The notes under the pieces were generated by a model. It worked only from the letters and a program-made list of their open reading frames with translations. It made no database searches and was not told where the DNA came from. A DNA stretch of 64,000 nucleotides from an uncultured Omnitrophica bacterium (GTDB taxonomy: Bacteria > Omnitrophota > Gorgyraeia > JACQQV01): the NCBI GenBank assembly GCA_947085655.1, contig CAMTXH010000007.1:46085-110084 (forward strand). The letters are read 5' to 3'. Both the position numbers and the translations under genes were made by a program. Below are positions 1 to 64,000 of this stretch, one piece after another. Every line of letters starts with the position of its first letter. Positions within the stretch are counted from its first letter, which is position 1.

Positions 1-215
1 CTCCTTCTTCGTTTCAAGACATTCCTCGACCAAGTAGCGGAATGCGCCAGTCTCCCGGTGGCTTTTTTTGCCGTCTCCACCCGGCAGGCGCCCAATCTGA
101 CAGTGTATGCCATGAAACCGATCAGATCATGACCACATCATGGCTTGACTTTTTGAGGAATTTGTGATAGTTTGATTTAATGTAGCCTTATGAAATACAT
201 AGGGTTAGCAAAAAA

Positions 216-1517
216 ATGAATTTTCTTCCAGGAAGCCTTCCCCTCCTTTTGACCGTTGGCTTATCGGTTTGCCTGTTTACCCTCATCAGTACCAATTTTG
301 GCTTGTCGATCCTTATTTTTTCGATGCTTCTCTCACCCGAAATGGAGGCCGGAAACCTTCCCCAACGGGCGGTCACTGTCCGCGTAGAGGATATTTTGAT
401 CGGCGTCGTCTTTTTCACATGGCTTGCCAAGATGGCGATCCTGAAAGAAATCGGCCTCTTCCGCCGTTCCAATTTAAACCGTGCGCTTTTTGCGTATATC
501 GTTTTGATCATTATTCCAACCCTTTTGGCATGGCAGGCGGGGGAATTAGAGGGAAAAGGAGCCCATTTTTACCTTTTGAAGTATATCGAATATTTTATTG
601 TTTTTTTCATGTTTTTTAACAATATCACGAGCAAAAGGCAGATTCAGAAGTTTCTCATTTTTTTCTTGATTACGGGATGTTGCGTTTCCCTTTTTGCCTT
701 AAGCCGTGTCGGAAAGGTCCCTCGCCTGGGGGCTCCCTTTGAGGGAGAATTTCCGGAGCCGGGTTCTCTGGGAGGATACCTTTTGATTCAGATTGCGGTT
801 CTTCTGGGTCTATTGATGCATTCAAATTGGCCCAGGCATCGCTTGGCGCTCCACGGACTGTTGCTATTGGCCGTTTTGACGCTCGTCTTAAGCACCTCCC
901 GCGGTGCCCTGCTTGCCTTTTTGCCCCTTTATTCGGTGGCTATTTGGCTTACTCCCAAGCGGCGTCTCCAACTCGTCGTTTCCCTTCTGATTGTTTGCAT
1001 ATTGGGATACCCCTTCATCCCTCCCCGTGTATTAGCGTTTATCCGGGAAGCCTTTAGCGCCGGGGAGGGAGGAAAAGTTTACAGGGTGGGTGTCGGTGCG
1101 CTGGAAGTCGGCCCTTCGGGAGCGGCCCGGGTTGAAGCCTGGAAAAATGTCCTTCAGTTATGGCAGAAAAGACCGATCTTGGGATACGGCGTAACCGGGG
1201 TTGGCATCGTTGACAGTCAATTTGTCCGGGTCTTGGGAGAAACGGGGATGATCGGCTTTTTAGCATTTGTCTGGCTGCTTTTTTTGGTCTTTCAGGCAGG
1301 CTTCCAGGCGTACCGTTCTGAAGATTCTTTAACCAAGGGACTGGGGATGGGCCTCATCCTTGCAAATACAGGCCTCATCGTTCAGGGATTTACTGCGAAT
1401 TCCTTTATCATTGTCCGCATCATGGAGCCTTTTTGGTTTTTAGTTGCCGTGACTCTTGGTATGACGCAACTTTCGCAGGAAGAGGTCCTGAAAGAGCAAA
1501 AAGCGAAAGTGGCCTGA
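216..1517 (+). CDS. Wzy_C-family (O-antigen ligase/polymerase-like) polytopic membrane protein
   Basis: 433 aa with about 10 predicted TM helices. A large periplasmic loop carries the Wzy_C-type motif '...DSQFVRVLGETGMIGF...' (the (N/D)xY(L/F)xxLxExGxxG pattern of O-antigen ligase, Wzy and PglL families). The gene lies in a glycosyltransferase-rich locus. A possible promoter sits at about 144-180 (TTGACT ... TGTGATAGT). Confidence 0.6.
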   Translation: MNFLPGSLPLLLTVGLSVCLFTLISTNFGLSILIFSMLLSPEMEAGNLPQRAVTVRVEDILIGVVFFTWLAKMAILKEIGLFRRSNLNRALFAYIVLIIIPTLLAWQAGELEGKGAHFYLLKYIEYFIVFFMFFNNITSKRQIQKFLIFFLITGCCVSLFALSRVGKVPRLGAPFEGEFPEPGSLGGYLLIQIAVLLGLLMHSNWPRHRLALHGLLLLAVLTLVLSTSRGALLAFLPLYSVAIWLTPKRRLQLVVSLLIVCILGYPFIPPRVLAFIREAFSAGEGGKVYRVGVGALEVGPSGAARVEAWKNVLQLWQKRPILGYGVTGVGIVDSQFVRVLGETGMIGFLAFVWLLFLVFQAGFQAYRSEDSLTKGLGMGLILANTGLIVQGFTANSFIIVRIMEPFWFLVAVTLGMTQLSQEEVLKEQKAKVA

Positions 1518-1519
1518 CG

Positions 1520-2245
1520 GTGCCGGTCCTTTCTTGTCATTTATGCCGCTCTCCGGGGCCTTTTAGAACGAGGTCGCACCCATTCCTCCAATGCCCTTCC
1601 TGCGGATTGATTTTTAGGGAGCCAAGACCCACACGGGAGGATCTTGAGAAGTTTTATCGGGATTCTTGGAAACGGTTCGATGACGAAGACGCATTTCGTG
1701 AGAAATCTCTGGGTGTTGCCGGTAAATTTTTGGATCAACTTTCGAAGGTCTCAAAAAAGGGTCGCTTTTTGGATGTAGGATGCGGCGGAGGGTTTTACCT
1801 GCTCGCCGCCCATCAAAGAGGGTGGGAATCTTACGGAGTCGATCTGGTTCCCCCTTTCGATTATTCCGACAAAAAAATACAGATTTTTGAAGGAACTCTT
1901 GAGGAGGCCCACTTTCCATCAGGATTTTTTGACGCCTGTTTGATGAGCCATACCTTGAGCCATCTTTTGGAACCGAGACAAACCCTGCGGGAAGCCCATC
2001 GCATTTTAGACAGACAAGGAATCCTCTGTGTGGTGGTTCCGAAGGGATTCAGACAGTCAGAGTCCTCGCTGGTCAAGGAGTTCCATCTTTACCTATTCAA
2101 CAAAAAGACGGCGCGACAGCTCATTTCTGAATCAGGGTTTGAAATTTTTGAAGAAGGTCTTACAGAAAAAAATAGTTTGAAAAATTTTATTCGAAAATTG
2201 TTTCCTGGCTCTGCAATGATCTTTTGGGCCCGGAAGGGCGCGTGA
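1520..2245 (+). CDS. Class I SAM-dependent methyltransferase with N-terminal zinc ribbon
   Basis: Two CxxC pairs at the N-terminus (CHLC ... CPSC). SAM motif I 'FLDVGCGGGFYLLAA' and motif II 'FFDACLMSHTLSHL'. I moved the start to the GTG at about 1520, just after the upstream stop, because the track start at 1433 overlaps the previous gene. Confidence 0.6.
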   Translation: MPVLSCHLCRSPGPFRTRSHPFLQCPSCGLIFREPRPTREDLEKFYRDSWKRFDDEDAFREKSLGVAGKFLDQLSKVSKKGRFLDVGCGGGFYLLAAHQRGWESYGVDLVPPFDYSDKKIQIFEGTLEEAHFPSGFFDACLMSHTLSHLLEPRQTLREAHRILDRQGILCVVVPKGFRQSESSLVKEFHLYLFNKKTARQLISESGFEIFEEGLTEKNSLKNFIRKLFPGSAMIFWARKGA

Positions 2246-2247
2246 CG

Positions 2248-3270
2248 ATGCGTATTTTATTGATTCCTGGAAAGGGGAAATGTGCGAGGGAACTCGGACA
2301 TTTCTGTCTCGGCGCTTTCAAAAGTTTGGGAATCGATGGAAAAATTTTCTTATTTAATCCCCAGGGGTTCAAAAATATCAGAATGTTTCTCCGCCGGATC
2401 ACGGAAAGAATAATTCTCTGGGAACTTTCGCGTTTCAAGCCAGACCTTCTTTTAGTCATTCAATCCGGAGAGCTACGAATTCCTTTTCTTGAGGAGCTCA
2501 AAAAAAGGTTTAAAATCATTCTTGCCCACTGGTGGATGGACGATCCTATTCTTCTTGATCGTTCCATCACATTCTCCCCCTTTTATGATTACTTCTTTAC
2601 GGTTGACCCAGAGTCTGTCTCCGTCCATCGAAGCCACTCAGAGAAGAGGAGTCCAAGCGTCTTTGTGTTGCACCTTGGATGTGATCCTCATCTCCATCGG
2701 GAGCTCTCCCTTTCAAGGGAAGAAAAGGTCCGTTATGGAAGTGACGTCACATTTGTGGGGCCCCTCTCCTCACACCGCGCCAACTTCTTGAGAAAAATCG
2801 TTCACTTTGACCTTAAAGTATGGAGTGCCCGAGAAATTGCGGATTACGATGGTAAAGCGATCCTCAAGTCCTCTCTTCCTCGAGAAGACCCTCTCTCTCC
2901 ACGGGTAATGGGGATGGGGGCATGGGGCGAAGAAATGGTGAAGGTTTACAATGCCTCTAAGATCGTTCTTAATTTCTTTTCAAACGGAACGGTCCCGATC
3001 AATATGAGGGTCTTTGAAGTCATGGGATGCGGCGCGTTTCTTCTGACCGAACGCCGCGCCCTTCTGGAAGTGCTATTCAAGAAAAACGAGGAATTTGTCT
3101 CTTTTGAAAAAGCGGAAGAGCTCCCGTCTCTCATCGACTACTACCTCAAAAATGAGAAGGAGCGCTTAGAGATCGCCAGGCGGGGACAACAGGCGGTCTA
3201 TCGGGAACACACATACTCCCATCGCATGCAAGAACTCCTAGACTTTATCCGGGAAGGGGGAGGAACTTGA
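2248..3270 (+). CDS. CgeB-family or GT1-like glycosyltransferase (DUF3880-like)
   Basis: ATG at 2248 (MRILLIPGKG...). The C-terminal half resembles CgeB and Glyco_trans_1_2 ('NFFSNGTVPINMRVFEVMGCGAFLLTE ... EEFVSFEKAEEL ... YYLKNEKERLEIARRG'). Confidence 0.5.
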   Translation: MRILLIPGKGKCARELGHFCLGAFKSLGIDGKIFLFNPQGFKNIRMFLRRITERIILWELSRFKPDLLLVIQSGELRIPFLEELKKRFKIILAHWWMDDPILLDRSITFSPFYDYFFTVDPESVSVHRSHSEKRSPSVFVLHLGCDPHLHRELSLSREEKVRYGSDVTFVGPLSSHRANFLRKIVHFDLKVWSAREIADYDGKAILKSSLPREDPLSPRVMGMGAWGEEMVKVYNASKIVLNFFSNGTVPINMRVFEVMGCGAFLLTERRALLEVLFKKNEEFVSFEKAEELPSLIDYYLKNEKERLEIARRGQQAVYREHTYSHRMQELLDFIREGGGT

Positions 3271-3271
3271 G

Positions 3272-4156
3272 GTGAAGATCCTCTCCCTTTATCGTTTCCT
3301 CTATGGCACCTTCAAGTTTTTCTTCTCTTGGCGTCATGTCCCTGTGAAATATCGGGACCTCGTGATCGATATCGGTTCCGGAGACAATCCAAATATTCGG
3401 GCGGATATTCTTTGCGATCTTTATCCCCAAAGCAACCAGGAACGGTCCGGTAGAATGGATATTTGGATTGATCGCAGACCCTTTATCCTGTGTGACATCC
3501 ATAAACTTCCTTTCAAAGATAAAGTCTTTGATTACGTTCTTTGCACGCACGTTTTGGAGCATGTTCAGGATCCGGAAGAGGCCTCGAAGGAACTCTCGCG
3601 GATCGGAAAAGGGGGAATGGTGGAGACGCCCAGTCCATTGCTCGAGTCGCTTTATGGATGGCCGTTTCATCAATGGAGAGTGAGCCGAAAAGAGGACGGA
3701 ACGGTTCTTTTTGAAAGAAAGGCGCCTGGAGAGCAGGGGCTCCTTCCGGAGCCGGTGAAGAAAAGCAGAACGTTTGAAAGGTTGACCACAGAATTTTTTT
3801 CCGATTTTCACGTTCGATTTGAATGGAAAGAGTCTTTTTCTGTCGAAGTCAAGGGAAAGGGGCAGGATCCCGCCTATCCCATTCCTTTAGCAGCGAGGGA
3901 GATTGCGGAGAAGGTGTTGGAAAAAATCACCTTTCGGCGAAAGGTCAAGACCCTCTTGATCCATTTTATACGCCTCTGGATTACCCGTCATACCCGCGCG
4001 ACCCTTTTGGAAATTATCTGCTGTCCCTTTTGCCGGGGGGAGCTTACAAAAAAGGAGGGAGGATTTGTCTGTGATGGGTGTGCGCAGTTTTTTCCGGAAA
4101 TAGACGGGATTTTGTTTTTTCATGAAAAGATCTCCCATCTCTCCAGTTCACGATGA
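3272..4156 (+). CDS. SAM-dependent methyltransferase (Methyltransf_11-like) with C-terminal Trm112-like zinc ribbon
   Basis: GTG start right after the upstream stop. Motifs 'VIDIGSGDNP', 'FDYVLCTHVLEHVQDPEEASKEL' and a C-terminal 'CCPFCRGEL ... FVCDGCAQFFPEIDGILFF' ribbon. Confidence 0.6.
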   Translation: MKILSLYRFLYGTFKFFFSWRHVPVKYRDLVIDIGSGDNPNIRADILCDLYPQSNQERSGRMDIWIDRRPFILCDIHKLPFKDKVFDYVLCTHVLEHVQDPEEASKELSRIGKGGMVETPSPLLESLYGWPFHQWRVSRKEDGTVLFERKAPGEQGLLPEPVKKSRTFERLTTEFFSDFHVRFEWKESFSVEVKGKGQDPAYPIPLAAREIAEKVLEKITFRRKVKTLLIHFIRLWITRHTRATLLEIICCPFCRGELTKKEGGFVCDGCAQFFPEIDGILFFHEKISHLSSSR

Positions 4157-5670
4157 ACCCCGCCCCTGAAAAAAATTCCAAGGAGCGCTTAATCAAAACC
4201 GTCGGCATGAATATCGCTTATGGCTATCTCACCATGGCCTGGAGTATCGCACTCGGTTTTTGGGCGACTCCCCTCGTCCTCCGTTTTCTTGGAAATGAAC
4301 AGTACGGCCTATGGGGAATCATTCTTTCCCTTTTTGGTACTGTGACTTTCCTTGACATAGGTCTTGGCTCTGCGCTGGTTCTTTTTGTGGCAGACAGGCG
4401 TGTCCGTGAGAATGCAGCGGAAGTCCATGCGACCATCAACTCTGCGCTTACACTCTATCTCTTTTTCGGTCTTTTGGGAGGGCTCTTTTTGATATTCGGA
4501 GGGAGAGGGTTCCTCACGCCCCTTTTAAAAATAAGCCCGGAATTTCAACGCCTGGTGCATTCTCTTTTTTCACTCTATGGCCTTCTTTTTATCATTCAGA
4601 TGCCGGTCAAGGTGTATGAGGATGTCCTGATCGGGCTTCAGCGGTTGGATCTTACCAATAAGACGGGACTCGCCATCCGGACCCTGGAGAGACTTTTGGT
4701 CATTTTGCTGCTTATGAAGGGGGTTCCTTTTTTAAACGTGGCAGCGATCAGTGGGGCCATCGGCGTTTGCCTTTATATCACTGAATTTTTTTTCGTCCGG
4801 CGCCTACTCCCCGGTTACCGAGTGAACTTCAAATTAAGGCGCCGGGATCTCATCGCTTTTTTGACGACCGGTATTCAACAGTTTATCGCGGGATTCGGAA
4901 GCATCTTAGTCGGCGTCATCGACCGTTTTCTTCTCGGGACGCTTCTTCATGTCCGTTTTGTTACTTTTTATGAGCTTGCTTCACGACCGGCGCAACTTAT
5001 TTACCAGGTAAGCCTCAGGTTTTTTCTGCCGATTTATCCCGCATCCACTGAACTCCATGCGCACGAAAAGAACAGAGAATTGCACGCCCTTTTTAAAAAG
5101 GGGACGAAACTTGTGGTCGTGCTTTCGATTGTACTGACCTGGGTTCTCTTTTTTTGGGCGCCCGCCCTCATCGCGTTTTGGGTTGGGCCCGGTTACGATC
5201 TTTCAGCGAGCATGCTGAGAATTCTTTCGATCAACTACTTTTTGTTGAGTTTGAATCTGGTCCCGGCAGCCGTTATGTATGGGCTCAACAAGGCGTGGGT
5301 TCTTTCGTGGGAAGGCCTCATCAGAATTGTTCTGAATGCGGTGTTCAGTTTTTTGTTCATCACCCGATTCGGAGCAGTGGGCGCTTCTTATGGTCTGACC
5401 CTTGCAAGTCTCATGACGACCCTGGTTTTTTTTGTATGGATGGCCAGAGAAGTCGGGGTGGGGGTCCAGGAGCTTTTTCTCGAGGTTTTACTTTTTCCGA
5501 TCGCCATGGGACTCCTCGGGGTTCTTTTTTTGCAAGGACCTATTCCGCTTGCGGAACCCTGGCGGTTTGCACTATTCCTGGCCCTTTTTTGTTTCACCGC
5601 ATTTTTTTTCTATCTCGGAAAGCAGGAAGCGACGATGCTCGTCAAAACCCTCTTTGGAAGGAATACTTAA
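4153..5670 (+). CDS. Wzx-like polysaccharide flippase (MOP superfamily)
   Basis: 505 aa with about 12-14 TM helices and no soluble domain. ATGA overlap with the upstream gene. Sits between methyltransferase and GT genes. Confidence 0.6.
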   Translation: MNPAPEKNSKERLIKTVGMNIAYGYLTMAWSIALGFWATPLVLRFLGNEQYGLWGIILSLFGTVTFLDIGLGSALVLFVADRRVRENAAEVHATINSALTLYLFFGLLGGLFLIFGGRGFLTPLLKISPEFQRLVHSLFSLYGLLFIIQMPVKVYEDVLIGLQRLDLTNKTGLAIRTLERLLVILLLMKGVPFLNVAAISGAIGVCLYITEFFFVRRLLPGYRVNFKLRRRDLIAFLTTGIQQFIAGFGSILVGVIDRFLLGTLLHVRFVTFYELASRPAQLIYQVSLRFFLPIYPASTELHAHEKNRELHALFKKGTKLVVVLSIVLTWVLFFWAPALIAFWVGPGYDLSASMLRILSINYFLLSLNLVPAAVMYGLNKAWVLSWEGLIRIVLNAVFSFLFITRFGAVGASYGLTLASLMTTLVFFVWMAREVGVGVQELFLEVLLFPIAMGLLGVLFLQGPIPLAEPWRFALFLALFCFTAFFFYLGKQEATMLVKTLFGRNT

Positions 5671-6618
5671 ATGGCATTTCCGGGCGTGAGCGTTATCATC
5701 ACCACCTGGAACGGAAAAGCGCTCCTTGAAAAGAACCTGCCGTCCCTTTTCAAGGCTCTCGGCGCTTATGCGGGGCTTTCCGAAGTCGTTGTCGTGGATG
5801 ACGCCGGAGATGACGATACGGAAATTTTTTTGAAAAGCCGCTATTCGCAGGTTCGCTACCTTCGTCTTCCAGTCAATATCGGGAACGGGCAGGCCATGAA
5901 TGAAGGGGCGAAAATAAGCCGTTATGAGATTATTTATTTTTTGGATAACGATGTCACGGTCACAGAGGATTTTTTGGAAGATCTTATTCCCCACTTCGAA
6001 GATCCTTTGCTCTTTGCAGTGGGGAGCCGTTCTATTTCATCCGCCTCCGATCCGGGGCCATTCCAGGTCCCGAGGGTCCGTTTTCGACTCGGAATTTTTT
6101 GGTATTATTACGAAGCGCTTTCTCCTCTGGAGGATAAACCGGTTATGACACTTTTTGCCTCCGCGGGCCATGCGGCATTTCGAAGGGATTTGTTTGAGGC
6201 ACTCGGAGGGTTTGATAAACTCTACGGACGTTTTTATCTGGAGGATCTTGATCTGGGATATCGAGCGTGGAGGAGAGGCTGGAAATCGCTCATCGAGCCA
6301 AGGAGCCGGGTCATCCATGAGGCCGCCGGAACCATTCGAAAAATTCTTTCCGAAAAGGAGATTCAAAGAAGGCAATGGCGAAACCGTTTTCTGTTTACCT
6401 GGAAGAATATTCATAGCCCCTCTCTGACAGTGCAGCATCTTTTGCTTACCCCATTGGCAGTCTTTCTGCTTCCTCTGGCGGGGAAAGCGGTTTTTACCCT
6501 CGGTTTTTTGGATGCTCTCCCTTCACTCCCGAAAGCGTTAAGGAAAAGGAGGATAGCAAGACAGGAATCTCTTTTAACCGACCTGGACGTTTTGGCGAAA
6601 ATCGGACCGTTGGAATAA
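5671..6618 (+). CDS. Glycosyltransferase family 2
   Basis: N-terminal 'VSVIITTWNGKALLEKNLPSL ... VVVVDDAGDDDT' with DxD 'LDNDV'. Typical GT-A fold GT2. Confidence 0.7.
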   Translation: MAFPGVSVIITTWNGKALLEKNLPSLFKALGAYAGLSEVVVVDDAGDDDTEIFLKSRYSQVRYLRLPVNIGNGQAMNEGAKISRYEIIYFLDNDVTVTEDFLEDLIPHFEDPLLFAVGSRSISSASDPGPFQVPRVRFRLGIFWYYYEALSPLEDKPVMTLFASAGHAAFRRDLFEALGGFDKLYGRFYLEDLDLGYRAWRRGWKSLIEPRSRVIHEAAGTIRKILSEKEIQRRQWRNRFLFTWKNIHSPSLTVQHLLLTPLAVFLLPLAGKAVFTLGFLDALPSLPKALRKRRIARQESLLTDLDVLAKIGPLE

Positions 6619-6624
6619 ACAGGC

Positions 6625-7737
6625 ATGCCCAAAAATATTCTTTATTTCCATGACCGGGAGTGGATTGCTGGGGCGGAGCAGAGTCTTTTTCAATTCGTCA
6701 GCCGGTTGGACAAGTCTAAATTTCTTCCCTTTTTCGTTCTTGCAAAAGAAGGGGAGTTTTCAAGAATACTCGAGAAGGAGAGGATCCCGGTAAGAATTGT
6801 CCCTTTCCATCCGTTCAGGAGTTTTCGCTGGGACGGCATTCTCAAAACTTTTCTGGACTTGAGAAAGGTAGTCCGGGAGACATACCCCCATTTGCTACAT
6901 AGCAATACACCGAGAACGAATCTCTATGCCGGGGTTCTCGGCCGCCTTCACAAGACCCCTGTGGTTTGGCATGCCCGGAACCTTCTATACGGAAACATGA
7001 TGGATACCGACCGGCTTTTCTTATTTTTGGCCAAGAAAATCGTTTGTAATTCCGATGCAATCCGGAACCGTTTCAAGCAAAGCGAAAAAGCGGTGACGAT
7101 CCATTCCGGCGTGGACTGTGACAAATTTAAACCCGATGACACAAAAGGAAGGACATTTCGGGGAAGGTTTCAACTGGGGGAGGCGAGCCTCGTCGGTCTG
7201 ATAGCCAGGGTTGGACTGGGAAAGGGGCATGAAATTTTCCTTGGCGCCGCCGCAAAAGCACATGAGGCGTTTCCCAAGACCCGTTTTCTTATCGTCGGTC
7301 GTGCTGAGAACAAGGAAGACGAGGAGCGGGAAAAAAAACTGAGGGAACTTTCTGTCCGTCTCGGAATCAGTGACGTTGTTTCGTTCCTCGGTTATCAGGA
7401 GGATATGCCGTCGGTCATGTCGGCCTTGGATTTGGTTGTGGTGGCCACAGAGGCGGAGCCGTTCGGACGCGTCATTCTCGAGGCGATGGCAGCAGGAAAA
7501 CCGGTCATCGGAACCGCAAGCGGAGGAACCCCTGAGCTGATTCAGGATGGTGAAAACGGGCTTTTGGTTCCTCCGAGGGATGAGCGTGCAATAGCAAAGG
7601 CGATCCTCGCCCTTTTACGCAACCCTCTCAAAGCGAAAGAAATGGGGGAGCGCGGAAGAAAAAGAATCCTTTCTGATTTCACCATTGATCGGCATGTCAA
7701 AAAAATCGAGGGTCTTTATCAGGAACTGATTGGATGA
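6625..7737 (+). CDS. Glycosyltransferase family 4 (GT-B, RfaG/WbuB-like)
   Basis: C-terminal 'EPFGRVILEAMAAGKPVIGTASGGTPELIQDGENGLLVPP' (E-x7-E signature). Confidence 0.75.
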   Translation: MPKNILYFHDREWIAGAEQSLFQFVSRLDKSKFLPFFVLAKEGEFSRILEKERIPVRIVPFHPFRSFRWDGILKTFLDLRKVVRETYPHLLHSNTPRTNLYAGVLGRLHKTPVVWHARNLLYGNMMDTDRLFLFLAKKIVCNSDAIRNRFKQSEKAVTIHSGVDCDKFKPDDTKGRTFRGRFQLGEASLVGLIARVGLGKGHEIFLGAAAKAHEAFPKTRFLIVGRAENKEDEEREKKLRELSVRLGISDVVSFLGYQEDMPSVMSALDLVVVATEAEPFGRVILEAMAAGKPVIGTASGGTPELIQDGENGLLVPPRDERAIAKAILALLRNPLKAKEMGERGRKRILSDFTIDRHVKKIEGLYQELIG

Positions 7738-8696
7738 ACCCTATTCTTACCGTTTCAATTGTGACCTGGAATGCAAAGGAGGAAGTCGAACGGTGTCTTT
7801 TTTCCCTTGAGGCATTTCCGGCCAAGCAGCCGATGGAAATTATCGTGGTCGATAATGCCTCAACAGACGGAACGAAGGGACTGATTCAAAGCCGGTTTCC
7901 GTCGGTTATTTTGATTCAAAATGACGTAAACCGGGGTTACGGTGCTGCGCATAATCAGGCCTTTCAAAGAAGCAAGGGGCGTTACTTTTTGGCTTTGAAT
8001 AACGATATCGTGGCGACGGAGGGAGCCCTGGAGGGGATGATTGACTACATGGAGAAGCATCCCGAAGTCGGTTTGTTGGGGGGATCCCTCCGGAATCCGG
8101 ATGGGTCCTTTCAACCCTCGGCAAACCGGCGCTTTCCAAACCTGTCGGATTTATTTTTGGATGAAGTTTTATTTTTCTCCAAAATCCGCTACGCGCTTTA
8201 CCGAAAACGGTGGGCGGCAAGGTGGCTTGAGGGGAGAGGGTCGGGAAATGATGGGAAAGAGGTTTCGTGGGTAGGGGGGGCTTGCATGCTCATCCGACAA
8301 AATGCCGCCCAAACAGTCGGGTTGTTTGATGAACGGTTTTTCTTTTACCGTGAGGATTGTGATCTTTGCCTCCGTCTGAAAAAAGCGGGCTGGAAGGTCG
8401 CCTACAGACCGGACGCTGTTTTTGTCCACGGCTGGGGGGCATCAAGCCGGAAAAATTCAGAAACCGTCTCGATGGAATCCAGAAAAAGTCTCCTTTATTA
8501 CTACGCGAAGCATTACGGACCGTCCGGCTTCCGGATGGCAAAGGGAACATTGCTGGGTGGACTCCTTCTTCGGTGCGCGCTTCTTTTCATCAGCGGCCTT
8601 TTTGACAGCCGAAGCACAGAGCGCCTCCGTCATTTCCGGAAAATGCTCGCTCTTTTTGGAAACATGGAGAATCCTTTCAGAGGGAATCATGCTTGA
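7734..8696 (+). CDS. Glycosyltransferase family 2
   Basis: 'LTVSIVTWNAKEEVERCL ... IIVVDNASTDGT ... ALNNDIV'. ATGA overlap with the upstream gene. Confidence 0.7.
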   Translation: MNPILTVSIVTWNAKEEVERCLFSLEAFPAKQPMEIIVVDNASTDGTKGLIQSRFPSVILIQNDVNRGYGAAHNQAFQRSKGRYFLALNNDIVATEGALEGMIDYMEKHPEVGLLGGSLRNPDGSFQPSANRRFPNLSDLFLDEVLFFSKIRYALYRKRWAARWLEGRGSGNDGKEVSWVGGACMLIRQNAAQTVGLFDERFFFYREDCDLCLRLKKAGWKVAYRPDAVFVHGWGASSRKNSETVSMESRKSLLYYYAKHYGPSGFRMAKGTLLGGLLLRCALLFISGLFDSRSTERLRHFRKMLALFGNMENPFRGNHA

Positions 8697-9831
8697 GAAG
8701 CCGGTTCGTATCGGGATCGACGGAAGAGAGTTTGCGAGTCAGAGGACAGGAATTTCCCGACTTCTGGAAGGAGCGCTTGTCGAGATCAGCCGCAGCCGTC
8801 CGGATTGGGAGATGGTGTTTTTCGGTAACTCCTCTACTGTATTTCCTGAACCCATCGCGAAGATGAAACGGATATGCATCCCGGGAAAGTGGACTCTCTG
8901 GTGGGACCAGGTCAGTCTTGTTCAAAAGTTGAGGCACGAAAAGATCAACCTTTTTTTGTCTCCTTATTATAAAATCCCTCTCCTGGCTCCGTGTCCTGTG
9001 GTTTCCATCGTCCACGATATGATTATCCTGACGAGTGCCCGCTACCGCTCTGCTCAATATCTTCTGAAAAGGGGAGTCTATTTTTTTCTGGGAGTTTTAT
9101 ATGCCCATTGCGCCGACCGGGTCTTGACCGATTCAATTTACAGTCAGCGCTGCATTCAGAAATATTGGGGAATTCAACCTTCCAAGATCGAAGTCATTTA
9201 TCCGGGACTGTCATTGCCGCCGGAAAACGATGATCTCTTCGAATCACTTCAACAAACACACAACTTCCGCCCCCCCTATCTTTTATACGTCGGAAACTTC
9301 AAACCCCACAAATGCGTCGATTCCCTTATTCAGGCCTACTTACTCCTTTCTCAACCGTTGAAGAATCAATTCACGCTCCTTTTAGTCGGAGCGATGAGCC
9401 GGGAGGGAAGTCGCCTGGCCGAAAGTGTCAAACAGAAAGGGCTCTCCGGTCGAATTGTTTTCACAGGGCACCTCCCGGATGAGGCGCTGGCAACGATTTA
9501 TCATCATGCGACTCTTTTTGTCTTTCCTTCGTCCGATGAGGGGTTCGGTCTTCCCCCACTTGAAGCGATGGCTCACGGGGTTCCGGTGATCGCTTCATCT
9601 GCAGGCGCCATACCGGAAGTGGTGGGGGAGGGAGCTTCTCTCGTCCCCCCCGAAAATCCAAAGGCCCTTTCCGTTGAGATGGAGCGGTTGCTGAGCGACA
9701 AAGACCTCCGGAAAAAAATGGCTCAAAGAGGGAAGGAACGATCTCTTGCATTTTCAGTCGCCTCTCAAGCGCAAAAAATGATTTTTGTCATGGAGAATCT
9801 TTTGAAGAAGGACGGTCATGTCGCTTCTTAA
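8689..9831 (+). CDS. Glycosyltransferase family 4
   Basis: I moved the start to the internal ATG at 8689 (MLEKPVRIGIDGREF...), giving an 8-nt overlap. C-terminal 'DEGFGLPPLEAMAHGVPVIASSAGAIPEVVGEGASLVPPENP'. Confidence 0.7.
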   Translation: MLEKPVRIGIDGREFASQRTGISRLLEGALVEISRSRPDWEMVFFGNSSTVFPEPIAKMKRICIPGKWTLWWDQVSLVQKLRHEKINLFLSPYYKIPLLAPCPVVSIVHDMIILTSARYRSAQYLLKRGVYFFLGVLYAHCADRVLTDSIYSQRCIQKYWGIQPSKIEVIYPGLSLPPENDDLFESLQQTHNFRPPYLLYVGNFKPHKCVDSLIQAYLLLSQPLKNQFTLLLVGAMSREGSRLAESVKQKGLSGRIVFTGHLPDEALATIYHHATLFVFPSSDEGFGLPPLEAMAHGVPVIASSAGAIPEVVGEGASLVPPENPKALSVEMERLLSDKDLRKKMAQRGKERSLAFSVASQAQKMIFVMENLLKKDGHVAS

Positions 9832-10852
9832 CGGGTTCCAAAAAATTCTCGTCATCAAGTTGGCCGGCATCGGCGATTTCATTTTGGCGCTTCCCGCTTT
9901 TCATCTTCTTTCTCAATATGGAAAGAAACATTTGACCCTCCTCTGCACGGACCGCACACGGGGACTGGCGGAACGATCCGGGTATTTCCAGGAAGTTGTT
10001 TCACTGAAAGACCCCTTTTTCTCATGGCGAACATTTTTTCAGAACCTGAAAACCATTTTTGAGCTCCGGCGCCACGGTTATGAACTTGGCGTTAATTTTC
10101 ACACGATCGGATCTCTGAAGGGCGCCTTACTGATGGCGCTTCTTTTTTCTCTTCTTGGGATACCCAGACGTGCAGGTTGGGATAGTCGCGGACGGGGATT
10201 TTTCTACACCGATAAAATTGCCGAGCCCAAAGGGAAAATGCACGAGAGAGAAAAACATTTGGCGCTCGCTTCTACTTTGACCGGGGTATTCGGCTTGTCC
10301 GTCCCGCTCGAACTGCCGGTGACCCCGGAAGACCGTTTTCAGGCGGACCAATTTCTGCAGGGAAAATCTCTATCCCCGCCCCTGGTGGGTCTCCAGCCGG
10401 CTGGAAACAAACGGCCCTTTCTCTGGCCGCTTTCTCATTTCGCAGGCCTTTCCCGCTATCTCCATCAGACCTACGGTGCGACGCTCTTTGTGAGCGGGAA
10501 TAAGAGCGAGAGACGCTTCGGTGAATCTCTTCAGGCACAGCTTGACTTCCCGATCATGAATATTTGCGGAGAATTTCCATTGGAAACACTCCCCGCTTTT
10601 TTCGAACGCCTCCATCTTTTTATTTCCAATGATACAGGACTGGCGCATCTTGCAGGGGAAGTCGGTACACCGCTTGTGGTCCTCTTTGGACCGAAATCAG
10701 AAGAGCGGTTCGCTCCTTTCCACCGGAAAAACAGGTCTCTTGTGATTCACCGAAACGACATCCGTTCCATCTCGGAGATTTCCGTTCAGGAGGTCATTGA
10801 GGCACTCGACCGGTTCCTTGGCATATTAGGATGGCAGAAAAAAAGAGAATAG
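9818..10852 (+). CDS. Glycosyltransferase family 9 (ADP-heptose:LPS heptosyltransferase-like)
   Basis: 'ILVIKLAGIGDFILALPAF' N-terminus and 'ISNDTGLAHLAGEVGTPLVVLFGP' C-terminal motif, characteristic of RfaF/RfaC/RfaQ-type GT9. Confidence 0.7.
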   Translation: MSLLNGFQKILVIKLAGIGDFILALPAFHLLSQYGKKHLTLLCTDRTRGLAERSGYFQEVVSLKDPFFSWRTFFQNLKTIFELRRHGYELGVNFHTIGSLKGALLMALLFSLLGIPRRAGWDSRGRGFFYTDKIAEPKGKMHEREKHLALASTLTGVFGLSVPLELPVTPEDRFQADQFLQGKSLSPPLVGLQPAGNKRPFLWPLSHFAGLSRYLHQTYGATLFVSGNKSERRFGESLQAQLDFPIMNICGEFPLETLPAFFERLHLFISNDTGLAHLAGEVGTPLVVLFGPKSEERFAPFHRKNRSLVIHRNDIRSISEISVQEVIEALDRFLGILGWQKKRE

Positions 10853-11985
10853 CCCATATCATTACCCGACTCGATTGGGGCGGGTCTGCGGAAAATACCC
10901 TTTTAACCGTGACTCATCTCGATAAGTCCCGGCATGAGGTTACGTTGATTTACGGCGAAACTGTTGAGGGATTGGAAGATCAGATCAAGTCAGCAGAAGG
11001 AAACGGGGTCCAGTTGATTTATTTGAAAGAGCTGGTCCGGCATATCCACCCGTGGCTCGACACCGTTGCCTTGTGGAAATTGTACCGGCTCATGAAAAGG
11101 GAAAAATTCGACCTGGTTCATACCCACTCTTCCAAAGCAGGGGTTTTGGGGCGTCAGGCGGCTATTCTGGCAGGGGTCCGTCGGATTGTGCATACCCCTC
11201 ATGGCCATGTTTTTTACGGTTACTTCGGTCCTTTCACGAATCTTTTGATTCTTTGGATTGAGCGATTCCTCGGAAGATGGACAGACCGATTGATAACCCT
11301 CACTCATAGGGGGAGAGAGGAACATGTAGCGCGCCGGATCCTTCCCCCCGAAAAAATCGTCCCGATTTACAGCGGCATTCGACTGGAGATATTTCAAAAC
11401 TTTGAGCCGTCGAAGGAACTTCAGGCAAAAATATTCAGCGGAATCCCCCCGGGCCCGCGCATCGGTTTGGGAGGCCGCCTCGTTCCGGTGAAAGGCCATC
11501 GCTACCTCCTCGAGGCAGTTCCCCGAATCGTTCGGGATGTCCCTGATGCCCGTTTTCTACTCGCAGGGGATGGACCGCTCCGGAAGGAACTCGAAAAAAA
11601 GTGCAGAGAGCTTGGGATTAACTCCTCCGTTTTTTTTCTGGGGAGCCAAAAAGATATTCGGCCCTTTCTTTACGGAGTGGATCTGATTGTCCTTCCTTCT
11701 TTGAATGAAGGGATGGGGAGGATCCTCCTTGAGGCGCAAGCGATGGGGAAACCGGTGATCGGGACATCTGTCGGCGGGATACCGGAAGTGATTCGGGGTG
11801 AGGAGACTGGACTCATCATTCCGCCAAAGGATCCCGAAGCGTTGGCCGCGGCCATCTTACAACTATTGAAAGACCCGGGACGAAGAGAGCGAATGGGTCA
11901 AAGGGCAAAGGAATGGGTCGATCAGCGGTTTGGGGTGGAGCGGATGGTTGAGCAGGCGGCGAGCGTTTATGAAGCCCTTCTTTAA
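10831..11985 (+). CDS. Glycosyltransferase family 4
   Basis: 'NEGMGRILLEAQAMGKPVIGTSVGGIPEVIRGEETGLIIPP'. Confidence 0.75.
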   Translation: MAEKKRIAHIITRLDWGGSAENTLLTVTHLDKSRHEVTLIYGETVEGLEDQIKSAEGNGVQLIYLKELVRHIHPWLDTVALWKLYRLMKREKFDLVHTHSSKAGVLGRQAAILAGVRRIVHTPHGHVFYGYFGPFTNLLILWIERFLGRWTDRLITLTHRGREEHVARRILPPEKIVPIYSGIRLEIFQNFEPSKELQAKIFSGIPPGPRIGLGGRLVPVKGHRYLLEAVPRIVRDVPDARFLLAGDGPLRKELEKKCRELGINSSVFFLGSQKDIRPFLYGVDLIVLPSLNEGMGRILLEAQAMGKPVIGTSVGGIPEVIRGEETGLIIPPKDPEALAAAILQLLKDPGRRERMGQRAKEWVDQRFGVERMVEQAASVYEALL

Positions 11986-13195
11986 AGTTTTTCTTTTCAT
12001 TTCAGGGTTGGTTCTTATGGTGGGAGGTGAAGAAGCCGTTTTCGCCTCCGGGCGGTGGGATGCCGTGATTCACATTCATTCCAGCTACAGTTTCCGGGGA
12101 CTCCTGACCCCCGAAGAAATTGTGGCGCTTGCCAGCGAAAGAGGAATCGACGCTGTTTTCTTTTCGGACGATGCTTTGGTCAAAATTAAATACGGGTTTA
12201 TCGGGATACAAAAGACATCCGTGTATAAAAAGGGGCTTCGCCGTTATCTTCGGGAACTTGAAACGATTGACAGGAAGTTTCCGGATCTCACCGTTGTCCC
12301 GGGAGTTGAAGTGGCTCCCCATTATGAGTGGGACTCTTCTCCCTTCTGGGGGAAGGGAGTTGTGCGGAACTGGAATAAGCACCTTTTGGTATACGGACTG
12401 GATGAAAAAACATTCCGGGATTTGCCTTTTGGGGGAAGAGGGGCGGGCGAAACTCCCTACCAGCGGATGATTGATGGCGTGGTTCAGAAGGGAGGCTTGA
12501 TTTTCTGGGCTCATCCTGAAGCAAGAGATATTCCCCGGAAATTCGGTCCCGTTACGTTTGTGACAGACCCCTATCCGGAATCGCTGGAAAGGACCGATCG
12601 CTACACCGGCTTTGCCATCCTTTTTGAGGGGATGAAGACGATCGGTATTCCGGGCGGTATTTGGGACCGGCTTCTCACGCGTTACTGTGAGGGGAAAAAG
12701 GGTTCGCCTGTTTGGGCCATCGGTGAACTGGACTATACGGAAGAAGGGCGTGCCGGCACATGGATTGACACAGTGAAGACCGTCATTTTTTCAGAAACAA
12801 ACCGGGCCCCAGATCTTTTGGAAGCGCTCCGAAAAGGCCGGATGTACGCCCTCCGTCGAATCAGGGAGAGGGAGTTGGTTCTCGAATCCTTCTGGGTCGA
12901 AGAAGGGAGCCAAAAAGCGCTTTCAGGCGAAACACTTCCGGCTACGGATTCTCCGAAGATTCATTTCGCCGTTTCTTATTCGGACGGAACGCCCAAGACG
13001 GTTCAGGTGAAAATCATCCGCGGGGGAGAGATCCTGCAAAATTTGGCTCTCAGGACACCCGTTTCATTTACGGTTCCGGATCCGGAGCCCTCCGATCGAA
13101 AGACGTTTTACCGCCTTGAAATTATGGGTGACCGCGGTGAGATCCTCCTCACGAATCCAATCTTTGTTTCTTTTTCAAAAAAGGAGGGACAATGA
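11969..13195 (+). CDS. Secreted PHP-domain (CehA/McbA-like) metallo-phosphoesterase, function unclear
   Basis: I chose the ATG at 11969, which gives a signal peptide (MKPFFKVFLFISGLVLMVGGEEAVFA). 'VIHIHSSYSF ... GIDAVFFSDD' resembles the PHP motif. Embedded in the glycan locus. Confidence 0.4.
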   Translation: MKPFFKVFLFISGLVLMVGGEEAVFASGRWDAVIHIHSSYSFRGLLTPEEIVALASERGIDAVFFSDDALVKIKYGFIGIQKTSVYKKGLRRYLRELETIDRKFPDLTVVPGVEVAPHYEWDSSPFWGKGVVRNWNKHLLVYGLDEKTFRDLPFGGRGAGETPYQRMIDGVVQKGGLIFWAHPEARDIPRKFGPVTFVTDPYPESLERTDRYTGFAILFEGMKTIGIPGGIWDRLLTRYCEGKKGSPVWAIGELDYTEEGRAGTWIDTVKTVIFSETNRAPDLLEALRKGRMYALRRIRERELVLESFWVEEGSQKALSGETLPATDSPKIHFAVSYSDGTPKTVQVKIIRGGEILQNLALRTPVSFTVPDPEPSDRKTFYRLEIMGDRGEILLTNPIFVSFSKKEGQ

Positions 13196-13881
13196 TTCTC
13201 TCCGCGCACCAGTCCCATTATCTTCCATGGCTTGGGTATCTTGACAAGATTGACCGTTCGGATATTTTCGTGGTGCTGGATGATGTTCAGTATGAGAAAA
13301 ACGGGTGGCAGAACCGGAACCGGATTTTGTCGGCGAAGGGACCCCAATGGCTGACCGTGCCGGTCCATGCGCATCTCTCCCAACGACTCTTGGATATTGC
13401 AATATCTGACAATGTATCGTGGGAGAAAGATCATGCCAAAACGCTTGAACTGAATTACCGAAAATCACCCCATTTTTCCTTTCTGTGGGACGCCTTGGAG
13501 GAAATCTACGAAAAGAAGTGGAGATCACTCGTTGAACTGAACGAGACTTCTCTTGCCGTCCTACTCGAAAAATTCGGCCTTGCCGGAAAGAGACAGGTCC
13601 GGTCATCCGCACTCGGCATCAAAAGCGAAGCGACGACGAGACTCGTGGAAATTTGCAAGTCTTTCAAGGCGGATACCTATTTATCAGGGGAGGGGGCGAA
13701 GGCGTATCTTGATCTTTCTCTCTTTGAGAAGGCGGGAATCCGAGTCGCCTTCCAGGAATTTCGTCATCCGGTTTATTCCCAAATCCACGGGGAGGATTTT
13801 GTGGAGGGGCTCTCTGCTGTCGATCTACTTTTTAATCACGGAGAAGATGCTTTGGAAATCCTACGAGGTATGAGGAAGTGA
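13192..13881 (+). CDS. WbqC-family protein
   Basis: N-terminal 'MILSAHQSHYLPWLGYLDKIDRSDIFVVLDDVQYEKNGWQNRNRI' matches the WbqC-like signature (HQPxYLPWxGYF ... DDxQY ... W.NRN). RBS AAGGAGG lies upstream. Confidence 0.55.
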   Translation: MILSAHQSHYLPWLGYLDKIDRSDIFVVLDDVQYEKNGWQNRNRILSAKGPQWLTVPVHAHLSQRLLDIAISDNVSWEKDHAKTLELNYRKSPHFSFLWDALEEIYEKKWRSLVELNETSLAVLLEKFGLAGKRQVRSSALGIKSEATTRLVEICKSFKADTYLSGEGAKAYLDLSLFEKAGIRVAFQEFRHPVYSQIHGEDFVEGLSAVDLLFNHGEDALEILRGMRK

Positions 13882-13915
13882 ATGACCCAGCCGCGTCACC
13901 CCTCGGAGCAGACAA

Positions 13916-15007
13916 TCACCATCCTTTCCGAATCGTCTGGATGACTTTTGTCACGTCGTCGTCGGTGAGGTGATTGTGGAGGGGAATCGAGACATACTCG
14001 CTTTCGATTTTGTTCATGACAGGAAGATTCTGCCGTTTTCCGCCGAAAATCGGAAAGATGTCACAACGGACATGGACCAGATGGGATTCAATCTCGTTTT
14101 GACGGAGATATTCCATGAACGCCTCCCGCTTTTCAACCCGGATCGTGAAGAGCCAATAGGCGCTTTTCCGGTCTTTCTTTTCTTCCGGGAGAGAAAGACC
14201 CGCCACCCCGGAAAGTTCCTTCCGGTAGCGTGCGGCGATCGCTTGCCTTCTTTGATCCAATTGCGGGAATTCGTCGAGTTGGGCCGAGAGCATCGCTGCC
14301 ACGATGTCGTTCATATGGTATTTGTAACCGATTTCGGTGATGCGGTGTTTGTCGTAAAAACTTCCTTTGAAGTTCCGGTCCATTCCGTACCAGCGAAGAA
14401 TTTTCGCTTTTTGGGCTTTTTCCGGGCGGATCGTGGTGAGCATTCCGCCGTCACCAGAGGTAATGTGCTTGACCGCCTGGAAGGAGAAACAGGTGAAGTC
14501 GCTCAAGGCCCCGACCGGTTTCCCCTGAAAACCGGCTCCGAGCGCATGGGCGGCATCTTCGATGACGGAAATCCCGCGCTTCTGGGCGACGGCGTGAATC
14601 TCGGTCATATCGCAGGGCTGTCCGCCCCAATGGACAGCGATGATCGCTTTGGTTTTGGGCGTGATTTTTTGGGAAATACTTTTGGGATCGATATTGAGGG
14701 TCGTCTCCTGAATGTCCGCAAAGACCGCTTTTGCACGTCGGTAGAGGATTGGGATATTGGTCGCGGAGCAAGTCATCGGCGTGGTGACGACCTCATCCCC
14801 GTCGTTCACGCCGGCAAGGATCAGGGAGAGATGGATGGCGGAGGTGCAGGCATTGACCGCGACCGCGTGGGGAATGGTGAACTGGTTCTGGAATTTTTCT
14901 TCGAGGGCATCGACGCGGGGTCCCTGCCCGATCCAGCGGGTTTTTAAGACTTCAACGACCGCGCGAGAGGCCCTTTCAGAAATGTATGGCCAAAACAGGG
15001 TAATCAT
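13916..15007 (-). CDS. DegT/DnrJ/EryC1/StrS-family PLP-dependent sugar aminotransferase
   Basis: The only substantial minus-strand gene. 'FSFQAVKHITSGDGGMLTT' contains the PLP-lysine motif. C-terminal '...YVSIPLHNHLTDDDVTKVIQ'. The overlapping + strand ORF 13970-14947 has no recognisable domains. Confidence 0.8.
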   Translation of the reverse strand: MITLFWPYISERASRAVVEVLKTRWIGQGPRVDALEEKFQNQFTIPHAVAVNACTSAIHLSLILAGVNDGDEVVTTPMTCSATNIPILYRRAKAVFADIQETTLNIDPKSISQKITPKTKAIIAVHWGGQPCDMTEIHAVAQKRGISVIEDAAHALGAGFQGKPVGALSDFTCFSFQAVKHITSGDGGMLTTIRPEKAQKAKILRWYGMDRNFKGSFYDKHRITEIGYKYHMNDIVAAMLSAQLDEFPQLDQRRQAIAARYRKELSGVAGLSLPEEKKDRKSAYWLFTIRVEKREAFMEYLRQNEIESHLVHVRCDIFPIFGGKRQNLPVMNKIESEYVSIPLHNHLTDDDVTKVIQTIRKGW

Positions 15008-15039
15008 TTCAGCTTATACTATACCATAAGCGACCGACA

Positions 15040-15915
15040 ATGGACAAATACCTGTGCATGGATGAATGCAATCTTTGCGGTTCACCGGAAGTTCAACGTT
15101 TCCTCGAAGTGGGAAAGAATAAATATTTGGAGCGATGTAGACGGTGCTCTCTTTTTTTCTTAAATGCTGAAGAGCGAAACAGTGCGGCTGAGTATTGCAA
15201 GGAGCGAGAGGTTCTTTTGGATGAAAACACCCTTTTTCAAACAAGCCGCGTTGAATTTTCAGAAAATTTTTTCAAGAATTTATGTAAGAAACCAGGTCGT
15301 TTGTTGGACATTGGATGCGGGACAGGCCACTTTTTATCAATTGCCAAAAAGAGGGGATGGGATATCCAGGGCGTAGAGATAAGTCATCAGGCCGCAAAGG
15401 CTGCGAGAGCACATTACGGCCTCCCTGTATTTGAGGGAGATGTTGAAGAGGCCGTCTTTCCCGAGCAAACTTTCGACCTCATAACACTCTGGAACGTATT
15501 GGATTTTTTAAAGGACCCCAAAAAGGTGCTTTCAAAAATTTTTCGCCTCTTGAAAAAGGACGGACTTCTTGTGCTTCGAGTAACCAATGTGCGATTTCAC
15601 CTTGGCGTTTACTGTTTTTGGCATGCCATCCCTTTCCTTCGAAGGCGACGAGTCGCCCCTTCGACCTTCCACATCTACAATTTCTCAGAGACTACTTTGA
15701 AGAGCCTCCTTTTGAGTTGTGGTTTCGTAAACGTTGAGGTTCAGAATAGTTCTCCTACCCCAGGCCATCCTTACGAGGGATCCTCTTTTCTGACTGAGAC
15801 CCAGGCGAAGATATTGAAAACAATTGTGAAAGGAACCTCTGCCCTATTTTTTTATGGAACGTTTGGACGTTTGTGCCTAGGAAGTTCTCTCCTTGCGCAA
15901 TGCTGGAAAAAATAA
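15040..15915 (+). CDS. Class I SAM-dependent methyltransferase with N-terminal zinc ribbon (paralogue of 1520-2245)
   Basis: 'CNLCGSPEV ... CRRCSLFF' ribbon, then 'LLDIGCGTGHFLSIA', 'FDLITLWNVLDFLKDP' and 'LKKDGLLVL'. Confidence 0.6.
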   Translation: MDKYLCMDECNLCGSPEVQRFLEVGKNKYLERCRRCSLFFLNAEERNSAAEYCKEREVLLDENTLFQTSRVEFSENFFKNLCKKPGRLLDIGCGTGHFLSIAKKRGWDIQGVEISHQAAKAARAHYGLPVFEGDVEEAVFPEQTFDLITLWNVLDFLKDPKKVLSKIFRLLKKDGLLVLRVTNVRFHLGVYCFWHAIPFLRRRRVAPSTFHIYNFSETTLKSLLLSCGFVNVEVQNSSPTPGHPYEGSSFLTETQAKILKTIVKGTSALFFYGTFGRLCLGSSLLAQCWKK

Positions 15916-15967
15916 ATTTTGATATTAGGATATGATAGAATAGATACTACCGAAGAAAGGAGACTTC

Positions 15968-16603
15968 ATGAATATTCTGGCGATCGGCGCTCATCCGGAT
16001 GACATTGAATACGGCTGCGGCGGGGCTCTCGCGAAACTCACCCGTTTGGGACACAACGTTTATCTGCTCGTGATGACAAAGGGGGAAGTCGGCGTCGGTG
16101 GCAGACCGTCCGTCCGAGCCAAAGAACAGATCCGTTCAGGCAAGATTTTGGGGATTAAAAAGCTTTTTTGGGGGGGATATAAAGACACCCGGATTCCGCT
16201 CGGGAAGGAATTGATCACCCGGATTGAGAGGGCGGTAAAGGCGGTGAAACCGACCTTTATTTTTGTCGTTTACGGGGATGATACCCACCAGGACCATCGG
16301 GTCGTTGCCCAGGCGACCAACACCGCCACCCGTTACACAAAAAATGTTCTTTTTTATGAGGTTCCAAGCACTCAGAATTTCCAGCCGACCGTTTTCATTG
16401 ACATTCATGGTGTTTTAAATACAAAACTCGCCGCCCTTAAGGCGCACGCCTCCCAGGTGACCGCAACCAAGATCAAGGACCTGACCATTCTGGACAGCGC
16501 CCGCTCGAATGCCATCTTCCGGGGGATTCAAGGACGGGTGAAATACGCCGAGGCGTTTGCTCCCTCCCGTCTTTTCATCGCGATTGAGAAAAACGGAAAA
16601 TGA
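15968..16603 (+). CDS. PIG-L/LmbE-family N-acetylglucosaminyl deacetylase
   Basis: 'MNILAIGAHPDDIEYGCGGALAKL ... HQDHR' (Zn-binding HxDD and HxxH motifs of LmbE-like deacetylases). Confidence 0.75.
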   Translation: MNILAIGAHPDDIEYGCGGALAKLTRLGHNVYLLVMTKGEVGVGGRPSVRAKEQIRSGKILGIKKLFWGGYKDTRIPLGKELITRIERAVKAVKPTFIFVVYGDDTHQDHRVVAQATNTATRYTKNVLFYEVPSTQNFQPTVFIDIHGVLNTKLAALKAHASQVTATKIKDLTILDSARSNAIFRGIQGRVKYAEAFAPSRLFIAIEKNGK

Positions 16604-17691
16604 AAGACCTCAGTATCTTTACCGTCGCTTTTCTGTTTGGATTTTGCTTGACGCCGCTCGCCATTCAATTGGCAAAGTGGTTCAAAATTCTCGATTATCC
16701 CGAATCCCGGAAGGTGCACGATCAGCCGACACCCCTTTTAGGAGGCGTTGCAATTTTCACCGCTTTCTTTTTCATGAATTACCCCTTCATCCCTCCTCAA
16801 AAGCCTTTTCTGGGAGTCTACCTGGGAGCCACCCTCATTTTTCTGGGAAGTCTCTGGGAAGATATCCGGGAACTTTCTGTGCGGGCGCGCCTCCTCCTTC
16901 AATCCCTCGGGGCGGTCATCATGCTTCTTTTCGGCGTAAAAGTCTCCTTTCTCACCCCGGGCTTGTGGGGGGACGTCGGAGAAATTTTCATCACCCTTCT
17001 TTGGATTGTCGGCATCACCAATGCCATGAACTTCTTGGACGGATTGGACGGTCTCCTTCCAGGCCTTTGCGTGATTACAGGCCTTTTTTTCTATGCGGTG
17101 GCTCACCAAGTTAACCAGCTTTATTTTGGTCTTCTGACGCTTGCGATGGCGGGCGTCTGCCTCGGTTTTTTACCGCACAACTTCCCGGTCCCGTTTCGTT
17201 ATTTGAAGCGTTTGTTGAAGGGGGAAAAGAGATGCTACCTCCCAACCGAGGACCGAGCCCAGATTTTTCTGGGGGATAGCGGCTCCACTTTTTTGGGAGC
17301 ATTCTTTGCAGGAATATCCGTAATGGGAGATTTGGCTTCGCATAACATGGCCGCCCTTGCGGTCCCGATTCTCCTTTTGGGCATCCCCATTTTTGACATT
17401 ACCTTCATCACCATCCGAAGGATTTTGGAGGGAAGAGTGAAGAATATCGGGGAGTGGCTTGGATATGCGGGAAAAGACCATTTCCACCACCGGCTGATGG
17501 ATCTCGGCTTTTCCAAGCCGGGGAGCGTGTTTTTTATCCATTCCGTTGCGGTGACGCTTGGAATTACCGCACTCGTCCTCCGGAATGCAGGGCCCCTGGA
17601 CACCTTCCTTCTTTTGGTGAAAGCGGCCCTTATCTTTTTTCTGATCGCCCTTTTGATGTTAGCCGGAATCCGGAGCACCAAAAGGGGTTAG
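16600..17691 (+). CDS. WecA/MraY-family polyprenyl-phosphate N-acetylhexosamine-1-phosphate transferase (initiating transferase)
   Basis: Polytopic membrane protein with 'NAMNFLDGLDGL' (the MraY/WecA motif) and a cytoplasmic 'DD' loop. ATGA overlap with the deacetylase gene. Confidence 0.75.
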   Translation: MKDLSIFTVAFLFGFCLTPLAIQLAKWFKILDYPESRKVHDQPTPLLGGVAIFTAFFFMNYPFIPPQKPFLGVYLGATLIFLGSLWEDIRELSVRARLLLQSLGAVIMLLFGVKVSFLTPGLWGDVGEIFITLLWIVGITNAMNFLDGLDGLLPGLCVITGLFFYAVAHQVNQLYFGLLTLAMAGVCLGFLPHNFPVPFRYLKRLLKGEKRCYLPTEDRAQIFLGDSGSTFLGAFFAGISVMGDLASHNMAALAVPILLLGIPIFDITFITIRRILEGRVKNIGEWLGYAGKDHFHHRLMDLGFSKPGSVFFIHSVAVTLGITALVLRNAGPLDTFLLLVKAALIFFLIALLMLAGIRSTKRG

Positions 17692-17704
17692 GAATGAAAA
17701 AAAC

Positions 17705-17740
17705 TTTGACAAAGCTACATTTTTATGGTAACTTATATTA
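17705..17740 (+). promoter_or_regulatory. Putative sigma70 promoter for the HD-GYP-like gene
   Basis: TTGACA, a 17-nt spacer, then TAACTT or TATATT in an AT-rich intergenic region. RBS AAGGAG lies 7 nt before the ATG at 17757. Coordinates approximate. Confidence 0.35.
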
Positions 17741-17756
17741 ATATAAGGAGTTATAA

Positions 17757-18665
17757 ATGGCTGTTAATCTCGAAGATGCGGCAATTCTCTATGAGGAAGC
17801 GACTGCACTCGTCAAGAAAGTATTCGACCAGGCAGGCCGGAATCAGCTGATTGACGGGAGGGAGATCAGTTCACTCGTCTGGCGGCTGGTTGAACATACG
17901 ACCCTGGGAGACCGGGGTCTTGTTTATTTTACGAACCGCGCAACCCCCCAGAATCTTCTCGTCTCCCAATCGGTCAATACCTGCATCCTTGCTTTGGTGA
18001 TCGGGATGGGCCTTCGATATGATACGGCAGAGCTCAACCAGTTAGGGGCCGCCGCGCTTTTACATAACATCGGAATGGTCCGACACCTTGAGACCATAGG
18101 ACTTCCGAGAAAACTCACCCCCCGCGAACTTGACGCAGTCCGCCAGCACCCTGTTGATGGAGAGGAGATTCTGAAAAAAGTCGGAGAGATTGAACCGGCC
18201 GTTCTTTTTGTTTGCCGGCACCAATACCGGAAAAGCTGGGAAGGGGTGACGGTTGCCCCCCACCAGACCCGATGGCAGGAGTACACCCAGATTGTGCGGC
18301 TGGTGGATATTTATGTGGCGATGACCCAGCCCCGTCCCTACCGGGAGCCCAAACTTTCGCATGAAGCGGTCCGCGAGCTGATCGGCGAATCTCACGATAT
18401 TTTTTCCACCCGTATCATGAAGACGTTGATTGACCAGATTGGAATTTATCCGATCGGCTCCTGGGTCCGTCTGAACACAGACGAAATCGCCCGTGTCGTG
18501 GAACCAAACCGGAATTTTCCCCTTCATCCGGTGGTAGAGGTTCTTTTTGACAATAGGGGGGAATCTGTCGACAGTCCCAAACAGTATAATCTTTACCAAC
18601 AGCGGATGATTTACATCAAGGAGCCGGTGGATTATCAGAAATTAAACCTCTTCGGTTCAAATTAA
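17757..18665 (+). CDS. HD-GYP-like domain protein with degenerate catalytic motifs (HD to HN, no GYP), probably non-catalytic
   Basis: HD-superfamily fold ('LAALLHNIGMVRH ... HPVDGEEIL ... RLVDIYVAMTQPRPYREP'). The metal-binding HD is HN (codon aac). The HHExxDGSGYP segment is replaced by 'HQYRKSWEGVTVAP'. Confidence 0.65.
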   Translation: MAVNLEDAAILYEEATALVKKVFDQAGRNQLIDGREISSLVWRLVEHTTLGDRGLVYFTNRATPQNLLVSQSVNTCILALVIGMGLRYDTAELNQLGAAALLHNIGMVRHLETIGLPRKLTPRELDAVRQHPVDGEEILKKVGEIEPAVLFVCRHQYRKSWEGVTVAPHQTRWQEYTQIVRLVDIYVAMTQPRPYREPKLSHEAVRELIGESHDIFSTRIMKTLIDQIGIYPIGSWVRLNTDEIARVVEPNRNFPLHPVVEVLFDNRGESVDSPKQYNLYQQRMIYIKEPVDYQKLNLFGSN

Positions 18666-18685
18666 TCAGGAAAGGGGGTGATCCA

Positions 18686-18859
18686 ATGAAACAGTTGGGC
18701 AATGTGCTTTTGGTGGTTGCCGGCGTGAGCTTGGTCGTCGGAATCATATCTCGGATGACCTTAAAGCCTCTTTTTGGGGGTTTGGAAGCGCAGGCATTCT
18801 TGCAGTTTTCTCAGACGCTTTTGTTGGCGGTGATTGCACTCTCCGTTATGAAGCAATAA
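18686..18859 (+). CDS. Small (57 aa) two-TM membrane protein, hypothetical
   Basis: Not in the ORF track (under 60 aa). ATG preceded by 'AAAGGGGGTG'. Sequence MKQLGNVLLVVAGVSLVVGIISRMTLKPLFGGLEAQAFLQFSQTLLLAVIALSVMKQ. Followed by a T-rich inverted repeat. Sits between the HD-GYP-like and GGDEF genes. Confidence 0.3.
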   Translation: MKQLGNVLLVVAGVSLVVGIISRMTLKPLFGGLEAQAFLQFSQTLLLAVIALSVMKQ

Positions 18860-18997
18860 GCCGTAAAGACTGATCCTTTTTTGCTTCAAAAAAAGAAGGG
18901 ATGTTTGGGGGTTCTTCTTAAAGCGACTTAAAATTTGTGAAATCAAAAATTAATTGCAGAGTCAAAAGGTGGCTTTCAAACTAGAGGGGGATGGGGG

Positions 18998-28295: not shown

Positions 28296-28371
28296 GCAAA
28301 AGCCCATTTGTAACTCTTTATGAATCATAAAGATATAAAATCCCCCTCCCCTAAAGGCGGGAACAATCCCA

Positions 28372-28400
28372 TTGACAAAACCTCCCGCTTGTGATATACT
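28372..28400 (+). promoter_or_regulatory. Consensus sigma70 promoter of the pilin operon
   Basis: TTGACA, a 17-nt spacer (aaacctcccgcttgtga), then TATACT. About 145 nt upstream of the pilin ATG, implying a long 5' UTR. Confidence 0.45.
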
Positions 28401-28544
28401 CCCATATAGAAATTGGGGGTCAGGACTTATACTTAAATTTTGTAAGTGAGTGGCTTTTTCCGTTGCAGGTCTTACCTTACAAAGCACACCGAGTAACCAT
28501 CCTCCAATTTCCGTAACGCCAAACTCTACAAGGAGGTGAGAAAA

Positions 28545-28991
28545 ATGATACACCTTAAGTCGCGCAGAGGTTTCACCCTGGTTGAAATCATGATCGTTGT
28601 TGCAATTATCGCGTTATTGGCCGCGATCGCCATACCGAACCTTTTGCGGGCCCGTCACAATGCGAATGAGGCGGCATCCATCAGTGCGATGCGTTCTTTG
28701 AGCACGGCGATGGAGAGTTACCGGGCAGCCCAGACACCCCCGTCTTACCCAACGAACTTGGCAGCCCTCTCAAACTCGACACCGCCCTATATTGACACTG
28801 CATTGGCGGGTGCCACTGCTTCCGGATCCGCAAAGCAGGGATACTATTACACCTACTCCCGTGTGAACGCGAACCAATATACCGTGACATCCAGCCCAGC
28901 CGTTTCTGGGACAACCGGCTCGCGGGTGTTCTTCGTGGATGAATCAGGAGTGATCCGGTTAGACAGTGCAGGTGGTTCTCCAATCGAGTAA
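28545..28991 (+). CDS. pilA: Type IVa pilin (PilA-like), copy 1
   Basis: RBS AGGAGG. Leader 'MIHLKSRRG' then 'FTLVEIMIVVAIIALLAAIAIP' (class III signal; prepilin peptidase site G|F with E5). The mature protein is about 140 aa, has no Cys, and is Ser/Thr/Tyr-rich at its C-terminus. Confidence 0.8.
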   Translation: MIHLKSRRGFTLVEIMIVVAIIALLAAIAIPNLLRARHNANEAASISAMRSLSTAMESYRAAQTPPSYPTNLAALSNSTPPYIDTALAGATASGSAKQGYYYTYSRVNANQYTVTSSPAVSGTTGSRVFFVDESGVIRLDSAGGSPIE

Positions 28992-29014
28992 CGAACAAGA
29001 ATCATGTTCGGAAG

Positions 29015-29052
29015 GTGACGGGGTGAGGACCTTCATCCCGTCACTTTTTTTC
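29015..29052 (+). terminator. Intrinsic terminator between the two pilin genes
   Basis: Perfect 8-bp stem gtgacggg / cccgtcac followed by T8. Confidence 0.55.
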
Positions 29053-29081
29053 ATAAGAACGCCAACCCTTCTTGAGAAACA

Positions 29082-29546
29082 ATGATCTCTCACTCGAGAC
29101 GCACAGGACTTAAAGAAGGATTCACCCTTGTTGAGATCATGGTGGTGGTCGCAGTCATTGCCACCTTGATCGCGATTGCGGTTCCCTCGATGCTCCGCGC
29201 GCGAGTGAATGCGAATGAGGTGACGGCGATTGCCGGGTCACGGGCGATTGCGACCGGAAGCCAAAATTACTACAACAATGTGACGCCGCATACGTATCCG
29301 TCCGCTTTGAGCAGTTTGACAACCCCCGCCTCCGACCCGGCATATATCGACCCGGTGCTGGCATCAGGGACGCGACAGGGATATGAGTATACCTATAATT
29401 TGGTCGATGCAGAGCATTTTACGCTCAGTGCCAATCCAACCAGCCCCGGGAGAACGGGGGTAAGATACTTTTTCGTGGATGAAACAGGAGTCGTCCGAGC
29501 CAATGCCTCCGGGCCTGCTTCGGCAACCGATCCCCCTGTTGAATAA
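29082..29546 (+). CDS. Type IVa pilin, copy 2 (paralogue)
   Basis: 'MISHSRRTGLKEG|FTLVEIMVVVAVIATLIAIAVP'. C-terminus 'RYFFVDETGVVRANASG' parallels copy 1 'RVFFVDESGVIRLDSAG'. Cys-free. Confidence 0.8.
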   Translation: MISHSRRTGLKEGFTLVEIMVVVAVIATLIAIAVPSMLRARVNANEVTAIAGSRAIATGSQNYYNNVTPHTYPSALSSLTTPASDPAYIDPVLASGTRQGYEYTYNLVDAEHFTLSANPTSPGRTGVRYFFVDETGVVRANASGPASATDPPVE

Positions 29547-30615
29547 ACTGAGGATCCGGCCCCCCGCAATCAAGTGGCCGGCCCTTCGATTTCCTTTCTT
29601 CAAAACGGCACAGAAGAGACAAGCGGCCCGTTTTTTGGGTTTTGATGTCGGAAGCTACAGCGTCAAGTGGGTAGAAATCGAGTGCGCCCAAGAGACGAGA
29701 CTTGTCTCCTGCCATATCACCCCAGTTCCTCCCAACACCAGCCATGAAAATCGAGTCGCCATTCTGAAGGAAGCTGCGCGCTCTTTCAAGAGGGAGGCAC
29801 TTTCCATCCGGACCGCCATCCCGGGCCAATCGGTGATTGTCCGCTACCTTCACTTTCCGAAGATGAGCCGTGAAGAACTCCGCTCCCACGTTGCCTTCGA
29901 GGCAGACAAATACATCCCCTTCAATATTAAGGATGTTGTTCTGGACTGTCACATTTTAAGTGAGGCCAAGGAAGAATCAAAAATCCTTGCCTTAATTGTT
30001 GCCGCAAAAAAGGAGATCGTGGAGCAGCACCTTGCGATGCTGGAGGAAGCGGGGCTTGAGGCGGAAGTTTTGGACGTGGATACCTTTGCCGTCATCAACG
30101 CATTTGAGCATGCGATGGGAAACGCCCTGACAGGATGCCATTGCCTCATGGATATCGGTGCCAAAGCGACCAATGTCAGCGTTCTCCAGGGAACGTCGAG
30201 TTTTTTTTCCAGAAGCATCCCGATCGGCGGAACCGATTTCACACAGGCCATTTCCGAAAAATTAGATCTTGAAATGGTGGCAGCAGAAGTGGTAAAATGT
30301 AGGGGAGAAAAGAAAGAAGAAGAGCTTTTGAACCTGGTGGCAAGCCCCCTCGAGCACTTGATGAGGGAGGTGAAGGCTTCTCTAGACTATTTCGAAAATC
30401 AGTTTGACCAGCGGGTAGAACGGATCTATCTTTCCGGAGGGTCAAGCTGTCTGCGCGGCGTCGGCAGTGTCATACAGCAAAATGTTGGTTTTGAAGCCCT
30501 CTCGTGGAATCCGCTGAAGGGAGTTGTCATCCCGGATGAACTTCTTCCAAAGACGGACAAGATGAAGGGATCCCTGGCCGTTGCCGCCGGTTTGGCCTTA
30601 CGGAACCAGGAATGA
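29539..30615 (+). CDS. pilM: Type IV pilus assembly protein PilM (actin-like ATPase fold)
   Basis: 'LGFDVGSYSVKWVEIE', the characteristic PilM N-terminus. The start is uncertain, and I chose a TTG overlapping the pilin stop. The track ORF extends further upstream to 29479. Confidence 0.75.
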   Translation: MNKLRIRPPAIKWPALRFPFFKTAQKRQAARFLGFDVGSYSVKWVEIECAQETRLVSCHITPVPPNTSHENRVAILKEAARSFKREALSIRTAIPGQSVIVRYLHFPKMSREELRSHVAFEADKYIPFNIKDVVLDCHILSEAKEESKILALIVAAKKEIVEQHLAMLEEAGLEAEVLDVDTFAVINAFEHAMGNALTGCHCLMDIGAKATNVSVLQGTSSFFSRSIPIGGTDFTQAISEKLDLEMVAAEVVKCRGEKKEEELLNLVASPLEHLMREVKASLDYFENQFDQRVERIYLSGGSSCLRGVGSVIQQNVGFEALSWNPLKGVVIPDELLPKTDKMKGSLAVAAGLALRNQE

Positions 30616-31286
30616 TTACCCTTGATCTCCTTCCGCCTGAACGCCGGCGCAAAAAAGAGGCAAAATCGGGAACTTCCCTCCAATGGCTGGGGAAGTATTC
30701 CGTTTCGTTTGTCTCCAAGATTCCGTTTCGGCTCCTCTATCTTTATGTCGGGGGTGCATGTCTTGCGCTCTATACGTTTGTTTTCTTCGGGGGTCTGGTG
30801 AGCGGCGCCACACTGAGGGGACTCCGGAGAGAGTGGGAAAAAATTGCTCCTGAGCGGGAAAGGGTCAATCGGGTTTCGAAGGAGTACCAGGAACTCGAGG
30901 TTGCGGAAAAAGCCCTTGAAAAATTGGAAAACCCCTTCCAATGGTCCCGGAAGCTCCAGGAACTGAGCGATTCCATGGTACACGGGGTCTGGCTTCAAGA
31001 GCTCTCCGTAGGGAGGCGCCGGAAGGAACTTCCTGTGGGAAGCGAAGCGGGTGCAGAGTCGTCGCTTGAGGAACGGCTTCTGATTTTGACTGGATCAGCC
31101 GCTTCTCCCAAGGGGGACCATACGGCGATCGTGGCCCGTTTTATCCGGAGTCTGAAGGAAAACGAGGGTTTTTTCGCCGATTTCACGGAGGTGGAACTTG
31201 AATCCATCAAGCGACGCACCATCCATGAGCTGGAAGTGATGGACTTCAAAATTATCTGTACCTTCCGGGAGGGAATCCTTGATTAA
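30612..31286 (+). CDS. pilN: PilN
   Basis: 'MITLDLLPPERRRKK' (the INLLP motif) followed by a single TM. ATGA overlap with pilM. Confidence 0.7.
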   Translation: MITLDLLPPERRRKKEAKSGTSLQWLGKYSVSFVSKIPFRLLYLYVGGACLALYTFVFFGGLVSGATLRGLRREWEKIAPERERVNRVSKEYQELEVAEKALEKLENPFQWSRKLQELSDSMVHGVWLQELSVGRRRKELPVGSEAGAESSLEERLLILTGSAASPKGDHTAIVARFIRSLKENEGFFADFTEVELESIKRRTIHELEVMDFKIICTFREGILD

Positions 31287-31851
31287 AAATACGCTGACGG
31301 ATCCGGAGAAAAAGAAGATATTTCTGGTGGGGGGAGTAGCGATCGTAGTTCTCTTTGTGTACTTCCAACTTCTTTTGGGACCGGCGCTGGGCCGGATCGG
31401 CAGAGTGCGCTCAGAGGCACGGCAACTCCGTCAGAGTCTGAAGGCGGTTCAAGCGGGTCTTAGCCAGCTTCCCCAAATGGAGAAAAAAACGACCCGTCTC
31501 CGGGAGAAAGTCAGGATGGCAGAGGACCATTTCCCGAGCAAGTTGGAACTGCCGGAACTCTTGGAGCGTCTCTCGGAGGTTGCGGAAACGTCCGACGTGA
31601 AGATTGTTGAGATTGAACCCACAAAGCCCCTTTCTTTGGAGTCAGGGGGTGACCAGCCCCTTTATGAGGAAGTGCCGATTGCCTTGAATGCAAAAAGCGG
31701 CTATCATGAGTTGGGACTCTTTATCAACCAGCTTGAGAACTCCAAACGGTATTTCGTCGTAAAGGACATTCGCATCAAAAAGGATTCTTCCGACTCAAAG
31801 AGGCATCATGTGGACTTGGTGCTGCAGACGTTTGTACGCGCAAATCCTTGA
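31279..31851 (+). CDS. pilO: PilO
   Basis: N-terminal TM followed by a coiled coil. Position between pilN and pilP. Confidence 0.65.
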   Translation: MIKNTLTDPEKKKIFLVGGVAIVVLFVYFQLLLGPALGRIGRVRSEARQLRQSLKAVQAGLSQLPQMEKKTTRLREKVRMAEDHFPSKLELPELLERLSEVAETSDVKIVEIEPTKPLSLESGGDQPLYEEVPIALNAKSGYHELGLFINQLENSKRYFVVKDIRIKKDSSDSKRHHVDLVLQTFVRANP

Positions 31852-31855
31852 TCGA

Positions 31856-32191
31856 TTGTTCGTGGCGGTGGTGATTTTGACGGTGATGGGAACTGAGAGT
31901 TTCGCAGGAGAAAAGTTTGTTTATGAAAAGCGGAACCGTGATCCCTTTCAATCCCTCGTCACAGAAGACGGGAAACTTCTTTTTGGGTCCGGTATCCTTT
32001 CGCTTGAAGATGTATACCTCGAAGGGATTGTATGGGATCCTAACGGGGAATCCGTCGCGATGATCAACGGGATGATTTTAAGGCAGGGGGATCGCATCGG
32101 CGATCTGCAGATTTTAAAGATCGAAAGCGACCGCGTGGTTCTTGAAGCGGATGGAGAAGAGCGGTCACTCCTTTTGCAGGAGGAATTTTAG
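31856..32191 (+). CDS. pilP: PilP (lipoprotein-like)
   Basis: I chose the TTG or GTG start just after the pilO stop. It gives a signal peptide 'FVAVVILTVMGTESFA' followed by 'KRNRDPFQSLV' (the PilP RDPF motif). The track ORF starts at 31808 and overlaps pilO. Confidence 0.55.
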   Translation: MFVAVVILTVMGTESFAGEKFVYEKRNRDPFQSLVTEDGKLLFGSGILSLEDVYLEGIVWDPNGESVAMINGMILRQGDRIGDLQILKIESDRVVLEADGEERSLLLQEEF

Positions 32192-32207
32192 TTTGAAAGG
32201 AGGCACC

Positions 32208-33788
32208 ATGGTCCTCTGGGAACGGAAAGGATGGGGGAGAGGATTTATTTTGTGCTGGCTGATTCTAGGAGTTTTCTCTTTTCCGGTCATCGGGCAAGAA
32301 GAGATGGAAGAAAAACCCGAGACGGTGGCACCGGCTCCGGTTCAGGAGGAAAAGCCCGCTATTGTTGAAACCAGCCCCGGAAACATCACCATGGATTTCA
32401 AGGACGCAGACATCAACAATGTTCTCAGGATTCTCTCCTATAAAAGCGGTGTCAATATCGTGACCGGACAGGATGTCCAGGGGTTGGTGACCATCCGGCT
32501 GACCGATGTCCCTTGGGAGAAGGCACTGGATGTGATCCTGAGGACTTACGGCTTTGCCTACGAACGGGAGGGGAACATCATCCGGGTCACGACAGTGGAG
32601 AATCTTGAGAAGGAAGAACTGTCGACAGAGGTCTTTGTGCTGAATTATGCGAAGGCCTCCGAAGTGATTGAATCGGTTCGGGACATTTTGAGCGAACGGG
32701 GAAGGGTCCGTCACGACGAAAGGACGAACGTACTGATTGTGACCGACATCCCGACCAATATCTACAAAATCGGCCAGGTCATTCAGCGGCTCGACAAACG
32801 GACCCCCCAGGTTTTGATTGACGCCAAGGTCGTGGAGACGACGCTGGATAACGACGAAAAACTCGGAATTGACTGGAGTATTCAGGTGGCGGCAAGAGGG
32901 GCGGCCAGGCCGCACACGTTCCCGTTCCCGCAGGACACCATTGGCCGCACCTTTGGCCCTCAGGGTCAGACCCAGGCGCAGACATCCGTGACGACGACCC
33001 AGGGAGGTTCACAGACAGCCACGCAAACGGACTTTCCGACCCGCTTCGGCTTCCCCTTTATCCAGCCGGAGGCCTTCACCTTTGGCACGCTAGGGTTTGA
33101 CCAGTTTTCCACTATCCTTGAAGTTTTGAAGTCGCGGCGGGATACCAAGGTTCTTTCGAATCCGAGAATCACGACGCTCAATAACCAAACCGCGTCGATT
33201 TTGGTGGGGGAGGTCCTTGCGATTCCGATTTTTGAGCGGAATGAGAACACGGGCAGTATCGAAATCACCGGTTATGACGAGAAAGACCTTGGGATTAAAC
33301 TTTCCGTCACTCCCCATGTGAATAACGAGGGGATGATCCTGGTGGAAATGAAGCCCGAAATCACCTCTCTTTTAGGTTTTGATGAATTAACGCCAGAAGT
33401 AAAGGCTCCCCGTTTTGCAAGCCGGGAGGCAGAGACCCAGGTGCTTGTCAAAGACGGCGATACCATCGCCATCGGGGGGCTTGTTTCTGAAAATGAAGTT
33501 GATTCTGTGCGTAAGGTCCCACTTTTTGGAGATATTCCGGGTCTCGGCTACTTCTTCAGTCAGAAGACCAGGACCAAAGATAAAACCGATCTCCTTTTCT
33601 TTGTGACGGTCCATATCGTATCCGACGAAGACTTTGACGCAGCCAAACAGACGGCCAAGCACCTGCAGGAGTCTAGCATTGCGGAACTCCGCAAAGCGCC
33701 TGTTGGGGTCCCTGTTTCGCTCGAAAGAGAAGGTCGGATTCAGGAAGGGTACCTCGGGAAAGAGAAGTCTCACTCTTCCGAGCCGTAA
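32208..33788 (+). CDS. pilQ: Type IV pilus secretin PilQ
   Basis: RBS GAAAGGAGG. Signal peptide, AMIN/N0-like N-terminal domains, and the secretin C-terminal domain ('VLSNPRITTLNNQTASILVGEV ... GDTIAIGGL ... KVPLFGDIPGLGYFF'). Confidence 0.85.
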   Translation: MVLWERKGWGRGFILCWLILGVFSFPVIGQEEMEEKPETVAPAPVQEEKPAIVETSPGNITMDFKDADINNVLRILSYKSGVNIVTGQDVQGLVTIRLTDVPWEKALDVILRTYGFAYEREGNIIRVTTVENLEKEELSTEVFVLNYAKASEVIESVRDILSERGRVRHDERTNVLIVTDIPTNIYKIGQVIQRLDKRTPQVLIDAKVVETTLDNDEKLGIDWSIQVAARGAARPHTFPFPQDTIGRTFGPQGQTQAQTSVTTTQGGSQTATQTDFPTRFGFPFIQPEAFTFGTLGFDQFSTILEVLKSRRDTKVLSNPRITTLNNQTASILVGEVLAIPIFERNENTGSIEITGYDEKDLGIKLSVTPHVNNEGMILVEMKPEITSLLGFDELTPEVKAPRFASREAETQVLVKDGDTIAIGGLVSENEVDSVRKVPLFGDIPGLGYFFSQKTRTKDKTDLLFFVTVHIVSDEDFDAAKQTAKHLQESSIAELRKAPVGVPVSLEREGRIQEGYLGKEKSHSSEP

Positions 33789-33821
33789 CAAAACCGGTTT
33801 TACTCTCCTTACCACAGAATC

Positions 33822-33862
33822 ACCCCTGTCAAGTGACAAAGACAGGGGAGGTCTGTGGTTTT
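33822..33862 (+). terminator. Intrinsic terminator after pilQ
   Basis: Stem cccctgtc / gacagggg with a downstream T-run (ggttttttatttg). Confidence 0.5.
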
Positions 33863-33923
33863 TTATTTGAGCACGTGACTCATGGAGTTCGTCAGGACGA
33901 CGTAAGTCACTGTGCGAAAATAA

Positions 33924-33975
33924 CCCCGCCCTTTTAGCGGGTTGCATAAAAGAACCGTTCTGCTAAAAGGGCGGG
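33924..33975 (+). promoter_or_regulatory. Perfect 15-bp inverted repeat (large hairpin) in the rng upstream leader
   Basis: ccccgcccttttagc ... gctaaaagggcgggg with a 22-nt loop and no T-run after it. A second imperfect inverted repeat (cacgtgactc ... gtaagtcactgtg) lies just upstream at about 33871-33913. Confidence 0.4.
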
Positions 33976-34045
33976 GTCAAATTCGGACATACAACTTACA
34001 TCGCCTGCGGCTCCGTAAGTTGTGTCCTCATTTGAGGTGACATCC

Positions 34046-35554
34046 ATGTCAAAAGAAATTTTAATCAGTGCTGAAGAGCAGGAAATCCGGATCGCCGTCC
34101 TGGAAAAGGGGCGACTGGAAGAATATTACGTTGAACGCCGCACCCAGGATCAACTCATGGGGAATGTGTACAAGGGGAAAGTCGACTCCATCCTCCCTGG
34201 AATCGGCGCGGCATTCGTCAGTTTGGGGTTGGAGCGGAACGGGTTTCTCTATCTGTCGGATGTGGCAAGCCCCCACACCCTTTTTGACGAGGAGACGGAG
34301 GAGTCCGAGGCCCGGAAAGAGAACGGACGGGATAACCGGTCCCTTGCCGAGAAAGGGGCGGCCCTTTTGAAAAAGGGGGAGGATCTTTTGATTCAAGTGG
34401 TCAAAGAACCCTTCGGAAGGAAAGGGGCGCGGCTCACGACCCACGTCTCGCTTCCGGGGCGGTATCTGGTCGCGATGCCTTACAGCGCTCATGTGGGGGT
34501 TTCAAAGCGGATTCATGATCCGCGCGAACGGGAACGGCTCCGGACTCTTCTGAACGGGCTCCCGCTTCCGAAGGACATGGGATTTATTGTCCGGACGGCG
34601 GGAGAGGGAAAGGGGAAAAAGGAATTTGCCCGGGATGTCCGGTATCTGACGACGCTTTGGCGGCGGATTGAGAGCAAATCCAGGAAAGTTCAGTCCCCTT
34701 TCCTGATTCATGAGGAACATGATTTGGTTCTCCGGATGGTTCGGGATTCCCTTTCGGAGGAGATTGACAAGGTTTATGTCGACTCCAAGGCGGAGTATAA
34801 AAAAGCGCTCCACTTTGTCCACTCCATCGCCCCAGACCTTCAGTCCCGGCTTGTGTATTATCAGGAAAAAACACCCCTTTTCGAGAAAAGAGGGATTGAG
34901 GATGACATTGAAAGAATCTACAGCCGGCGGGTCTTTCTCAAAAGCGGGGCCTATATCGTGATTCAGAAAACTGAAGGACTGGTGGCGATCGATGTCAATA
35001 CCGGCAAGTACACCGGTAAGAAAAGACAGGAGGACACCGCCTTCAGAACAAATCTGGAGGCGGCGGAAGAGATTGCAAGACAGGTCCGTCTCCGGGACAT
35101 CGGCGGGATCATTGTCATTGACTTTATTGACATGGTGATGGAGGAACACCGGCGCCAGCTATTCCGGTTGCTGGTGGATGCCTTCCGGCGGGACCGGGCC
35201 AAAACCAACATCCTCTCCATTTCCGAAATCGGCGTTGTGGAGATGACCCGGCAGCGGATGCGACAGGATCCGGAAAGCGTTTCCCATCAGTTTTGCCCCT
35301 ATTGTCAGGGGAGGGGGATGGTTAAAAGTGTAGAGACGATGACCATTCTGGCCCTTCGGGAGACACGGCGGTTTTTCGTTCAGATGGGAAGAGAAACGGA
35401 GGCGATCCTGACAGTGCATCCGGATGTGGCCATGACCCTTTTAAAGAACGACCGCCGCGCCCTCAATGCCATAGAGCGCCAGTTTCACTGCCGGGTCATC
35501 CTTTGCGAAGACCCGAAGTCGCATCTGGAGGATGTCAAGATCACACCGGTCTAA
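34046..35554 (+). CDS. rng: Ribonuclease G/E family (Rng/CafA-like)
   Basis: ATG after RBS GAGGTGA. S1 domain 'GNVYKGKVDSILPGIGAAFVSLGLERNGFLYLSDV', the RNase E/G catalytic core (DNase-I-like region, 'IVIDFIDM') and a Zn-link 'CPYCQGRG'. About 500 aa, no scaffold tail, so G-type. Confidence 0.8.
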   Translation: MSKEILISAEEQEIRIAVLEKGRLEEYYVERRTQDQLMGNVYKGKVDSILPGIGAAFVSLGLERNGFLYLSDVASPHTLFDEETEESEARKENGRDNRSLAEKGAALLKKGEDLLIQVVKEPFGRKGARLTTHVSLPGRYLVAMPYSAHVGVSKRIHDPRERERLRTLLNGLPLPKDMGFIVRTAGEGKGKKEFARDVRYLTTLWRRIESKSRKVQSPFLIHEEHDLVLRMVRDSLSEEIDKVYVDSKAEYKKALHFVHSIAPDLQSRLVYYQEKTPLFEKRGIEDDIERIYSRRVFLKSGAYIVIQKTEGLVAIDVNTGKYTGKKRQEDTAFRTNLEAAEEIARQVRLRDIGGIIVIDFIDMVMEEHRRQLFRLLVDAFRRDRAKTNILSISEIGVVEMTRQRMRQDPESVSHQFCPYCQGRGMVKSVETMTILALRETRRFFVQMGRETEAILTVHPDVAMTLLKNDRRALNAIERQFHCRVILCEDPKSHLEDVKITPV

Positions 35555-35566
35555 CCGGCCATCCCA

Positions 35567-35595
35567 TTGACACTTGCGGCCGGTTTTGGTAGAGT
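35567..35595 (+). promoter_or_regulatory. Putative sigma70 promoter of the rplU-rpmA-obg operon
   Basis: TTGACA, a 17-nt spacer, then TAGAGT, about 15 nt before the rplU ATG. Confidence 0.4.
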
Positions 35596-35611
35596 AAGGG
35601 CGGAGGTTTTC

Positions 35612-35944
35612 ATGGGTTACGTCATTGTGGAAACAGGTGGAAAACAATATAAGGTCTCCCAAGGGGACACCCTTTTGGTGGAGAAAATAGAGGGGGAAAA
35701 GGGGAGCTCTGTCAAGCTGGACAGGGTTCTGCTGGTCAGCGACAACAAAAAGGTTCATATCGGGAAACCCTACCTTCCCGGCTCTCATCTGGTCTGTGAG
35801 GTTCTGGGTCAGGTGCGAGGGGAGAAGGTCACTTCGCTTAAGTTCCGCCGGAGAAAGGGGTATCGGCGGAAATGGGGTCATCGCCAGTCTCTCACCCATT
35901 TGAAAGTGAAGGAGACGGTTTTAGCCAAGAAAGTGACGGAGTAA
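35612..35944 (+). CDS. rplU: 50S ribosomal protein L21
   Basis: '[26 protein letters not shown] ...', a canonical bL21. Confidence 0.9.
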
Positions 35945-35945
35945 A

Positions 35946-36185
35946 ATGGCACATAAAAAAGGTCAATCCAGTTCACAAAACGGACGTGAATCCCACTCCA
36001 AGCGGCTCGGTTTGAAGCATTTCGGGGGCGAGTGGGTCACGGCAGGGTCGATCCTCGTCCGCCAACGGGGAACCCGCTTTAAGCCGGGTCTCAATGTGGG
36101 GCGGGGGAGGGATGATACGCTTTTCGCCAAAATGGACGGCAAGGTCCTTTTTTCAGGCAATCGCATCGTCTCCGTCCGCCCGTGA
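35946..36185 (+). CDS. rpmA: 50S ribosomal protein L27
   Basis: '[61 protein letters not shown]'. Confidence 0.9.
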
Positions 36186-37160
36186 ATGTTTGTCGACACC
36201 GCCAAAATCAGGGTGACGGCCGGTCATGGGGGGAGAGGATGCCAGAGCTTCCTACGGATCGACCCGCGCAAAAAAAAGCCCACCGGCGGTGACGGGGGAA
36301 AAGGGGGCGATGTCCTCTTCCAGGTGAATCCCGCCGTTGACACCCTCCTTGATTTTTATTACCTGCGCCATTTCCGGGCTGAAGCCGGTTCACCCGGGGG
36401 TTCCAACAATAAACAAGGAAAACAGGCAAAGGACCTGATCCTCAAGGTTCCGGCAGGGACCATTGTCATCGATGCGGAGACCGGCCTCAAACTTCGGGAC
36501 CTCAGAGACCCCGATGAAAGCGTCATCGTTGTGAAAGGGGGCGCCGGCGGGAAGGGAAATGCCGGCGGAAAAGTTGCAACGAAAGGGGAACCGGGGGAAG
36601 AACGGGAAGTCATCCTCGAGCTTCGGCTCATCGCAGACTGCGGAATTGTGGGACTTCCCAATGTGGGGAAATCGACCCTCCTTTCCAAGCTGACCAGTGC
36701 CCATCCCAAGATAGCCGATTACCCTTTTACCACCAAAAACCCCCAACTCGGTGTGATGGCGGACAAAAAGAGGGATTGGAACCTTGTCATCGCAGACATT
36801 CCCGGCCTGATCGAAGGGGCCCATTCCGGGAGGGGCCTGGGGGATCGGTTTTTGAGGCATATTGAGCGGACCTCTTTTTTAGTTCATCTGGTTGATATGT
36901 CGGCCCGGAAACCGGTTGAAGATTACGAGATTCTCAAGCAGGAACTTTCATGTTACGGCCAAGGCCTTTCCAAGAAACCGGAGATCCTGGTGGGGAACAA
37001 GATGGACCTTCCGGGAACAGAGGAAAAATTGACCCTCTTTCAAAAGAGCGTCCGGAAGCGGGTCATTCCCATTTCGGCCCGTTCCGGAATGGGGTTGGAT
37101 CTTTTGGCGGATGCCATCTTTCGCATGTATGGAGAAGAAAAGAGAGTTCGGCAAAATTAA
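36186..37160 (+). CDS. obg: GTPase Obg/CgtA
   Basis: 'MFVDTAKIRVTAGHGGRGCQSFLR ... GGKGGDV' Obg fold followed by a G-domain ('GLPNVGKSTLL', 'DIPGLIEGA', 'NKMD'). Confidence 0.9.
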   Translation: MFVDTAKIRVTAGHGGRGCQSFLRIDPRKKKPTGGDGGKGGDVLFQVNPAVDTLLDFYYLRHFRAEAGSPGGSNNKQGKQAKDLILKVPAGTIVIDAETGLKLRDLRDPDESVIVVKGGAGGKGNAGGKVATKGEPGEEREVILELRLIADCGIVGLPNVGKSTLLSKLTSAHPKIADYPFTTKNPQLGVMADKKRDWNLVIADIPGLIEGAHSGRGLGDRFLRHIERTSFLVHLVDMSARKPVEDYEILKQELSCYGQGLSKKPEILVGNKMDLPGTEEKLTLFQKSVRKRVIPISARSGMGLDLLADAIFRMYGEEKRVRQN

Positions 37161-38250
37161 ACGGATTGTGGTAAAAGTCGGTACGACCGTTCTTTTGTCG
37201 CCGAGGGTGGAGCAGATCGACCCGGAGCGCCTCCATACCGTCACGAGTCAAATCGCGGCGTTGGGAAAACAGAAGATTGAGGTGATTCTCGTCTCCTCCG
37301 GTGCCATCCCTTGCGGGATGCAGGCGTTGGGACTGAAGGCGCGTCCTACCTCCCTGCCGGAGGCGCAGGCGGTCGCAGCCATCGGCCAGGCGAAACTGAT
37401 GAAACTGTACGATGACGATCTCCGTCAGAAGGGGATTCTGACCAGTCAAGTTCTTCTGACGCAGGACGACCTCCGGGACCGGAAGCGTTGCTGGAATGCC
37501 CGGAACACCCTTTTATCGCTCCTCCGGCTCGGGGCTTTGCCGATCGTGAACGAAAACGACACGGTGGCGACCGAGGAGATTTGTCTGGGGGACAACGACC
37601 GGCTTTCGAGTCTGGTTGCCTGGATGATTGGGGCTGACCTTCTGGTCATCCTCTCCGATGTCGACGGGCTTTATGCCGATTTCAGAACAAAAGAGGGGAA
37701 ACTCCTGGACTCAGTGGAGCGGATCGATGCCGCCATTGAGCGGCTCGCATCGGACCGGGCCAAACAGACCTCCAGGGGGGGCATGAAAACCAAAATCCAG
37801 GCGGCTAAAATCGCGACCGCTGCCGGCATCCCTGTTGTGATTACAAACGGCCGGAAGGAAGGAACTCTCCTGAAAGTCGTCTCCGGAGAGTCGGTCGGGA
37901 CCCTTTTTCTGCCGAGAACAGGTCGGCTCGGCTCCCGGAAAGGGTGGATCGCCTTCAGCTCAAGGCCCAAGGGGAAAGTCCGGGTGGATCAGGGGGCTAA
38001 AGAGGCGCTTCTGGAACGGGGGAAGAGTCTTCTTCCGTCAGGGATTCTCGGGACCGATGAGGTCTTCTCCGCGGGTGAAATTATCAGCATCGTGGATGAA
38101 AAGAGCATCGAATTTGCCCGCGGGTTGATTAACTACTCCTCCGGAGAGGTGGAGAAAATCCGGGGGCTCAAAAGCGACCGGATTGCAGAAGTATTGGGAT
38201 ATAAACGTTACGATGAAGTGATTCATCGGGACAACATGGTGATTTTATAG
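37129..38250 (+). CDS. proB: Glutamate 5-kinase ProB (with PUA domain)
   Basis: 'KRIVVKVGTTVL' amino-acid kinase fold with a C-terminal PUA. The ATG at 37129 overlaps the obg 3' end. Confidence 0.9.
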   Translation: MEKKREFGKIKRIVVKVGTTVLLSPRVEQIDPERLHTVTSQIAALGKQKIEVILVSSGAIPCGMQALGLKARPTSLPEAQAVAAIGQAKLMKLYDDDLRQKGILTSQVLLTQDDLRDRKRCWNARNTLLSLLRLGALPIVNENDTVATEEICLGDNDRLSSLVAWMIGADLLVILSDVDGLYADFRTKEGKLLDSVERIDAAIERLASDRAKQTSRGGMKTKIQAAKIATAAGIPVVITNGRKEGTLLKVVSGESVGTLFLPRTGRLGSRKGWIAFSSRPKGKVRVDQGAKEALLERGKSLLPSGILGTDEVFSAGEIISIVDEKSIEFARGLINYSSGEVEKIRGLKSDRIAEVLGYKRYDEVIHRDNMVIL

Positions 38251-38252
38251 CG

Positions 38253-39509
38253 ATGGCACTCCAAAAAGAAATTGATACGCTTGTCCGAAAGGCAAAGGAG
38301 GCTTCCCAGAAGGTGGCGATCGCCTCCACCTCGCAGAAAAACAAAACACTCCGGAAGATGGCGAGTCTTTTGAAGAAGGGGAGCCATCTTCTCATCAGAG
38401 CCAATCAAAAAGACCTCAGGGCCGCTTCCAAAAAGGGGAGATCGAAGGCGTATTTGGACCGTCTGACGCTGAATGAGAAAAGGATTCAGGGGATGGTCGA
38501 TTCCCTTGAGGTGATTGCGGGACTGCCGGATCCGGTCGGGGCCGTCGAGAAAATGACCCCTCTTTCAAACGGTATGCTCCTCGGTAAGATGCGGACTCCC
38601 CTTGGTGTGATCGCCATTATTTACGAGTCCCGTCCGGACGTCACGAGCGATACCGCCGGGCTCTGCCTTAAATCGGGAAATGCGGTCATTTTGAAAGGGG
38701 GAAGCGATGCCCTTTTTTCGAACCGAGCGATTGCGGACATTCTTCAAAAGGCCCTGGAAGAGACGGGGCTTCCCAAAGAGGCGGTTTCCCTTATCCGGCA
38801 CGGGGGGCATGAGTCGGTCCGGTATCTGCTGAAGCAGACCGACTGGATTGACTTGGTGATTCCCCGGGGAGGGGAAGGGCTGATCCGTGAAGTCTGCCGG
38901 CTTTCCCGAATTCCGGTGATTAAGCATGACAAGGGAGTCTGTCATGTCTATGTGGATTCGGAATGTGATTTGAACATGGCCGAGCGGATTGTGATGAATG
39001 CCAAAGTTCAGCGGGCCGGAACATGCAACGCGATGGAGACCCTTCTGGTCCATGAAGATATCGCGGGGCGTTTCCTTTCTCCCTGCATCCGCCGGCTCCA
39101 AAACCAGGGGGTGGAGATCCGGGGATGCGAGCGGACCGTCCGGCTTGTCCCTCGAATCCGGCGTGCGTCGCTTAAAGATTGGACCACCGAGTACCTTGAT
39201 TTGATTCTTTCCGTCCGGATTGTCAAAAATCTTCAGGAAGCGATCGATCATATCCGGACATACGGCTCGATGCATACGGACGCCATCGTCACGGAAAACC
39301 ACGAACATGCCATGAAATTTGTGCAGGAAGTGGACTCTTCCTGTGTTTTTGTCAACGCTTCGACCCGGTTAAGTGACGGAGGGGTTTTCGGCATGGGGGC
39401 GGAGATGGGGATTTCCACCGGGAAACTCCACGCCCGCGGACCGATGGGACTTGCCGAATTGACGTCGTACAAGTTTGTCGGCTTCGGAAGCGGTCAGATT
39501 CGTGAATAG
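38253..39509 (+). CDS. proA: Gamma-glutamyl phosphate reductase ProA
   Basis: 418-aa aldehyde dehydrogenase-family protein with a ProA signature and catalytic Cys ('TCNAMETLLVH'). Follows proB. Confidence 0.9.
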   Translation: MALQKEIDTLVRKAKEASQKVAIASTSQKNKTLRKMASLLKKGSHLLIRANQKDLRAASKKGRSKAYLDRLTLNEKRIQGMVDSLEVIAGLPDPVGAVEKMTPLSNGMLLGKMRTPLGVIAIIYESRPDVTSDTAGLCLKSGNAVILKGGSDALFSNRAIADILQKALEETGLPKEAVSLIRHGGHESVRYLLKQTDWIDLVIPRGGEGLIREVCRLSRIPVIKHDKGVCHVYVDSECDLNMAERIVMNAKVQRAGTCNAMETLLVHEDIAGRFLSPCIRRLQNQGVEIRGCERTVRLVPRIRRASLKDWTTEYLDLILSVRIVKNLQEAIDHIRTYGSMHTDAIVTENHEHAMKFVQEVDSSCVFVNASTRLSDGGVFGMGAEMGISTGKLHARGPMGLAELTSYKFVGFGSGQIRE

Positions 39510-39512
39510 TTG

Positions 39513-40079
39513 ATGAAAATCGGTCTTCTCGGGGGTTCCTTCAACCCCATTCACAATGCCCATCTGATTCTGGCGCGGGAGGCCAAAAAACAACTGGGAC
39601 TTGAACGGATTCTTTTTATTCCTTCCTGCTCAACTCCCAAAAAGGAAGAGTCTCTCTCCGCCTCGCCGGAAGACCGTCTTGAAATGGTCAAAATCGCGAT
39701 TCGGAACGACCCCGGCTTTTCCTTTTCCGATATCGAAATCCGCCGCGGGGGAGTTTCCTATACCATCGACACCGTCAAGGCCCTCCGCAAAGAAATGCCG
39801 GAGGCCTCCTTTGTTTTCTTGATCGGTTCGGACGCCCTGGCAGCGCTTTCCACCTGGAAGTCGGCCGACGAACTTTTGCGGCTCTGTCCTTTTGCCGTGG
39901 CGGAGCGACCCGGGTTTCCTGTTAAGAAAATATCCAATGGTACCCGGCTCATCCGGCTTTCCCCTTTGGACATCTCCTCCGAAATGATCCGTCAAAGGGT
40001 TTCTGAAGGGAAGCCGGTGACGAAATGGGTTCCTCCCGCCGTTTGGGCTTATATCCGGGAGCATGCGCTTTACCGATGA
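39513..40079 (+). CDS. nadD: Nicotinate-nucleotide adenylyltransferase NadD
   Basis: 'MKIGLLGGSFNPIHNAHL' (the (H/T)xGH motif) and 'SSTxxR'-like 'SCSTPKK'. A TTG at 39510 is also possible. Confidence 0.85.
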   Translation: MKIGLLGGSFNPIHNAHLILAREAKKQLGLERILFIPSCSTPKKEESLSASPEDRLEMVKIAIRNDPGFSFSDIEIRRGGVSYTIDTVKALRKEMPEASFVFLIGSDALAALSTWKSADELLRLCPFAVAERPGFPVKKISNGTRLIRLSPLDISSEMIRQRVSEGKPVTKWVPPAVWAYIREHALYR

Positions 40080-41311
40080 CGCCGATTCTCTGGAGGGGGA
40101 TCCTTCTTTTGTTTCTTTTGGGACTTTCGGGGCTTTTCTCCGCCTCTGAAATGGCCCTTTTTTCCCTTTCCAGAATCCAACTCAAACGGATCGGAGACCG
40201 CCATCCCCATCGTCACGGGCTCGTCGTCTCCCTGCTGGACCGTCCCCGTCGGACCTTGATTACGATTCTCATCGGGAATACCCTTGTGAATGTGGCCGCC
40301 AGCGCCGTGGCCACCTCCCTTTCGATTCATTTGTTTGGGGAAGTGGGAATCGGAATCGCCGTTGGAACGATGACGTTTCTCATCCTGATCTTTGGAGAAA
40401 TCAATCCGAAGACAGTCGCCCTCCGGAATGCGGAAGGACTCTCCGTCATTGTCGCCCCCTTCATCGAGTTTTTCGCTTATCTGATTCTCCCAATCCGGCG
40501 CCTCACCCGTGCCATCACCGATTTTCTCCTTGACCTTTTGGTTGGTGAAAGTTACATTGCAGAACCCTTCATCTCCTCCCATGAGTTGAAGACACTCGTT
40601 TCCATCGGTGAGCGGGAGGGCATTTTGGACCAGGACGAGCGGGATATGATTCATGCGGTTTTTGAATTCGGGGAGACTCGGGCGAATGAAATTATGACCC
40701 CTCGGGTTGAGATTACCGCCTGTCCCATGGAGGCCTCTTCCGGGGAGGTCAAAAAAATTCTCGAAAAGGTTCACCGGACCAAGGTTCCGGTCTATGAAAA
40801 ATCTCTCGACCATATCGTGGGCGTTTTGGCCACCAAGGATTTCCTTCTTTCCCGGGAGGAAAACTGGCGGAAACTCGTCCGGAGCGCCTATTTCATCCCG
40901 GAATCCAAAAAAATCGGGGAGCTCCTTTCCGAATTTCAGCGGAGCCAGGAGTCCCTTGCCATTGTGGTTGACGAATTTGGGGGCACGGCGGGACTGGTGA
41001 CCCGCGAAGACATCCTGGAGGAGGTTGTGGGGGAGATCCGGGATGAGTATGACATCGAAGAGGACCCCTTCCACCAGATCGAGACGAATGCCCTGCGTGT
41101 CAACGGACGCGTCTCGTTGAAGGATTTGAAGGAGAAGTTCGGGATGTCTTACGAGGGAGAGGAGGCGCCGAGTGTGGCCGGTTATCTCCTTTCAAAACTG
41201 GGACATATCCCGAAAGTGGGGGAAACCTTTCGGGACGGGGCCCTTCATTTTACGGTGGAAGAGGTGAGGCGGAATCAGATCCGCCGGTTGATCGTGAGGA
41301 AAGAATCATGA
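40076..41311 (+). CDS. CNNM/CorC-family transporter-associated protein (DUF21 + CBS pair + CorC_HlyC)
   Basis: N-terminal 4-TM DUF21 ('SASEMALFSLSRIQLKR'), tandem CBS domains and a C-terminal CorC_HlyC. ATGA overlap with nadD. Confidence 0.75.
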   Translation: MTPILWRGILLLFLLGLSGLFSASEMALFSLSRIQLKRIGDRHPHRHGLVVSLLDRPRRTLITILIGNTLVNVAASAVATSLSIHLFGEVGIGIAVGTMTFLILIFGEINPKTVALRNAEGLSVIVAPFIEFFAYLILPIRRLTRAITDFLLDLLVGESYIAEPFISSHELKTLVSIGEREGILDQDERDMIHAVFEFGETRANEIMTPRVEITACPMEASSGEVKKILEKVHRTKVPVYEKSLDHIVGVLATKDFLLSREENWRKLVRSAYFIPESKKIGELLSEFQRSQESLAIVVDEFGGTAGLVTREDILEEVVGEIRDEYDIEEDPFHQIETNALRVNGRVSLKDLKEKFGMSYEGEEAPSVAGYLLSKLGHIPKVGETFRDGALHFTVEEVRRNQIRRLIVRKES

Positions 41312-42279
41312 CGCCTTTTTCGACGATGATTTTGGTCGGCTTCTTCGTGCTCCTCACCGGTTTTTTTGCCGGGTCGGAGACGGCGCTCATGTCCATCAAC
41401 CGGATCAAACTCCGGAGTCTGGCTGATTCGGGAAACCGGAACGCCCGAATTGTCCAAAAACTCCTTCGGGACCCGGACCAACTGTTCATCGCTCTTTTAA
41501 TCGGAACAAACCTTTCCATCATCCTTGCCTCAAGCACCTTTTCGGCCTATCTTCTCGCCCGGGGGACTCCTCATGTGGAAGAGATTACCACATTGATCGT
41601 CACTCCTCTCCTTTTGATCTTCGGGGAGATTATCCCGAAATCTTTGTTTCGGCAGAATGCTTTCTTCCTTGTTTCGGTTTTGACCCCGATTCTCCGCTTT
41701 TCATTCAACCTCTTTTTCCCGCTGGCGCGTGTCTTCCGCTTTTTGAACGCCCAGCTTCTCCGTTTGATGGGTCAGAAGGACGAGTTCACCCAGCCCCTTT
41801 TCGCCACCAAGGCGGAGTTGAAATACCTCATTCAGGAAAGCGAACAGCGGGGACTTCTGAAGGCGCATGAGCGGTCCATGATCTATCGGATTTTCGAGTT
41901 GGGAGAGAAACATGTCAAAAAGGTGATGACGCCCCGGGAACGGATTGTCGCTCTCCCGGAAGGGGCCACCATCGATCAGATGATGGAAAAACTCCGGAAG
42001 AGCCGCTTCACCTGGATGCCGGTGTATGAAGAGGATTCCAGCCGGTTTGTCGGCTTCGTCAGTCTTTTTGATGTGGCCTATGAAGAGGATGTGGATAAGC
42101 CGCTCTCCGAATACTTGCGGCCGCTTGTTTCGGTGCGGGAGGAGATGCCGATTGATGAGGTGCTGGTGACGCTTCAAAAAAGGAAAAGTTCCATGGCGGT
42201 CGTGGAGGATACCGAGCGAAAGACGGTTGGACTGGTGACGATCGAAGATCTTTTGGGCCAGTTGGTGGGCGGCACTTGA
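41308..42279 (+). CDS. CNNM/CorC-family protein, tandem paralogue (DUF21 + CBS pair)
   Basis: 'GSETALMSINRIKLRSL' DUF21 and CBS pair. Shorter than its neighbour and lacks a clear CorC_HlyC domain. Confidence 0.75.
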   Translation: MTPFSTMILVGFFVLLTGFFAGSETALMSINRIKLRSLADSGNRNARIVQKLLRDPDQLFIALLIGTNLSIILASSTFSAYLLARGTPHVEEITTLIVTPLLLIFGEIIPKSLFRQNAFFLVSVLTPILRFSFNLFFPLARVFRFLNAQLLRLMGQKDEFTQPLFATKAELKYLIQESEQRGLLKAHERSMIYRIFELGEKHVKKVMTPRERIVALPEGATIDQMMEKLRKSRFTWMPVYEEDSSRFVGFVSLFDVAYEEDVDKPLSEYLRPLVSVREEMPIDEVLVTLQKRKSSMAVVEDTERKTVGLVTIEDLLGQLVGGT

Positions 42280-42294
42280 CCCTTAAAAAAGGGC

Positions 42295-42323
42295 GTTGAC
42301 AGAAATGCGCATTCTTGGTATGA
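42295..42323 (+). promoter_or_regulatory. Consensus sigma70 promoter upstream of the zinc-ribbon micro-ORF and rsfS
   Basis: TTGACA, a 17-nt spacer (gaaatgcgcattcttgg), then TATGAT. Confidence 0.5.
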
Positions 42324-42344
42324 TAAAAAATAAGGAGGTGTTTC

Positions 42345-42491
42345 ATGGATGCTTATTGCGTGAAATGTAAAGGCAAGAAACAGATGAAAGACGCGAAATC
42401 GGTTACAATGAAAAACGGTCGACCCGCGATGAAAGGGATTTGTCCGGACTGCGGAACAGGGCTTTATCGAATTCTGACGAAAGCGAAGTAA
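42345..42491 (+). CDS. 48-aa zinc-ribbon protein (CxxC ... CxxC), hypothetical
   Basis: Not in the ORF track (under 60 aa). Perfect RBS AAGGAGG 6 nt before the ATG. Sequence MDAYCVKCKGKKQMKDAKSVTMKNGRPAMKGICPDCGTGLYRILTKAK. Overlaps the annotated start of rsfS. Confidence 0.5.
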   Translation: MDAYCVKCKGKKQMKDAKSVTMKNGRPAMKGICPDCGTGLYRILTKAK

Positions 42492-42880
42492 GACCGATTA
42501 CAATCCGTTCTGACCAAAAAGCGCTCCTGATCGCGAAGGCAAGTCTCTCCAAGAAAGCGCACGAAGTGGTGATCTTGGACATGAAGGATGCATCCAATTT
42601 CACCGATTTTTTTGTCATCGCAAGCGGCACGTCCCAACGCCAGGTTCAGACGATTGCAGAGTGCATTGAGGAGACCCTCTCCAAGAAGGGACTTTCCCTC
42701 TGGCACCAAGAGGGTTATCGGGAGGGAATGTGGGTGGTTTTGGATTACGGCGATGTCATGGTTCATGTCTTTCAACAGGAAAAACGGGATTTCTACCGGC
42801 TCGAACGCCTCTGGGGAGAGGCTCCTCGGCAGTATGTGACGGATGAGGCAAAGCGCTCACCACTTTCCAGACGCGGGTAA
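42440..42880 (+). CDS. rsfS: Ribosomal silencing factor RsfS (Iojap family)
   Basis: 'ALLIAKASLSKKAHEVVILDMKD ... FFVIASGTSQRQVQTIAE ... WVVLDYGDVMVHVFQQEKRDFYRLERLW'. The start is uncertain. The only in-frame start is the TTG at 42440, inside the zinc-ribbon ORF. No canonical start lies downstream of that ORF's stop. Confidence 0.7.
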   Translation: MSGLRNRALSNSDESEVRPITIRSDQKALLIAKASLSKKAHEVVILDMKDASNFTDFFVIASGTSQRQVQTIAECIEETLSKKGLSLWHQEGYREGMWVVLDYGDVMVHVFQQEKRDFYRLERLWGEAPRQYVTDEAKRSPLSRRG

Positions 42881-44570
42881 CGACCCTTCTACGACCCCTT
42901 CCCCGAAACCGAAAGACCTGCTCCAACAGCTCCTTGAAAAGACGGTCGGTTCTCTCTTCCCGGATCATGCCCAAGACTGCAGAGTGATTCTTGAAATTCC
43001 GAAGAGCCGCAGGCACGGAGATTTGACCACCAACATCGCCATGCGCCTCGGGAGTCTCGAAAAGAAAAATCCGATGATCGTGGCGCGGTCGATCCTCAGC
43101 TCACTCGAATCACTCCTCAGCGAACGTAAACTCAAGTCCCCCTTCAAAAAGAGCGAAATCCTTCCACCCGGTTTCATCAATTTCCATCTCAAAGAGGAGC
43201 ATCACCGGAATATCCTCTCGGAGATTTCCGATTCGGATCGGTACGGCGCATCCCAACTCGGGAAGGGGATGCCGCTTCAGATTGAATTTGTGAGTGCCAA
43301 TCCGACTGGGCCGCTCAGCGTGGCCCACGGGCGCCAGGCGGCGGTGGGGGATAGCTTGGCACGGATTCTGGAGTATGCCGGATACCAGGTGACGCGCGAA
43401 TACTATGTAAATGACATGGGGAACCAGATCCGGCTTTTGGGGACGTCTTTGTCTGCGCGGTACAGAGAGTTATTCGGAGAGAAAACCGAGATCCCGGAAG
43501 GGGGATACCAGGGGAGGTATCTTATTTCCCTCGCTGAGGCAATACGGGCAGAACACGGGGAACGATTCCGAACCGAGACGGAGGAGAGCCGCTCCCTTTT
43601 TGAGCGGGTTGCAACCGAGAAAATTCTCGGAGTCATCCGGGAGAACCTTGCCCGTTTCCAGGTCTTTTTTGACCATTTCACGCATGAATCCGAGTTGCAT
43701 GCCAAAGGGGAAGTTCAAAAGACTCTTGAGTTCCTTCGGAAAAGCGGTGACCTTTACGAGTCGGAGGGAGCCACCTGGTTCCGGTCCACCCGGCTGGGAG
43801 ACGACAAGGACCGTGTCGTCATCAAGTCGGACGGAAGTTTTACGTATCTTGCTCCGGACATCGCCTACCACCAAAAGAAATTCAGCCTGGGATTCAAACG
43901 GCTCATCGATATTTGGGGTCCGGATCATCACGGCTATATCGGCCGGTTGAAGGCGGCCGTTCAGGCCCTGGGCCATCCGAAGGAATCCCTGGATGTTTTA
44001 ATCATCCAGCTGGCGACCCTTTACCGGGAGGGAAAGCCGGTTGCGATGTCGACCCGGATGGGGGAGTTTATCACCCTTCAGGAGGTGATGGACGAAGTAG
44101 GGGTGGAGGCGGCCCGGTTTTTCTTTGTGATGAAAAAACGTTCCGCCCATCTTGATTTTGATTTGAGTCTTGCAAAAAGCCAGTCGCTTGAAAACCCGGT
44201 TTATACGATTCAATACGTTCATGCCCGGGTGGCCAATATCCTTAAGTTTGCGGAAGGGAAGATCAACCTCGCCCGGCGGACTGAGGCGGATGTGGCCCTT
44301 TTGAAGGAGCCGGAAGAATTGGAGATTTTGAAGCAACTGGGAGAATTTCCCGAAACCCTTCTTTCCTGTGCCAAGACCCTTGAACCGGTCTATCTGGTTT
44401 TGTATCTCCAGAAATTGGCAGGGGCATTCCACCGATTCTACCAGAAACACCGCGTCATCACGGACGATGTCCCGTTAAGTCTTGCCCGAGTTCAATTGGC
44501 CCTATGCGTCCAAAAAGTGATTCGTCGGGGACTGTCGCTATTGGGGATTACGGCACCCGACAAGATGTAA
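42843..44570 (+). CDS. argS: Arginine-tRNA ligase ArgS
   Basis: Class I aaRS. N-terminal Arg_tRNA_synt_N ('LLQQLLEKTV ... RHGDLTTNIAM'), HIGH-like 'ANPTGPLSVAHGR', and a DALR anticodon-binding C-terminus. The start may lie a few codons downstream of 42843. Confidence 0.9.
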   Translation: MRQSAHHFPDAGNDPSTTPSPKPKDLLQQLLEKTVGSLFPDHAQDCRVILEIPKSRRHGDLTTNIAMRLGSLEKKNPMIVARSILSSLESLLSERKLKSPFKKSEILPPGFINFHLKEEHHRNILSEISDSDRYGASQLGKGMPLQIEFVSANPTGPLSVAHGRQAAVGDSLARILEYAGYQVTREYYVNDMGNQIRLLGTSLSARYRELFGEKTEIPEGGYQGRYLISLAEAIRAEHGERFRTETEESRSLFERVATEKILGVIRENLARFQVFFDHFTHESELHAKGEVQKTLEFLRKSGDLYESEGATWFRSTRLGDDKDRVVIKSDGSFTYLAPDIAYHQKKFSLGFKRLIDIWGPDHHGYIGRLKAAVQALGHPKESLDVLIIQLATLYREGKPVAMSTRMGEFITLQEVMDEVGVEAARFFFVMKKRSAHLDFDLSLAKSQSLENPVYTIQYVHARVANILKFAEGKINLARRTEADVALLKEPEELEILKQLGEFPETLLSCAKTLEPVYLVLYLQKLAGAFHRFYQKHRVITDDVPLSLARVQLALCVQKVIRRGLSLLGITAPDKM

Positions 44571-46480
44571 AGATTCCCTTTGACGTTGTCTCCCTTTATC
44601 CGGGGGAGGTCTATTCGCGGGACGCTTTCTTGAGGCGTCTTACGCGTCTCGGCTACCTCCGGTGTGAGCGGGTTACGGAACTGGGGGACTTTGCGGTCCG
44701 CGGGGAGACGGTGGAGATTTATCCTGTTTCTTTTGAGGACCCGATTCAAATCCTCTTTGACGGGGATCGAATTGAATCGATCCGGAGCTTCCGCCTCTTG
44801 GACCATGAGATCCAGGAGCCCCACCCCTTTTTCATCCTCCTTCCTTTTCATAAAGAGCTTCCGAAGCCCCCCAAGCCCTTCCCGGCCGAGGCGTACCAGG
44901 CCGTCCCGCTGCAGGGTGCCGTGGACCTTGAAGAGGGGGATTATGCGGTCCATGTCGAGTACGGCATCGGCCGTTACAAGGGGCTTGAGAAACTGAAGAC
45001 CGATTCGGGACTCCGGGATCATCTGGTTCTGGAGTATGCGGAGGAGGACAAATTGTATGTCCCGTGCGAGCACCTCCATCTCATCCAGCGGTATGTCGGG
45101 CTCGGCGGCCGTGCCCCAAAACTCCACCGGCTCGGTTCCAAAGTCTGGAAAAAGACAAAAGAGATCTCCCAAAGGAACATCTACCGATATGCGGTTGAAC
45201 TTTTGGAAGTCCAGGCGAAGCGATCGAGCCGGAAGGGACATCCCTTTTCAAAGGACACGGACTGGCAGAAGGAGTTTGAAGAGGCCTTTCAATATGAGGA
45301 GACGCCGGATCAAGTCCGTTCCGCTGAAGAAGTGAAGGCGGATATGGAACGACCGAAGCCGATGGACCGGCTTTTGTGCGGAGATGTGGGATACGGTAAG
45401 ACGGAGGTGGCGCTTCGGGCAGCCTTTAAGGCGGTGATGGATGATAAACAGGTAGCGATGCTTGTCCCGACGACCATCCTGGCGGAGCAACATTTCAGGA
45501 CGTTCCTGGAGCGGGTATCGAAATATCCGGTGCAGGTGGAAATGCTTTCCCGGTTCCGCTCCAAAAGCGAGATTGGGGAGGCGTTGAAAGGGATCCGGGA
45601 GGGAGGGGTGGATATCGTAATCGGGACCCACATGCTTTTCTCGGATAAAATCCGATTTAAGGATTTGGGACTGGTCATCATCGACGAGGAGCAGCGGTTC
45701 GGTGTCCGGCATAAAGAGCGCTTGAAGCGCCTCCGGTATGAGGTGGATGTTCTGACGCTGACCGCCACGCCGATCCCGAGGACGCTCTATCTTTCCCTGA
45801 TGGGCGCCAGGGAGATGTCGATCATCAACACCCCGCCGGAGTCAAGGCGGCCGATTGAAACAGAGGTGACCGAGTTTGACGACGGTCTGATCCGGAAGGC
45901 GGCCCTTCTGGAACTCGAGCGAGGCGGCCAACTCTTTTTTGTGACGGACCGGATCAAGGGAATCGAGAAGATCCGAGATCACCTTTCGAAACTGATCCCC
46001 GAGGCGAGGATGGCGATCTGTCACGGCCAGATGCCGGAGCGGCACCTGGAGGAAGTGATGCATCAATTCATCACCCAGAAGATCGATTTTTTGATTTCAA
46101 CCAATATCATTGAATCCGGAATCGACATCCCGACCGCCAACACCCTCTTTGTCAACCACGCCCACCGGTTCGGACTGTCGGACCTCTACCAGCTCCGCGG
46201 CCGAATCGGGCGGTTTAAGGAAAAGGCATTTGCCTATTTTTTTGTTCCGAGAGGGTATCTCCCGACGGAAGAGGGGAAGAGGCGCCTTTCGGCCATCCAA
46301 AGGTTCGGCGCCCTCGGTTCCGGATTTAAAATCGCCATGCGCGACCTGGAGATTCGGGGAGCCGGGAACATCCTTGGGGTGGAGCAGCACGGCACCATCC
46401 AGGCAATCGGTTTTGATTTGTATTTGAGATTGCTTCGCGAGACGATTGCGCGGTTGGAACGGATGGAGTTTGAGGAATGA
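44504..46480 (+). CDS. mfd: Transcription-repair coupling factor Mfd, minimal form (D1b remnant/D3 + RID + translocase; no D1a/D2, no D7)
   Basis: CarD/TRCF RNAP-interacting domain ('GDYAVHVEYGIGRYKGL ... EYAEEDKLYVPCEHLHLIQRY'). SF2 translocase motifs ('LLCGDVGYGKTEVALRAA', 'DEEQRFG', 'QLRGRIGR', TRG-motif region). Only about 80 aa precede the RID. They match the end of domain 1b ('FAVRGETVEIYPVSFEDPIQILFDGDRIESIRSF'). The ORF is hemmed in by argS (stop 44570) and the SurA-like gene (start 46477), so the short ends are not an ORF-calling artefact. Confidence 0.8.
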   Translation: MRPKSDSSGTVAIGDYGTRQDVKIPFDVVSLYPGEVYSRDAFLRRLTRLGYLRCERVTELGDFAVRGETVEIYPVSFEDPIQILFDGDRIESIRSFRLLDHEIQEPHPFFILLPFHKELPKPPKPFPAEAYQAVPLQGAVDLEEGDYAVHVEYGIGRYKGLEKLKTDSGLRDHLVLEYAEEDKLYVPCEHLHLIQRYVGLGGRAPKLHRLGSKVWKKTKEISQRNIYRYAVELLEVQAKRSSRKGHPFSKDTDWQKEFEEAFQYEETPDQVRSAEEVKADMERPKPMDRLLCGDVGYGKTEVALRAAFKAVMDDKQVAMLVPTTILAEQHFRTFLERVSKYPVQVEMLSRFRSKSEIGEALKGIREGGVDIVIGTHMLFSDKIRFKDLGLVIIDEEQRFGVRHKERLKRLRYEVDVLTLTATPIPRTLYLSLMGAREMSIINTPPESRRPIETEVTEFDDGLIRKAALLELERGGQLFFVTDRIKGIEKIRDHLSKLIPEARMAICHGQMPERHLEEVMHQFITQKIDFLISTNIIESGIDIPTANTLFVNHAHRFGLSDLYQLRGRIGRFKEKAFAYFFVPRGYLPTEEGKRRLSAIQRFGALGSGFKIAMRDLEIRGAGNILGVEQHGTIQAIGFDLYLRLLRETIARLERMEFEE

Positions 46481-47397
46481 TTCGGAAAACCGGCCTGGTT
46501 TTGGCAGCACTTCTTTTTTGGGAGGGAGCGGCTTTCTCCCAGGAACCGGTTGCAAGGATCGTTGCGGTGGTGAATGACGAGGTCATCACCGAGCAGGAGC
46601 TTCAGGATGCGGTTCTGGAGGCGACCGGAAAAAAGGCAGAGGAGCCGTCTGTGCGGGAGTCGGCCCTCGACCGTTTGATCGAGCACAAACTGATTCTCCA
46701 GAAGGCGGCGGGACTCGGCATCTCCGTCACCCCCGAAGAGGTCCGGAAGGAAATCCAAAAGGTGAGGGAGAGTTTTCCCTCTGAGGAGGCGTTTCAACAG
46801 GCACTCGAAGATGCCCGCCTTACTTATGAAGCGTTTGAAAAGCGGTACGGAGAGCAACTTCTCATCCGGAAGATGGTCGGCCGTGAGGTCCAATCAAAGA
46901 TCCGTGTCTCGCCGGGTGAGATTGAGACGTTTTACCAAGAAAACCTGACTTTCTTTCAAGGACCGAAACTCTGGCGGATTGCCCATATCCTTATCCGAAG
47001 AGAAAAACCGGGTGAAGCGGATCCGGAAGCCAAGGCCCGTGCCGAGGAAATTTACAAGCGTCTTGAGGCGGGGGAGCCGTTTTCGGAACTTGCCAGGCAG
47101 TATTCGGAGGGGCCCCGAAAAGAAGAGGGGGGGGACCTTGGATACATTGAACCGGACAAACTGATGCCGGAGATTACAGAGGTCCTCCGGGATCTTCCGA
47201 TTGGAAGCGCTTCAAAAATGGTTGAAAGCCCGATTGGATACAACTTTTTCCAAATTCTGGAGCGGAAGCAAAACTACTCGATCCCGTTTAAGGAAGTCAA
47301 AAAAGAAATCGAGGCACGGCTCTACGAGGAAAAAACAAGAGCCGGTTATGCCGAGTGGGTTTCAAAACTGAAACAAAATGCCTATATCAAGAAATAA
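46477..47397 (+). CDS. SurA/PrsA-like periplasmic chaperone with parvulin (PpiC) PPIase domain
   Basis: Signal peptide 'MIRKTGLVLAALLFWEGAAFS'. SurA_N-like region ('VNDEVITEQELQ ... LIEHKLILQKA') followed by a parvulin domain ('IAHILIRREKPGEADPEAKARAEEIYKRLEAGEPFSELARQYSEGPRKEEGGDLGYIEP'). Confidence 0.75.
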   Translation: MIRKTGLVLAALLFWEGAAFSQEPVARIVAVVNDEVITEQELQDAVLEATGKKAEEPSVRESALDRLIEHKLILQKAAGLGISVTPEEVRKEIQKVRESFPSEEAFQQALEDARLTYEAFEKRYGEQLLIRKMVGREVQSKIRVSPGEIETFYQENLTFFQGPKLWRIAHILIRREKPGEADPEAKARAEEIYKRLEAGEPFSELARQYSEGPRKEEGGDLGYIEPDKLMPEITEVLRDLPIGSASKMVESPIGYNFFQILERKQNYSIPFKEVKKEIEARLYEEKTRAGYAEWVSKLKQNAYIKK

Positions 47398-48370
47398 CCC
47401 CACCGCCTACCTGACACTCGGGGATCCGGCCGGAATCGGTCCGGAGGTGGTTTTAAAGGCGCTGCAAAGTCCGCATCTTGGGTCCCTCCGGACCGTTGTC
47501 ATCGGCTCCGGGAATGTTTTAAGCCGGGTCGAGCGCCTCACCCGGTTTTCCATCCCCAAAAAGGCCCTTTTTGTCGACTTAAAGAATGTTCCGGAAAAGG
47601 GGTTCCGTTATGGAAAAGTTTCCGCTATCTATGGGATGGCGGCCTTTGAATTTATTAAGGAAGGGGTTCAGCGGGTGGGGAGGGATCCTTTCGGGTTTTT
47701 GGTCACTGCGCCGATTCATAAAGAGGCCCTTCAAAAAGCAGGACTCCCATGGCCCGGCCATACGGAGATGCTTCAGGATTTAACCGGTGCCAAAAGAATC
47801 AACATGATGTTTGTTGGGAAGCGGCTCCGGATTTCGCTGGTGACCTGGCACGTGTCGATCCGCTCTCTTCCGAATGCGCTGACCTCCTCGGGTGTTTGGG
47901 ATGCCCTCTTCTTGATGGAACAGGCCCTTCGCCGTTATTTTTCAATTCCGCGTCCGATGATAGGGCTTTGTGCTTTGAATCCGCATGCGGGGGAAGGGGG
48001 AATTTTCGGGGATGAAGAGAGGCGAATCCTCAAACCCGCTCTTCAACGTGCAAGACGGAAGGGGATCCGGGTGGAAGGACCCCTTCCATCGGATGATCTG
48101 TTCTACAGGGCGTATCACGGCCGGTATGACGGGGTGGTGGCCCTTTATCATGATCAGGGACTCATCCCCTTTAAAATGATTGAGCGGGAAGTCGGCGTGA
48201 ATGTTTCGCTCGGACTTCCGTTTGTCCGGACCTCTCCGGATCACGGAACCGCCTTTGATATTGCGGGAAAAGACCGGGCCGACCCCCGTTCCATGATCGA
48301 AGCGATCCGATTGGGAAGAGCGATGACGATGGCCGATTCTGGAAAACGACATGGACCTTGGAACTCTTAA
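47378..48370 (+). CDS. pdxA: 4-hydroxythreonine-4-phosphate dehydrogenase PdxA
   Basis: 'LTLGDPAGIGPEVVLKAL ... APIHKEAL ... GHTEML', a PdxA-family signature. Confidence 0.85.
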   Translation: MPISRNNPTAYLTLGDPAGIGPEVVLKALQSPHLGSLRTVVIGSGNVLSRVERLTRFSIPKKALFVDLKNVPEKGFRYGKVSAIYGMAAFEFIKEGVQRVGRDPFGFLVTAPIHKEALQKAGLPWPGHTEMLQDLTGAKRINMMFVGKRLRISLVTWHVSIRSLPNALTSSGVWDALFLMEQALRRYFSIPRPMIGLCALNPHAGEGGIFGDEERRILKPALQRARRKGIRVEGPLPSDDLFYRAYHGRYDGVVALYHDQGLIPFKMIEREVGVNVSLGLPFVRTSPDHGTAFDIAGKDRADPRSMIEAIRLGRAMTMADSGKRHGPWNS

Positions 48371-49190
48371 AGCACTTTTCCGGAAATATGATTTCCGGCC
48401 CAAGAAACGCTTGGGCCAAAATTTTTTGGTCTCCCGGTCAGTCGCCGAAAGAATATTGCAATGTTTCGGAGAAACGGAAGAGCCGGTTGTCGAAATCGGC
48501 GGCGGGTTTGGTGCGCTCACCGGACTTCTGGCAGAATCTTCTCCGTCTGTCTATGTCCTTGAACCGGACCCGGTTCTTTACGGGTATCTTTCGGAAAAGT
48601 TTCAAGGGAGGGAGGGCGTTTGGATCGAAAAGAAGGATATTCTTAAAACCTCCTTTAAAGAATATGCCGCTCCGAAGGCCCGCGTGATCGGCAATCTCCC
48701 GTACGCGATTACGAGCCCCATCCTGATCCATCTGGTCAACGAGCGGCGGTTTCTCGAAGAAGCGGTCGTGACGGTTCAGGAAGAAGTGGCGGAACGGCTG
48801 AAGGCGAAACCCAGAACCAAGGCCTACAGCCCCCTCAGTTGTCTTTTACAGTGTTTTGCCGAGATAACAGCCCTTTTCAAGATCCCGCCGGGCGCTTTTT
48901 ACCCCCGGTCGAAAGTCGATTCCCGTGTGGTCCGGATCCGTTTTCTCATCCGGCCGGCCGTCGCCCCCAGGGACCTTGATTTTATGTTCCAGGTCATCCG
49001 GGCCGGTTTTGGGAAGCGGCGTAAGCTCTTGGCCAATGCCCTCCAGGATTTAGGCCTTCCCAAGGAAAAGATCGTGGCCGGTCTGGAAGAGGCCGGTTTT
49101 TCTAAGGGGGTGCGAGCAGAGGAGTTAGAGCTTTCCGCTTTTGCCCGGCTCTCGGATCAATTTCAGACATTGACAAGGGGGAAAAAGTAG
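48351..49190 (+). CDS. rsmA: 16S rRNA (adenine1518/1519-N6)-dimethyltransferase RsmA/KsgA
   Basis: 'KRLGQNFLV', 'VVEIGGGFGALT', 'IGNLPYAITSPIL'. Confidence 0.9.
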   Translation: MDLGTLKALFRKYDFRPKKRLGQNFLVSRSVAERILQCFGETEEPVVEIGGGFGALTGLLAESSPSVYVLEPDPVLYGYLSEKFQGREGVWIEKKDILKTSFKEYAAPKARVIGNLPYAITSPILIHLVNERRFLEEAVVTVQEEVAERLKAKPRTKAYSPLSCLLQCFAEITALFKIPPGAFYPRSKVDSRVVRIRFLIRPAVAPRDLDFMFQVIRAGFGKRRKLLANALQDLGLPKEKIVAGLEEAGFSKGVRAEELELSAFARLSDQFQTLTRGKK

Positions 49191-49198
49191 TGTATACT
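49170..49198 (+). promoter_or_regulatory. Perfect sigma70 promoter overlapping the rsmA 3' end
   Basis: TTGACA, a 17-nt spacer, then TATACT. It drives the structured RNA downstream. Confidence 0.5.
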
Positions 49199-49204
49199 AT
49201 TGCG

Positions 49205-49473
49205 TAGTTTGAAGTTTTGACAATCGAATAAGACGAAAATCCAGGAAACTGGATTCCACACTCAGCAACGGGTGTGGGAGGCAAACCCGCCGAAAGGCGG
49301 GGACGCCTACTAGGGACTCCAAAGAAGACAAAAGGGTGCCCGGTAGGCCCAATCTGACAGAGGTCAGGTCGGGCAAAGCCGTGAACCTTCATCTCGAAGG
49401 GTAGTCGGGATAAGGTTGTCTGGTTGCCGAAGGAACGTTTTACCCCATCTTCTTTGGAGATGGGGTTTTTTGT
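49205..49473 (+). ncRNA. Structured RNA of about 270 nt, identity unresolved (stand-alone sRNA or riboswitch-like leader of the downstream secreted-protein gene)
   Basis: No ORF of 60 aa or more with domain support. Bounded by a consensus promoter and an intrinsic terminator (ccccatct / agatgggg plus T6 at about 49444-49472). Multiple short stems close GNRA-type or 4-nt loops (atccag-GAAA-ctggat, cccgcc-GAAA-ggcggg, ctgac-AGAG-gtcag, ccacac ... gtgtgg). Contains 'AGGUCAGGUCGGG', reminiscent of SRP-RNA domain IV, but lacks the paired GGAA-GGAAGCAGC consensus. Coordinates are uncertain by 1-2 nt. Confidence 0.4.
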
Positions 49474-49496
49474 TTGCGATAAGGACGGTGATTCCG

Positions 49497-50111
49497 ATGA
49501 AAAAAATTGGAATAGGACTTATCCTATTTTCCTTGATTCTGTTGAGCGGAAAAGGGGTCCAGGCCTTGATTATTCCCCAGATGACGATGGAAGAGATGGT
49601 GGCGCGGGCCAATACGATTGTGATCGGGACCGGGGAGCATTTTCATTTTCATCCCGATCCGGAAGGGAAAGCCCTCTATGCCTTTATCCGCTTCCGGGTG
49701 AAGGAATATCTGAAGAATGACCTCGGCGAAGAAGAGATTGTCATCATGCAGATTGCCCAGGAGAAGGGCGAAGACGGAAGTTATGATTCAGGGCCTTTTG
49801 CCCTGAAGATGGATGAAGAGGTGGTTCTTTTCCTCACCGAGGAAGACAACGAAGGATTCCGCCATGTCTTCGGGCTTTCCCAGGGAAAATTCTCCGTTGT
49901 GGAAGGCCGGCGCGGTGAAAAAAATCTTGTCCAAGAGATGAAGGGAATCCGGCTTTTCAACAAAGAGACGGGTGAGATTTCCGAAGCAAAGGATAAAATC
50001 CGGATTAAAATGACGTATGACGAATTCCGGAACTTTGTCCGGCGGACCGTCTCCACCATCGAGGCCCGGAAAAAAGCGCTGGCCGCCATCCCGCCGAATA
50101 CTTCTTATTGA
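49497..50111 (+). CDS. Secreted hypothetical protein (204 aa)
   Basis: ATG 24 nt after the terminator, with a signal peptide 'MKKIGIGLILFSLILLSGKGVQA'. No recognisable domain. Acidic and Lys-rich. Confidence 0.5.
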   Translation: MKKIGIGLILFSLILLSGKGVQALIIPQMTMEEMVARANTIVIGTGEHFHFHPDPEGKALYAFIRFRVKEYLKNDLGEEEIVIMQIAQEKGEDGSYDSGPFALKMDEEVVLFLTEEDNEGFRHVFGLSQGKFSVVEGRRGEKNLVQEMKGIRLFNKETGEISEAKDKIRIKMTYDEFRNFVRRTVSTIEARKKALAAIPPNTSY

Positions 50112-50177
50112 CAGAACGGGCGTCTTTTTTGTAAGATAATCCCTACGGAGCCGTAACCCTCAAACCGTGGGGGAAGG

Positions 50178-50747
50178 GTGAGCCATCACCCGGAAGAACT
50201 CGTCCGGCTCTGTCTCCGAAAAGATCCCGCCGCATGGCGGCAATTTGTCAGCCGCTACGCCCCGCTTGTCCACCACGCCATCCGACGCACCTTTAACCGG
50301 TACCAGTTTCCTTTTCAGACCGAAGACCTGGAGGATTGTCTCCAACAGGTCTTTTTTCATTTGTGGGAGAAGGGCCTGAAGCAGGCAAAAGGGATCCGAC
50401 AGCCGGAGGGGTGGTTAGTCATCGTGACCTATCGGGTCACCCTGGATTGGATGCGGAAAGAACGGGGAAGGAACCGGCTCATTTCTCTTGACACACTTCT
50501 CCCGGATCCGGCAAAGGACCCTCGTCTGGTGCTTGAGACATTTTCGGCTGAGACCTCCCTGGAAGAAGGAATGTCCACCCTTCCGGAAAGGGAAGCAGTT
50601 CTTCTCCGGTTGAATCTTGTCGAAGGGAGGACCCATGCGGAGATTGCAGAACTTCTCAGACTCCCTGCCGGGACCGTCTCCTATCTCATCAAGCAGGCAA
50701 AGGGAAAAGTAGCCCATTTCTTAAAGAAGCACCTGGGGGAAAAATAA
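50178..50747 (+). CDS. ECF (group IV) sigma-70 factor
   Basis: GTG start after 'GGGGGAAGG'. Region 2 ('FVSRYAPLVHHAIRRT ... EDLEDCLQQVFFHLWE') and region 4 HTH ('REAVLLRLNLVEGRTHAEIAELLRLPAGTVSYLIKQAKGKV'). Confidence 0.8.
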   Translation: MSHHPEELVRLCLRKDPAAWRQFVSRYAPLVHHAIRRTFNRYQFPFQTEDLEDCLQQVFFHLWEKGLKQAKGIRQPEGWLVIVTYRVTLDWMRKERGRNRLISLDTLLPDPAKDPRLVLETFSAETSLEEGMSTLPEREAVLLRLNLVEGRTHAEIAELLRLPAGTVSYLIKQAKGKVAHFLKKHLGEK

Positions 50748-50750
50748 AGT

Positions 50751-50790
50751 TCCAAGAATTTTCCGACATTTTACGTCATATATAGATAGG
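50751..50790 (+). promoter_or_regulatory. Promoter-like direct repeat, copy 1 (upstream of the anti-sigma gene)
   Basis: tCCAAGAATTTTCCGAcATTTTACGTCATaTATAgaTagG. Near-identical to copy 2 at 51351-51391. Contains an ECF-like '...AAT ... CGTC' pattern. Confidence 0.45.
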
Positions 50791-50797
50791 AAAGACG

Positions 50798-51295
50798 ATG
50801 AACAAACTGCCTGAAAAGACCCTCTCATGTCCCATAGAACGCTCACTTTGGGATTACCGATCTGGCTTCCTCTCAAAGCGGAGGGAGGATGGTATCCGCC
50901 GGCACCTTTTTCGCTGTCGGTTCTGTCTGGAGGCACTCTTGGTGACTGATGAGTCGCTACGAGGGATTGGGTTTGATCCGGAGGAGCCACCGTCCAAGGA
51001 CTCCTTGGAAAGGGTCGTCTCTTTTGCAAAGAGGGACCGTCCTTCAAAATCCCTGTTTCAAAAGTCTTTTTGGCTTTTTCTGTCCCTTTTTTCGATCGGA
51101 CTTTCATTCCTCTTTAGCCGCTTTTTCCTTCAATGGCTCATCCTCGGCCTTCTTTTCGGTCTGAAATGGGTCTTTGATACCGCAACGAACCGGACCCTCA
51201 TTGTCATGTACGATCACTTGATAAGGAGGAAAGAGTCAGACGATACCAGAGAAGTAGGGCGGGGTGAGAGATGTGAGGAGAAGGCGCCCCCGTAG
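50798..51295 (+). CDS. Anti-sigma factor, ZAS-type (zinc-binding) with a C-terminal TM segment
   Basis: '...RHLFRCRFCLEAL' (the HxxxCxxC ZAS motif) followed by a hydrophobic segment 'FWLFLSLFSIGLSFLFSRFFLQWLILGLLFGL'. Located directly downstream of the ECF sigma gene. Confidence 0.6.
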   Translation: MNKLPEKTLSCPIERSLWDYRSGFLSKRREDGIRRHLFRCRFCLEALLVTDESLRGIGFDPEEPPSKDSLERVVSFAKRDRPSKSLFQKSFWLFLSLFSIGLSFLFSRFFLQWLILGLLFGLKWVFDTATNRTLIVMYDHLIRRKESDDTREVGRGERCEEKAPP

Positions 51296-51350
51296 TTCAA
51301 CCCATTTTGTTTCAACGGGTTATGGAAACCCCTAATTTTTTTAAAATTTT

Positions 51351-51391
51351 CCCAAGAATTTTCCGAAATTTTACGTCATGTATAAGTGAGG
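51351..51391 (+). promoter_or_regulatory. Promoter-like direct repeat, copy 2 (upstream of spoVG)
   Basis: cCCAAGAATTTTCCGAaATTTTACGTCATgTATAagTgaG. About 33 of 35 core positions are identical to copy 1. Confidence 0.45.
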
Positions 51392-51434
51392 CCATATGTC
51401 AGAAACGTTGAATCATCAACAAAAAGGAGGAACC

Positions 51435-51710
51435 ATGAACGACACACTTACACTTGAGGTAACAGGAATGCGAAGACTGGATGGGGAGGGGAAGGTCAAG
51501 GCGTTTTGTGATCTTTCTATCTGCGAGTCCTTTCTGGTCAGGGGCTTTAAAGTGGTTGAGGGAAAAAAAGGTCCCTTTGTCGGGATGCCGGGCCGTCAGG
51601 GAGGGGATGGGAAGTGGTATGATACGGTGCGCCCTTTGAATGAGGAAGTGAAAGAACGTCTGAATGAGATCATCTTAAGCGCCTATCAAGATGGAAATGG
51701 AGAAATCTGA
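51435..51710 (+). CDS. spoVG: SpoVG-family nucleic-acid-binding protein
   Basis: RBS AAAGGAGG. 'MNDTLTLEVTGMRRLDGEGKVKAFCDLSICESFLVRGFKVVEGKKGPFVGMPGRQGGDGKWYDTVRPLNEEVKERLNEIIL' aligns with SpoVG along its full length. Confidence 0.85.
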   Translation: MNDTLTLEVTGMRRLDGEGKVKAFCDLSICESFLVRGFKVVEGKKGPFVGMPGRQGGDGKWYDTVRPLNEEVKERLNEIILSAYQDGNGEI

Positions 51711-52071
51711 CCAAGGGAAATCTTTAGGCAAATTCGGGGAGATTCTTGCGGAACGATTCCTAAAGGATCGAGGATACGCTATTCGAGAGAGGAACTTCCG
51801 ATGCCCACTCGGCGAAATCGACCTTGTGGCGGAAGAGGGAGGGGAGCTGGTGTTCGTTGAGGTGAAGAGCAGGCGGGGAGGAGGATTCGGGTTCCCCGAA
51901 GAGCAGATTTCCTGGAAAAAACAGAGGAAACTGGAACGGCTTGCCGCTTATTATCTGAAACGGTACCGGCATGACGTTCCGGTCCGGATCGATGTCGTTG
52001 CGATTCTCCTCGGTCCAGAGAAGGAAATTCTCTCAATCACGCTTTACCCCGCCGTCTCTTTCTCCAGATGA
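51691..52071 (+). CDS. yraN: YraN/UPF0102-family endonuclease
   Basis: 'GEILAERFLKDRGYAIRERNFRCPLGEIDLVAEEGGELVFVEVKSRRG'. Confidence 0.8.
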   Translation: MEMEKSDQGKSLGKFGEILAERFLKDRGYAIRERNFRCPLGEIDLVAEEGGELVFVEVKSRRGGGFGFPEEQISWKKQRKLERLAAYYLKRYRHDVPVRIDVVAILLGPEKEILSITLYPAVSFSR

Positions 52072-52072
52072 G

Positions 52073-53623
52073 ATGATTGCAACCGTTTTTTCCGTCGGTA
52101 TCTTCGGTATTGATGGCTACCTGATCGAGGTGGAGGTCGACATATCGGAGGGGCTTCCCAGTTTTTCCATTGTGGGGCTGCCGGATGCGGCTGTCCGGGA
52201 GAGTGTTGACCGGGTGAGGAGTGCTCTTAAGAATTCCGGCTTTGTTTTTCCGAGGAAACGGGTGACGGTGAATCTTGCTCCTTGTGATGTAAGAAAAGAA
52301 GGCCCCTCTTTTGACCTTCCGATTGCGCTGGGCATTTTAAAGGCGACAGGACAACTTTCCGGAGAGATTCCCGAGAGGACCGCTTTTTGCGGTGAACTCG
52401 CTCTGGATGGAAGGGTTCGTCCTATTTCAGGGATGTTGCCGAGGGCCGAAGCGGCTGCCAAAGCAGGCAAGAAGCGATTGGTGATTCCGAAGGGAAATGC
52501 CTTTGAGGCGGCATTGGTTCAATCCCTTGCGGTCTTTCCGATTCAAACCCTTTCGGAAGGGATTCGGTTTCTCGCGGGTGAACTGAAACGGGGTAAAATC
52601 CGGCTTGATCCGAAGAGACTCTGGCACTCAAACGGTCACCAACCCATCCTTGATTTTCAGGATATCAAAGGACAATTCTCTGCCAAAAGGGCCCTTGAAG
52701 TCGCTGCGGCAGGAAATCACCATCTTCTCCTCATCGGACCGCCGGGGGTTGGGAAGACCCTTTTGGCGAAAGCGCTCCCGACGATTCTTTCGGAGATGAC
52801 GGTTGAGGAAGCGATTGAAACGACCAAGATTCACAGCGTTTCGGGCCTTTTGACTCATAAGAGGCGTTTTCAGATGACCCGTCCCTTCCGCTCGCCCCAT
52901 CACACCATTTCCGACGTAGGACTGGCTGGCGGAACTTCCCATCCGAGGCCGGGAGAGGTGAGTCTGGCGCATCAAGGAGTCCTTTTTTTGGACGAGCTTC
53001 CCGAGTTCAAACGACCAGTTCTGGAAGTCCTCCGGCAGCCGCTTGAAGAAGGAAAAATCTCCATCAGCCGCGCGGAATTTTCCGTCACCTATCCTGCCCG
53101 ATTCATGTTGATCTGTGCAATGAATCCCTGCCCGTGCGGTTATCTGTCCGATCCCAAAAGGAGTTGTCGCTGCAGTCCCAACCAGATCGAACACTATTAC
53201 CAACGGATTTCAGGGCCGCTCCTTGACCGGATCGATATGCATCTGGAGGTTCCTCCTCTGAACTTTGAAGAAATGACCGCTGCGCCTCGGGGGGAGTCAT
53301 CTGAGACCATCCGGGAACGGGTCCTCAAGGCCCGTGCCATTCAAAGGAAGCGATACGTGGAGGAGGGTATCTTTTGTAACGCGGAGCTTGGACCAAGACA
53401 GATTGGACGCTTTTGCCCTTTGCCAAAGGAAGGGGAAGATCTTGTTCGCCTGGCGGTCCAGGAACTCGGTTTCAGCATGCGGGCCTTGGACCGGATCCGG
53501 AAACTTGCAAGAACCATTGCCGATTTGGAGGGCTCCGAAACCATTCTTCTTCCTCATGTCTCAGAGGCGGTCAGTTACCGCTCTCTCGACCGGGACTTTT
53601 GTGCTTTATCTACCCATATGTGA
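52073..53623 (+). CDS. comM: YifB/ComM-family Mg-chelatase-like AAA+ ATPase
   Basis: ChlI N-terminal domain 'FSVGIFGIDGYLIEVEVD', Lon-like, Walker A 'LLLIGPPGVGKTLLAKAL', and a C-terminal Mg_chelatase_C. Confidence 0.85.
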   Translation: MIATVFSVGIFGIDGYLIEVEVDISEGLPSFSIVGLPDAAVRESVDRVRSALKNSGFVFPRKRVTVNLAPCDVRKEGPSFDLPIALGILKATGQLSGEIPERTAFCGELALDGRVRPISGMLPRAEAAAKAGKKRLVIPKGNAFEAALVQSLAVFPIQTLSEGIRFLAGELKRGKIRLDPKRLWHSNGHQPILDFQDIKGQFSAKRALEVAAAGNHHLLLIGPPGVGKTLLAKALPTILSEMTVEEAIETTKIHSVSGLLTHKRRFQMTRPFRSPHHTISDVGLAGGTSHPRPGEVSLAHQGVLFLDELPEFKRPVLEVLRQPLEEGKISISRAEFSVTYPARFMLICAMNPCPCGYLSDPKRSCRCSPNQIEHYYQRISGPLLDRIDMHLEVPPLNFEEMTAAPRGESSETIRERVLKARAIQRKRYVEEGIFCNAELGPRQIGRFCPLPKEGEDLVRLAVQELGFSMRALDRIRKLARTIADLEGSETILLPHVSEAVSYRSLDRDFCALSTHM

Positions 53624-53658
53624 GTGATACAATAGGGAAGGCACAAAAGGAGGGTGGG

Positions 53659-54195
53659 ATGGCAAGTTTCAAAGACCGGATTTTCCGTGCAGCAAAACTC
53701 GATGTCAGCGTCTATGAAGAGGTGGAAGCGGATAAAGGGGCGATGAGCCAGGCGATGGGGGTGGTGGTCCTTTCAAGCATCGCCGCCGGCATCGGGACCA
53801 TTCAAACCGGAGGGGTTGGGGGGATTCTGGTTGGAACCGTTTTCACCCTCATCGGGTGGTTCATCTGGGCATTCCTGACATATCTTATCGGAACCAAATT
53901 TCTCCATGAGCCAAAGACCAAGACGGATTATGGACAACTCCTCAGGACCATCGGATTTTCCTCAAGCCCGGGCATCATTCGGATTTTTGGAGTCATTCCC
54001 GGATTAACCCCTGTCGTTTTCCTCGCCGCCTCGGCCTGGATGCTGGTTGCCATGGTGATTGCGGTCCGGCAAGCACTCGATTATCAAAGTACCTGGCGCG
54101 CGGTGGGTGTCTGCCTGATCGGCTGGTTCGTCCAGGCGCTTTTTTTGGTTCTTCTCTTTTCCATTGCGGGTGGCGGCGTCAGGCAACCGGTTTAA
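53659..54195 (+). CDS. Yip1-domain membrane protein
   Basis: ATG after AAGGAGGG. An N-terminal soluble segment followed by 4-5 TM helices, in the Yip1 family pattern ('SVYEEVEADKGAMSQAMGVVVLSSIAAGIG'). Confidence 0.55.
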   Translation: MASFKDRIFRAAKLDVSVYEEVEADKGAMSQAMGVVVLSSIAAGIGTIQTGGVGGILVGTVFTLIGWFIWAFLTYLIGTKFLHEPKTKTDYGQLLRTIGFSSSPGIIRIFGVIPGLTPVVFLAASAWMLVAMVIAVRQALDYQSTWRAVGVCLIGWFVQALFLVLLFSIAGGGVRQPV

Positions 54196-54321
54196 GGGGA
54201 TTTTCAGCCGTTGGCAGGGTGGAGAGATTTTTGGTACTGCACCAAATTCCGGATCCCTCCTAGACTCTTCATTTTTTTCATTTTTATCTATTATCAATGC
54301 CTAATCCCTCTTTGGTGTGCG

Positions 54322-55053
54322 GTGGCTTCTCTTTGGGACAGGCTCATCTTCCGAAGAAACTTCCTTTCTTCCGTTCCTCCTCCGGTCCTCCGGTATCGGG
54401 TTCACGGACACCCGGGGCTCAGCGATTTTTTAAAGATCGGCCGGCTTTGTCAGGCGGATATCACACAGATCCTGAACAGGATGGGGAGACGGTTCGATTC
54501 GTTTCATAACATTTTAGATTTCGGGTGCGGTTGCGGTCGAACTCTCATTTGGTTCAGCCCGAAAGGCGGATCCCCCTCTTTTTTTGGAACCGATATCGAT
54601 CGTGAAGCCGTCTCCTGGTGTCGGGATCATCTTCCTTTTGCCCAATTCGAACAGAACGACCGACTCCCACCCCTTTCATACCCCTCCCAGACATTTGATC
54701 TGGTTTATGCCGTTTCAGTATTTACACACTTCGATGAGGAACTTCAATTCTTATGGCTGCGGGAGTTAAGACGGGTCATGAAAAGCGGCGGCATCCTTCT
54801 TCTTTCACTGCATGGCGAATATTATCAGAAAAGACTCCCTCCTGATGCCTTGCGTTTCCTAAAAGAGCACGGCTTTGCCTTCGTCAAGATTACTTCCAAA
54901 CCGATGGATGGCATTCCCTCAGGGTGGTTTCAGAATGCGTATCATACGAAGGACTATATCCTCAAGGTTTATTCGAAAGAGTTCAACGTGCTGGACTATC
55001 TTCCGAAGGGGTTCGCCGGTTATCAGGATGTTGTTCTTCTGGAGAAGCCCTGA
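54322..55053 (+). CDS. Class I SAM-dependent methyltransferase
   Basis: Motif I 'ILDFGCGCGRTLIWF', motif II 'FDLVYAVSVFTHFDEE', 'MKSGGILLLSL'. The start is uncertain. I chose the GTG at about 54322, downstream of an AT-rich putative promoter. The track ORF begins at 54211. Confidence 0.55.
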   Translation: MASLWDRLIFRRNFLSSVPPPVLRYRVHGHPGLSDFLKIGRLCQADITQILNRMGRRFDSFHNILDFGCGCGRTLIWFSPKGGSPSFFGTDIDREAVSWCRDHLPFAQFEQNDRLPPLSYPSQTFDLVYAVSVFTHFDEELQFLWLRELRRVMKSGGILLLSLHGEYYQKRLPPDALRFLKEHGFAFVKITSKPMDGIPSGWFQNAYHTKDYILKVYSKEFNVLDYLPKGFAGYQDVVLLEKP

Positions 55054-55098
55054 GCCGTTTTTCTGTTTTTTTCCGAGAGACGATGTTATAATAGAAAT

Positions 55099-56370
55099 AT
55101 GATCTGGCTGAAGGATTTATGGGACACTTTTAAACATCTCAAGGTACCGGATGTTCTGGACATCTCGGTGATGGCCTGCCTTGTCTACTTTATCCTTCTT
55201 TGGTTCAAGCGGACAAAGGCGGCCTTTGTGGCCCGGGGAATTTTCATCTTTGCAATGGTGTATGTCATTGCCCAGCAGGCCGGGATGTATCTCACCACAT
55301 GGCTTTTTCAGGGATTCTTCGCCATTTTCGTGATTGCCCTTGTGATCATTTTTCAGGAGGAGATCCGGAGTTTTTTTGAACGGATTGCGGTCTGGAGTCT
55401 CGGCAGACGCTCCTCCCATCCTCTGCAGCCGGAGGAAGTGGAGATTCTTGTTCGGACTTCCGGGCATTTTGCCAGGGAGCGGATCGGGGCGTTGATTGTG
55501 CTCAAGGGACTCGACCCCCTTGAGCGACATATCGAGGGGGGAGAAAGTCTCGACGGCAAGGTTTCAGAACCGCTCCTCGAAAGTCTCTTTGATCCGCATT
55601 CCATCGGTCATGACGGGGCGGTCGTGATTGAAAATGACCGGGTGGTCCAGTTTGGCGTCCACCTTCCTCTTTCAAAGGAATTCAGCAAACTCGGCAACGT
55701 CGGGACAAGACACGCCGCCGCGCTCGGCCTTTCCGAACGGACCGATGCCCTCTGCATTGTCGTTTCGGAAGAACGGGGAACCATTTCTCTGGCGCGGAAC
55801 GGCAGCATGAGCATTGTGGATAATCTCGAATTCTTGGAAGAACGGGTCGCCTCTTTCTTCCGGGAGATGGCGCCGAAACAGGTAAAACACCGCTGGTGGC
55901 AGGATGCCTGGAGGCGAAATCCGAACGAAAAAGCGATTGCTTTGGTCATCTCTGTGGCGCTTTGGCTCGTCTTTGTCCAAGGCTTCAACCCTTCCAGTAA
56001 TGTGTTCAAGGTGCCGGTTGAGGCGCGCTCAGTGGATGACCGGTTCAGGGTGATGGCGGTCCGTCCCCAGAAAGTGACTGTGACGGTCCATGGACTGAAA
56101 CGGGATTTGAAGCTGCTGAACCCCTGGAACCTGAAGGTCTCTATGGTTGCCGATCAGGCGGAGGAGGGGACGCATCAGATTATGATTACCGAAGAAAGTC
56201 TCTCCCTGCCCGGAACGGTAGCGCTGATCGGGGTCGATCCCCCGTTCGTGGAACTGGAACTCTCGAAGTCAAAGGGTAAACCATTCCTCCACCTTTTCGG
56301 AACCCCTCCTGAGGAAAAGCCGACCCCGGCACCTGTCGAGGAAGAGGGGCATGTCCAAACTACCCCCTAA
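55099..56370 (+). CDS. cdaA: Diadenylate cyclase CdaA fused to a CdaR (YbbR-repeat) regulator, with non-canonical RHR to RHA motif
   Basis: Three N-terminal TM helices plus DAC domain ('DGAVVIENDRVVQFGVHLPLS ... GTRHAAALGLSERTDALCIVVSEERGTISLA'). Then an extra TM ('AIALVISVALWLVFVQGF') and about 150 aa of beta-rich YbbR-like repeats. A 'TGTTATAAT' extended -10 ends about 7 nt before the ATG, so the mRNA may be leaderless. Confidence 0.75.
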   Translation: MIWLKDLWDTFKHLKVPDVLDISVMACLVYFILLWFKRTKAAFVARGIFIFAMVYVIAQQAGMYLTTWLFQGFFAIFVIALVIIFQEEIRSFFERIAVWSLGRRSSHPLQPEEVEILVRTSGHFARERIGALIVLKGLDPLERHIEGGESLDGKVSEPLLESLFDPHSIGHDGAVVIENDRVVQFGVHLPLSKEFSKLGNVGTRHAAALGLSERTDALCIVVSEERGTISLARNGSMSIVDNLEFLEERVASFFREMAPKQVKHRWWQDAWRRNPNEKAIALVISVALWLVFVQGFNPSSNVFKVPVEARSVDDRFRVMAVRPQKVTVTVHGLKRDLKLLNPWNLKVSMVADQAEEGTHQIMITEESLSLPGTVALIGVDPPFVELELSKSKGKPFLHLFGTPPEEKPTPAPVEEEGHVQTTP

Positions 56371-57388
56371 TCCCATTCTTTCCTTTTTTTCCCAAAAGCC
56401 GGCTGATTTGACAAAGCTCCTCATCTTTACGCATGACCATCCCGATCCTGATGCCATTGCCAGTGCCTGGTCGCTGGCCTATCTTGCCGAGCAGATCGCC
56501 GGAATCCGTTCACGCATCGTGTATCGGGGGGTCATCGGAAGGATGGAAAACCAGATGATGATTCGGACCCTCCGGATTCCGGTCCAGCTCATCCGCACAA
56601 ACGATTACGCTTATTCCTCTCATATGGCGACGGTTGATACCCAGCCGCCTTTTCAAAACAATTCTTTCCCGAGCCGCCGCCGTGCCCTGATGGTGATTGA
56701 CCATCACCTTCGCCATGCAAAAACCAAGGGAGAGTTCGTTCACATTGATGCGTCCGTCGGAGCGACCACCACCCTCCTCGCTGAGGCGCTTCTTGAGGCG
56801 GGGGTGAATGTCCCGACCCGGCTTGCCACCGCAATCGTCTATGGCATTACATCCGAAACCCAGAACCTATGGCGGGAGGCGACGCCGAGGGACATCGCCG
56901 TCTATCGGATATTATTCCCAAAGGCGAGCATCAACACCCTTTCCAAAATTCAAAATCCCTCCCGCCCCAGCTCCTTTTTTGCCATTCTCGGAAAGACGAT
57001 CCACCACGCATTCGTCGTCGGCCGTGTGATCGGCGTTCATCTGGGACCGGTCCCGAGCCAAGATGTGGTGGCCCATATGGCCGATTTTCTCCTGACGCAT
57101 GAAAAGATGAAATGGTCCATCGTAACCGGTCGTTTCGGAGGCCGGCTGTATGTCTCCCTCCGGACGAATCACCGGCGCGCCCAGGCAGGGAAACTTCTCT
57201 GGCGTCTTCTCGGTTCCGGGACCTCGGCCGGGGGGCATGCGATGATTGCGGGCGGTTCCATGACCATCGAGAAGAAAGAGGAGGAAACCGCCTGGGACAA
57301 AGCGGAGCAGGAGATCCTCACGAACTTCCTCGGCAGTCAGGGATATAAAGAGCCGCTTGTATTTCAGTATCCTTATCGGGGTTCGTAG
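56351..57388 (+). CDS. DHH-DHHA1 phosphoesterase (NrnA/Pde2/DhhP-like)
   Basis: 'HDHPDPDAIASAW' (DHH motif I-II), 'VIDHHLRH' (motif III), and DHHA1 'GGH' ('GSGTSAGGHAMIAGGS'). Overlaps the cdaA-cdaR 3' end by 20 nt. Confidence 0.75.
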   Translation: MSKLPPNPILSFFSQKPADLTKLLIFTHDHPDPDAIASAWSLAYLAEQIAGIRSRIVYRGVIGRMENQMMIRTLRIPVQLIRTNDYAYSSHMATVDTQPPFQNNSFPSRRRALMVIDHHLRHAKTKGEFVHIDASVGATTTLLAEALLEAGVNVPTRLATAIVYGITSETQNLWREATPRDIAVYRILFPKASINTLSKIQNPSRPSSFFAILGKTIHHAFVVGRVIGVHLGPVPSQDVVAHMADFLLTHEKMKWSIVTGRFGGRLYVSLRTNHRRAQAGKLLWRLLGSGTSAGGHAMIAGGSMTIEKKEEETAWDKAEQEILTNFLGSQGYKEPLVFQYPYRGS

Positions 57389-57397
57389 GAGAGGCAA

Positions 57398-58708
57398 ATG
57401 GCAGTCCCGCATGCTTTGGTTTCTCTTTTGGAACGGTATGTGGAAGAGGATCCGGCTCTGGCAGGTCATACGCTGGAAACGATGACCGAGGCGGAGGCGG
57501 TTGCCGTTTTGAAAGCGCTGAAGCCGAAGTTCTGCGCCCAGATCTTTCCCCATCTCCAGGTGACTCATGCGGCGGCCCTTCTCAAGGAAATCCCGCCGAC
57601 TCTTTTCGGGGAGATTGTGGAGCGGATGCGGCCGGAGCAGGCGGCCGCGATTCTGATTCACCTCTCCCATGACCTTCGGAAAGTCCTCCTGGAGTATCTT
57701 TCGCCCGACATCAAGCGGGAGCTCCAGGAAATCTTAACCTTCCCGGAAAACAGCGCCGGCCGGATTATGACGACGGAATATCTCGCCTTTCACGAAGAGA
57801 TTAAAGTAAGGGATGCGATTCAGCGGATCCGGGCACTGGCGAGCCAGCAAGCACCCACCACCTACGCCTATGTGGTGGATGGCGTGAAGCGCCTCAAAGG
57901 GGTGCTGAACATGCGGGATCTTTTGCTGGCCCAGGGGGATGCGCCTCTTTCTTCCATCATGAAGACCAATGTTTTTACAGTGGATGGTTTCATGGACCGT
58001 GAGGAGGTGGCACACGAACTGACCAAACGCCATTTTTTCACCGCCCCGGTCGTGGATGCGCAGGGACACCTTCTCGGAGTGCTCAAAACGGACGAGCTGA
58101 TCGGGGAGATTCGGGAAGAAGCCACAGAGGATATTTTGAGGATGGTGGGTGCCGGAAACGACGAACGGACCTTTTCTCCCGTCCCTTTTTCCCTGCGGAA
58201 ACGTCTTCCGTGGCTGCATGTCAATCTGGCGACCGCCTTTTTGGCGGCGCTCGTGGTCGGCCTGTTTGAGGATATCATTGACAAAGTCACACTCCTGGCC
58301 GTCTTTTTACCGGTTGTCGCGGGGCAGGGGGGGAATGCCGGCGCCCAAACCCTCGCGGTGGTGATCCGAGGTCTTGCGTTGCGGGAAATTCATCCTTCAA
58401 ACGCGACAAAACTGATTTTGAAGGAGGCGGGAGTCGGGGTCTTCAACGGACTGATTATCGGACTGGTCACGGCGGCGGTAACATGGGTTTGGAAGGGAAA
58501 TCCCTATTTGGGGCTCGTCATCGGACTCGGCATGCTTGTGAACCTTACGGTGGCGGGTCTTATGGGAGCGGCCATTCCGCTCGCCTTGAAAGGGTTCGGG
58601 TGGGACCCGGCCCAGTCTTCCAGTATTTTTTTAACCACCTTCACCGACGTGGTCGGCTTTTTCGCCTTCCTCGGGTTTGCCGTCCTGTTTCAGAATCTCC
58701 TCATGTAG
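57398..58708 (+). CDS. mgtE: Magnesium transporter MgtE (MgtE_N + CBS pair + TM domain)
   Basis: MgtE_N helical domain, tandem CBS, and a C-terminal 5-TM MgtE channel domain ('GGNAGAQTLAVVIRGLAL'). Confidence 0.85.
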   Translation: MAVPHALVSLLERYVEEDPALAGHTLETMTEAEAVAVLKALKPKFCAQIFPHLQVTHAAALLKEIPPTLFGEIVERMRPEQAAAILIHLSHDLRKVLLEYLSPDIKRELQEILTFPENSAGRIMTTEYLAFHEEIKVRDAIQRIRALASQQAPTTYAYVVDGVKRLKGVLNMRDLLLAQGDAPLSSIMKTNVFTVDGFMDREEVAHELTKRHFFTAPVVDAQGHLLGVLKTDELIGEIREEATEDILRMVGAGNDERTFSPVPFSLRKRLPWLHVNLATAFLAALVVGLFEDIIDKVTLLAVFLPVVAGQGGNAGAQTLAVVIRGLALREIHPSNATKLILKEAGVGVFNGLIIGLVTAAVTWVWKGNPYLGLVIGLGMLVNLTVAGLMGAAIPLALKGFGWDPAQSSSIFLTTFTDVVGFFAFLGFAVLFQNLLM

Positions 58709-58783
58709 GTCATGAGAAAAAATTGGTGCAAAAAGGCGAAAGACGTTCTATAATAAAAAGTCACTGAAAGCGTTGGTAAAGAA

Positions 58784-59260
58784 ATGGACGAACAAACAAA
58801 AAAAATTGCCCTCCGTATGATTTCCTACGGGCTCTATGTGATCGGTGTAAAGGGTGATTCCAGTGTCCATGCCTTTACCGCTACGTGGCTCAGCCAGGCC
58901 TCCTTTAAACCGCCGCTCGTGATGTTGGGAGTTCTGCGGGATGGGCATTCGGCCAAGATGATCCGGGAAAGCGGCTTGTTTTCGGTGAATCTGTTGGGGA
59001 AGGGTCAGGAAGCCGTTGCGAAGACCTTTTTCAGGTGCCCGGCGCCGAAGGAGGGTAAATTTGGGGAGATCGCTTTTGAGCTCGGAAAAAGCGGCTGTCC
59101 TATTTTGGAAGATGTTCCTGCTTTTCTGGAATGCCGTGTCGTGGAGATAGTAGAGAAGGGGGATCATTGGGTTGTTGTGGGAGAAGTGATTGAAGCGGGG
59201 GTGAGAAAGGAGTCGCTTCCGCTTCTTCTTTCCCAGACCGCATGGACATACGGCGGTTAA
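58784..59260 (+). CDS. Flavin reductase-like (FMN-binding split-barrel) protein
   Basis: 'ISYGLYVIGVKGDSSVHAFTATWLSQASFKPPLVMLGV', a Flavin_Reduct-family signature. Confidence 0.7.
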   Translation: MDEQTKKIALRMISYGLYVIGVKGDSSVHAFTATWLSQASFKPPLVMLGVLRDGHSAKMIRESGLFSVNLLGKGQEAVAKTFFRCPAPKEGKFGEIAFELGKSGCPILEDVPAFLECRVVEIVEKGDHWVVVGEVIEAGVRKESLPLLLSQTAWTYGG

Positions 59261-59290
59261 AACGACCCTTTCGTTACGGGTGACCTTTGG

Positions 59291-59317
59291 AACCCTATCA
59301 CAAACGATAGGGTTTTT
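59291..59317 (+). terminator. Intrinsic terminator
   Basis: ccctatc-acaaac-gataggg followed by T7. Confidence 0.5.
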
Positions 59318-59322
59318 TTCTG

Positions 59323-60636
59323 ATGAAAAAAAGAGACCTTGCCAAACAGATTGTTGAGCAGCTCCGAAAAAAGGGTTTTGAATCCTACTGGGCGGGAGGG
59401 TGCGTCCGGGACATGCTCCTTCGTCAGAATCCCAAGGATTATGACATCGCGACAAAAGCCGCTCCTGATCAGGTGAGGGCCCTTTTTCCGAAAGTGATTC
59501 CGGTGGGTGAGAAATTCGGGGTTGTGATGGTTGTGGTAGAAGGAGAACATTTTGAAATAGCGACCTTCCGGACGGAGGGAAAATATTCCGATGGTCGCCG
59601 GCCCGACTCCGTCTCATTCGCCAGCGCTGAAGAGGATGCCCACCGCCGTGATTTCACCATGAACGGCCTTTTCTACGACCCTGTTACAGAGAAGGTTCTT
59701 GATTTTGTCGGAGGGCAAGAAGCGATCCAGAAGAGGGTTGTCGAAACGGTTGGGGATCCTGCGGAGCGGTTCCAGGAAGACAAACTCCGGCTCCTCCGCG
59801 CCATCCGTTTTGCCAGCACTCTTTCCTTCGAGATTGAATCCCGGACCTTTGAGGTTTTGAAGCGTCTTGCTTCTGAAATCAAGAAGGTTGCTCCGGAGAG
59901 GATCCGGGAGGAGTTGGCCAAAATCTTGACCCGCCCAGGCGCCGGACGGGGACTGGAACTCCTGAGCGAAAGCGGACTTCTCCGGGAAATTCTGCCGGAG
60001 GTGGAAGCGATGAAGGGGGTGGAACAGCCGAAGGAATTTCATCCGGAGGGCGATGTATTTGTTCATACGCGGTTGATGCTGGATCAGCTCGATCACCCTT
60101 CTATCACCCTTGCTTTTGCATGCCTTTTGCATGATGTGGGAAAACCCCCCACCTTTCAAGTGGCGGACCGGATCCGGTTTAACGAGCATGCCGAAGTCGG
60201 CGCCCGGATGGCAGAGGCGATTCTGGAACGGCTCCGATTCTCCAATGAGGAAAAGGAAAAGGTCGTTGCCTGTGTACAGAACCACATGCGTTTCAAGGAA
60301 GTCCAGCGGATGCGGGAAGGGAAACTTAAGCGTTTGCTTCAGGATCCCACCTTTCCGGAACAGATGGAACTTCACCGGATTGACTGTGCCTCAAGCCACG
60401 GGAATCTTGGGAACTGGGAATTTCTGAAACAAAAGCTCCAGGAATACCGCGAGGAGGATATCCGTCCGAAACCGTTCCTCACCGGGGGGGATCTTTTGGC
60501 TCTCGGTTTTAAAGAGGGGCCGCTTCTTGGAAAGATTCTCAACGAAGTAAACGACCGTCAGCTGGAAGGGGAGCTGAAGTCAAAGAACGAGGCCCTTTCC
60601 TGGGTCAGGGTGCATTATTCACCTTCTTCGGGTTAA
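59323..60636 (+). CDS. cca: CCA-adding tRNA nucleotidyltransferase (class II, with HD domain)
   Basis: Pol-beta head 'GGCVRDMLL ... DYDIAT', 'RDFTMN', an HD domain 'LLHDVGKP', and a C-terminal tRNA-binding region. Confidence 0.8.
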   Translation: MKKRDLAKQIVEQLRKKGFESYWAGGCVRDMLLRQNPKDYDIATKAAPDQVRALFPKVIPVGEKFGVVMVVVEGEHFEIATFRTEGKYSDGRRPDSVSFASAEEDAHRRDFTMNGLFYDPVTEKVLDFVGGQEAIQKRVVETVGDPAERFQEDKLRLLRAIRFASTLSFEIESRTFEVLKRLASEIKKVAPERIREELAKILTRPGAGRGLELLSESGLLREILPEVEAMKGVEQPKEFHPEGDVFVHTRLMLDQLDHPSITLAFACLLHDVGKPPTFQVADRIRFNEHAEVGARMAEAILERLRFSNEEKEKVVACVQNHMRFKEVQRMREGKLKRLLQDPTFPEQMELHRIDCASSHGNLGNWEFLKQKLQEYREEDIRPKPFLTGGDLLALGFKEGPLLGKILNEVNDRQLEGELKSKNEALSWVRVHYSPSSG

Positions 60637-60647
60637 GAGAGCGCTCC

Positions 60648-60676
60648 TTGAAAAAAAGGAGGGGTTGTGTTATAAT
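60648..60676 (+). promoter_or_regulatory. Sigma70 promoter of the moxR operon (extended -10)
   Basis: TTGAAA, a 17-nt spacer, then TATAAT, with TGt immediately upstream of the -10. Confidence 0.45.
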
Positions 60677-60732
60677 TGTAACCAATAGCAGGAGTGAAAG
60701 TTATGTCGCTATCCTTTTGAGAGGAGGGGGTC

Positions 60733-61737
60733 GTGGCGCAGGATCAGGGTCCGTCGAAAGACCGGAGGGTATTGGATGAAGCAATCGCAAAAGAGAGCGA
60801 ATTCATCCCCCGGCTTGTGTCCGAAATCGAAAAGGTCATTGTCGGACAGAAATATCTGATTGAAAGACTATTGATCGGCCTCCTTGCCAACGGTCATATT
60901 CTGATCGAAGGAGTTCCGGGGCTTGCAAAGACCGCCTCGGTCCGGACCCTTTCACAGGCAATTGATACCAAATTTCAAAGAATCCAGTTTACTCCGGACC
61001 TTCTTCCCGCCGACCTGATCGGAACGTTAATTTACAATCCCAAGGACGGAAATTTTACCACCAAAAAGGGACCCCTCTTCGCCAACATTATCCTGGCGGA
61101 TGAAATCAACCGCGCCCCTGCCAAGGTGCAAAGCGCTCTCCTGGAGGCGATGCAGGAACATCAGGTGACGATTGGGGAAAATACCTTTCCGTTGGATGAC
61201 CCCTTTTTGGTGTTGGCGACGCAGAATCCGATTGAACAGGAAGGAACCTATCCCCTCCCGGAGGCCCAGGTGGACCGCTTCATGCTGAAGTTGAAGATCA
61301 CCTATCCCACCTCCAAAGAGGAAAGGGTCATCATGGACCGGATGACGAGTTCCAAGCCGATCATCGTCAACAAGGTCATTTCCCCCCAGGAAATCATCCG
61401 GGCCCGGGGGGTGGTACGCGACATCTATATGGACGACCGGATTAAAGACTACATCGTGAATCTTGTCGCCGCAAGCCGTGAACCGGAACAGTACCATCTC
61501 GACATTAAGGGATACATCCTCTACGGGGCCTCCCCCCGCGCGACCATCAATCTCACCATCGCTTCCAAAGCACACGCCTTTTTAAAACGACGGGCCTATG
61601 TCACGCCGGAGGATGTCAAGGCGATCGGCATGGATGTCCTCCGTCACCGGATTCTCATTACGTATGAGGCGGAGGCGGAGGATATCACTTCCGAGCGGAT
61701 TGTTGAAAAACTCTTCGAGGGGGTTCCCGTTCCATGA
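60733..61737 (+). CDS. MoxR-family AAA+ ATPase
   Basis: GTG start. 'LLIGLLANGHILIEGVPGLAKT' Walker A, 'ILADEINRAPAKVQSALLEAM' Walker B/sensor. MoxR signature throughout. Confidence 0.85.
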   Translation: MAQDQGPSKDRRVLDEAIAKESEFIPRLVSEIEKVIVGQKYLIERLLIGLLANGHILIEGVPGLAKTASVRTLSQAIDTKFQRIQFTPDLLPADLIGTLIYNPKDGNFTTKKGPLFANIILADEINRAPAKVQSALLEAMQEHQVTIGENTFPLDDPFLVLATQNPIEQEGTYPLPEAQVDRFMLKLKITYPTSKEERVIMDRMTSSKPIIVNKVISPQEIIRARGVVRDIYMDDRIKDYIVNLVAASREPEQYHLDIKGYILYGASPRATINLTIASKAHAFLKRRAYVTPEDVKAIGMDVLRHRILITYEAEAEDITSERIVEKLFEGVPVP

Positions 61738-62624
61738 TTCCGAAGGAATTTTTCCGCCGGATTCGTCAGCTCGATATCACCACCAAACGGCTGGTCACCG
61801 ACCTTTTTGCAGGAGAATATGAGAGTGTGTTTAAAGGGAGGGGCATCGAATTTGCCGAGGTCCGGGAATATCAGATCGGAGATGATATCCGGACCATCGA
61901 CTGGAATGTCACCGCCCGGATGGGCCGCGCCTACACCAAGCGTTTTGTGGAAGAGAGGGAACTGACAGTCATGTTTTTGGTGGATATCAGCGCCTCCGGT
62001 TTCTTCGGAAGCGGCGAAAAAACAAAGCGGGAGTTTGCGGCGGAGCTCTCCGCGGTGCTGGCTTATTCGGCTTTTTCCAATCAGGATAAAATAGGACTCC
62101 TGCTTTTTACGGACCGGGTCGAGAAATTCCTCGCCCCCAAAAAGGGAAGGATGCATTTATTGGAGGTTCTGCGTGACCTCCTTTATTTCAAGCCGAAGGG
62201 AAAAGGGACCCGGTTGAAAGTGGCACTTGATTTTTTAAACCGGGTCATTCCGAGACGGTGTGTCGTTTTTATCGTTTCGGATTTTTTGACGGAGGATTAC
62301 TGGCAACTGCTCCGGATCACCCATAAGCGTCATGATACGATCTGCGTGGTGATTCAGGACGAACGGGAAAAGGAACTTCCACCGGTTGGACTTGTAGTCT
62401 TTGAGGATGCGGAGACGGGAGAAGTGGCTGCCATGAACACATCTCGGGAGGTCCTCCTTCAGTTCTTCAGGAACAACTCCCAAAAAAGAACCGAAGCGCT
62501 TTTTGAGCGCTTTCGTTCAGCCGGAATGGATGCCATCCCGATCGTGGTGGGGGATCCTTATATCGAGCCGTTAATGAAATTTTTCAGGACCCGCCAGAGA
62601 AGGCAGAGTCTGCATGCGGCATGA
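61734..62624 (+). CDS. DUF58 protein (MoxR-associated, vWA-like)
   Basis: '...EFAEVREYQIGDDIRTIDWNVTAR', the conserved DUF58 core. ATGA overlap with moxR. Confidence 0.7.
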   Translation: MIPKEFFRRIRQLDITTKRLVTDLFAGEYESVFKGRGIEFAEVREYQIGDDIRTIDWNVTARMGRAYTKRFVEERELTVMFLVDISASGFFGSGEKTKREFAAELSAVLAYSAFSNQDKIGLLLFTDRVEKFLAPKKGRMHLLEVLRDLLYFKPKGKGTRLKVALDFLNRVIPRRCVVFIVSDFLTEDYWQLLRITHKRHDTICVVIQDEREKELPPVGLVVFEDAETGEVAAMNTSREVLLQFFRNNSQKRTEALFERFRSAGMDAIPIVVGDPYIEPLMKFFRTRQRRQSLHAA

Positions 62625-63583
62625 AAAGTCCCCTTGGGTGCATGGCTTTGGGGATCGGGTTTCTTCTTTTTGGAAGCGTCGCCGAAGCCAAGCCACCTGT
62701 CCAATGGTACACCCGCCTCGATAAAGATGTTGTCACTGTCGGAGACGAAATTACCTACGAAATCAGTGTGACCCATCCGAAGGGAATCATCGTCCAATTT
62801 CCGACCGAGGAAAAGGTCTTCGACCCTTTTGAGCTGAAGCGGCATCGTCCTTTTCCGAGACGGGAAGAAGGGATTCAGGTCACCGAAGGGATCCGTTATG
62901 TCTTGACAATATTCCGCGTCGGAGAATGGCAGATTCCCGCCCTGACCATCGACTATACTGACTATCGGGAAAGCGCCTTACCCGAGAGTCCCCTCAAGCA
63001 GGGTCAGGCATCCTCCGGCGTACGGAGCTCCGTATCAACCGAGCCCCTGACCGTTTTGGTCCGGAGCGTCCTCGGAGAAAGCCCCTCGCCGGGACTGGAT
63101 ATCCAGAAATTGAAACCGCCAAAAGAAGACCGCCTCCCACGAATCTTCAGGACGGCCGCCGTCGCCTTTCTCTCGGTCGGTGCGCTTTGTATCGGGCTTT
63201 ACGGTTTCATCCATTTTTTACCGAAGCAGATCCCCCGACTGCAGCGAGAGGATCCCAAGATCACATTTGGACGGGAACTCCGCATTTTGCGCCAAAAACT
63301 CGATCAGCAGAGGGTTGTGACTCCCCAAGATTACGAGAACCTTGCCAGGTCCCTCCGGAGGTTTCTTTCGGGGGAATATGATCCCCTTTCCCTCCATTGG
63401 ACCACCCATGAACTCCATGAACGGATGACGGAGTACCCCCCGACCCGCTCGATCGCCGATCGGGTCCACCAGATTTTATCGGCATCGGACCTCGTCAAAT
63501 TTGCCAGCCGTGAGATTTCCCGGGATGAACTGGAACTTTTCCTCCGGGATCTGGAAGGACTCCTTCCGGAGAAGCCAGGATGA
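62621..63583 (+). CDS. DUF4381/BatD-like membrane protein (MoxR-operon component)
   Basis: Signal peptide, an extracytoplasmic beta-rich domain, and a central TM 'AAVAFLSVGALCIGLYGFIHFL'. Position matches bat/moxR operon architecture. Confidence 0.45.
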   Translation: MKSPLGCMALGIGFLLFGSVAEAKPPVQWYTRLDKDVVTVGDEITYEISVTHPKGIIVQFPTEEKVFDPFELKRHRPFPRREEGIQVTEGIRYVLTIFRVGEWQIPALTIDYTDYRESALPESPLKQGQASSGVRSSVSTEPLTVLVRSVLGESPSPGLDIQKLKPPKEDRLPRIFRTAAVAFLSVGALCIGLYGFIHFLPKQIPRLQREDPKITFGRELRILRQKLDQQRVVTPQDYENLARSLRRFLSGEYDPLSLHWTTHELHERMTEYPPTRSIADRVHQILSASDLVKFASREISRDELELFLRDLEGLLPEKPG

Positions 63584-64000
63584 GCGAACACCCCTTCAGG
63601 ATTGCCAGTCCTCTTTTTTTGGTTCTCTTTCCGGTTTTCATCATCTTCTTTATCCTTTATGTCAAAAACAGAATCGGCAGGGAAACGACGCTTTCTTTTT
63701 CGAGTCTTGGGTTTTTCCGGGCGAAGGATGCGGTCGTTTCCATCCCCCAGAGAAATTTTTTTCTCGGAATTCGGGGAATGGCCCTCCTCCTTTTGGGGCT
63801 GGCGCTTTTGAGGCCGCAACAGGGGGAGGGGATCGAAGAGATTCGGGATAAAGGGATCGATCTTGTGATGGCACTGGATGTTTCCGGGAGCATGAAAGCA
63901 CTCGATTTTTTGCCGAAAAACCGGTTGGAGGGAGCCAAGGAGGCGGCTAAATCGTTCATTGAGCGACGAAAAGGAGACCGGATCGGACTCGTTGTATTCG
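63580..64000 (+). CDS. BatA-like von Willebrand factor A protein (5' partial, runs off the window)
   Basis: ATG overlaps the upstream stop. Two N-terminal TM helices, then 'GIDLVMALDVSGSM' (the vWA MIDAS DxSxS motif). Confidence 0.6.
   Translation, partial: MSEHPFRIASPLFLVLFPVFIIFFILYVKNRIGRETTLSFSSLGFFRAKDAVVSIPQRNFFLGIRGMALLLLGLALLRPQQGEGIEEIRDKGIDLVMALDVSGSMKALDFLPKNRLEGAKEAAKSFIERRKGDRIGLVVF

Follow-up and report, generated by a model that had tools for sequence, protein, structure and literature searches.

A compact, D2-retaining and D7-less Mfd from an Omnitrophota bacterium

Canonical and reduced forms of Mfd

Accounts of TCR usually treat the elaborate eight-domain choreography of Mfd as an integral part of the process, with its D2:D7 clamp, its D1-D3 repositioning and a UvrA site that stays occluded until loading has been completed. 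The engineered Escherichia coli variant MfdΔD7 was reportedly the subject of studies by Smith in 2007 and Manelyte in 2010. This construct comprises Mfd residues 1-997 (PMC1874598) and is derepressed, as is the ΔBHM variant (PMC1874598; PMC3025350). MfdΔD7 displaces RNAP, binds UvrA constitutively and retains TCR both in vitro and in vivo (PMC3025350). Natural reduction has been described for Buchnera aphidicola and Wigglesworthia glossinidia, where D1 and D2 of Mfd are lost, D7 is kept and the genomes lack UvrABC; these proteins are presumed to be NER-independent RNAP-displacement factors (PMC13453472). The Mfd of Thermus thermophilus (978 aa; PDB 6M6A, 13JQ), which is shorter than the E. coli protein, is naturally unrepressed and translocates without RNAP (PMC13453472).

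The window analysed here, a stretch of 64,000 nucleotides from an uncultured Omnitrophota bacterium, encodes a 658-aa protein that can be set against each of these systems. With canonical Mfd (E. coli, PDB 2EYQ; M. smegmatis, 6AC8) it has in common D2, the RNAP beta-interacting domain (RID), the relay helix, the two translocase domains TD1/TD2 with their SF2 motifs, the TRG motif and the hook, and identity across RID to D6 is 49-57%. However, approximately 490 of 1148 residues are missing, the D2:D7 clamp is lacking, a disordered linker of approximately 25 residues connects D2 straight to the RID, and the UvrA contacts are eroded. The C-terminus corresponds to E. coli residue ∼993 (the alignment runs to 986-988), four residues before that of MfdΔD7, in which D2 is also unmasked; the natural protein, however, additionally lacks D1a, D1b and D3, has a changed D2 surface and is fixed across its phylum. 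Like the endosymbiont Mfds it is naturally reduced and belongs to a small-genome lineage, but its truncation pattern is the opposite, D2 being kept and D7 lost. T. thermophilus Mfd retains all domains, including the D1, D3 and D7 that are lacking here, and its clamp is merely dynamic. RecG, finally, has a homologous SF2 motor, a TRG motif and a similar length, but carries an N-terminal wedge domain and neither RID nor D2.

Identity, boundaries and domain organization of the compact Mfd

The 658-aa protein passed the NCBIfam mfd equivalog model TIGR00580 (849.9 bits against a cutoff of 800) and scored below threshold with the E. coli-type model NF007966 (634 against 1329). A phmmer search of the PDB returned Mycobacterium tuberculosis Mfd (4e-173) and E. 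coli Mfd (3e-170), the phmmer and profile matches to Mfd in the PDB spanning 1e-170 to 1e-233, and the best Foldseek matches were likewise Mfd (TMq ∼0.7). RecG was rejected as an identity: the best RecG model gave 396.5 against a cutoff of 718, and the N-terminus consists of D2 and RID without a wedge domain. The ORF is a real, complete and true Mfd, and its identity and compact architecture, taken together, are close to certain.

Coordinates of the gene, its neighbours and the domains of its product are given in Table 1. The ORF is present where the first-pass annotation had placed it, and is as tightly bounded as was claimed there. Upstream, argS is complete, its DALR domain being covered from position 1 to 117 of 117 up to the final residue, and its 3' end overlaps the 5' end of mfd by 67 nt, an overlap that is also found in L055, the closest relative. 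Downstream, the mfd stop codon shares the sequence ATGA (46477-46480) with the overlapping ATG of the surA-like gene.

Table 1. Features of the compact mfd locus in window coordinates (aa, residues of the 658-aa protein).
Feature	Position	Strand	Evidence or remark
argS	42843..44570	+	complete; upstream boundary of mfd; Arg_tRNA_synt_N, tRNA-synt_1d, DALR_1
compact mfd ORF	44504..46480 (including stop codon)	+	658 aa, complete
N-terminal leader, aa 1-25	44504..44578	+	predicted disordered, pLDDT <50; first 67 nt within argS 3' end
D2 (UvrB-interaction / UvrA-binding domain), aa 26-114	44579..44845	+	PF17757, AF2, alignments
TTG (L43), NCBI-called start	44630..44632	+	gives 616-aa protein (P0001)
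D2-RID flexible linker, aa 115-141	44846..44926	+	pLDDT <50 at 117-139
RID (RNAP beta-interacting domain), aa 142-210	44927..45133	+	PF02559 positions 1-57 of 57, E = 1e-18
Relay helix, aa 213-241	45140..45226	+	AF2: single continuous helix; aligns to E. coli relay-helix region
TD1 (D5), aa ∼242-445	45227..45838	+	DEAD, ResIII; Walker A GDVGYGKTEV, DEEQ, TATPIPRT
TD2 (D6), aa ∼446-658	45839..46477	+	Helicase_C; motif VI QLRGRIGR, TRG motif, hook helices
surA-like, pdxA, rsmA	46477..49190	+	directly 3' of mfd; conserved boundary; Pfam

The TTG codon that NCBI takes as the start is probably not the true one, since a protein beginning there loses the first strand and helix of D2. Residues 24-42 lie 3' of the argS stop codon and include the family-invariant F26 and Y32, and the majority of homologues begin at the equivalent of residue 25. 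No canonical ATG, GTG or TTG codon occurs between 44504 and 44630. For one relative, P0005, the gene call is a 925-aa product in which mfd is fused with surA.

Such discrepancies between gene callers (616 versus 658 aa here, and the fused call of P0005) are what would be expected if a canonical mfd had been cut by a frameshift, a misassembly or an ORF-calling error. Against this artefact or pseudogene, complete argS and surA-like genes adjoin the ORF on either side, independent assemblies yield more than 250 compact homologues, synteny is conserved with no room for D7, the independent Logan assembly of run ERR4904392 is identical in sequence to the NCBI assembly, and the motor motifs are under strong purifying selection. 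The flanking genes, homologues, synteny and identical assemblies effectively refute it, and its probability is negligible. The view of the first-pass annotation that the gene is not truncated thus stands, while the frameshift that it had raised as a counter-hypothesis, one fusing the ORF with a UvrB-like ORF upstream, is made unlikely by the complete argS in that position.

The compact Mfd is built, in order, from D2, the disordered linker, RID, relay helix, TD1/TD2, TRG and hook. A Pfam scan identified UvrB_inter, RID, DEAD (together with ResIII) and Helicase_C and gave no match to PF03461 (TRCF/D7), which was found in both of two canonical Mfds (P0121 and L008) scanned likewise as controls. 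Profile alignment maps the protein to two blocks of E. coli Mfd, 129-222 and 454-988; E. coli residues 1-128 and 223-453 have no aligned counterpart in phmmer or profile alignments. Four of the eight Mfd domains, D1a, D1b, D3 and D7, are therefore missing. The absence of D1a, the end of the protein after TRG without a D7, and the retention of the RID and translocase motifs had all been read correctly in the first pass.

Within the retained part, the linker is Pro-rich in the window protein and K/R-rich in most family members, and its column entropy is the highest among the internal regions of the family alignment. The RID aligns with E. coli residues 479-545, and L164 takes the place of E. coli L499, a position held by L, I, V or M in the family. 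The relay helix matches an E. coli region that we take to be residues 548-573. Motor motifs I, II, III and VI are all intact, as is the TRG motif, and those of TD1 are invariant within the family; the TRG motif comprises R594, R618 and RDLEIRGAGNILGVEQHG, with R594 and R618 invariant in the family. AF2 places helices at 607-657 in the C-terminal part of TD2.

The presence of D2 departs from the earlier reading, according to which the protein begins at the end of domain 1b, has lost D2 together with D7 and consists of RID plus translocase only. Instead, D2 lies near the N-terminus and it is D1b itself that is missing. Residues 29-114 are covered by PF17757 (UvrB_inter; E = 1e-17) over positions 1-87 of the 91 in the profile, the same residues form a gap-free alignment with E. 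coli Mfd 131-216, which is D2 (PDB 2B2N, 4DFC), and also with UvrB domain 2, and the predicted AF2 fold is confident (pLDDT ∼83-89). A protein structurally unable to contact UvrA for want of D2 would suit the short length and the missing D7, but it is refuted by the profile match, the gapless alignment and the confident fold, and is very improbable.

The UvrA-contact surface of D2 and coupling to repair

The canonical UvrA contacts are R165, R181, D183 and F185 in E. coli Mfd and R196, R213, E215 and F217 in UvrB, a list that rests on mutagenesis in which multiple residues were changed at once. In the window protein one of the four is canonical: R66 is kept, whereas R181, D183 and F185 are replaced by Q82, L84 and D86. 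Among 188 long Mfds, a baseline made up of those most similar to the query and not a random sample, all four contacts occur in 135, none has fewer than two, and the equivalents of R165, R181, D183 and F185 are kept in 97%, 100%, 98% and 75%, respectively. In Omnitrophota compact Mfds the corresponding values are 66%, 88%, 73% and 5%. Three of the four contacts are substituted in the sub-clade of the window protein, within which D2 is strongly conserved, the altered surface 'PIQIxF(D/E)' included; this conservation could reflect a co-evolved UvrA interface instead of lost binding.

The protein carries every element needed to bind RNAP and to translocate on dsDNA, and these elements are conserved. 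By analogy with the E. coli and Thermus proteins, the RID would dock on the RNAP beta protrusion, and the SF2 motor would move on upstream duplex DNA and push stalled or backtracked RNAP forward, leading to rescue or termination. Engineered E. coli truncations suggest that, without D7 and the D1/D3 clamp, the motor would be constitutively derepressed, with a DNA-stimulated ATPase and RNAP-independent translocation as in E. coli MfdΔD7, MfdΔN or T. thermophilus Mfd. D2 would be permanently unmasked on its leash. Indeed, since the C-terminus lies near the ΔD7 cut and MfdΔD7 is derepressed yet TCR-competent, a constitutively active RNAP-displacing translocase with D2 exposed is predicted.

The least certain step is coupling to NER. 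The first-pass annotation had held that the architecture leaves the protein unable to recruit repair, but this is not implied, because TCR persists in E. coli MfdΔD7 (PMC3025350). A failure to recruit NER is nevertheless possible for another reason, namely the substitutions at three of the four UvrA contacts in the sub-clade. As only one of four contacts remains in the window protein, coupling is doubtful here, and the balance leans, though not far, towards a protein that is mainly uncoupled or weakly coupled. Taken as a whole, the explanation that we favour with moderate confidence is that the gene is the complete and single mfd orthologue of this Omnitrophota bacterium, and that it encodes a constitutively derepressed RNAP-removal motor that would be mainly NER-uncoupled or only weakly coupled.

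The more serious rival, which we consider possible but less probable, is a fully competent coupling factor resembling a natural MfdΔD7, in which the tethered D2 recruits UvrA through a co-evolved interface and the lost domains had regulatory or structural roles only. D2 is retained, folded and conserved in two independently reduced lineages, and its maintenance as a folded domain across the family speaks for a function. On its own, D2 is stable and has been crystallised with a UvrA fragment (PDB 4DFC); MfdΔD7 supplies a precedent both for TCR and for constitutive UvrA binding; and in endosymbionts the loss of UvrABC goes together with that of D2, by which logic D2 retention suggests that UvrA is still used. 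In the compact Mfds of CPR the R181 and D183 equivalents are kept in 100%, and most other compact Mfds, CPR ones especially, probably still bind UvrA. For the window protein, however, Q82, L84 and D86 stand where the 188 canonical Mfds have R in 100%, E/D in 98% and an aromatic residue in 75%. When the equivalent residues of E. coli Mfd are changed to alanine, UvrA is no longer bound, and the D2AAA triple mutant loses TCR as well (PMC3025350). Moreover, the same UvrA surface serves UvrB, so that co-evolution would need parallel changes there.

The uvr genes are unlinked to mfd in every sampled locus. No uvrA, uvrB or uvrC was found at 36.3-118.7 kb of the contig (approximately 82 kb of its 151.5 kb) or in 1.14 Mb of related loci. 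A split system, with D7 or D1/D3 supplied as separate trans-acting proteins or with a second, full-length Mfd in the genome, has nothing positive in its favour; neither PF03461 nor a second Mfd was found in the Pfam-annotated parts of the same contig interval (window ∼11.5-34.6 kb being partly scanned), and no long Omnitrophota Mfd appeared in seven GTDB loci or within the top 120 hits of the database search. We regard this arrangement as improbable.

Distribution and significance of the compact architecture

The first-pass annotation had proposed a survey of Mfd lengths in the phylum and suggested a lineage-specific reduced Mfd. The survey bears this out, with 130 Omnitrophota sequences of 597-670 aa that share one architecture and fall in one clade, although sequence counts are not counts of independent evolutionary events. 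Complete ORFs in GTDB and metagenome loci encode 628-670 aa, and complete Mfds sampled from other phyla have 987-1332 aa. In 9 of 11 Omnitrophota loci the next gene after compact mfd is the surA-like one, starting 6-150 nt past the end of the mfd match, with pdxA and rsmA next in eight of the nine; the contig of L055 ends within surA. On these sequences, the compact architecture is the standard form of Mfd in Omnitrophota.

The same architecture is found in 122 Mfds (645-733 aa) of the CPR Candidatus Staskawiczbacteria. The NCBI label of these orthologues is only 'helicase-related protein'. A neighbour-joining tree was computed from a saturated alignment; its CPR branch is long, and its outgroup, the one RecG-like sequence sampled (L049), has a very long branch too. 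In this tree 96 of 100 bootstraps recover the Omnitrophota compact sequences as a monophyletic clade nested within the long Mfds, and the CPR compact clade is separate from it. A bolder and rather unlikely proposal is that a minimal coupling factor, D2-tether-RID-motor, arose convergently in these two ultra-small radiations, the clamp being discarded in both and the exposed aromatic residue at the F185 equivalent giving way in both to a non-aromatic one. One reading within it is that lowered D2 affinity would substitute for masking in both lineages and so avoid sequestration of UvrA; alternatively, D2 may have been rewired to a different partner in the window's sub-clade.

For annotation, the NCBI call for this gene, which cuts D2, and the under-labelling of the CPR orthologues both call for correction. 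In the compact Mfd, the engineered ΔD7 and ΔN mutants have a counterpart from nature, one that also extends the recent conclusion (JBC 2026) that not all Mfds are autoinhibited. The protein offers a scaffold of ∼630 aa for structural and single-molecule work, and would allow a test of whether an unmasked D2 alone is sufficient for coupling. Overall, a protein of D2, RID and motor that is found throughout a phylum, and separately in a CPR class, marks what evolution treats as the irreducible core of Mfd.

Integrity and domain map of the mfd ORF

Consistent with the first-pass annotation, the mfd ORF at the centre of this analysis is tightly bounded by argS and a surA-like gene (see table). The end of argS is intact, with its DALR anticodon-binding domain covering Pfam profile positions 1–117 of 117 and reaching the last residue, and the gene overlaps mfd by 67 nt; on the other side, the surA-like ATG overlaps the mfd TGA (ATGA at 46477–46480). 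Moreover, run ERR4904392, assembled independently by Logan, encodes a protein identical to the window Mfd. The window itself was assigned to contig CAYJWX010000002.1 (151,532 bp) of NCBI assembly GCA_964374045.1. Because argS is complete, the surA-like gene overlaps the stop codon and the Logan assembly is identical, truncation through assembly or ORF calling is excluded. The annotation had named an upstream frameshift, concealing a UvrB-like N-terminal ORF to be fused with mfd, as one finding that could overturn its reading; such a fusion is ruled out by the complete argS gene that occupies the mfd start.

Coordinates of the mfd gene, its neighbours, the domains of its product and other clusters of the window
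Feature	Position	Strand	Details
argS	42843–44570	+	complete; upstream neighbour of mfd
mfd ORF	44504–46480	+	encodes 658 aa
D2 of mfd	44579–44845		
surA-like, pdxA, rsmA (ksgA)	46477–49190		directly downstream of mfd; loci L001–L004, L006, L055, L057, L058, L061
UvrB_inter (PF17757)	residues 29–114		Pfam, E = 1e-17
CarD_TRCF_RID	residues 142–198		Pfam
DEAD	residues 286–427		Pfam
Helicase_C	residues 468–571		Pfam
Glycosyltransferase / SAM methyltransferase cluster	216–18665		continues ~10 kb upstream on contig (L053)
T2SSE/MshEN ATPases, secretin	21985–25400 and 32142–33788		
CdaA-type cyclase, DHH/DHHA1 protein	55099–57388		
MoxR-to-BatD row	60733–64000		continues downstream (L054)

The NCBI model of the gene (P0001) is 616 aa long and starts from an internal TTG at 44630 (L43). 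Residues 24–42 are encoded 3' of the argS stop codon and include the family-invariant F26 and Y32, and the argS/mfd overlap is arranged identically in L055, the locus of the closest relative. Because of this conservation and the shared overlap, the ATG at 44504 appears the better start; between it and the TTG at 44630 there is no further canonical start codon. The NCBI gene model cuts the first strand and helix off D2.

The window protein scores 849.9 bits against TIGR00580, the Mfd equivalog model (curated cutoff 800), and far below the cutoffs of the RecG models; its Pfam domains, these RecG scores and the tree together rule out a RecG identity. The top PDB matches are Mfd of Mycobacterium tuberculosis, Mycobacterium smegmatis and E. 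coli (E-values 1e-170 to 1e-173). An AlphaFold2 model built from a 93-sequence alignment (pLDDT 79, pTM 0.72) likewise placed Mfd structures first in Foldseek (E = 1e-59, TMq about 0.7).

No Pfam match to the TRCF domain (PF03461, corresponding to D7) was found in the window protein, the C-terminus of which lies at about E. coli residue 993. D7, if present, would have been detected, because PF03461 was seen in two long, canonical Mfds scanned identically as controls (P0121, 1136 aa; L008, 1169 aa). E. coli Mfd residues 131–216, which form D2 (PDB counterparts 2B2N, crystallised alone, and 4DFC, with UvrA), align without a gap to window residues 32–117, and UvrB domain 2 was matched too, while E. 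coli 474–986 is the counterpart of window residues 139–651. The family profile matched E. coli 129–222 and 454–988 in the PDB and no other block. Only residues 1–25 and 117–139 are left unassigned, and both are predicted by AlphaFold2 to be disordered. A hidden divergent D7, D1b or D3 is ruled out by the two-block map, the disordered leftovers and the controls in which D7 was detected.

The architecture is therefore a leader, D2, a tether of ~25 aa, RID, relay helix, TD1, and TD2 with TRG and hook; D1a, D1b, D3 and D7 are missing and D2 is retained. The first-pass annotation had described RID plus translocase only, with D2 and D7 lost jointly. Domain-wise comparison with E. coli Mfd upholds the absence of D1a and D7, but D2 is present, as judged from the PF17757 match and the gapless alignment. 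RID, motifs I–VI, the TRG arginines (R594, R618) and L164 (equivalent to E. coli L499) are all conserved. Equivalog score, RID, motor and D2 all place the protein in the Mfd family; it departs from that family in D1, D3 and D7 and, along with its sub-clade, in the UvrA-contact residues.

Distribution, synteny and phylogeny

The best 120 database matches all share this compact architecture, and the named organisms among them are Candidatus Omnitrophota. Their lengths are 597–666 aa, except for one 925-aa call, the JGI metagenome protein P0005, in which mfd and surA form a single fusion ORF; either loss of the stop codon or a sequencing error in an ATGA-type junction is the probable cause. Mapping of orthologue lengths, as proposed in the first-pass annotation, sets the Omnitrophota apart: six complete mfd ORFs in GTDB species genomes encode 629–670 aa (a seventh, L046, ends at a contig edge) and further metagenome loci carry compact mfd genes of 628–658 aa, whereas every complete mfd ORF sampled from Chloroflexota, Firmicutes, Planctomycetota, Gammaproteobacteria and Dormiibacterota encodes 1113–1264 aa. 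At 9 of 11 Omnitrophota loci a surA-like gene begins 6–150 nt 3' of where the compact mfd match ends; pdxA and rsmA come next at eight of these nine, and at the ninth, L055, the contig stops within surA. The surA–pdxA–rsmA trio is a classic operon in E. coli.

A compact form is also found in the CPR. The Mfd of Candidatus Staskawiczbacteria is 656 aa long and comprises UvrB_inter, RID, DEAD and Helicase_C with no TRCF, and its best 120 relatives span 645–733 aa. The CPR compact set (loci L034, L035 and L068–L071; proteins P0274–P0393) includes many members for which the NCBI label is just 'helicase-related protein' or 'DEAD/DEAH box helicase', and surA synteny is absent at the CPR compact mfd loci. 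In a neighbour-joining tree of the RID–D6 region (103 sequences, 513 columns, 100 bootstraps), 96/100 replicates recover the compact Mfds of Omnitrophota as one clade, which lies within the long Mfds, near Planctomycetota-type and NPL-UPA2-type proteins, and the CPR compact clade is separate in 100/100. A shared origin of the two compact sets was considered and is not supported, the loci having no common synteny. Because joint monophyly was recovered in 0/100 bootstraps and the CPR loci are without surA synteny, independent domain loss appears the better reading, provisional given the neighbour-joining method and the long CPR branch.

When representatives of 50%-identity clusters were searched exhaustively, the nearest were mainly long Mfds (987–1332 aa, 47–57% identity); the only short proteins among the representatives, P0126 and P0129, both group with the Omnitrophota, and no further compact lineage was seen. 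No description of a compact or naturally short Mfd, or of nucleotide-excision repair genes, in Omnitrophota or CPR was found in the literature, and the Seymour 2023 supplements hold no uvr or mfd entries. The only naturally short precedent found is that of endosymbiont Mfds (PMC13453472).

Across the window, 60 of the 62 long non-overlapping ORFs read in the + direction. Cumulative GC skew climbs almost monotonically, with slight dips only near 16–18, 26–30 and 56–58 kb; the whole 64 kb is in one replichore, with extreme gene co-orientation. The very large glycosyltransferase / SAM methyltransferase cluster resembles a locus for surface polysaccharide or of LPS type; it also contains a heptosyltransferase-like gene and genes for a Wzy-like polymerase and a MurJ-like flippase. 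A secretin of 548 aa and two tandem secretion ATPases of the T2SSE/MshEN kind (571 and 566 aa) make up a cluster like that of a type IV pilus or T2SS. A CdaA-type diadenylate cyclase (CdaA_N plus DAC), followed directly by a DHH/DHHA1 protein, may be a c-di-AMP synthesis/degradation pair, and the row of MoxR AAA ATPase, DUF58, VWA, VWA, TPR and BatD genes is a Bat (aerotolerance)-like operon.

The UvrA-contact surface of D2

The D2 fold is maintained across the family, with GDF, G67, P74, F77 and P80 invariant or nearly so. Four contact positions were scored, namely E. coli R165, R181, D183 and F185 (UvrB R196, R213, E215 and F217), with sequences rather than evolutionary events being counted and the long Mfds forming a non-random sample. 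On that basis, the respective equivalents are canonical in 97%, 100%, 98% and 75% of 188 long Mfds, of which 135 have all four and none has fewer than two. The figures are 66%, 88%, 73% and 5% for 130 Omnitrophota compact Mfds (four, three, two, one and no residues kept in 4, 58, 45, 21 and 2 sequences) and 87%, 100%, 100% and 2% for 122 CPR compact Mfds. Because the F185 equivalent is canonical in only 5% and 2%, the exposed aromatic has been lost in both compact lineages. The rest of the surface is kept in the CPR proteins, and the Omnitrophota surface is relaxed.

Of the four residues, the window protein has R66 alone in canonical form, as do the relatives closest to it (P0001–P0008); the other positions are Q82, L84 and D86, and these sit in a locally conserved strand, 'PIQIxF(D/E)'. 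We lean, with modest confidence, towards canonical UvrA binding being weakened or lost in this sub-clade, the mutational evidence for the contact residues coming from multi-residue substitutions only; the alternative is that the altered surface is a co-evolved UvrA interface. Even though it has lost the canonical contact residues, the window D2 shares 44% identity with domain 2 of Geobacillus UvrB over 77 aa, which exceeds the 33–39% that it shares with its counterparts in more distant compact Mfds of Omnitrophota.

No uvrA, uvrB, uvrC, second mfd or stand-alone D7 was found within contig positions 36.3–118.7 kb, which comprise the window with a 10-kb extension on the upstream side and one of about 8.6 kb on the downstream side. 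In the window and 50 genome loci, neither signature regular expressions for uvr genes nor tblastn queries made from D2 and UvrB domain 2 gave a match outside mfd, and the expressions gave none in any phylum across 79 loci (1.14 Mb). This screen is uninformative because uvr genes are not linked to mfd in any sampled locus. Coupling of the window Mfd to excision repair, which the first-pass annotation thought perhaps lost, is unproven.

A motor without its clamp

E. coli Mfd without D7 shows higher ATPase activity and RNAP-independent translocation (PMC1874598), and truncation at either terminus derepresses the motor (PMC3025350). MfdΔD7 binds UvrA constitutively and still catalyses strand-specific repair, while deletion of the UvrB-homology module, or R165A/R181A/F185A, abolishes UvrA binding and transcription-coupled repair but not RNAP displacement (PMC3025350). 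In the cryo-EM pathway a 25-aa linker tethers the D1–D3 module to RID, and the UvrA site on D2 stays covered until loading has finished, a proposed guard against premature UvrA recruitment (PMC7864632). Thermus thermophilus Mfd is naturally unrepressed, the Buchnera and Wigglesworthia Mfds are without D1 and D2 in genomes without UvrABC, and the N-terminus is regarded as less conserved than D7 and the hook (PMC13453472).

The window Mfd stops four residues before the end of the engineered ΔD7 protein (E. coli Mfd 1–997, PMC1874598), and the compact tether is as long as the canonical D3–RID linker. The compact form of Omnitrophota and CPR is the opposite of the endosymbiont Mfds, having lost D7 and kept D2. 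By analogy with the E. coli truncations, the compact Mfd should act like MfdΔD7 or ΔN, as a derepressed RNAP remover; it would be a constitutively active, RNAP-displacing translocase on which D2, with no D7 clamp, would be permanently exposed. The tether (query residues 115–134 in the family alignment) is Lys/Arg-rich in most Omnitrophota compact Mfds (~ ..PKKIKKK..), and in these it may contact DNA; that of the window Mfd is Pro-rich instead (KELPKPPKPFP).

Overall, the compact Mfd is no new system and is best filed as a phylum-wide architectural variant of Mfd. As a minimal TRCF provided by nature, it allows direct tests of what the clamp and D2 each do.

Follow-up and report, generated by a model that had tools for sequence, protein, structure and literature searches.

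Among the known GEMM-I riboswitches, the nucleotide at position 20 sets the preference for c-di-GMP or cGAMP, A20 going with cGAMP, and tandem arrangements of GEMM-I aptamers are common in Deltaproteobacteria. The type member of the class (RF01051) is the Vc2 RNA of Vibrio cholerae, and the nucleotides that contact the ligand, G20, A47 and C92, as well as the universally conserved pair between two helices, C44-G83 in Vc2, have been defined (PMC4744006). An AAA linker joins the two hairpins directly in all but two of 322 GEMM examples, and the P3 helix carries a tetraloop receptor when the loop of P2 is GAAA (PMC1950547). Cd1 of Clostridioides difficile, a transcriptional OFF switch, demonstrates that a GEMM-I RNA can use a self-contained downstream terminator: its antiterminator consists of the 5' strand of the terminator and of aptamer sequence, and is stable only transiently, i.e. 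kinetically (PMC9262584). Here, we have analysed a stretch of 64,000 nucleotides (the window) from a bacterium of the uncultured phylum Omnitrophota, in which a structured RNA precedes a gene for a secreted protein. Judging from sequence comparison and predicted folding, this RNA is likely to be the 5' leader of an mRNA, built around a GEMM-I-type aptamer, and to act by transcription attenuation as a riboswitch for a cyclic dinucleotide, probably c-di-GMP.

Transcription signals and genomic context

The leader is framed on the plus strand by a sigma-70-type promoter (49170..49198) and an intrinsic terminator (49442..49471), both of which had been part of the original prediction. The promoter is as it had been described: the -35 element TTGACA (49170-49175) and the -10 element TATACT (49193-49198) are separated by a 17-nt spacer, and 11 of the 12 consensus positions are matched; a scan of 3 kb yielded five promoter-like sites where 1.2 would be expected. 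The leaders of the relatives are preceded by the same promoter, TTGACA...GTGTATACT, and we infer that the transcript starts near 49205. The terminator is real and turned out to be stronger than claimed: instead of 8 bp, it has a stem of 11 bp with a 3-nt loop (ACCCCAUCUUC-UUU-GGAGAUGGGGU; 49442-49466) and then a U tract, TTTTT in the DNA. In the window, the hairpin has an energy of -17.2 kcal/mol, and the range across 12 loci, all of which have kept the sequence of the stem, is -11.0 to -18.3 kcal/mol. Only 24 nt separate the terminator of the window from the ATG of the downstream gene, and the promoter scan found no promoter-like sequence in this interval. Such a G+C-rich hairpin with a U tract, located between a promoter and a gene without an intervening promoter, has the layout of an intrinsic-terminator attenuator.

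The earlier view that the region holds no credible open reading frame was borne out. On the plus strand, there are only two open reading frames, a TTG extension of the frame of the downstream gene that runs through the terminator, and one that is out of frame. Among the relatives, the leaders show indels whose lengths are not divisible by three as well as compensatory changes in stems, so that no coding frame is conserved, and the idea of a coding region or a leader peptide was rejected. Searches for known RNA genes found neither a tRNA nor a tmRNA (the latter with ARAGORN).

The downstream gene (49497..50111, plus strand) has a ribosome-binding site, AAGGA, at about 49481-49485 and encodes a secreted protein of 204 amino acids that has a signal peptide and belongs to no Pfam or NCBIfam family. 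It is predicted to fold into an NTR/TIMP-like beta-barrel that is followed by a C-terminal helix. Relatives were gathered by protein-based scans of genomes and metagenomes. Directly upstream of the orthologues of this one gene, and in the same orientation, the same leader is present at 12 distinct loci (the window and 11 others), all of them in Candidatus Omnitrophota genomes or metagenomes. The gene on the other side of the leader varies; it is rsmA, a peptidase gene or another one. A scan of viral contigs for the leader pattern gave no match. The gene for the 204-amino acid protein usually adjoins a gene pair for an ECF sigma factor and its anti-sigma factor. A motif scan for genes encoding GGDEF, EAL or HD-GYP proteins in the 64-kb window found none, a result that is uninformative and does not count against a riboswitch; the sole GGEEF motif of the window is antisense to MoxR and DUF58 genes and is spurious.

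A GEMM-I-type aptamer with inserted hairpins

The transcript 49205-49472 folds with -113.7 kcal/mol as compared to -81.9 +/- 4.8 kcal/mol for dinucleotide shuffles (z = -6.6, none of 200 shuffles as good), in support of the structured RNA of about 270 nt that had been proposed. The same proposal had regarded this RNA as unidentified and possibly novel, and here our conclusion is different. At the gathering scores of Rfam, no family is matched anywhere in the 64-kb window, the copy of the leader included. Below the gathering scores, the leader matches the c-di-GMP-I clan with 31.2 bits (E 1.8e-5 locally, 0.0021 over 64 kb) over positions 1-80 of the 80 positions of the model, and four of the relatives are above the RF01051 gathering score of 35: L004 and L012 with 40.9 bits each, L014 with 39.3 and L015 with 35.9 bits. 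Because of the clan match, the RNA is known in kind by the very standard that the original prediction had set, a cmscan hit to a known family, even though the window copy stays below every curated threshold. The leader RNA is thus a divergent member of the known GEMM-I class and not a new class of RNA. No other sub-threshold Rfam match of note was found. SRP RNA, 6S RNA, tmRNA, RNase P, ydaO and c-di-GMP-II, several of which had been proposed for this search, gave no match in 49050-49600 even at E values up to 10. The 10-mer AGGTCAGGTC, which had been likened to helix 8 of SRP RNA, is present at 49361-49370, but it lies in a non-conserved hairpin (Pb, see below), and the resemblance is due to chance.

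Of the Rfam models, RF03167 (c-di-GMP-I-GGC) gives the window its highest score, the 31.2 bits mentioned above, against a gathering score of 59. This variant is defined by a G in place of A47. The likeness is due to P2, which in the window (GGCAAACCCGCCGAAAGGCGGGGACGC) is close to the consensus of the model; in contrast to the variant, the leader has an invariant A after C46, and the match takes the inserted helix Pa as P3.

With the inserts removed in silico, the core of the RNA reads GACG|CAAAGCC at the junction, and 30 of the 36 highly conserved RF01051 consensus positions are matched in the window (27-31 across all loci). The equivalent of G20 (49280) is followed by P2, with the frame GCAAAC...GACGC (49281-49305), the stem CCCGCC/GGCGGG (49286-49301), an invariant GAAA tetraloop of the GNRA type (49292-49295) and the closing GACG that contains C44 (49304) and G45 (49305), as seen in the Rfam alignment of the segment 49280..49305. 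On the other side of the inserts, the Rfam alignments place C46 at 49374, A47 at 49375, P3 at 49377-49425, C92 at 49427 and the 3' strand of the proposed P1 at C49428-G49429 (segment 49374..49429). All 12 loci have A47 and C92 without exception; at position 20, ten of them have G, L001 has C and L005 has A, and the ligand may therefore differ across the family. C44 and the bulged G of GGU-UG-UCU in P3 (49418, the equivalent of G83) are likewise invariant in 12 of 12 loci, so that the bases of the pair between the helices are present while the tertiary pair itself is predicted. P3 has a receptor-like internal loop and a 7-nt terminal loop that contains GGGUAG. The internal loop is CCUACA/UAAGG in the relatives and has CCUUCA in the window, and is thus off the motif of the 11-nt receptor CCUAAG/UAUGG. 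The AAA linker (49375-49377) is invariant and lies directly 5' of P3; however, it does not join the two hairpins directly, because 68 nt in the window, and 27-69 nt in the relatives, part it from P2.

It is these inserts that set the leader apart from other GEMM-I RNAs. In all 12 loci, two additional hairpins, Pa (49306..49347) and Pb (49348..49373), separate G45 from C46 at the base of P2, immediately upstream of the AAA linker, and in six loci (the window and five relatives) two more, h1 (49240-49253) and h2 (49255-49279), fill the segment 49240..49279 between J1/2 and G20, a place where canonical GEMM-I RNAs have nothing. Both inserts fold end to end into exactly two hairpins, the one between G45 and C46 in 12 of 12 loci and the one before G20 in all six carriers (z -3.5 to -6.4). 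The lower half of Pa is P3-like; the helix contains the purine tract AAAGAAGA...GGGU (49321-49337) and an invariant GGGUGCC (49334-49340), and in five loci it has shrunk to a 3-bp stub (GGC-AGGGU-GCC), with all else kept. Pb is a hairpin at every locus with a different sequence in each, and its closing C-G pair directly precedes C46. The stems capped by GAAA and AGAG loops that had been pointed out earlier correspond to h1 and P2 (GAAA) and to Pb (AGAG). By these insertions, an aptamer of about 90 nt has grown to about 200 nt, with a proposed junction of up to seven helices.

Further differences concern the 5' end and P1. A block of the leader, GUUUUGACAAUCGAAUAAGACGAAAA (49214..49239), is conserved in 12 of 12 loci and includes the element UUGACAAC, which is an extra to the GEMM-I consensus. 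Within the block, duplex prediction shows UUGACAAU (49217-49224) to be the complement of a GGUUGUC in the 3' strand of P3. In most loci, a pairing of UUGACAAC with this GGUUGUC ranks first among the predicted duplexes; it was rejected, with the partner being invariant and the mismatches in L001, L003 and L005 uncompensated. Likewise, UUGACAAC was discarded as the -35 element of a second promoter, as a -10-like element at a suitable distance is missing. The block ends with the proposed 5' strand of P1 (C49234, G49235) and the AAAA of J1/2 (49236-49239). The putative P1 is short, as in other GEMM-I RNAs: only a 2-bp helix, CG/CG, can be drawn between 49234-49235 and 49428-49429. Its pairs are invariant and thus show no covariation, and it has no consistent extension across the loci. 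An extended P1 between AAAGACG and the U-rich linker CGUUUUU can be drawn, as judged by eye, in the window, L003, L013 and L009 but not in L004, L010, L012 and L014, and was not adopted.

The helices were compared across the 12 loci. In P2, all six stem pairs change on both sides, two pairs of Pa show compensatory changes, and such changes are also seen in h1 and h2. In P3, 17 pairs are 90-98% paired and are either invariant or changed on one side only; its sequence is nearly frozen, the P3 block being 89-95% identical between loci as compared to 61-70% for the coding sequence. Of the cells in this comparison, 94% are paired, with a covariation score above those of all 500 shuffles. The fold obtained with RNAalifold contains h1, h2, P2, Pa, P3 and the terminator and has 15 compensatory pairs. 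The topology of the junction is without support from covariation because G21-C46, C22-G45 and P1 never vary. Taken as a whole, the leader shares with GEMM-I RNAs the P2 frame and its loop, the AAA linker, the bulged G of P3, next to an internal loop that looks like a receptor, the bases of the ligand pocket and a location in the 5' untranslated region of an mRNA whose protein is secreted or belongs to the envelope.

Proposed control of the terminator and alternative readings

In the mechanism that we propose, the ligand of the pocket made up of G20, A47 and C92 would be a cyclic dinucleotide and most probably c-di-GMP. Its binding would be linked to the docking of the P2 tetraloop, GAAA, onto P3, and would decide between stop and read-through at the terminator, 12 nt downstream of the aptamer. 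Without ligand, a purine tract within the aptamer would be available for pairing with the pyrimidine-rich 5' strand and the loop of the terminator; this tract is the one in the Pa loop in the subtype of the window, and in the other subtype it is made up of the GAAA tetraloop and the 3' strand of P2. If the switch is OFF, the ligand-locked aptamer would withhold the purine tract, and the terminator would therefore form, as in Cd1. The two RNAs have in common that a GEMM-I aptamer is followed by a distant, self-contained intrinsic terminator. They differ in the competing strand, which is the 3' part of the aptamer in Cd1 and would be the purine tract of Pa, or P2 in the second subtype, in the Omnitrophota leader.

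For the pairing of the terminator's 5' strand and loop with the purine tract of P2-Pa, the energy is -10.6 to -16.0 kcal/mol. When transcripts are cut just before the 3' strand of the terminator, the minimum-free-energy fold is the one with this pairing in three cases, the window, L001 and L012. Partners that match by subtype pair 2.6 kcal/mol better than swapped ones, a signal that is worth about one split into two clades. When compared to shuffled sequences, the pairing in the window is not exceptional (z -1.3, 31 of 300 as good), in five of the 12 loci it brings no gain in energy, and the terminator is thermodynamically dominant in every full-length fold. The purine tract is thus a weak candidate for the antiterminator, and our preference for an OFF switch is a slight one. 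A classical 1:2 / 2:3 / 3:4 attenuator, in which the 3' strand of P3 (GGGAUAAGGUU) pairs with the 5' strand of the terminator, is attractive because the terminator hairpin resembles a copy of distal P3. This model was rejected: P3 stays folded in the truncated transcripts of 11 of the 12 loci, and the duplex is weak (-5.7 kcal/mol with z +0.7 in the window, -8 to -11 kcal/mol elsewhere) and preferred only in L010.

The dominance of the terminator might also be taken to indicate the opposite direction, with termination as the default and the bound aptamer promoting read-through, e. g. by freeing the purine loop of Pa, while architecture and ligand remain the same. Nothing strong competes with the terminator in ligand-free folds, the Pa loop of the window subtype lies outside the canonical pocket so that its pairing with the terminator need not unfold the aptamer, and many GEMM-I riboswitches are ON switches (PMC1950547). 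In classical ON switches of this class, however, the terminator overlaps the 3' strand of P3, whereas here it is a separate hairpin; moreover, in the second subtype the use of P2 as the partner would destroy the aptamer, which fits an OFF switch, and opposite logic in two subtypes that regulate one gene would be unparsimonious. We consider an ON switch rather unlikely. A stand-alone, trans-acting sRNA that is always terminated at 49471 while the downstream gene is expressed independently, as the original prediction had considered next to a leader for that gene, would account for the strong promoter and terminator and for a terminator that wins all thermodynamic folds. Yet only 24 nt lie between the terminator and the start codon, with no promoter-like site among them, the RNA is linked to the same gene at 12 loci despite the changing upstream gene, and it belongs to a cis-regulatory class of aptamers, so that the sRNA seems extremely improbable and it is the idea of a riboswitch or attenuator leader that has gained support.

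Two further readings concern the aptamer itself. The leader could be a tandem GEMM-I pair, P2+Pa and Pb+P3, with each half binding ligand as part of a cooperative or two-input switch. Rfam indeed sees two adjacent partial aptamers in the window subtype, 49271-49353 (31.2 bits) and 49354-49432 (13 bits), and the corresponding scores are 32.7 and 31.6 bits in L009 and 28.8 and 40.9 bits in L012; GGG/CCC, a UG bulge and a CUAAAA-like loop make the lower half of Pa look like a second P3, and tandem arrangements are common in some lineages (PMC1950547). Against this, every leader has just a single GGCAAAC...GACG module, a single AAA linker and a single UGCCG tail, and only one complete set of pocket nucleotides is left; the P2+Pa half lacks the linker that is nearly universal in GEMM RNAs, Pb is devoid of a conserved loop and of internal motifs (about three to four of 12 loci have a GNRA loop), and Pa is reduced to a stub in five relatives that have retained everything else. 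We regard a working tandem as very improbable. The alternative that the GEMM-I fold has been re-purposed, either for 3'3'-cGAMP or another nucleotide or, with the extra helices binding a protein, for no small molecule at all, would make sense of the deviating position 20 in L005 and L001, of four extra helices, an invariant GGGUGCC and a conserved UUGACAAC block that have no role in the canonical mechanism, and of a best Rfam model that is a variant rather than the canonical one. The GEMM-Ib riboswitches for 3'3'-cGAMP in Geobacter have the same scaffold, and A20 of L005 is the change that goes with a preference for cGAMP; but the window and nine other loci have G20 together with the canonical A47, C92, C44, G83 and GAAA loop, and the preference for RF03167 stems from the sequence identity of P2 and not from the change at position 47 of this variant. 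Re-purposing thus appears distinctly unlikely, and a cyclic-dinucleotide riboswitch, probably for c-di-GMP, remains our preferred interpretation.

Implications for the GEMM-I family and Omnitrophota

The expanded leader family may have descended from a fused tandem pair. It is tempting to speculate, although we consider it unlikely, that Pa is the P3-like remnant of such a fused aptamer that carries the antiterminator strand, and that ligand-dependent docking of the P2 tetraloop, either to Pa or to P3, decides whether the 5' strand of the terminator is captured. If true, the junction of this GEMM-I riboswitch would be a five- to seven-way one and its expression platform would be embedded in the aptamer, and the specificity for the ligand might be changed in those members that have A or C at position 20. 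Apparently, two hairpins at the base of P2 and two more beside G20 are compatible with the GEMM-I pocket, which is of use both for understanding and for engineering a scaffold that is widely employed in biosensors. As the leader belongs to a well-understood class of riboswitches, the advance is an incremental one.

For Omnitrophota, a literature search found no paper on riboswitches. The curated Rfam thresholds miss a conserved riboswitch of the c-di-GMP type in this uncultured phylum, and for this reason censuses of c-di-GMP receptors that use these thresholds under-count. In the organisms that carry the leader, the riboswitch would place a secreted protein, predicted to have an NTR/TIMP-like fold, under the control of a second messenger.

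Identity of the leader RNA

The interval between rsmA (48351-49190, Pfam RrnaAD) and the next gene, which starts with an ATG at 49497, contains no credible open reading frame. It is served by a strong promoter, TTGACA-17-TATACT (49170-49198), that matches 11 of 12 consensus positions, and by a strong terminator hairpin of 11 bp with a 3-nt loop, followed by a U tract (49442-49466; -17.2 kcal/mol). The predicted transcript of about 267 nt (about 49205-49471) folds at -113.7 kcal/mol as compared to -81.9 +/- 4.8 kcal/mol for dinucleotide shuffles (z = -6.6), and several of its G+C-rich stems are capped by GAAA and AGAG loops. These features confirm the original prediction of a structured, non-coding RNA with its own promoter and terminator. 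The terminator starts 12 nt behind the aptamer and ends about 24-25 nt upstream of the start codon, and no promoter-like site was found in the latter gap.

In the whole 64-kb window, neither tRNA or tmRNA genes nor Rfam families at their gathering scores were detected. Upon E-value reporting instead of gathering thresholds, the centre of the interval (49271-49353) gave a full-length match to the c-di-GMP-I clan (RF03167, positions 1-80 of 80, 31.2 bits, E = 1.8e-5), and a weaker second match covers 49354-49432 (13 bits). When all of the window was scanned, the clan match was the only notable sub-threshold one (E = 0.0021); the single other sub-threshold match in the 64 kb, to a snoRNA model at 18316-18383 (24.4 bits, E = 0.3), almost certainly arose by chance. 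Among the related loci from Omnitrophota, canonical c-di-GMP-I (RF01051, gathering score 35) scores 40.9 bits in both L004 and L012, 39.3 in L014 and 35.9 in L015, and reaches 34.4 bits in L001, 31.6 in L009, 30.6 in L003 and 29.2 in L005. Based on the clan match in the window and the scores of the relatives, the RNA is a peripheral member of the GEMM-I family rather than a new class, and the proposal of a novel family is not supported. The same is true for the stand-alone sRNA and the SRP-like RNA that had been considered: it was the alternative of a riboswitch or attenuator leader that proved right, given a GEMM-I-type aptamer, a terminator and strict linkage to one downstream gene. Our literature search did not find a paper on riboswitches in Omnitrophota.

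Linkage to a gene for a secreted protein

The presumably regulated gene (49497-50111, forward strand) encodes a secreted protein of 204 amino acids with 21 homologues of 50-63% identity; the one homologue with a source label belongs to Candidatus Omnitrophica, and both matches from genome collections are Candidatus Omnitrophota MAGs. We compared 11 further distinct loci for which DNA upstream of an orthologue was available: in all 11, promoter, leader and terminator are located directly 5' of this orthologue, and the linkage is thus strict. The upstream neighbour varies: the window, L009, L012 and L013 have rsmA in this place, and the remaining loci have other genes. Moreover, the P3 block of the aptamer is 89-95% identical between loci versus 61-70% for the coding sequences; the RNA is thus more strongly constrained than the protein encoded downstream.

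Downstream of the secreted-protein gene, the window carries an ECF sigma factor gene (50178-50747), and further downstream a putative anti-sigma gene (sigma and anti-sigma genes, 50178-51295) and SpoVG. This neighbourhood is also present in L010 and L014 and missing in L009; the conserved unit is therefore the riboswitch with the secreted protein. A second good promoter-like site, TTGACA-18-TAAGAT (50108-50137), is located at the 3' end of the secreted-protein gene, just within it. Transcripts of the sigma operon may therefore arise independently as well as by read-through from the promoter of the riboswitch. On the other side, surA, pdxA and rsmA (ksgA) are adjacent and overlapping (46477-49190), as they are 5' of the riboswitch in L009; their order is that of the E. 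coli surA-pdxA-ksgA cluster. Within the 5' end of rsmA, just past the pdxA stop codon, a G+C-rich inverted repeat with flanking T/A runs (48393-48421) has a terminator-like score on both strands; it may act as an internal attenuator or have arisen by chance.

Architecture of an expanded GEMM-I aptamer

Splitting the 12 leaders (the window and its 11 relatives) at conserved anchors revealed a common layout, which comprises, in this order, a conserved 5' block (GUUUUGACAAC-UGAAUAAAGACGAAAA); two optional hairpins, h1 and h2, carried by 6 of the 12 loci (49240-49279 in the window); N20 followed by GCAAAC-P2(GAAA)-GACG; helix Pa with the invariant GGGUGCC at its 3' end; the sequence-variable helix Pb; CAAAGCC-P3-GGUUGUCUGGUUGCCGAA; a linker that is not conserved (about 7-19 nt); and the terminator, the stem sequence of which is conserved as well. 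Covariation was observed at all six pairs of P2, and the pairs of P3 are invariant or show one-sided changes that keep the pairing. In the helix alignment, 94% of the cells are paired, and the covariation score exceeds those of all 500 shuffles and all slid controls. When five leaders were folded together by RNAalifold, h1, h2, P2, Pa, P3 and the terminator were recovered, with 15 pairs that stay paired through two-sided changes. The segment from GACG G to CAAAGCC C (27-69 nt) folds into exactly two hairpins, end to end, in 12 of 12 loci, and so does the segment before N20 where it is present.

The leaders fall into two types: In type 1 (window, L003, L009, L010, L012, L013 and L016), Pa is long and P3-like in its lower half, with a loop rich in purines (AAAGAAGA...GGGU). 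In type 2 (L001, L004, L005, L014 and L015), Pa has shrunk to GGC-AGGGU-GCC, with an additional hairpin within this loop in L001. Both types include leaders with one copy of an additional structured module (about 50 nt, UCCUUCGAC...GCUCAGGAUCAAUGGUAAGCGAGCGAAGCGAGUCGAACCA; L001:3625-3675, L004:3737-3790, L013:706-760), which is absent from the window. This module, flanked by UUGA at either end, separates GUUUUGA from UUGACAAC in the 5' leader; it could be a small insertion element or a leader domain that is optional. Four relatives have one or two further conserved hairpins between terminator and start codon (L001:3892-3990, L003:3766-3860, L010:2901-2990, L005:3929-3990; e. g. AAUGAGCACGCAA...UUGCUGUGCGAAUUAAAUCCGCCGAAGCC...GGCGGAUUU), where the window has only 24 nt.

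GEMM-I aptamers are characterized by two adjacent hairpins, an AAA linker that hardly ever varies, and a GNRA tetraloop with its receptor (PMC1950547). Further hallmarks are P1, a C-G pair between the helices that is conserved universally, and ligand contacts at G20, A47 and C92 (PMC4744006). Numbered as in Vc2, the counterparts in the window are G20 at 49280, G21 and C22 at 49281-49282, the GAAA tetraloop at 49292-49295, C44 at 49304, G45 at 49305, C46 at 49374, A47 at 49375, the G83 equivalent at 49418 and C92 at 49427; a putative P1 has 2 bp (C49234-G49429 and G49235-C49428). The arrangement is most simply explained by an insertion of Pa and Pb between G45 and C46: In silico deletion of the four extra hairpins joins GACG to CAAAGCC as in the consensus GACGCAAAGCC, and the window core without inserts then agrees with 30 of the 36 highly conserved RF01051 consensus positions (27-31 of 36 in the 12 loci). 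Unlike in canonical GEMM-I RNAs, the AAA linker no longer directly joins the two hairpins, the receptor-like loop deviates from the 11-nt motif, GGGUGCC is invariant, there is a conserved 5' block, and position 20 is variable. Ten of the leaders have G at this position, L005 has A (3764) and L001 has C (3694). Among the GEMM-I RNAs already known, the change from G20 to A is associated with a preference for 3'3'-cGAMP; the L005 and L001 leaders may therefore differ in ligand specificity. Since the Rfam models match type 1 leaders as two adjacent halves and Pa resembles a second P3, the family may have descended from a fused tandem pair. Each leader has a single complete set of pocket nucleotides and a single AAA linker, and type 2 lacks almost all of Pa, arguing for one pocket rather than two.

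A candidate antiterminator within the aptamer

A cyclic dinucleotide, judging from the presence of G20, A47 and C92 most likely c-di-GMP, would bind the aptamer and set the efficiency of termination. For the direction of the switch, we considered three candidate alternative pairings. Pairing of the P3 3' strand with the terminator 5' strand was attractive since the terminator hairpin is a near copy of distal P3; it is energetically not favoured. A second pairing joins the terminator 5' strand and loop to a purine tract inside the aptamer. This tract is the Pa loop in type 1 (49320-49338 with 49442-49455 in the window, -11.8 kcal/mol), and the GAAA loop plus the P2 3' strand in type 2 (UGAAAGGGAA with UUUCCUUUCA, up to 10 contiguous pairs). 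Its energies range from -10.6 to -16.0 kcal/mol in the 12 loci (z = -0.7 to -3.5 versus shuffles; -1.3 for the window). In transcripts cut just 5' of the terminator 3' strand, it represents the fold of minimum free energy for the window, L001 and L012, comes close to the minimum in L003 and L010, and gives no gain in five loci. In a swap test, pairing was stronger for partners from one type (-13.2 kcal/mol) than for partners from different types (-10.6 kcal/mol), a form of covariation between the two subtypes, effectively two clades. The third pairing would join UUGACAAC of the 5' block to GGUUGUC on the 3' strand of P3. It was predicted for most loci; it shows mismatches in three loci, no compensatory variation and no clear link to the terminator. 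In the window, UUGACAAY (49217-49224) is complementary to GGUUGUC (49414-49420), the top predicted duplex between leader and downstream sequence in most loci, and could be an anti-aptamer strand.

Since the pairing with the purine tract takes up aptamer sequence and would even destroy P2 in type 2, a ligand-locked aptamer would withhold the tract and the terminator would form. The Cd1 OFF switch likewise has an antiterminator that is only transiently stable (PMC9262584), as is predicted for our candidate. With this modest support, we give an OFF switch about an even chance; an ON switch, with ligand binding favouring read-through, seems rather unlikely. Within a known riboswitch class, the leader forms a new structural variant that was missed in the window at curated thresholds, and it is the expanded junction and the possible antiterminator embedded in the aptamer that deserve experimental study.
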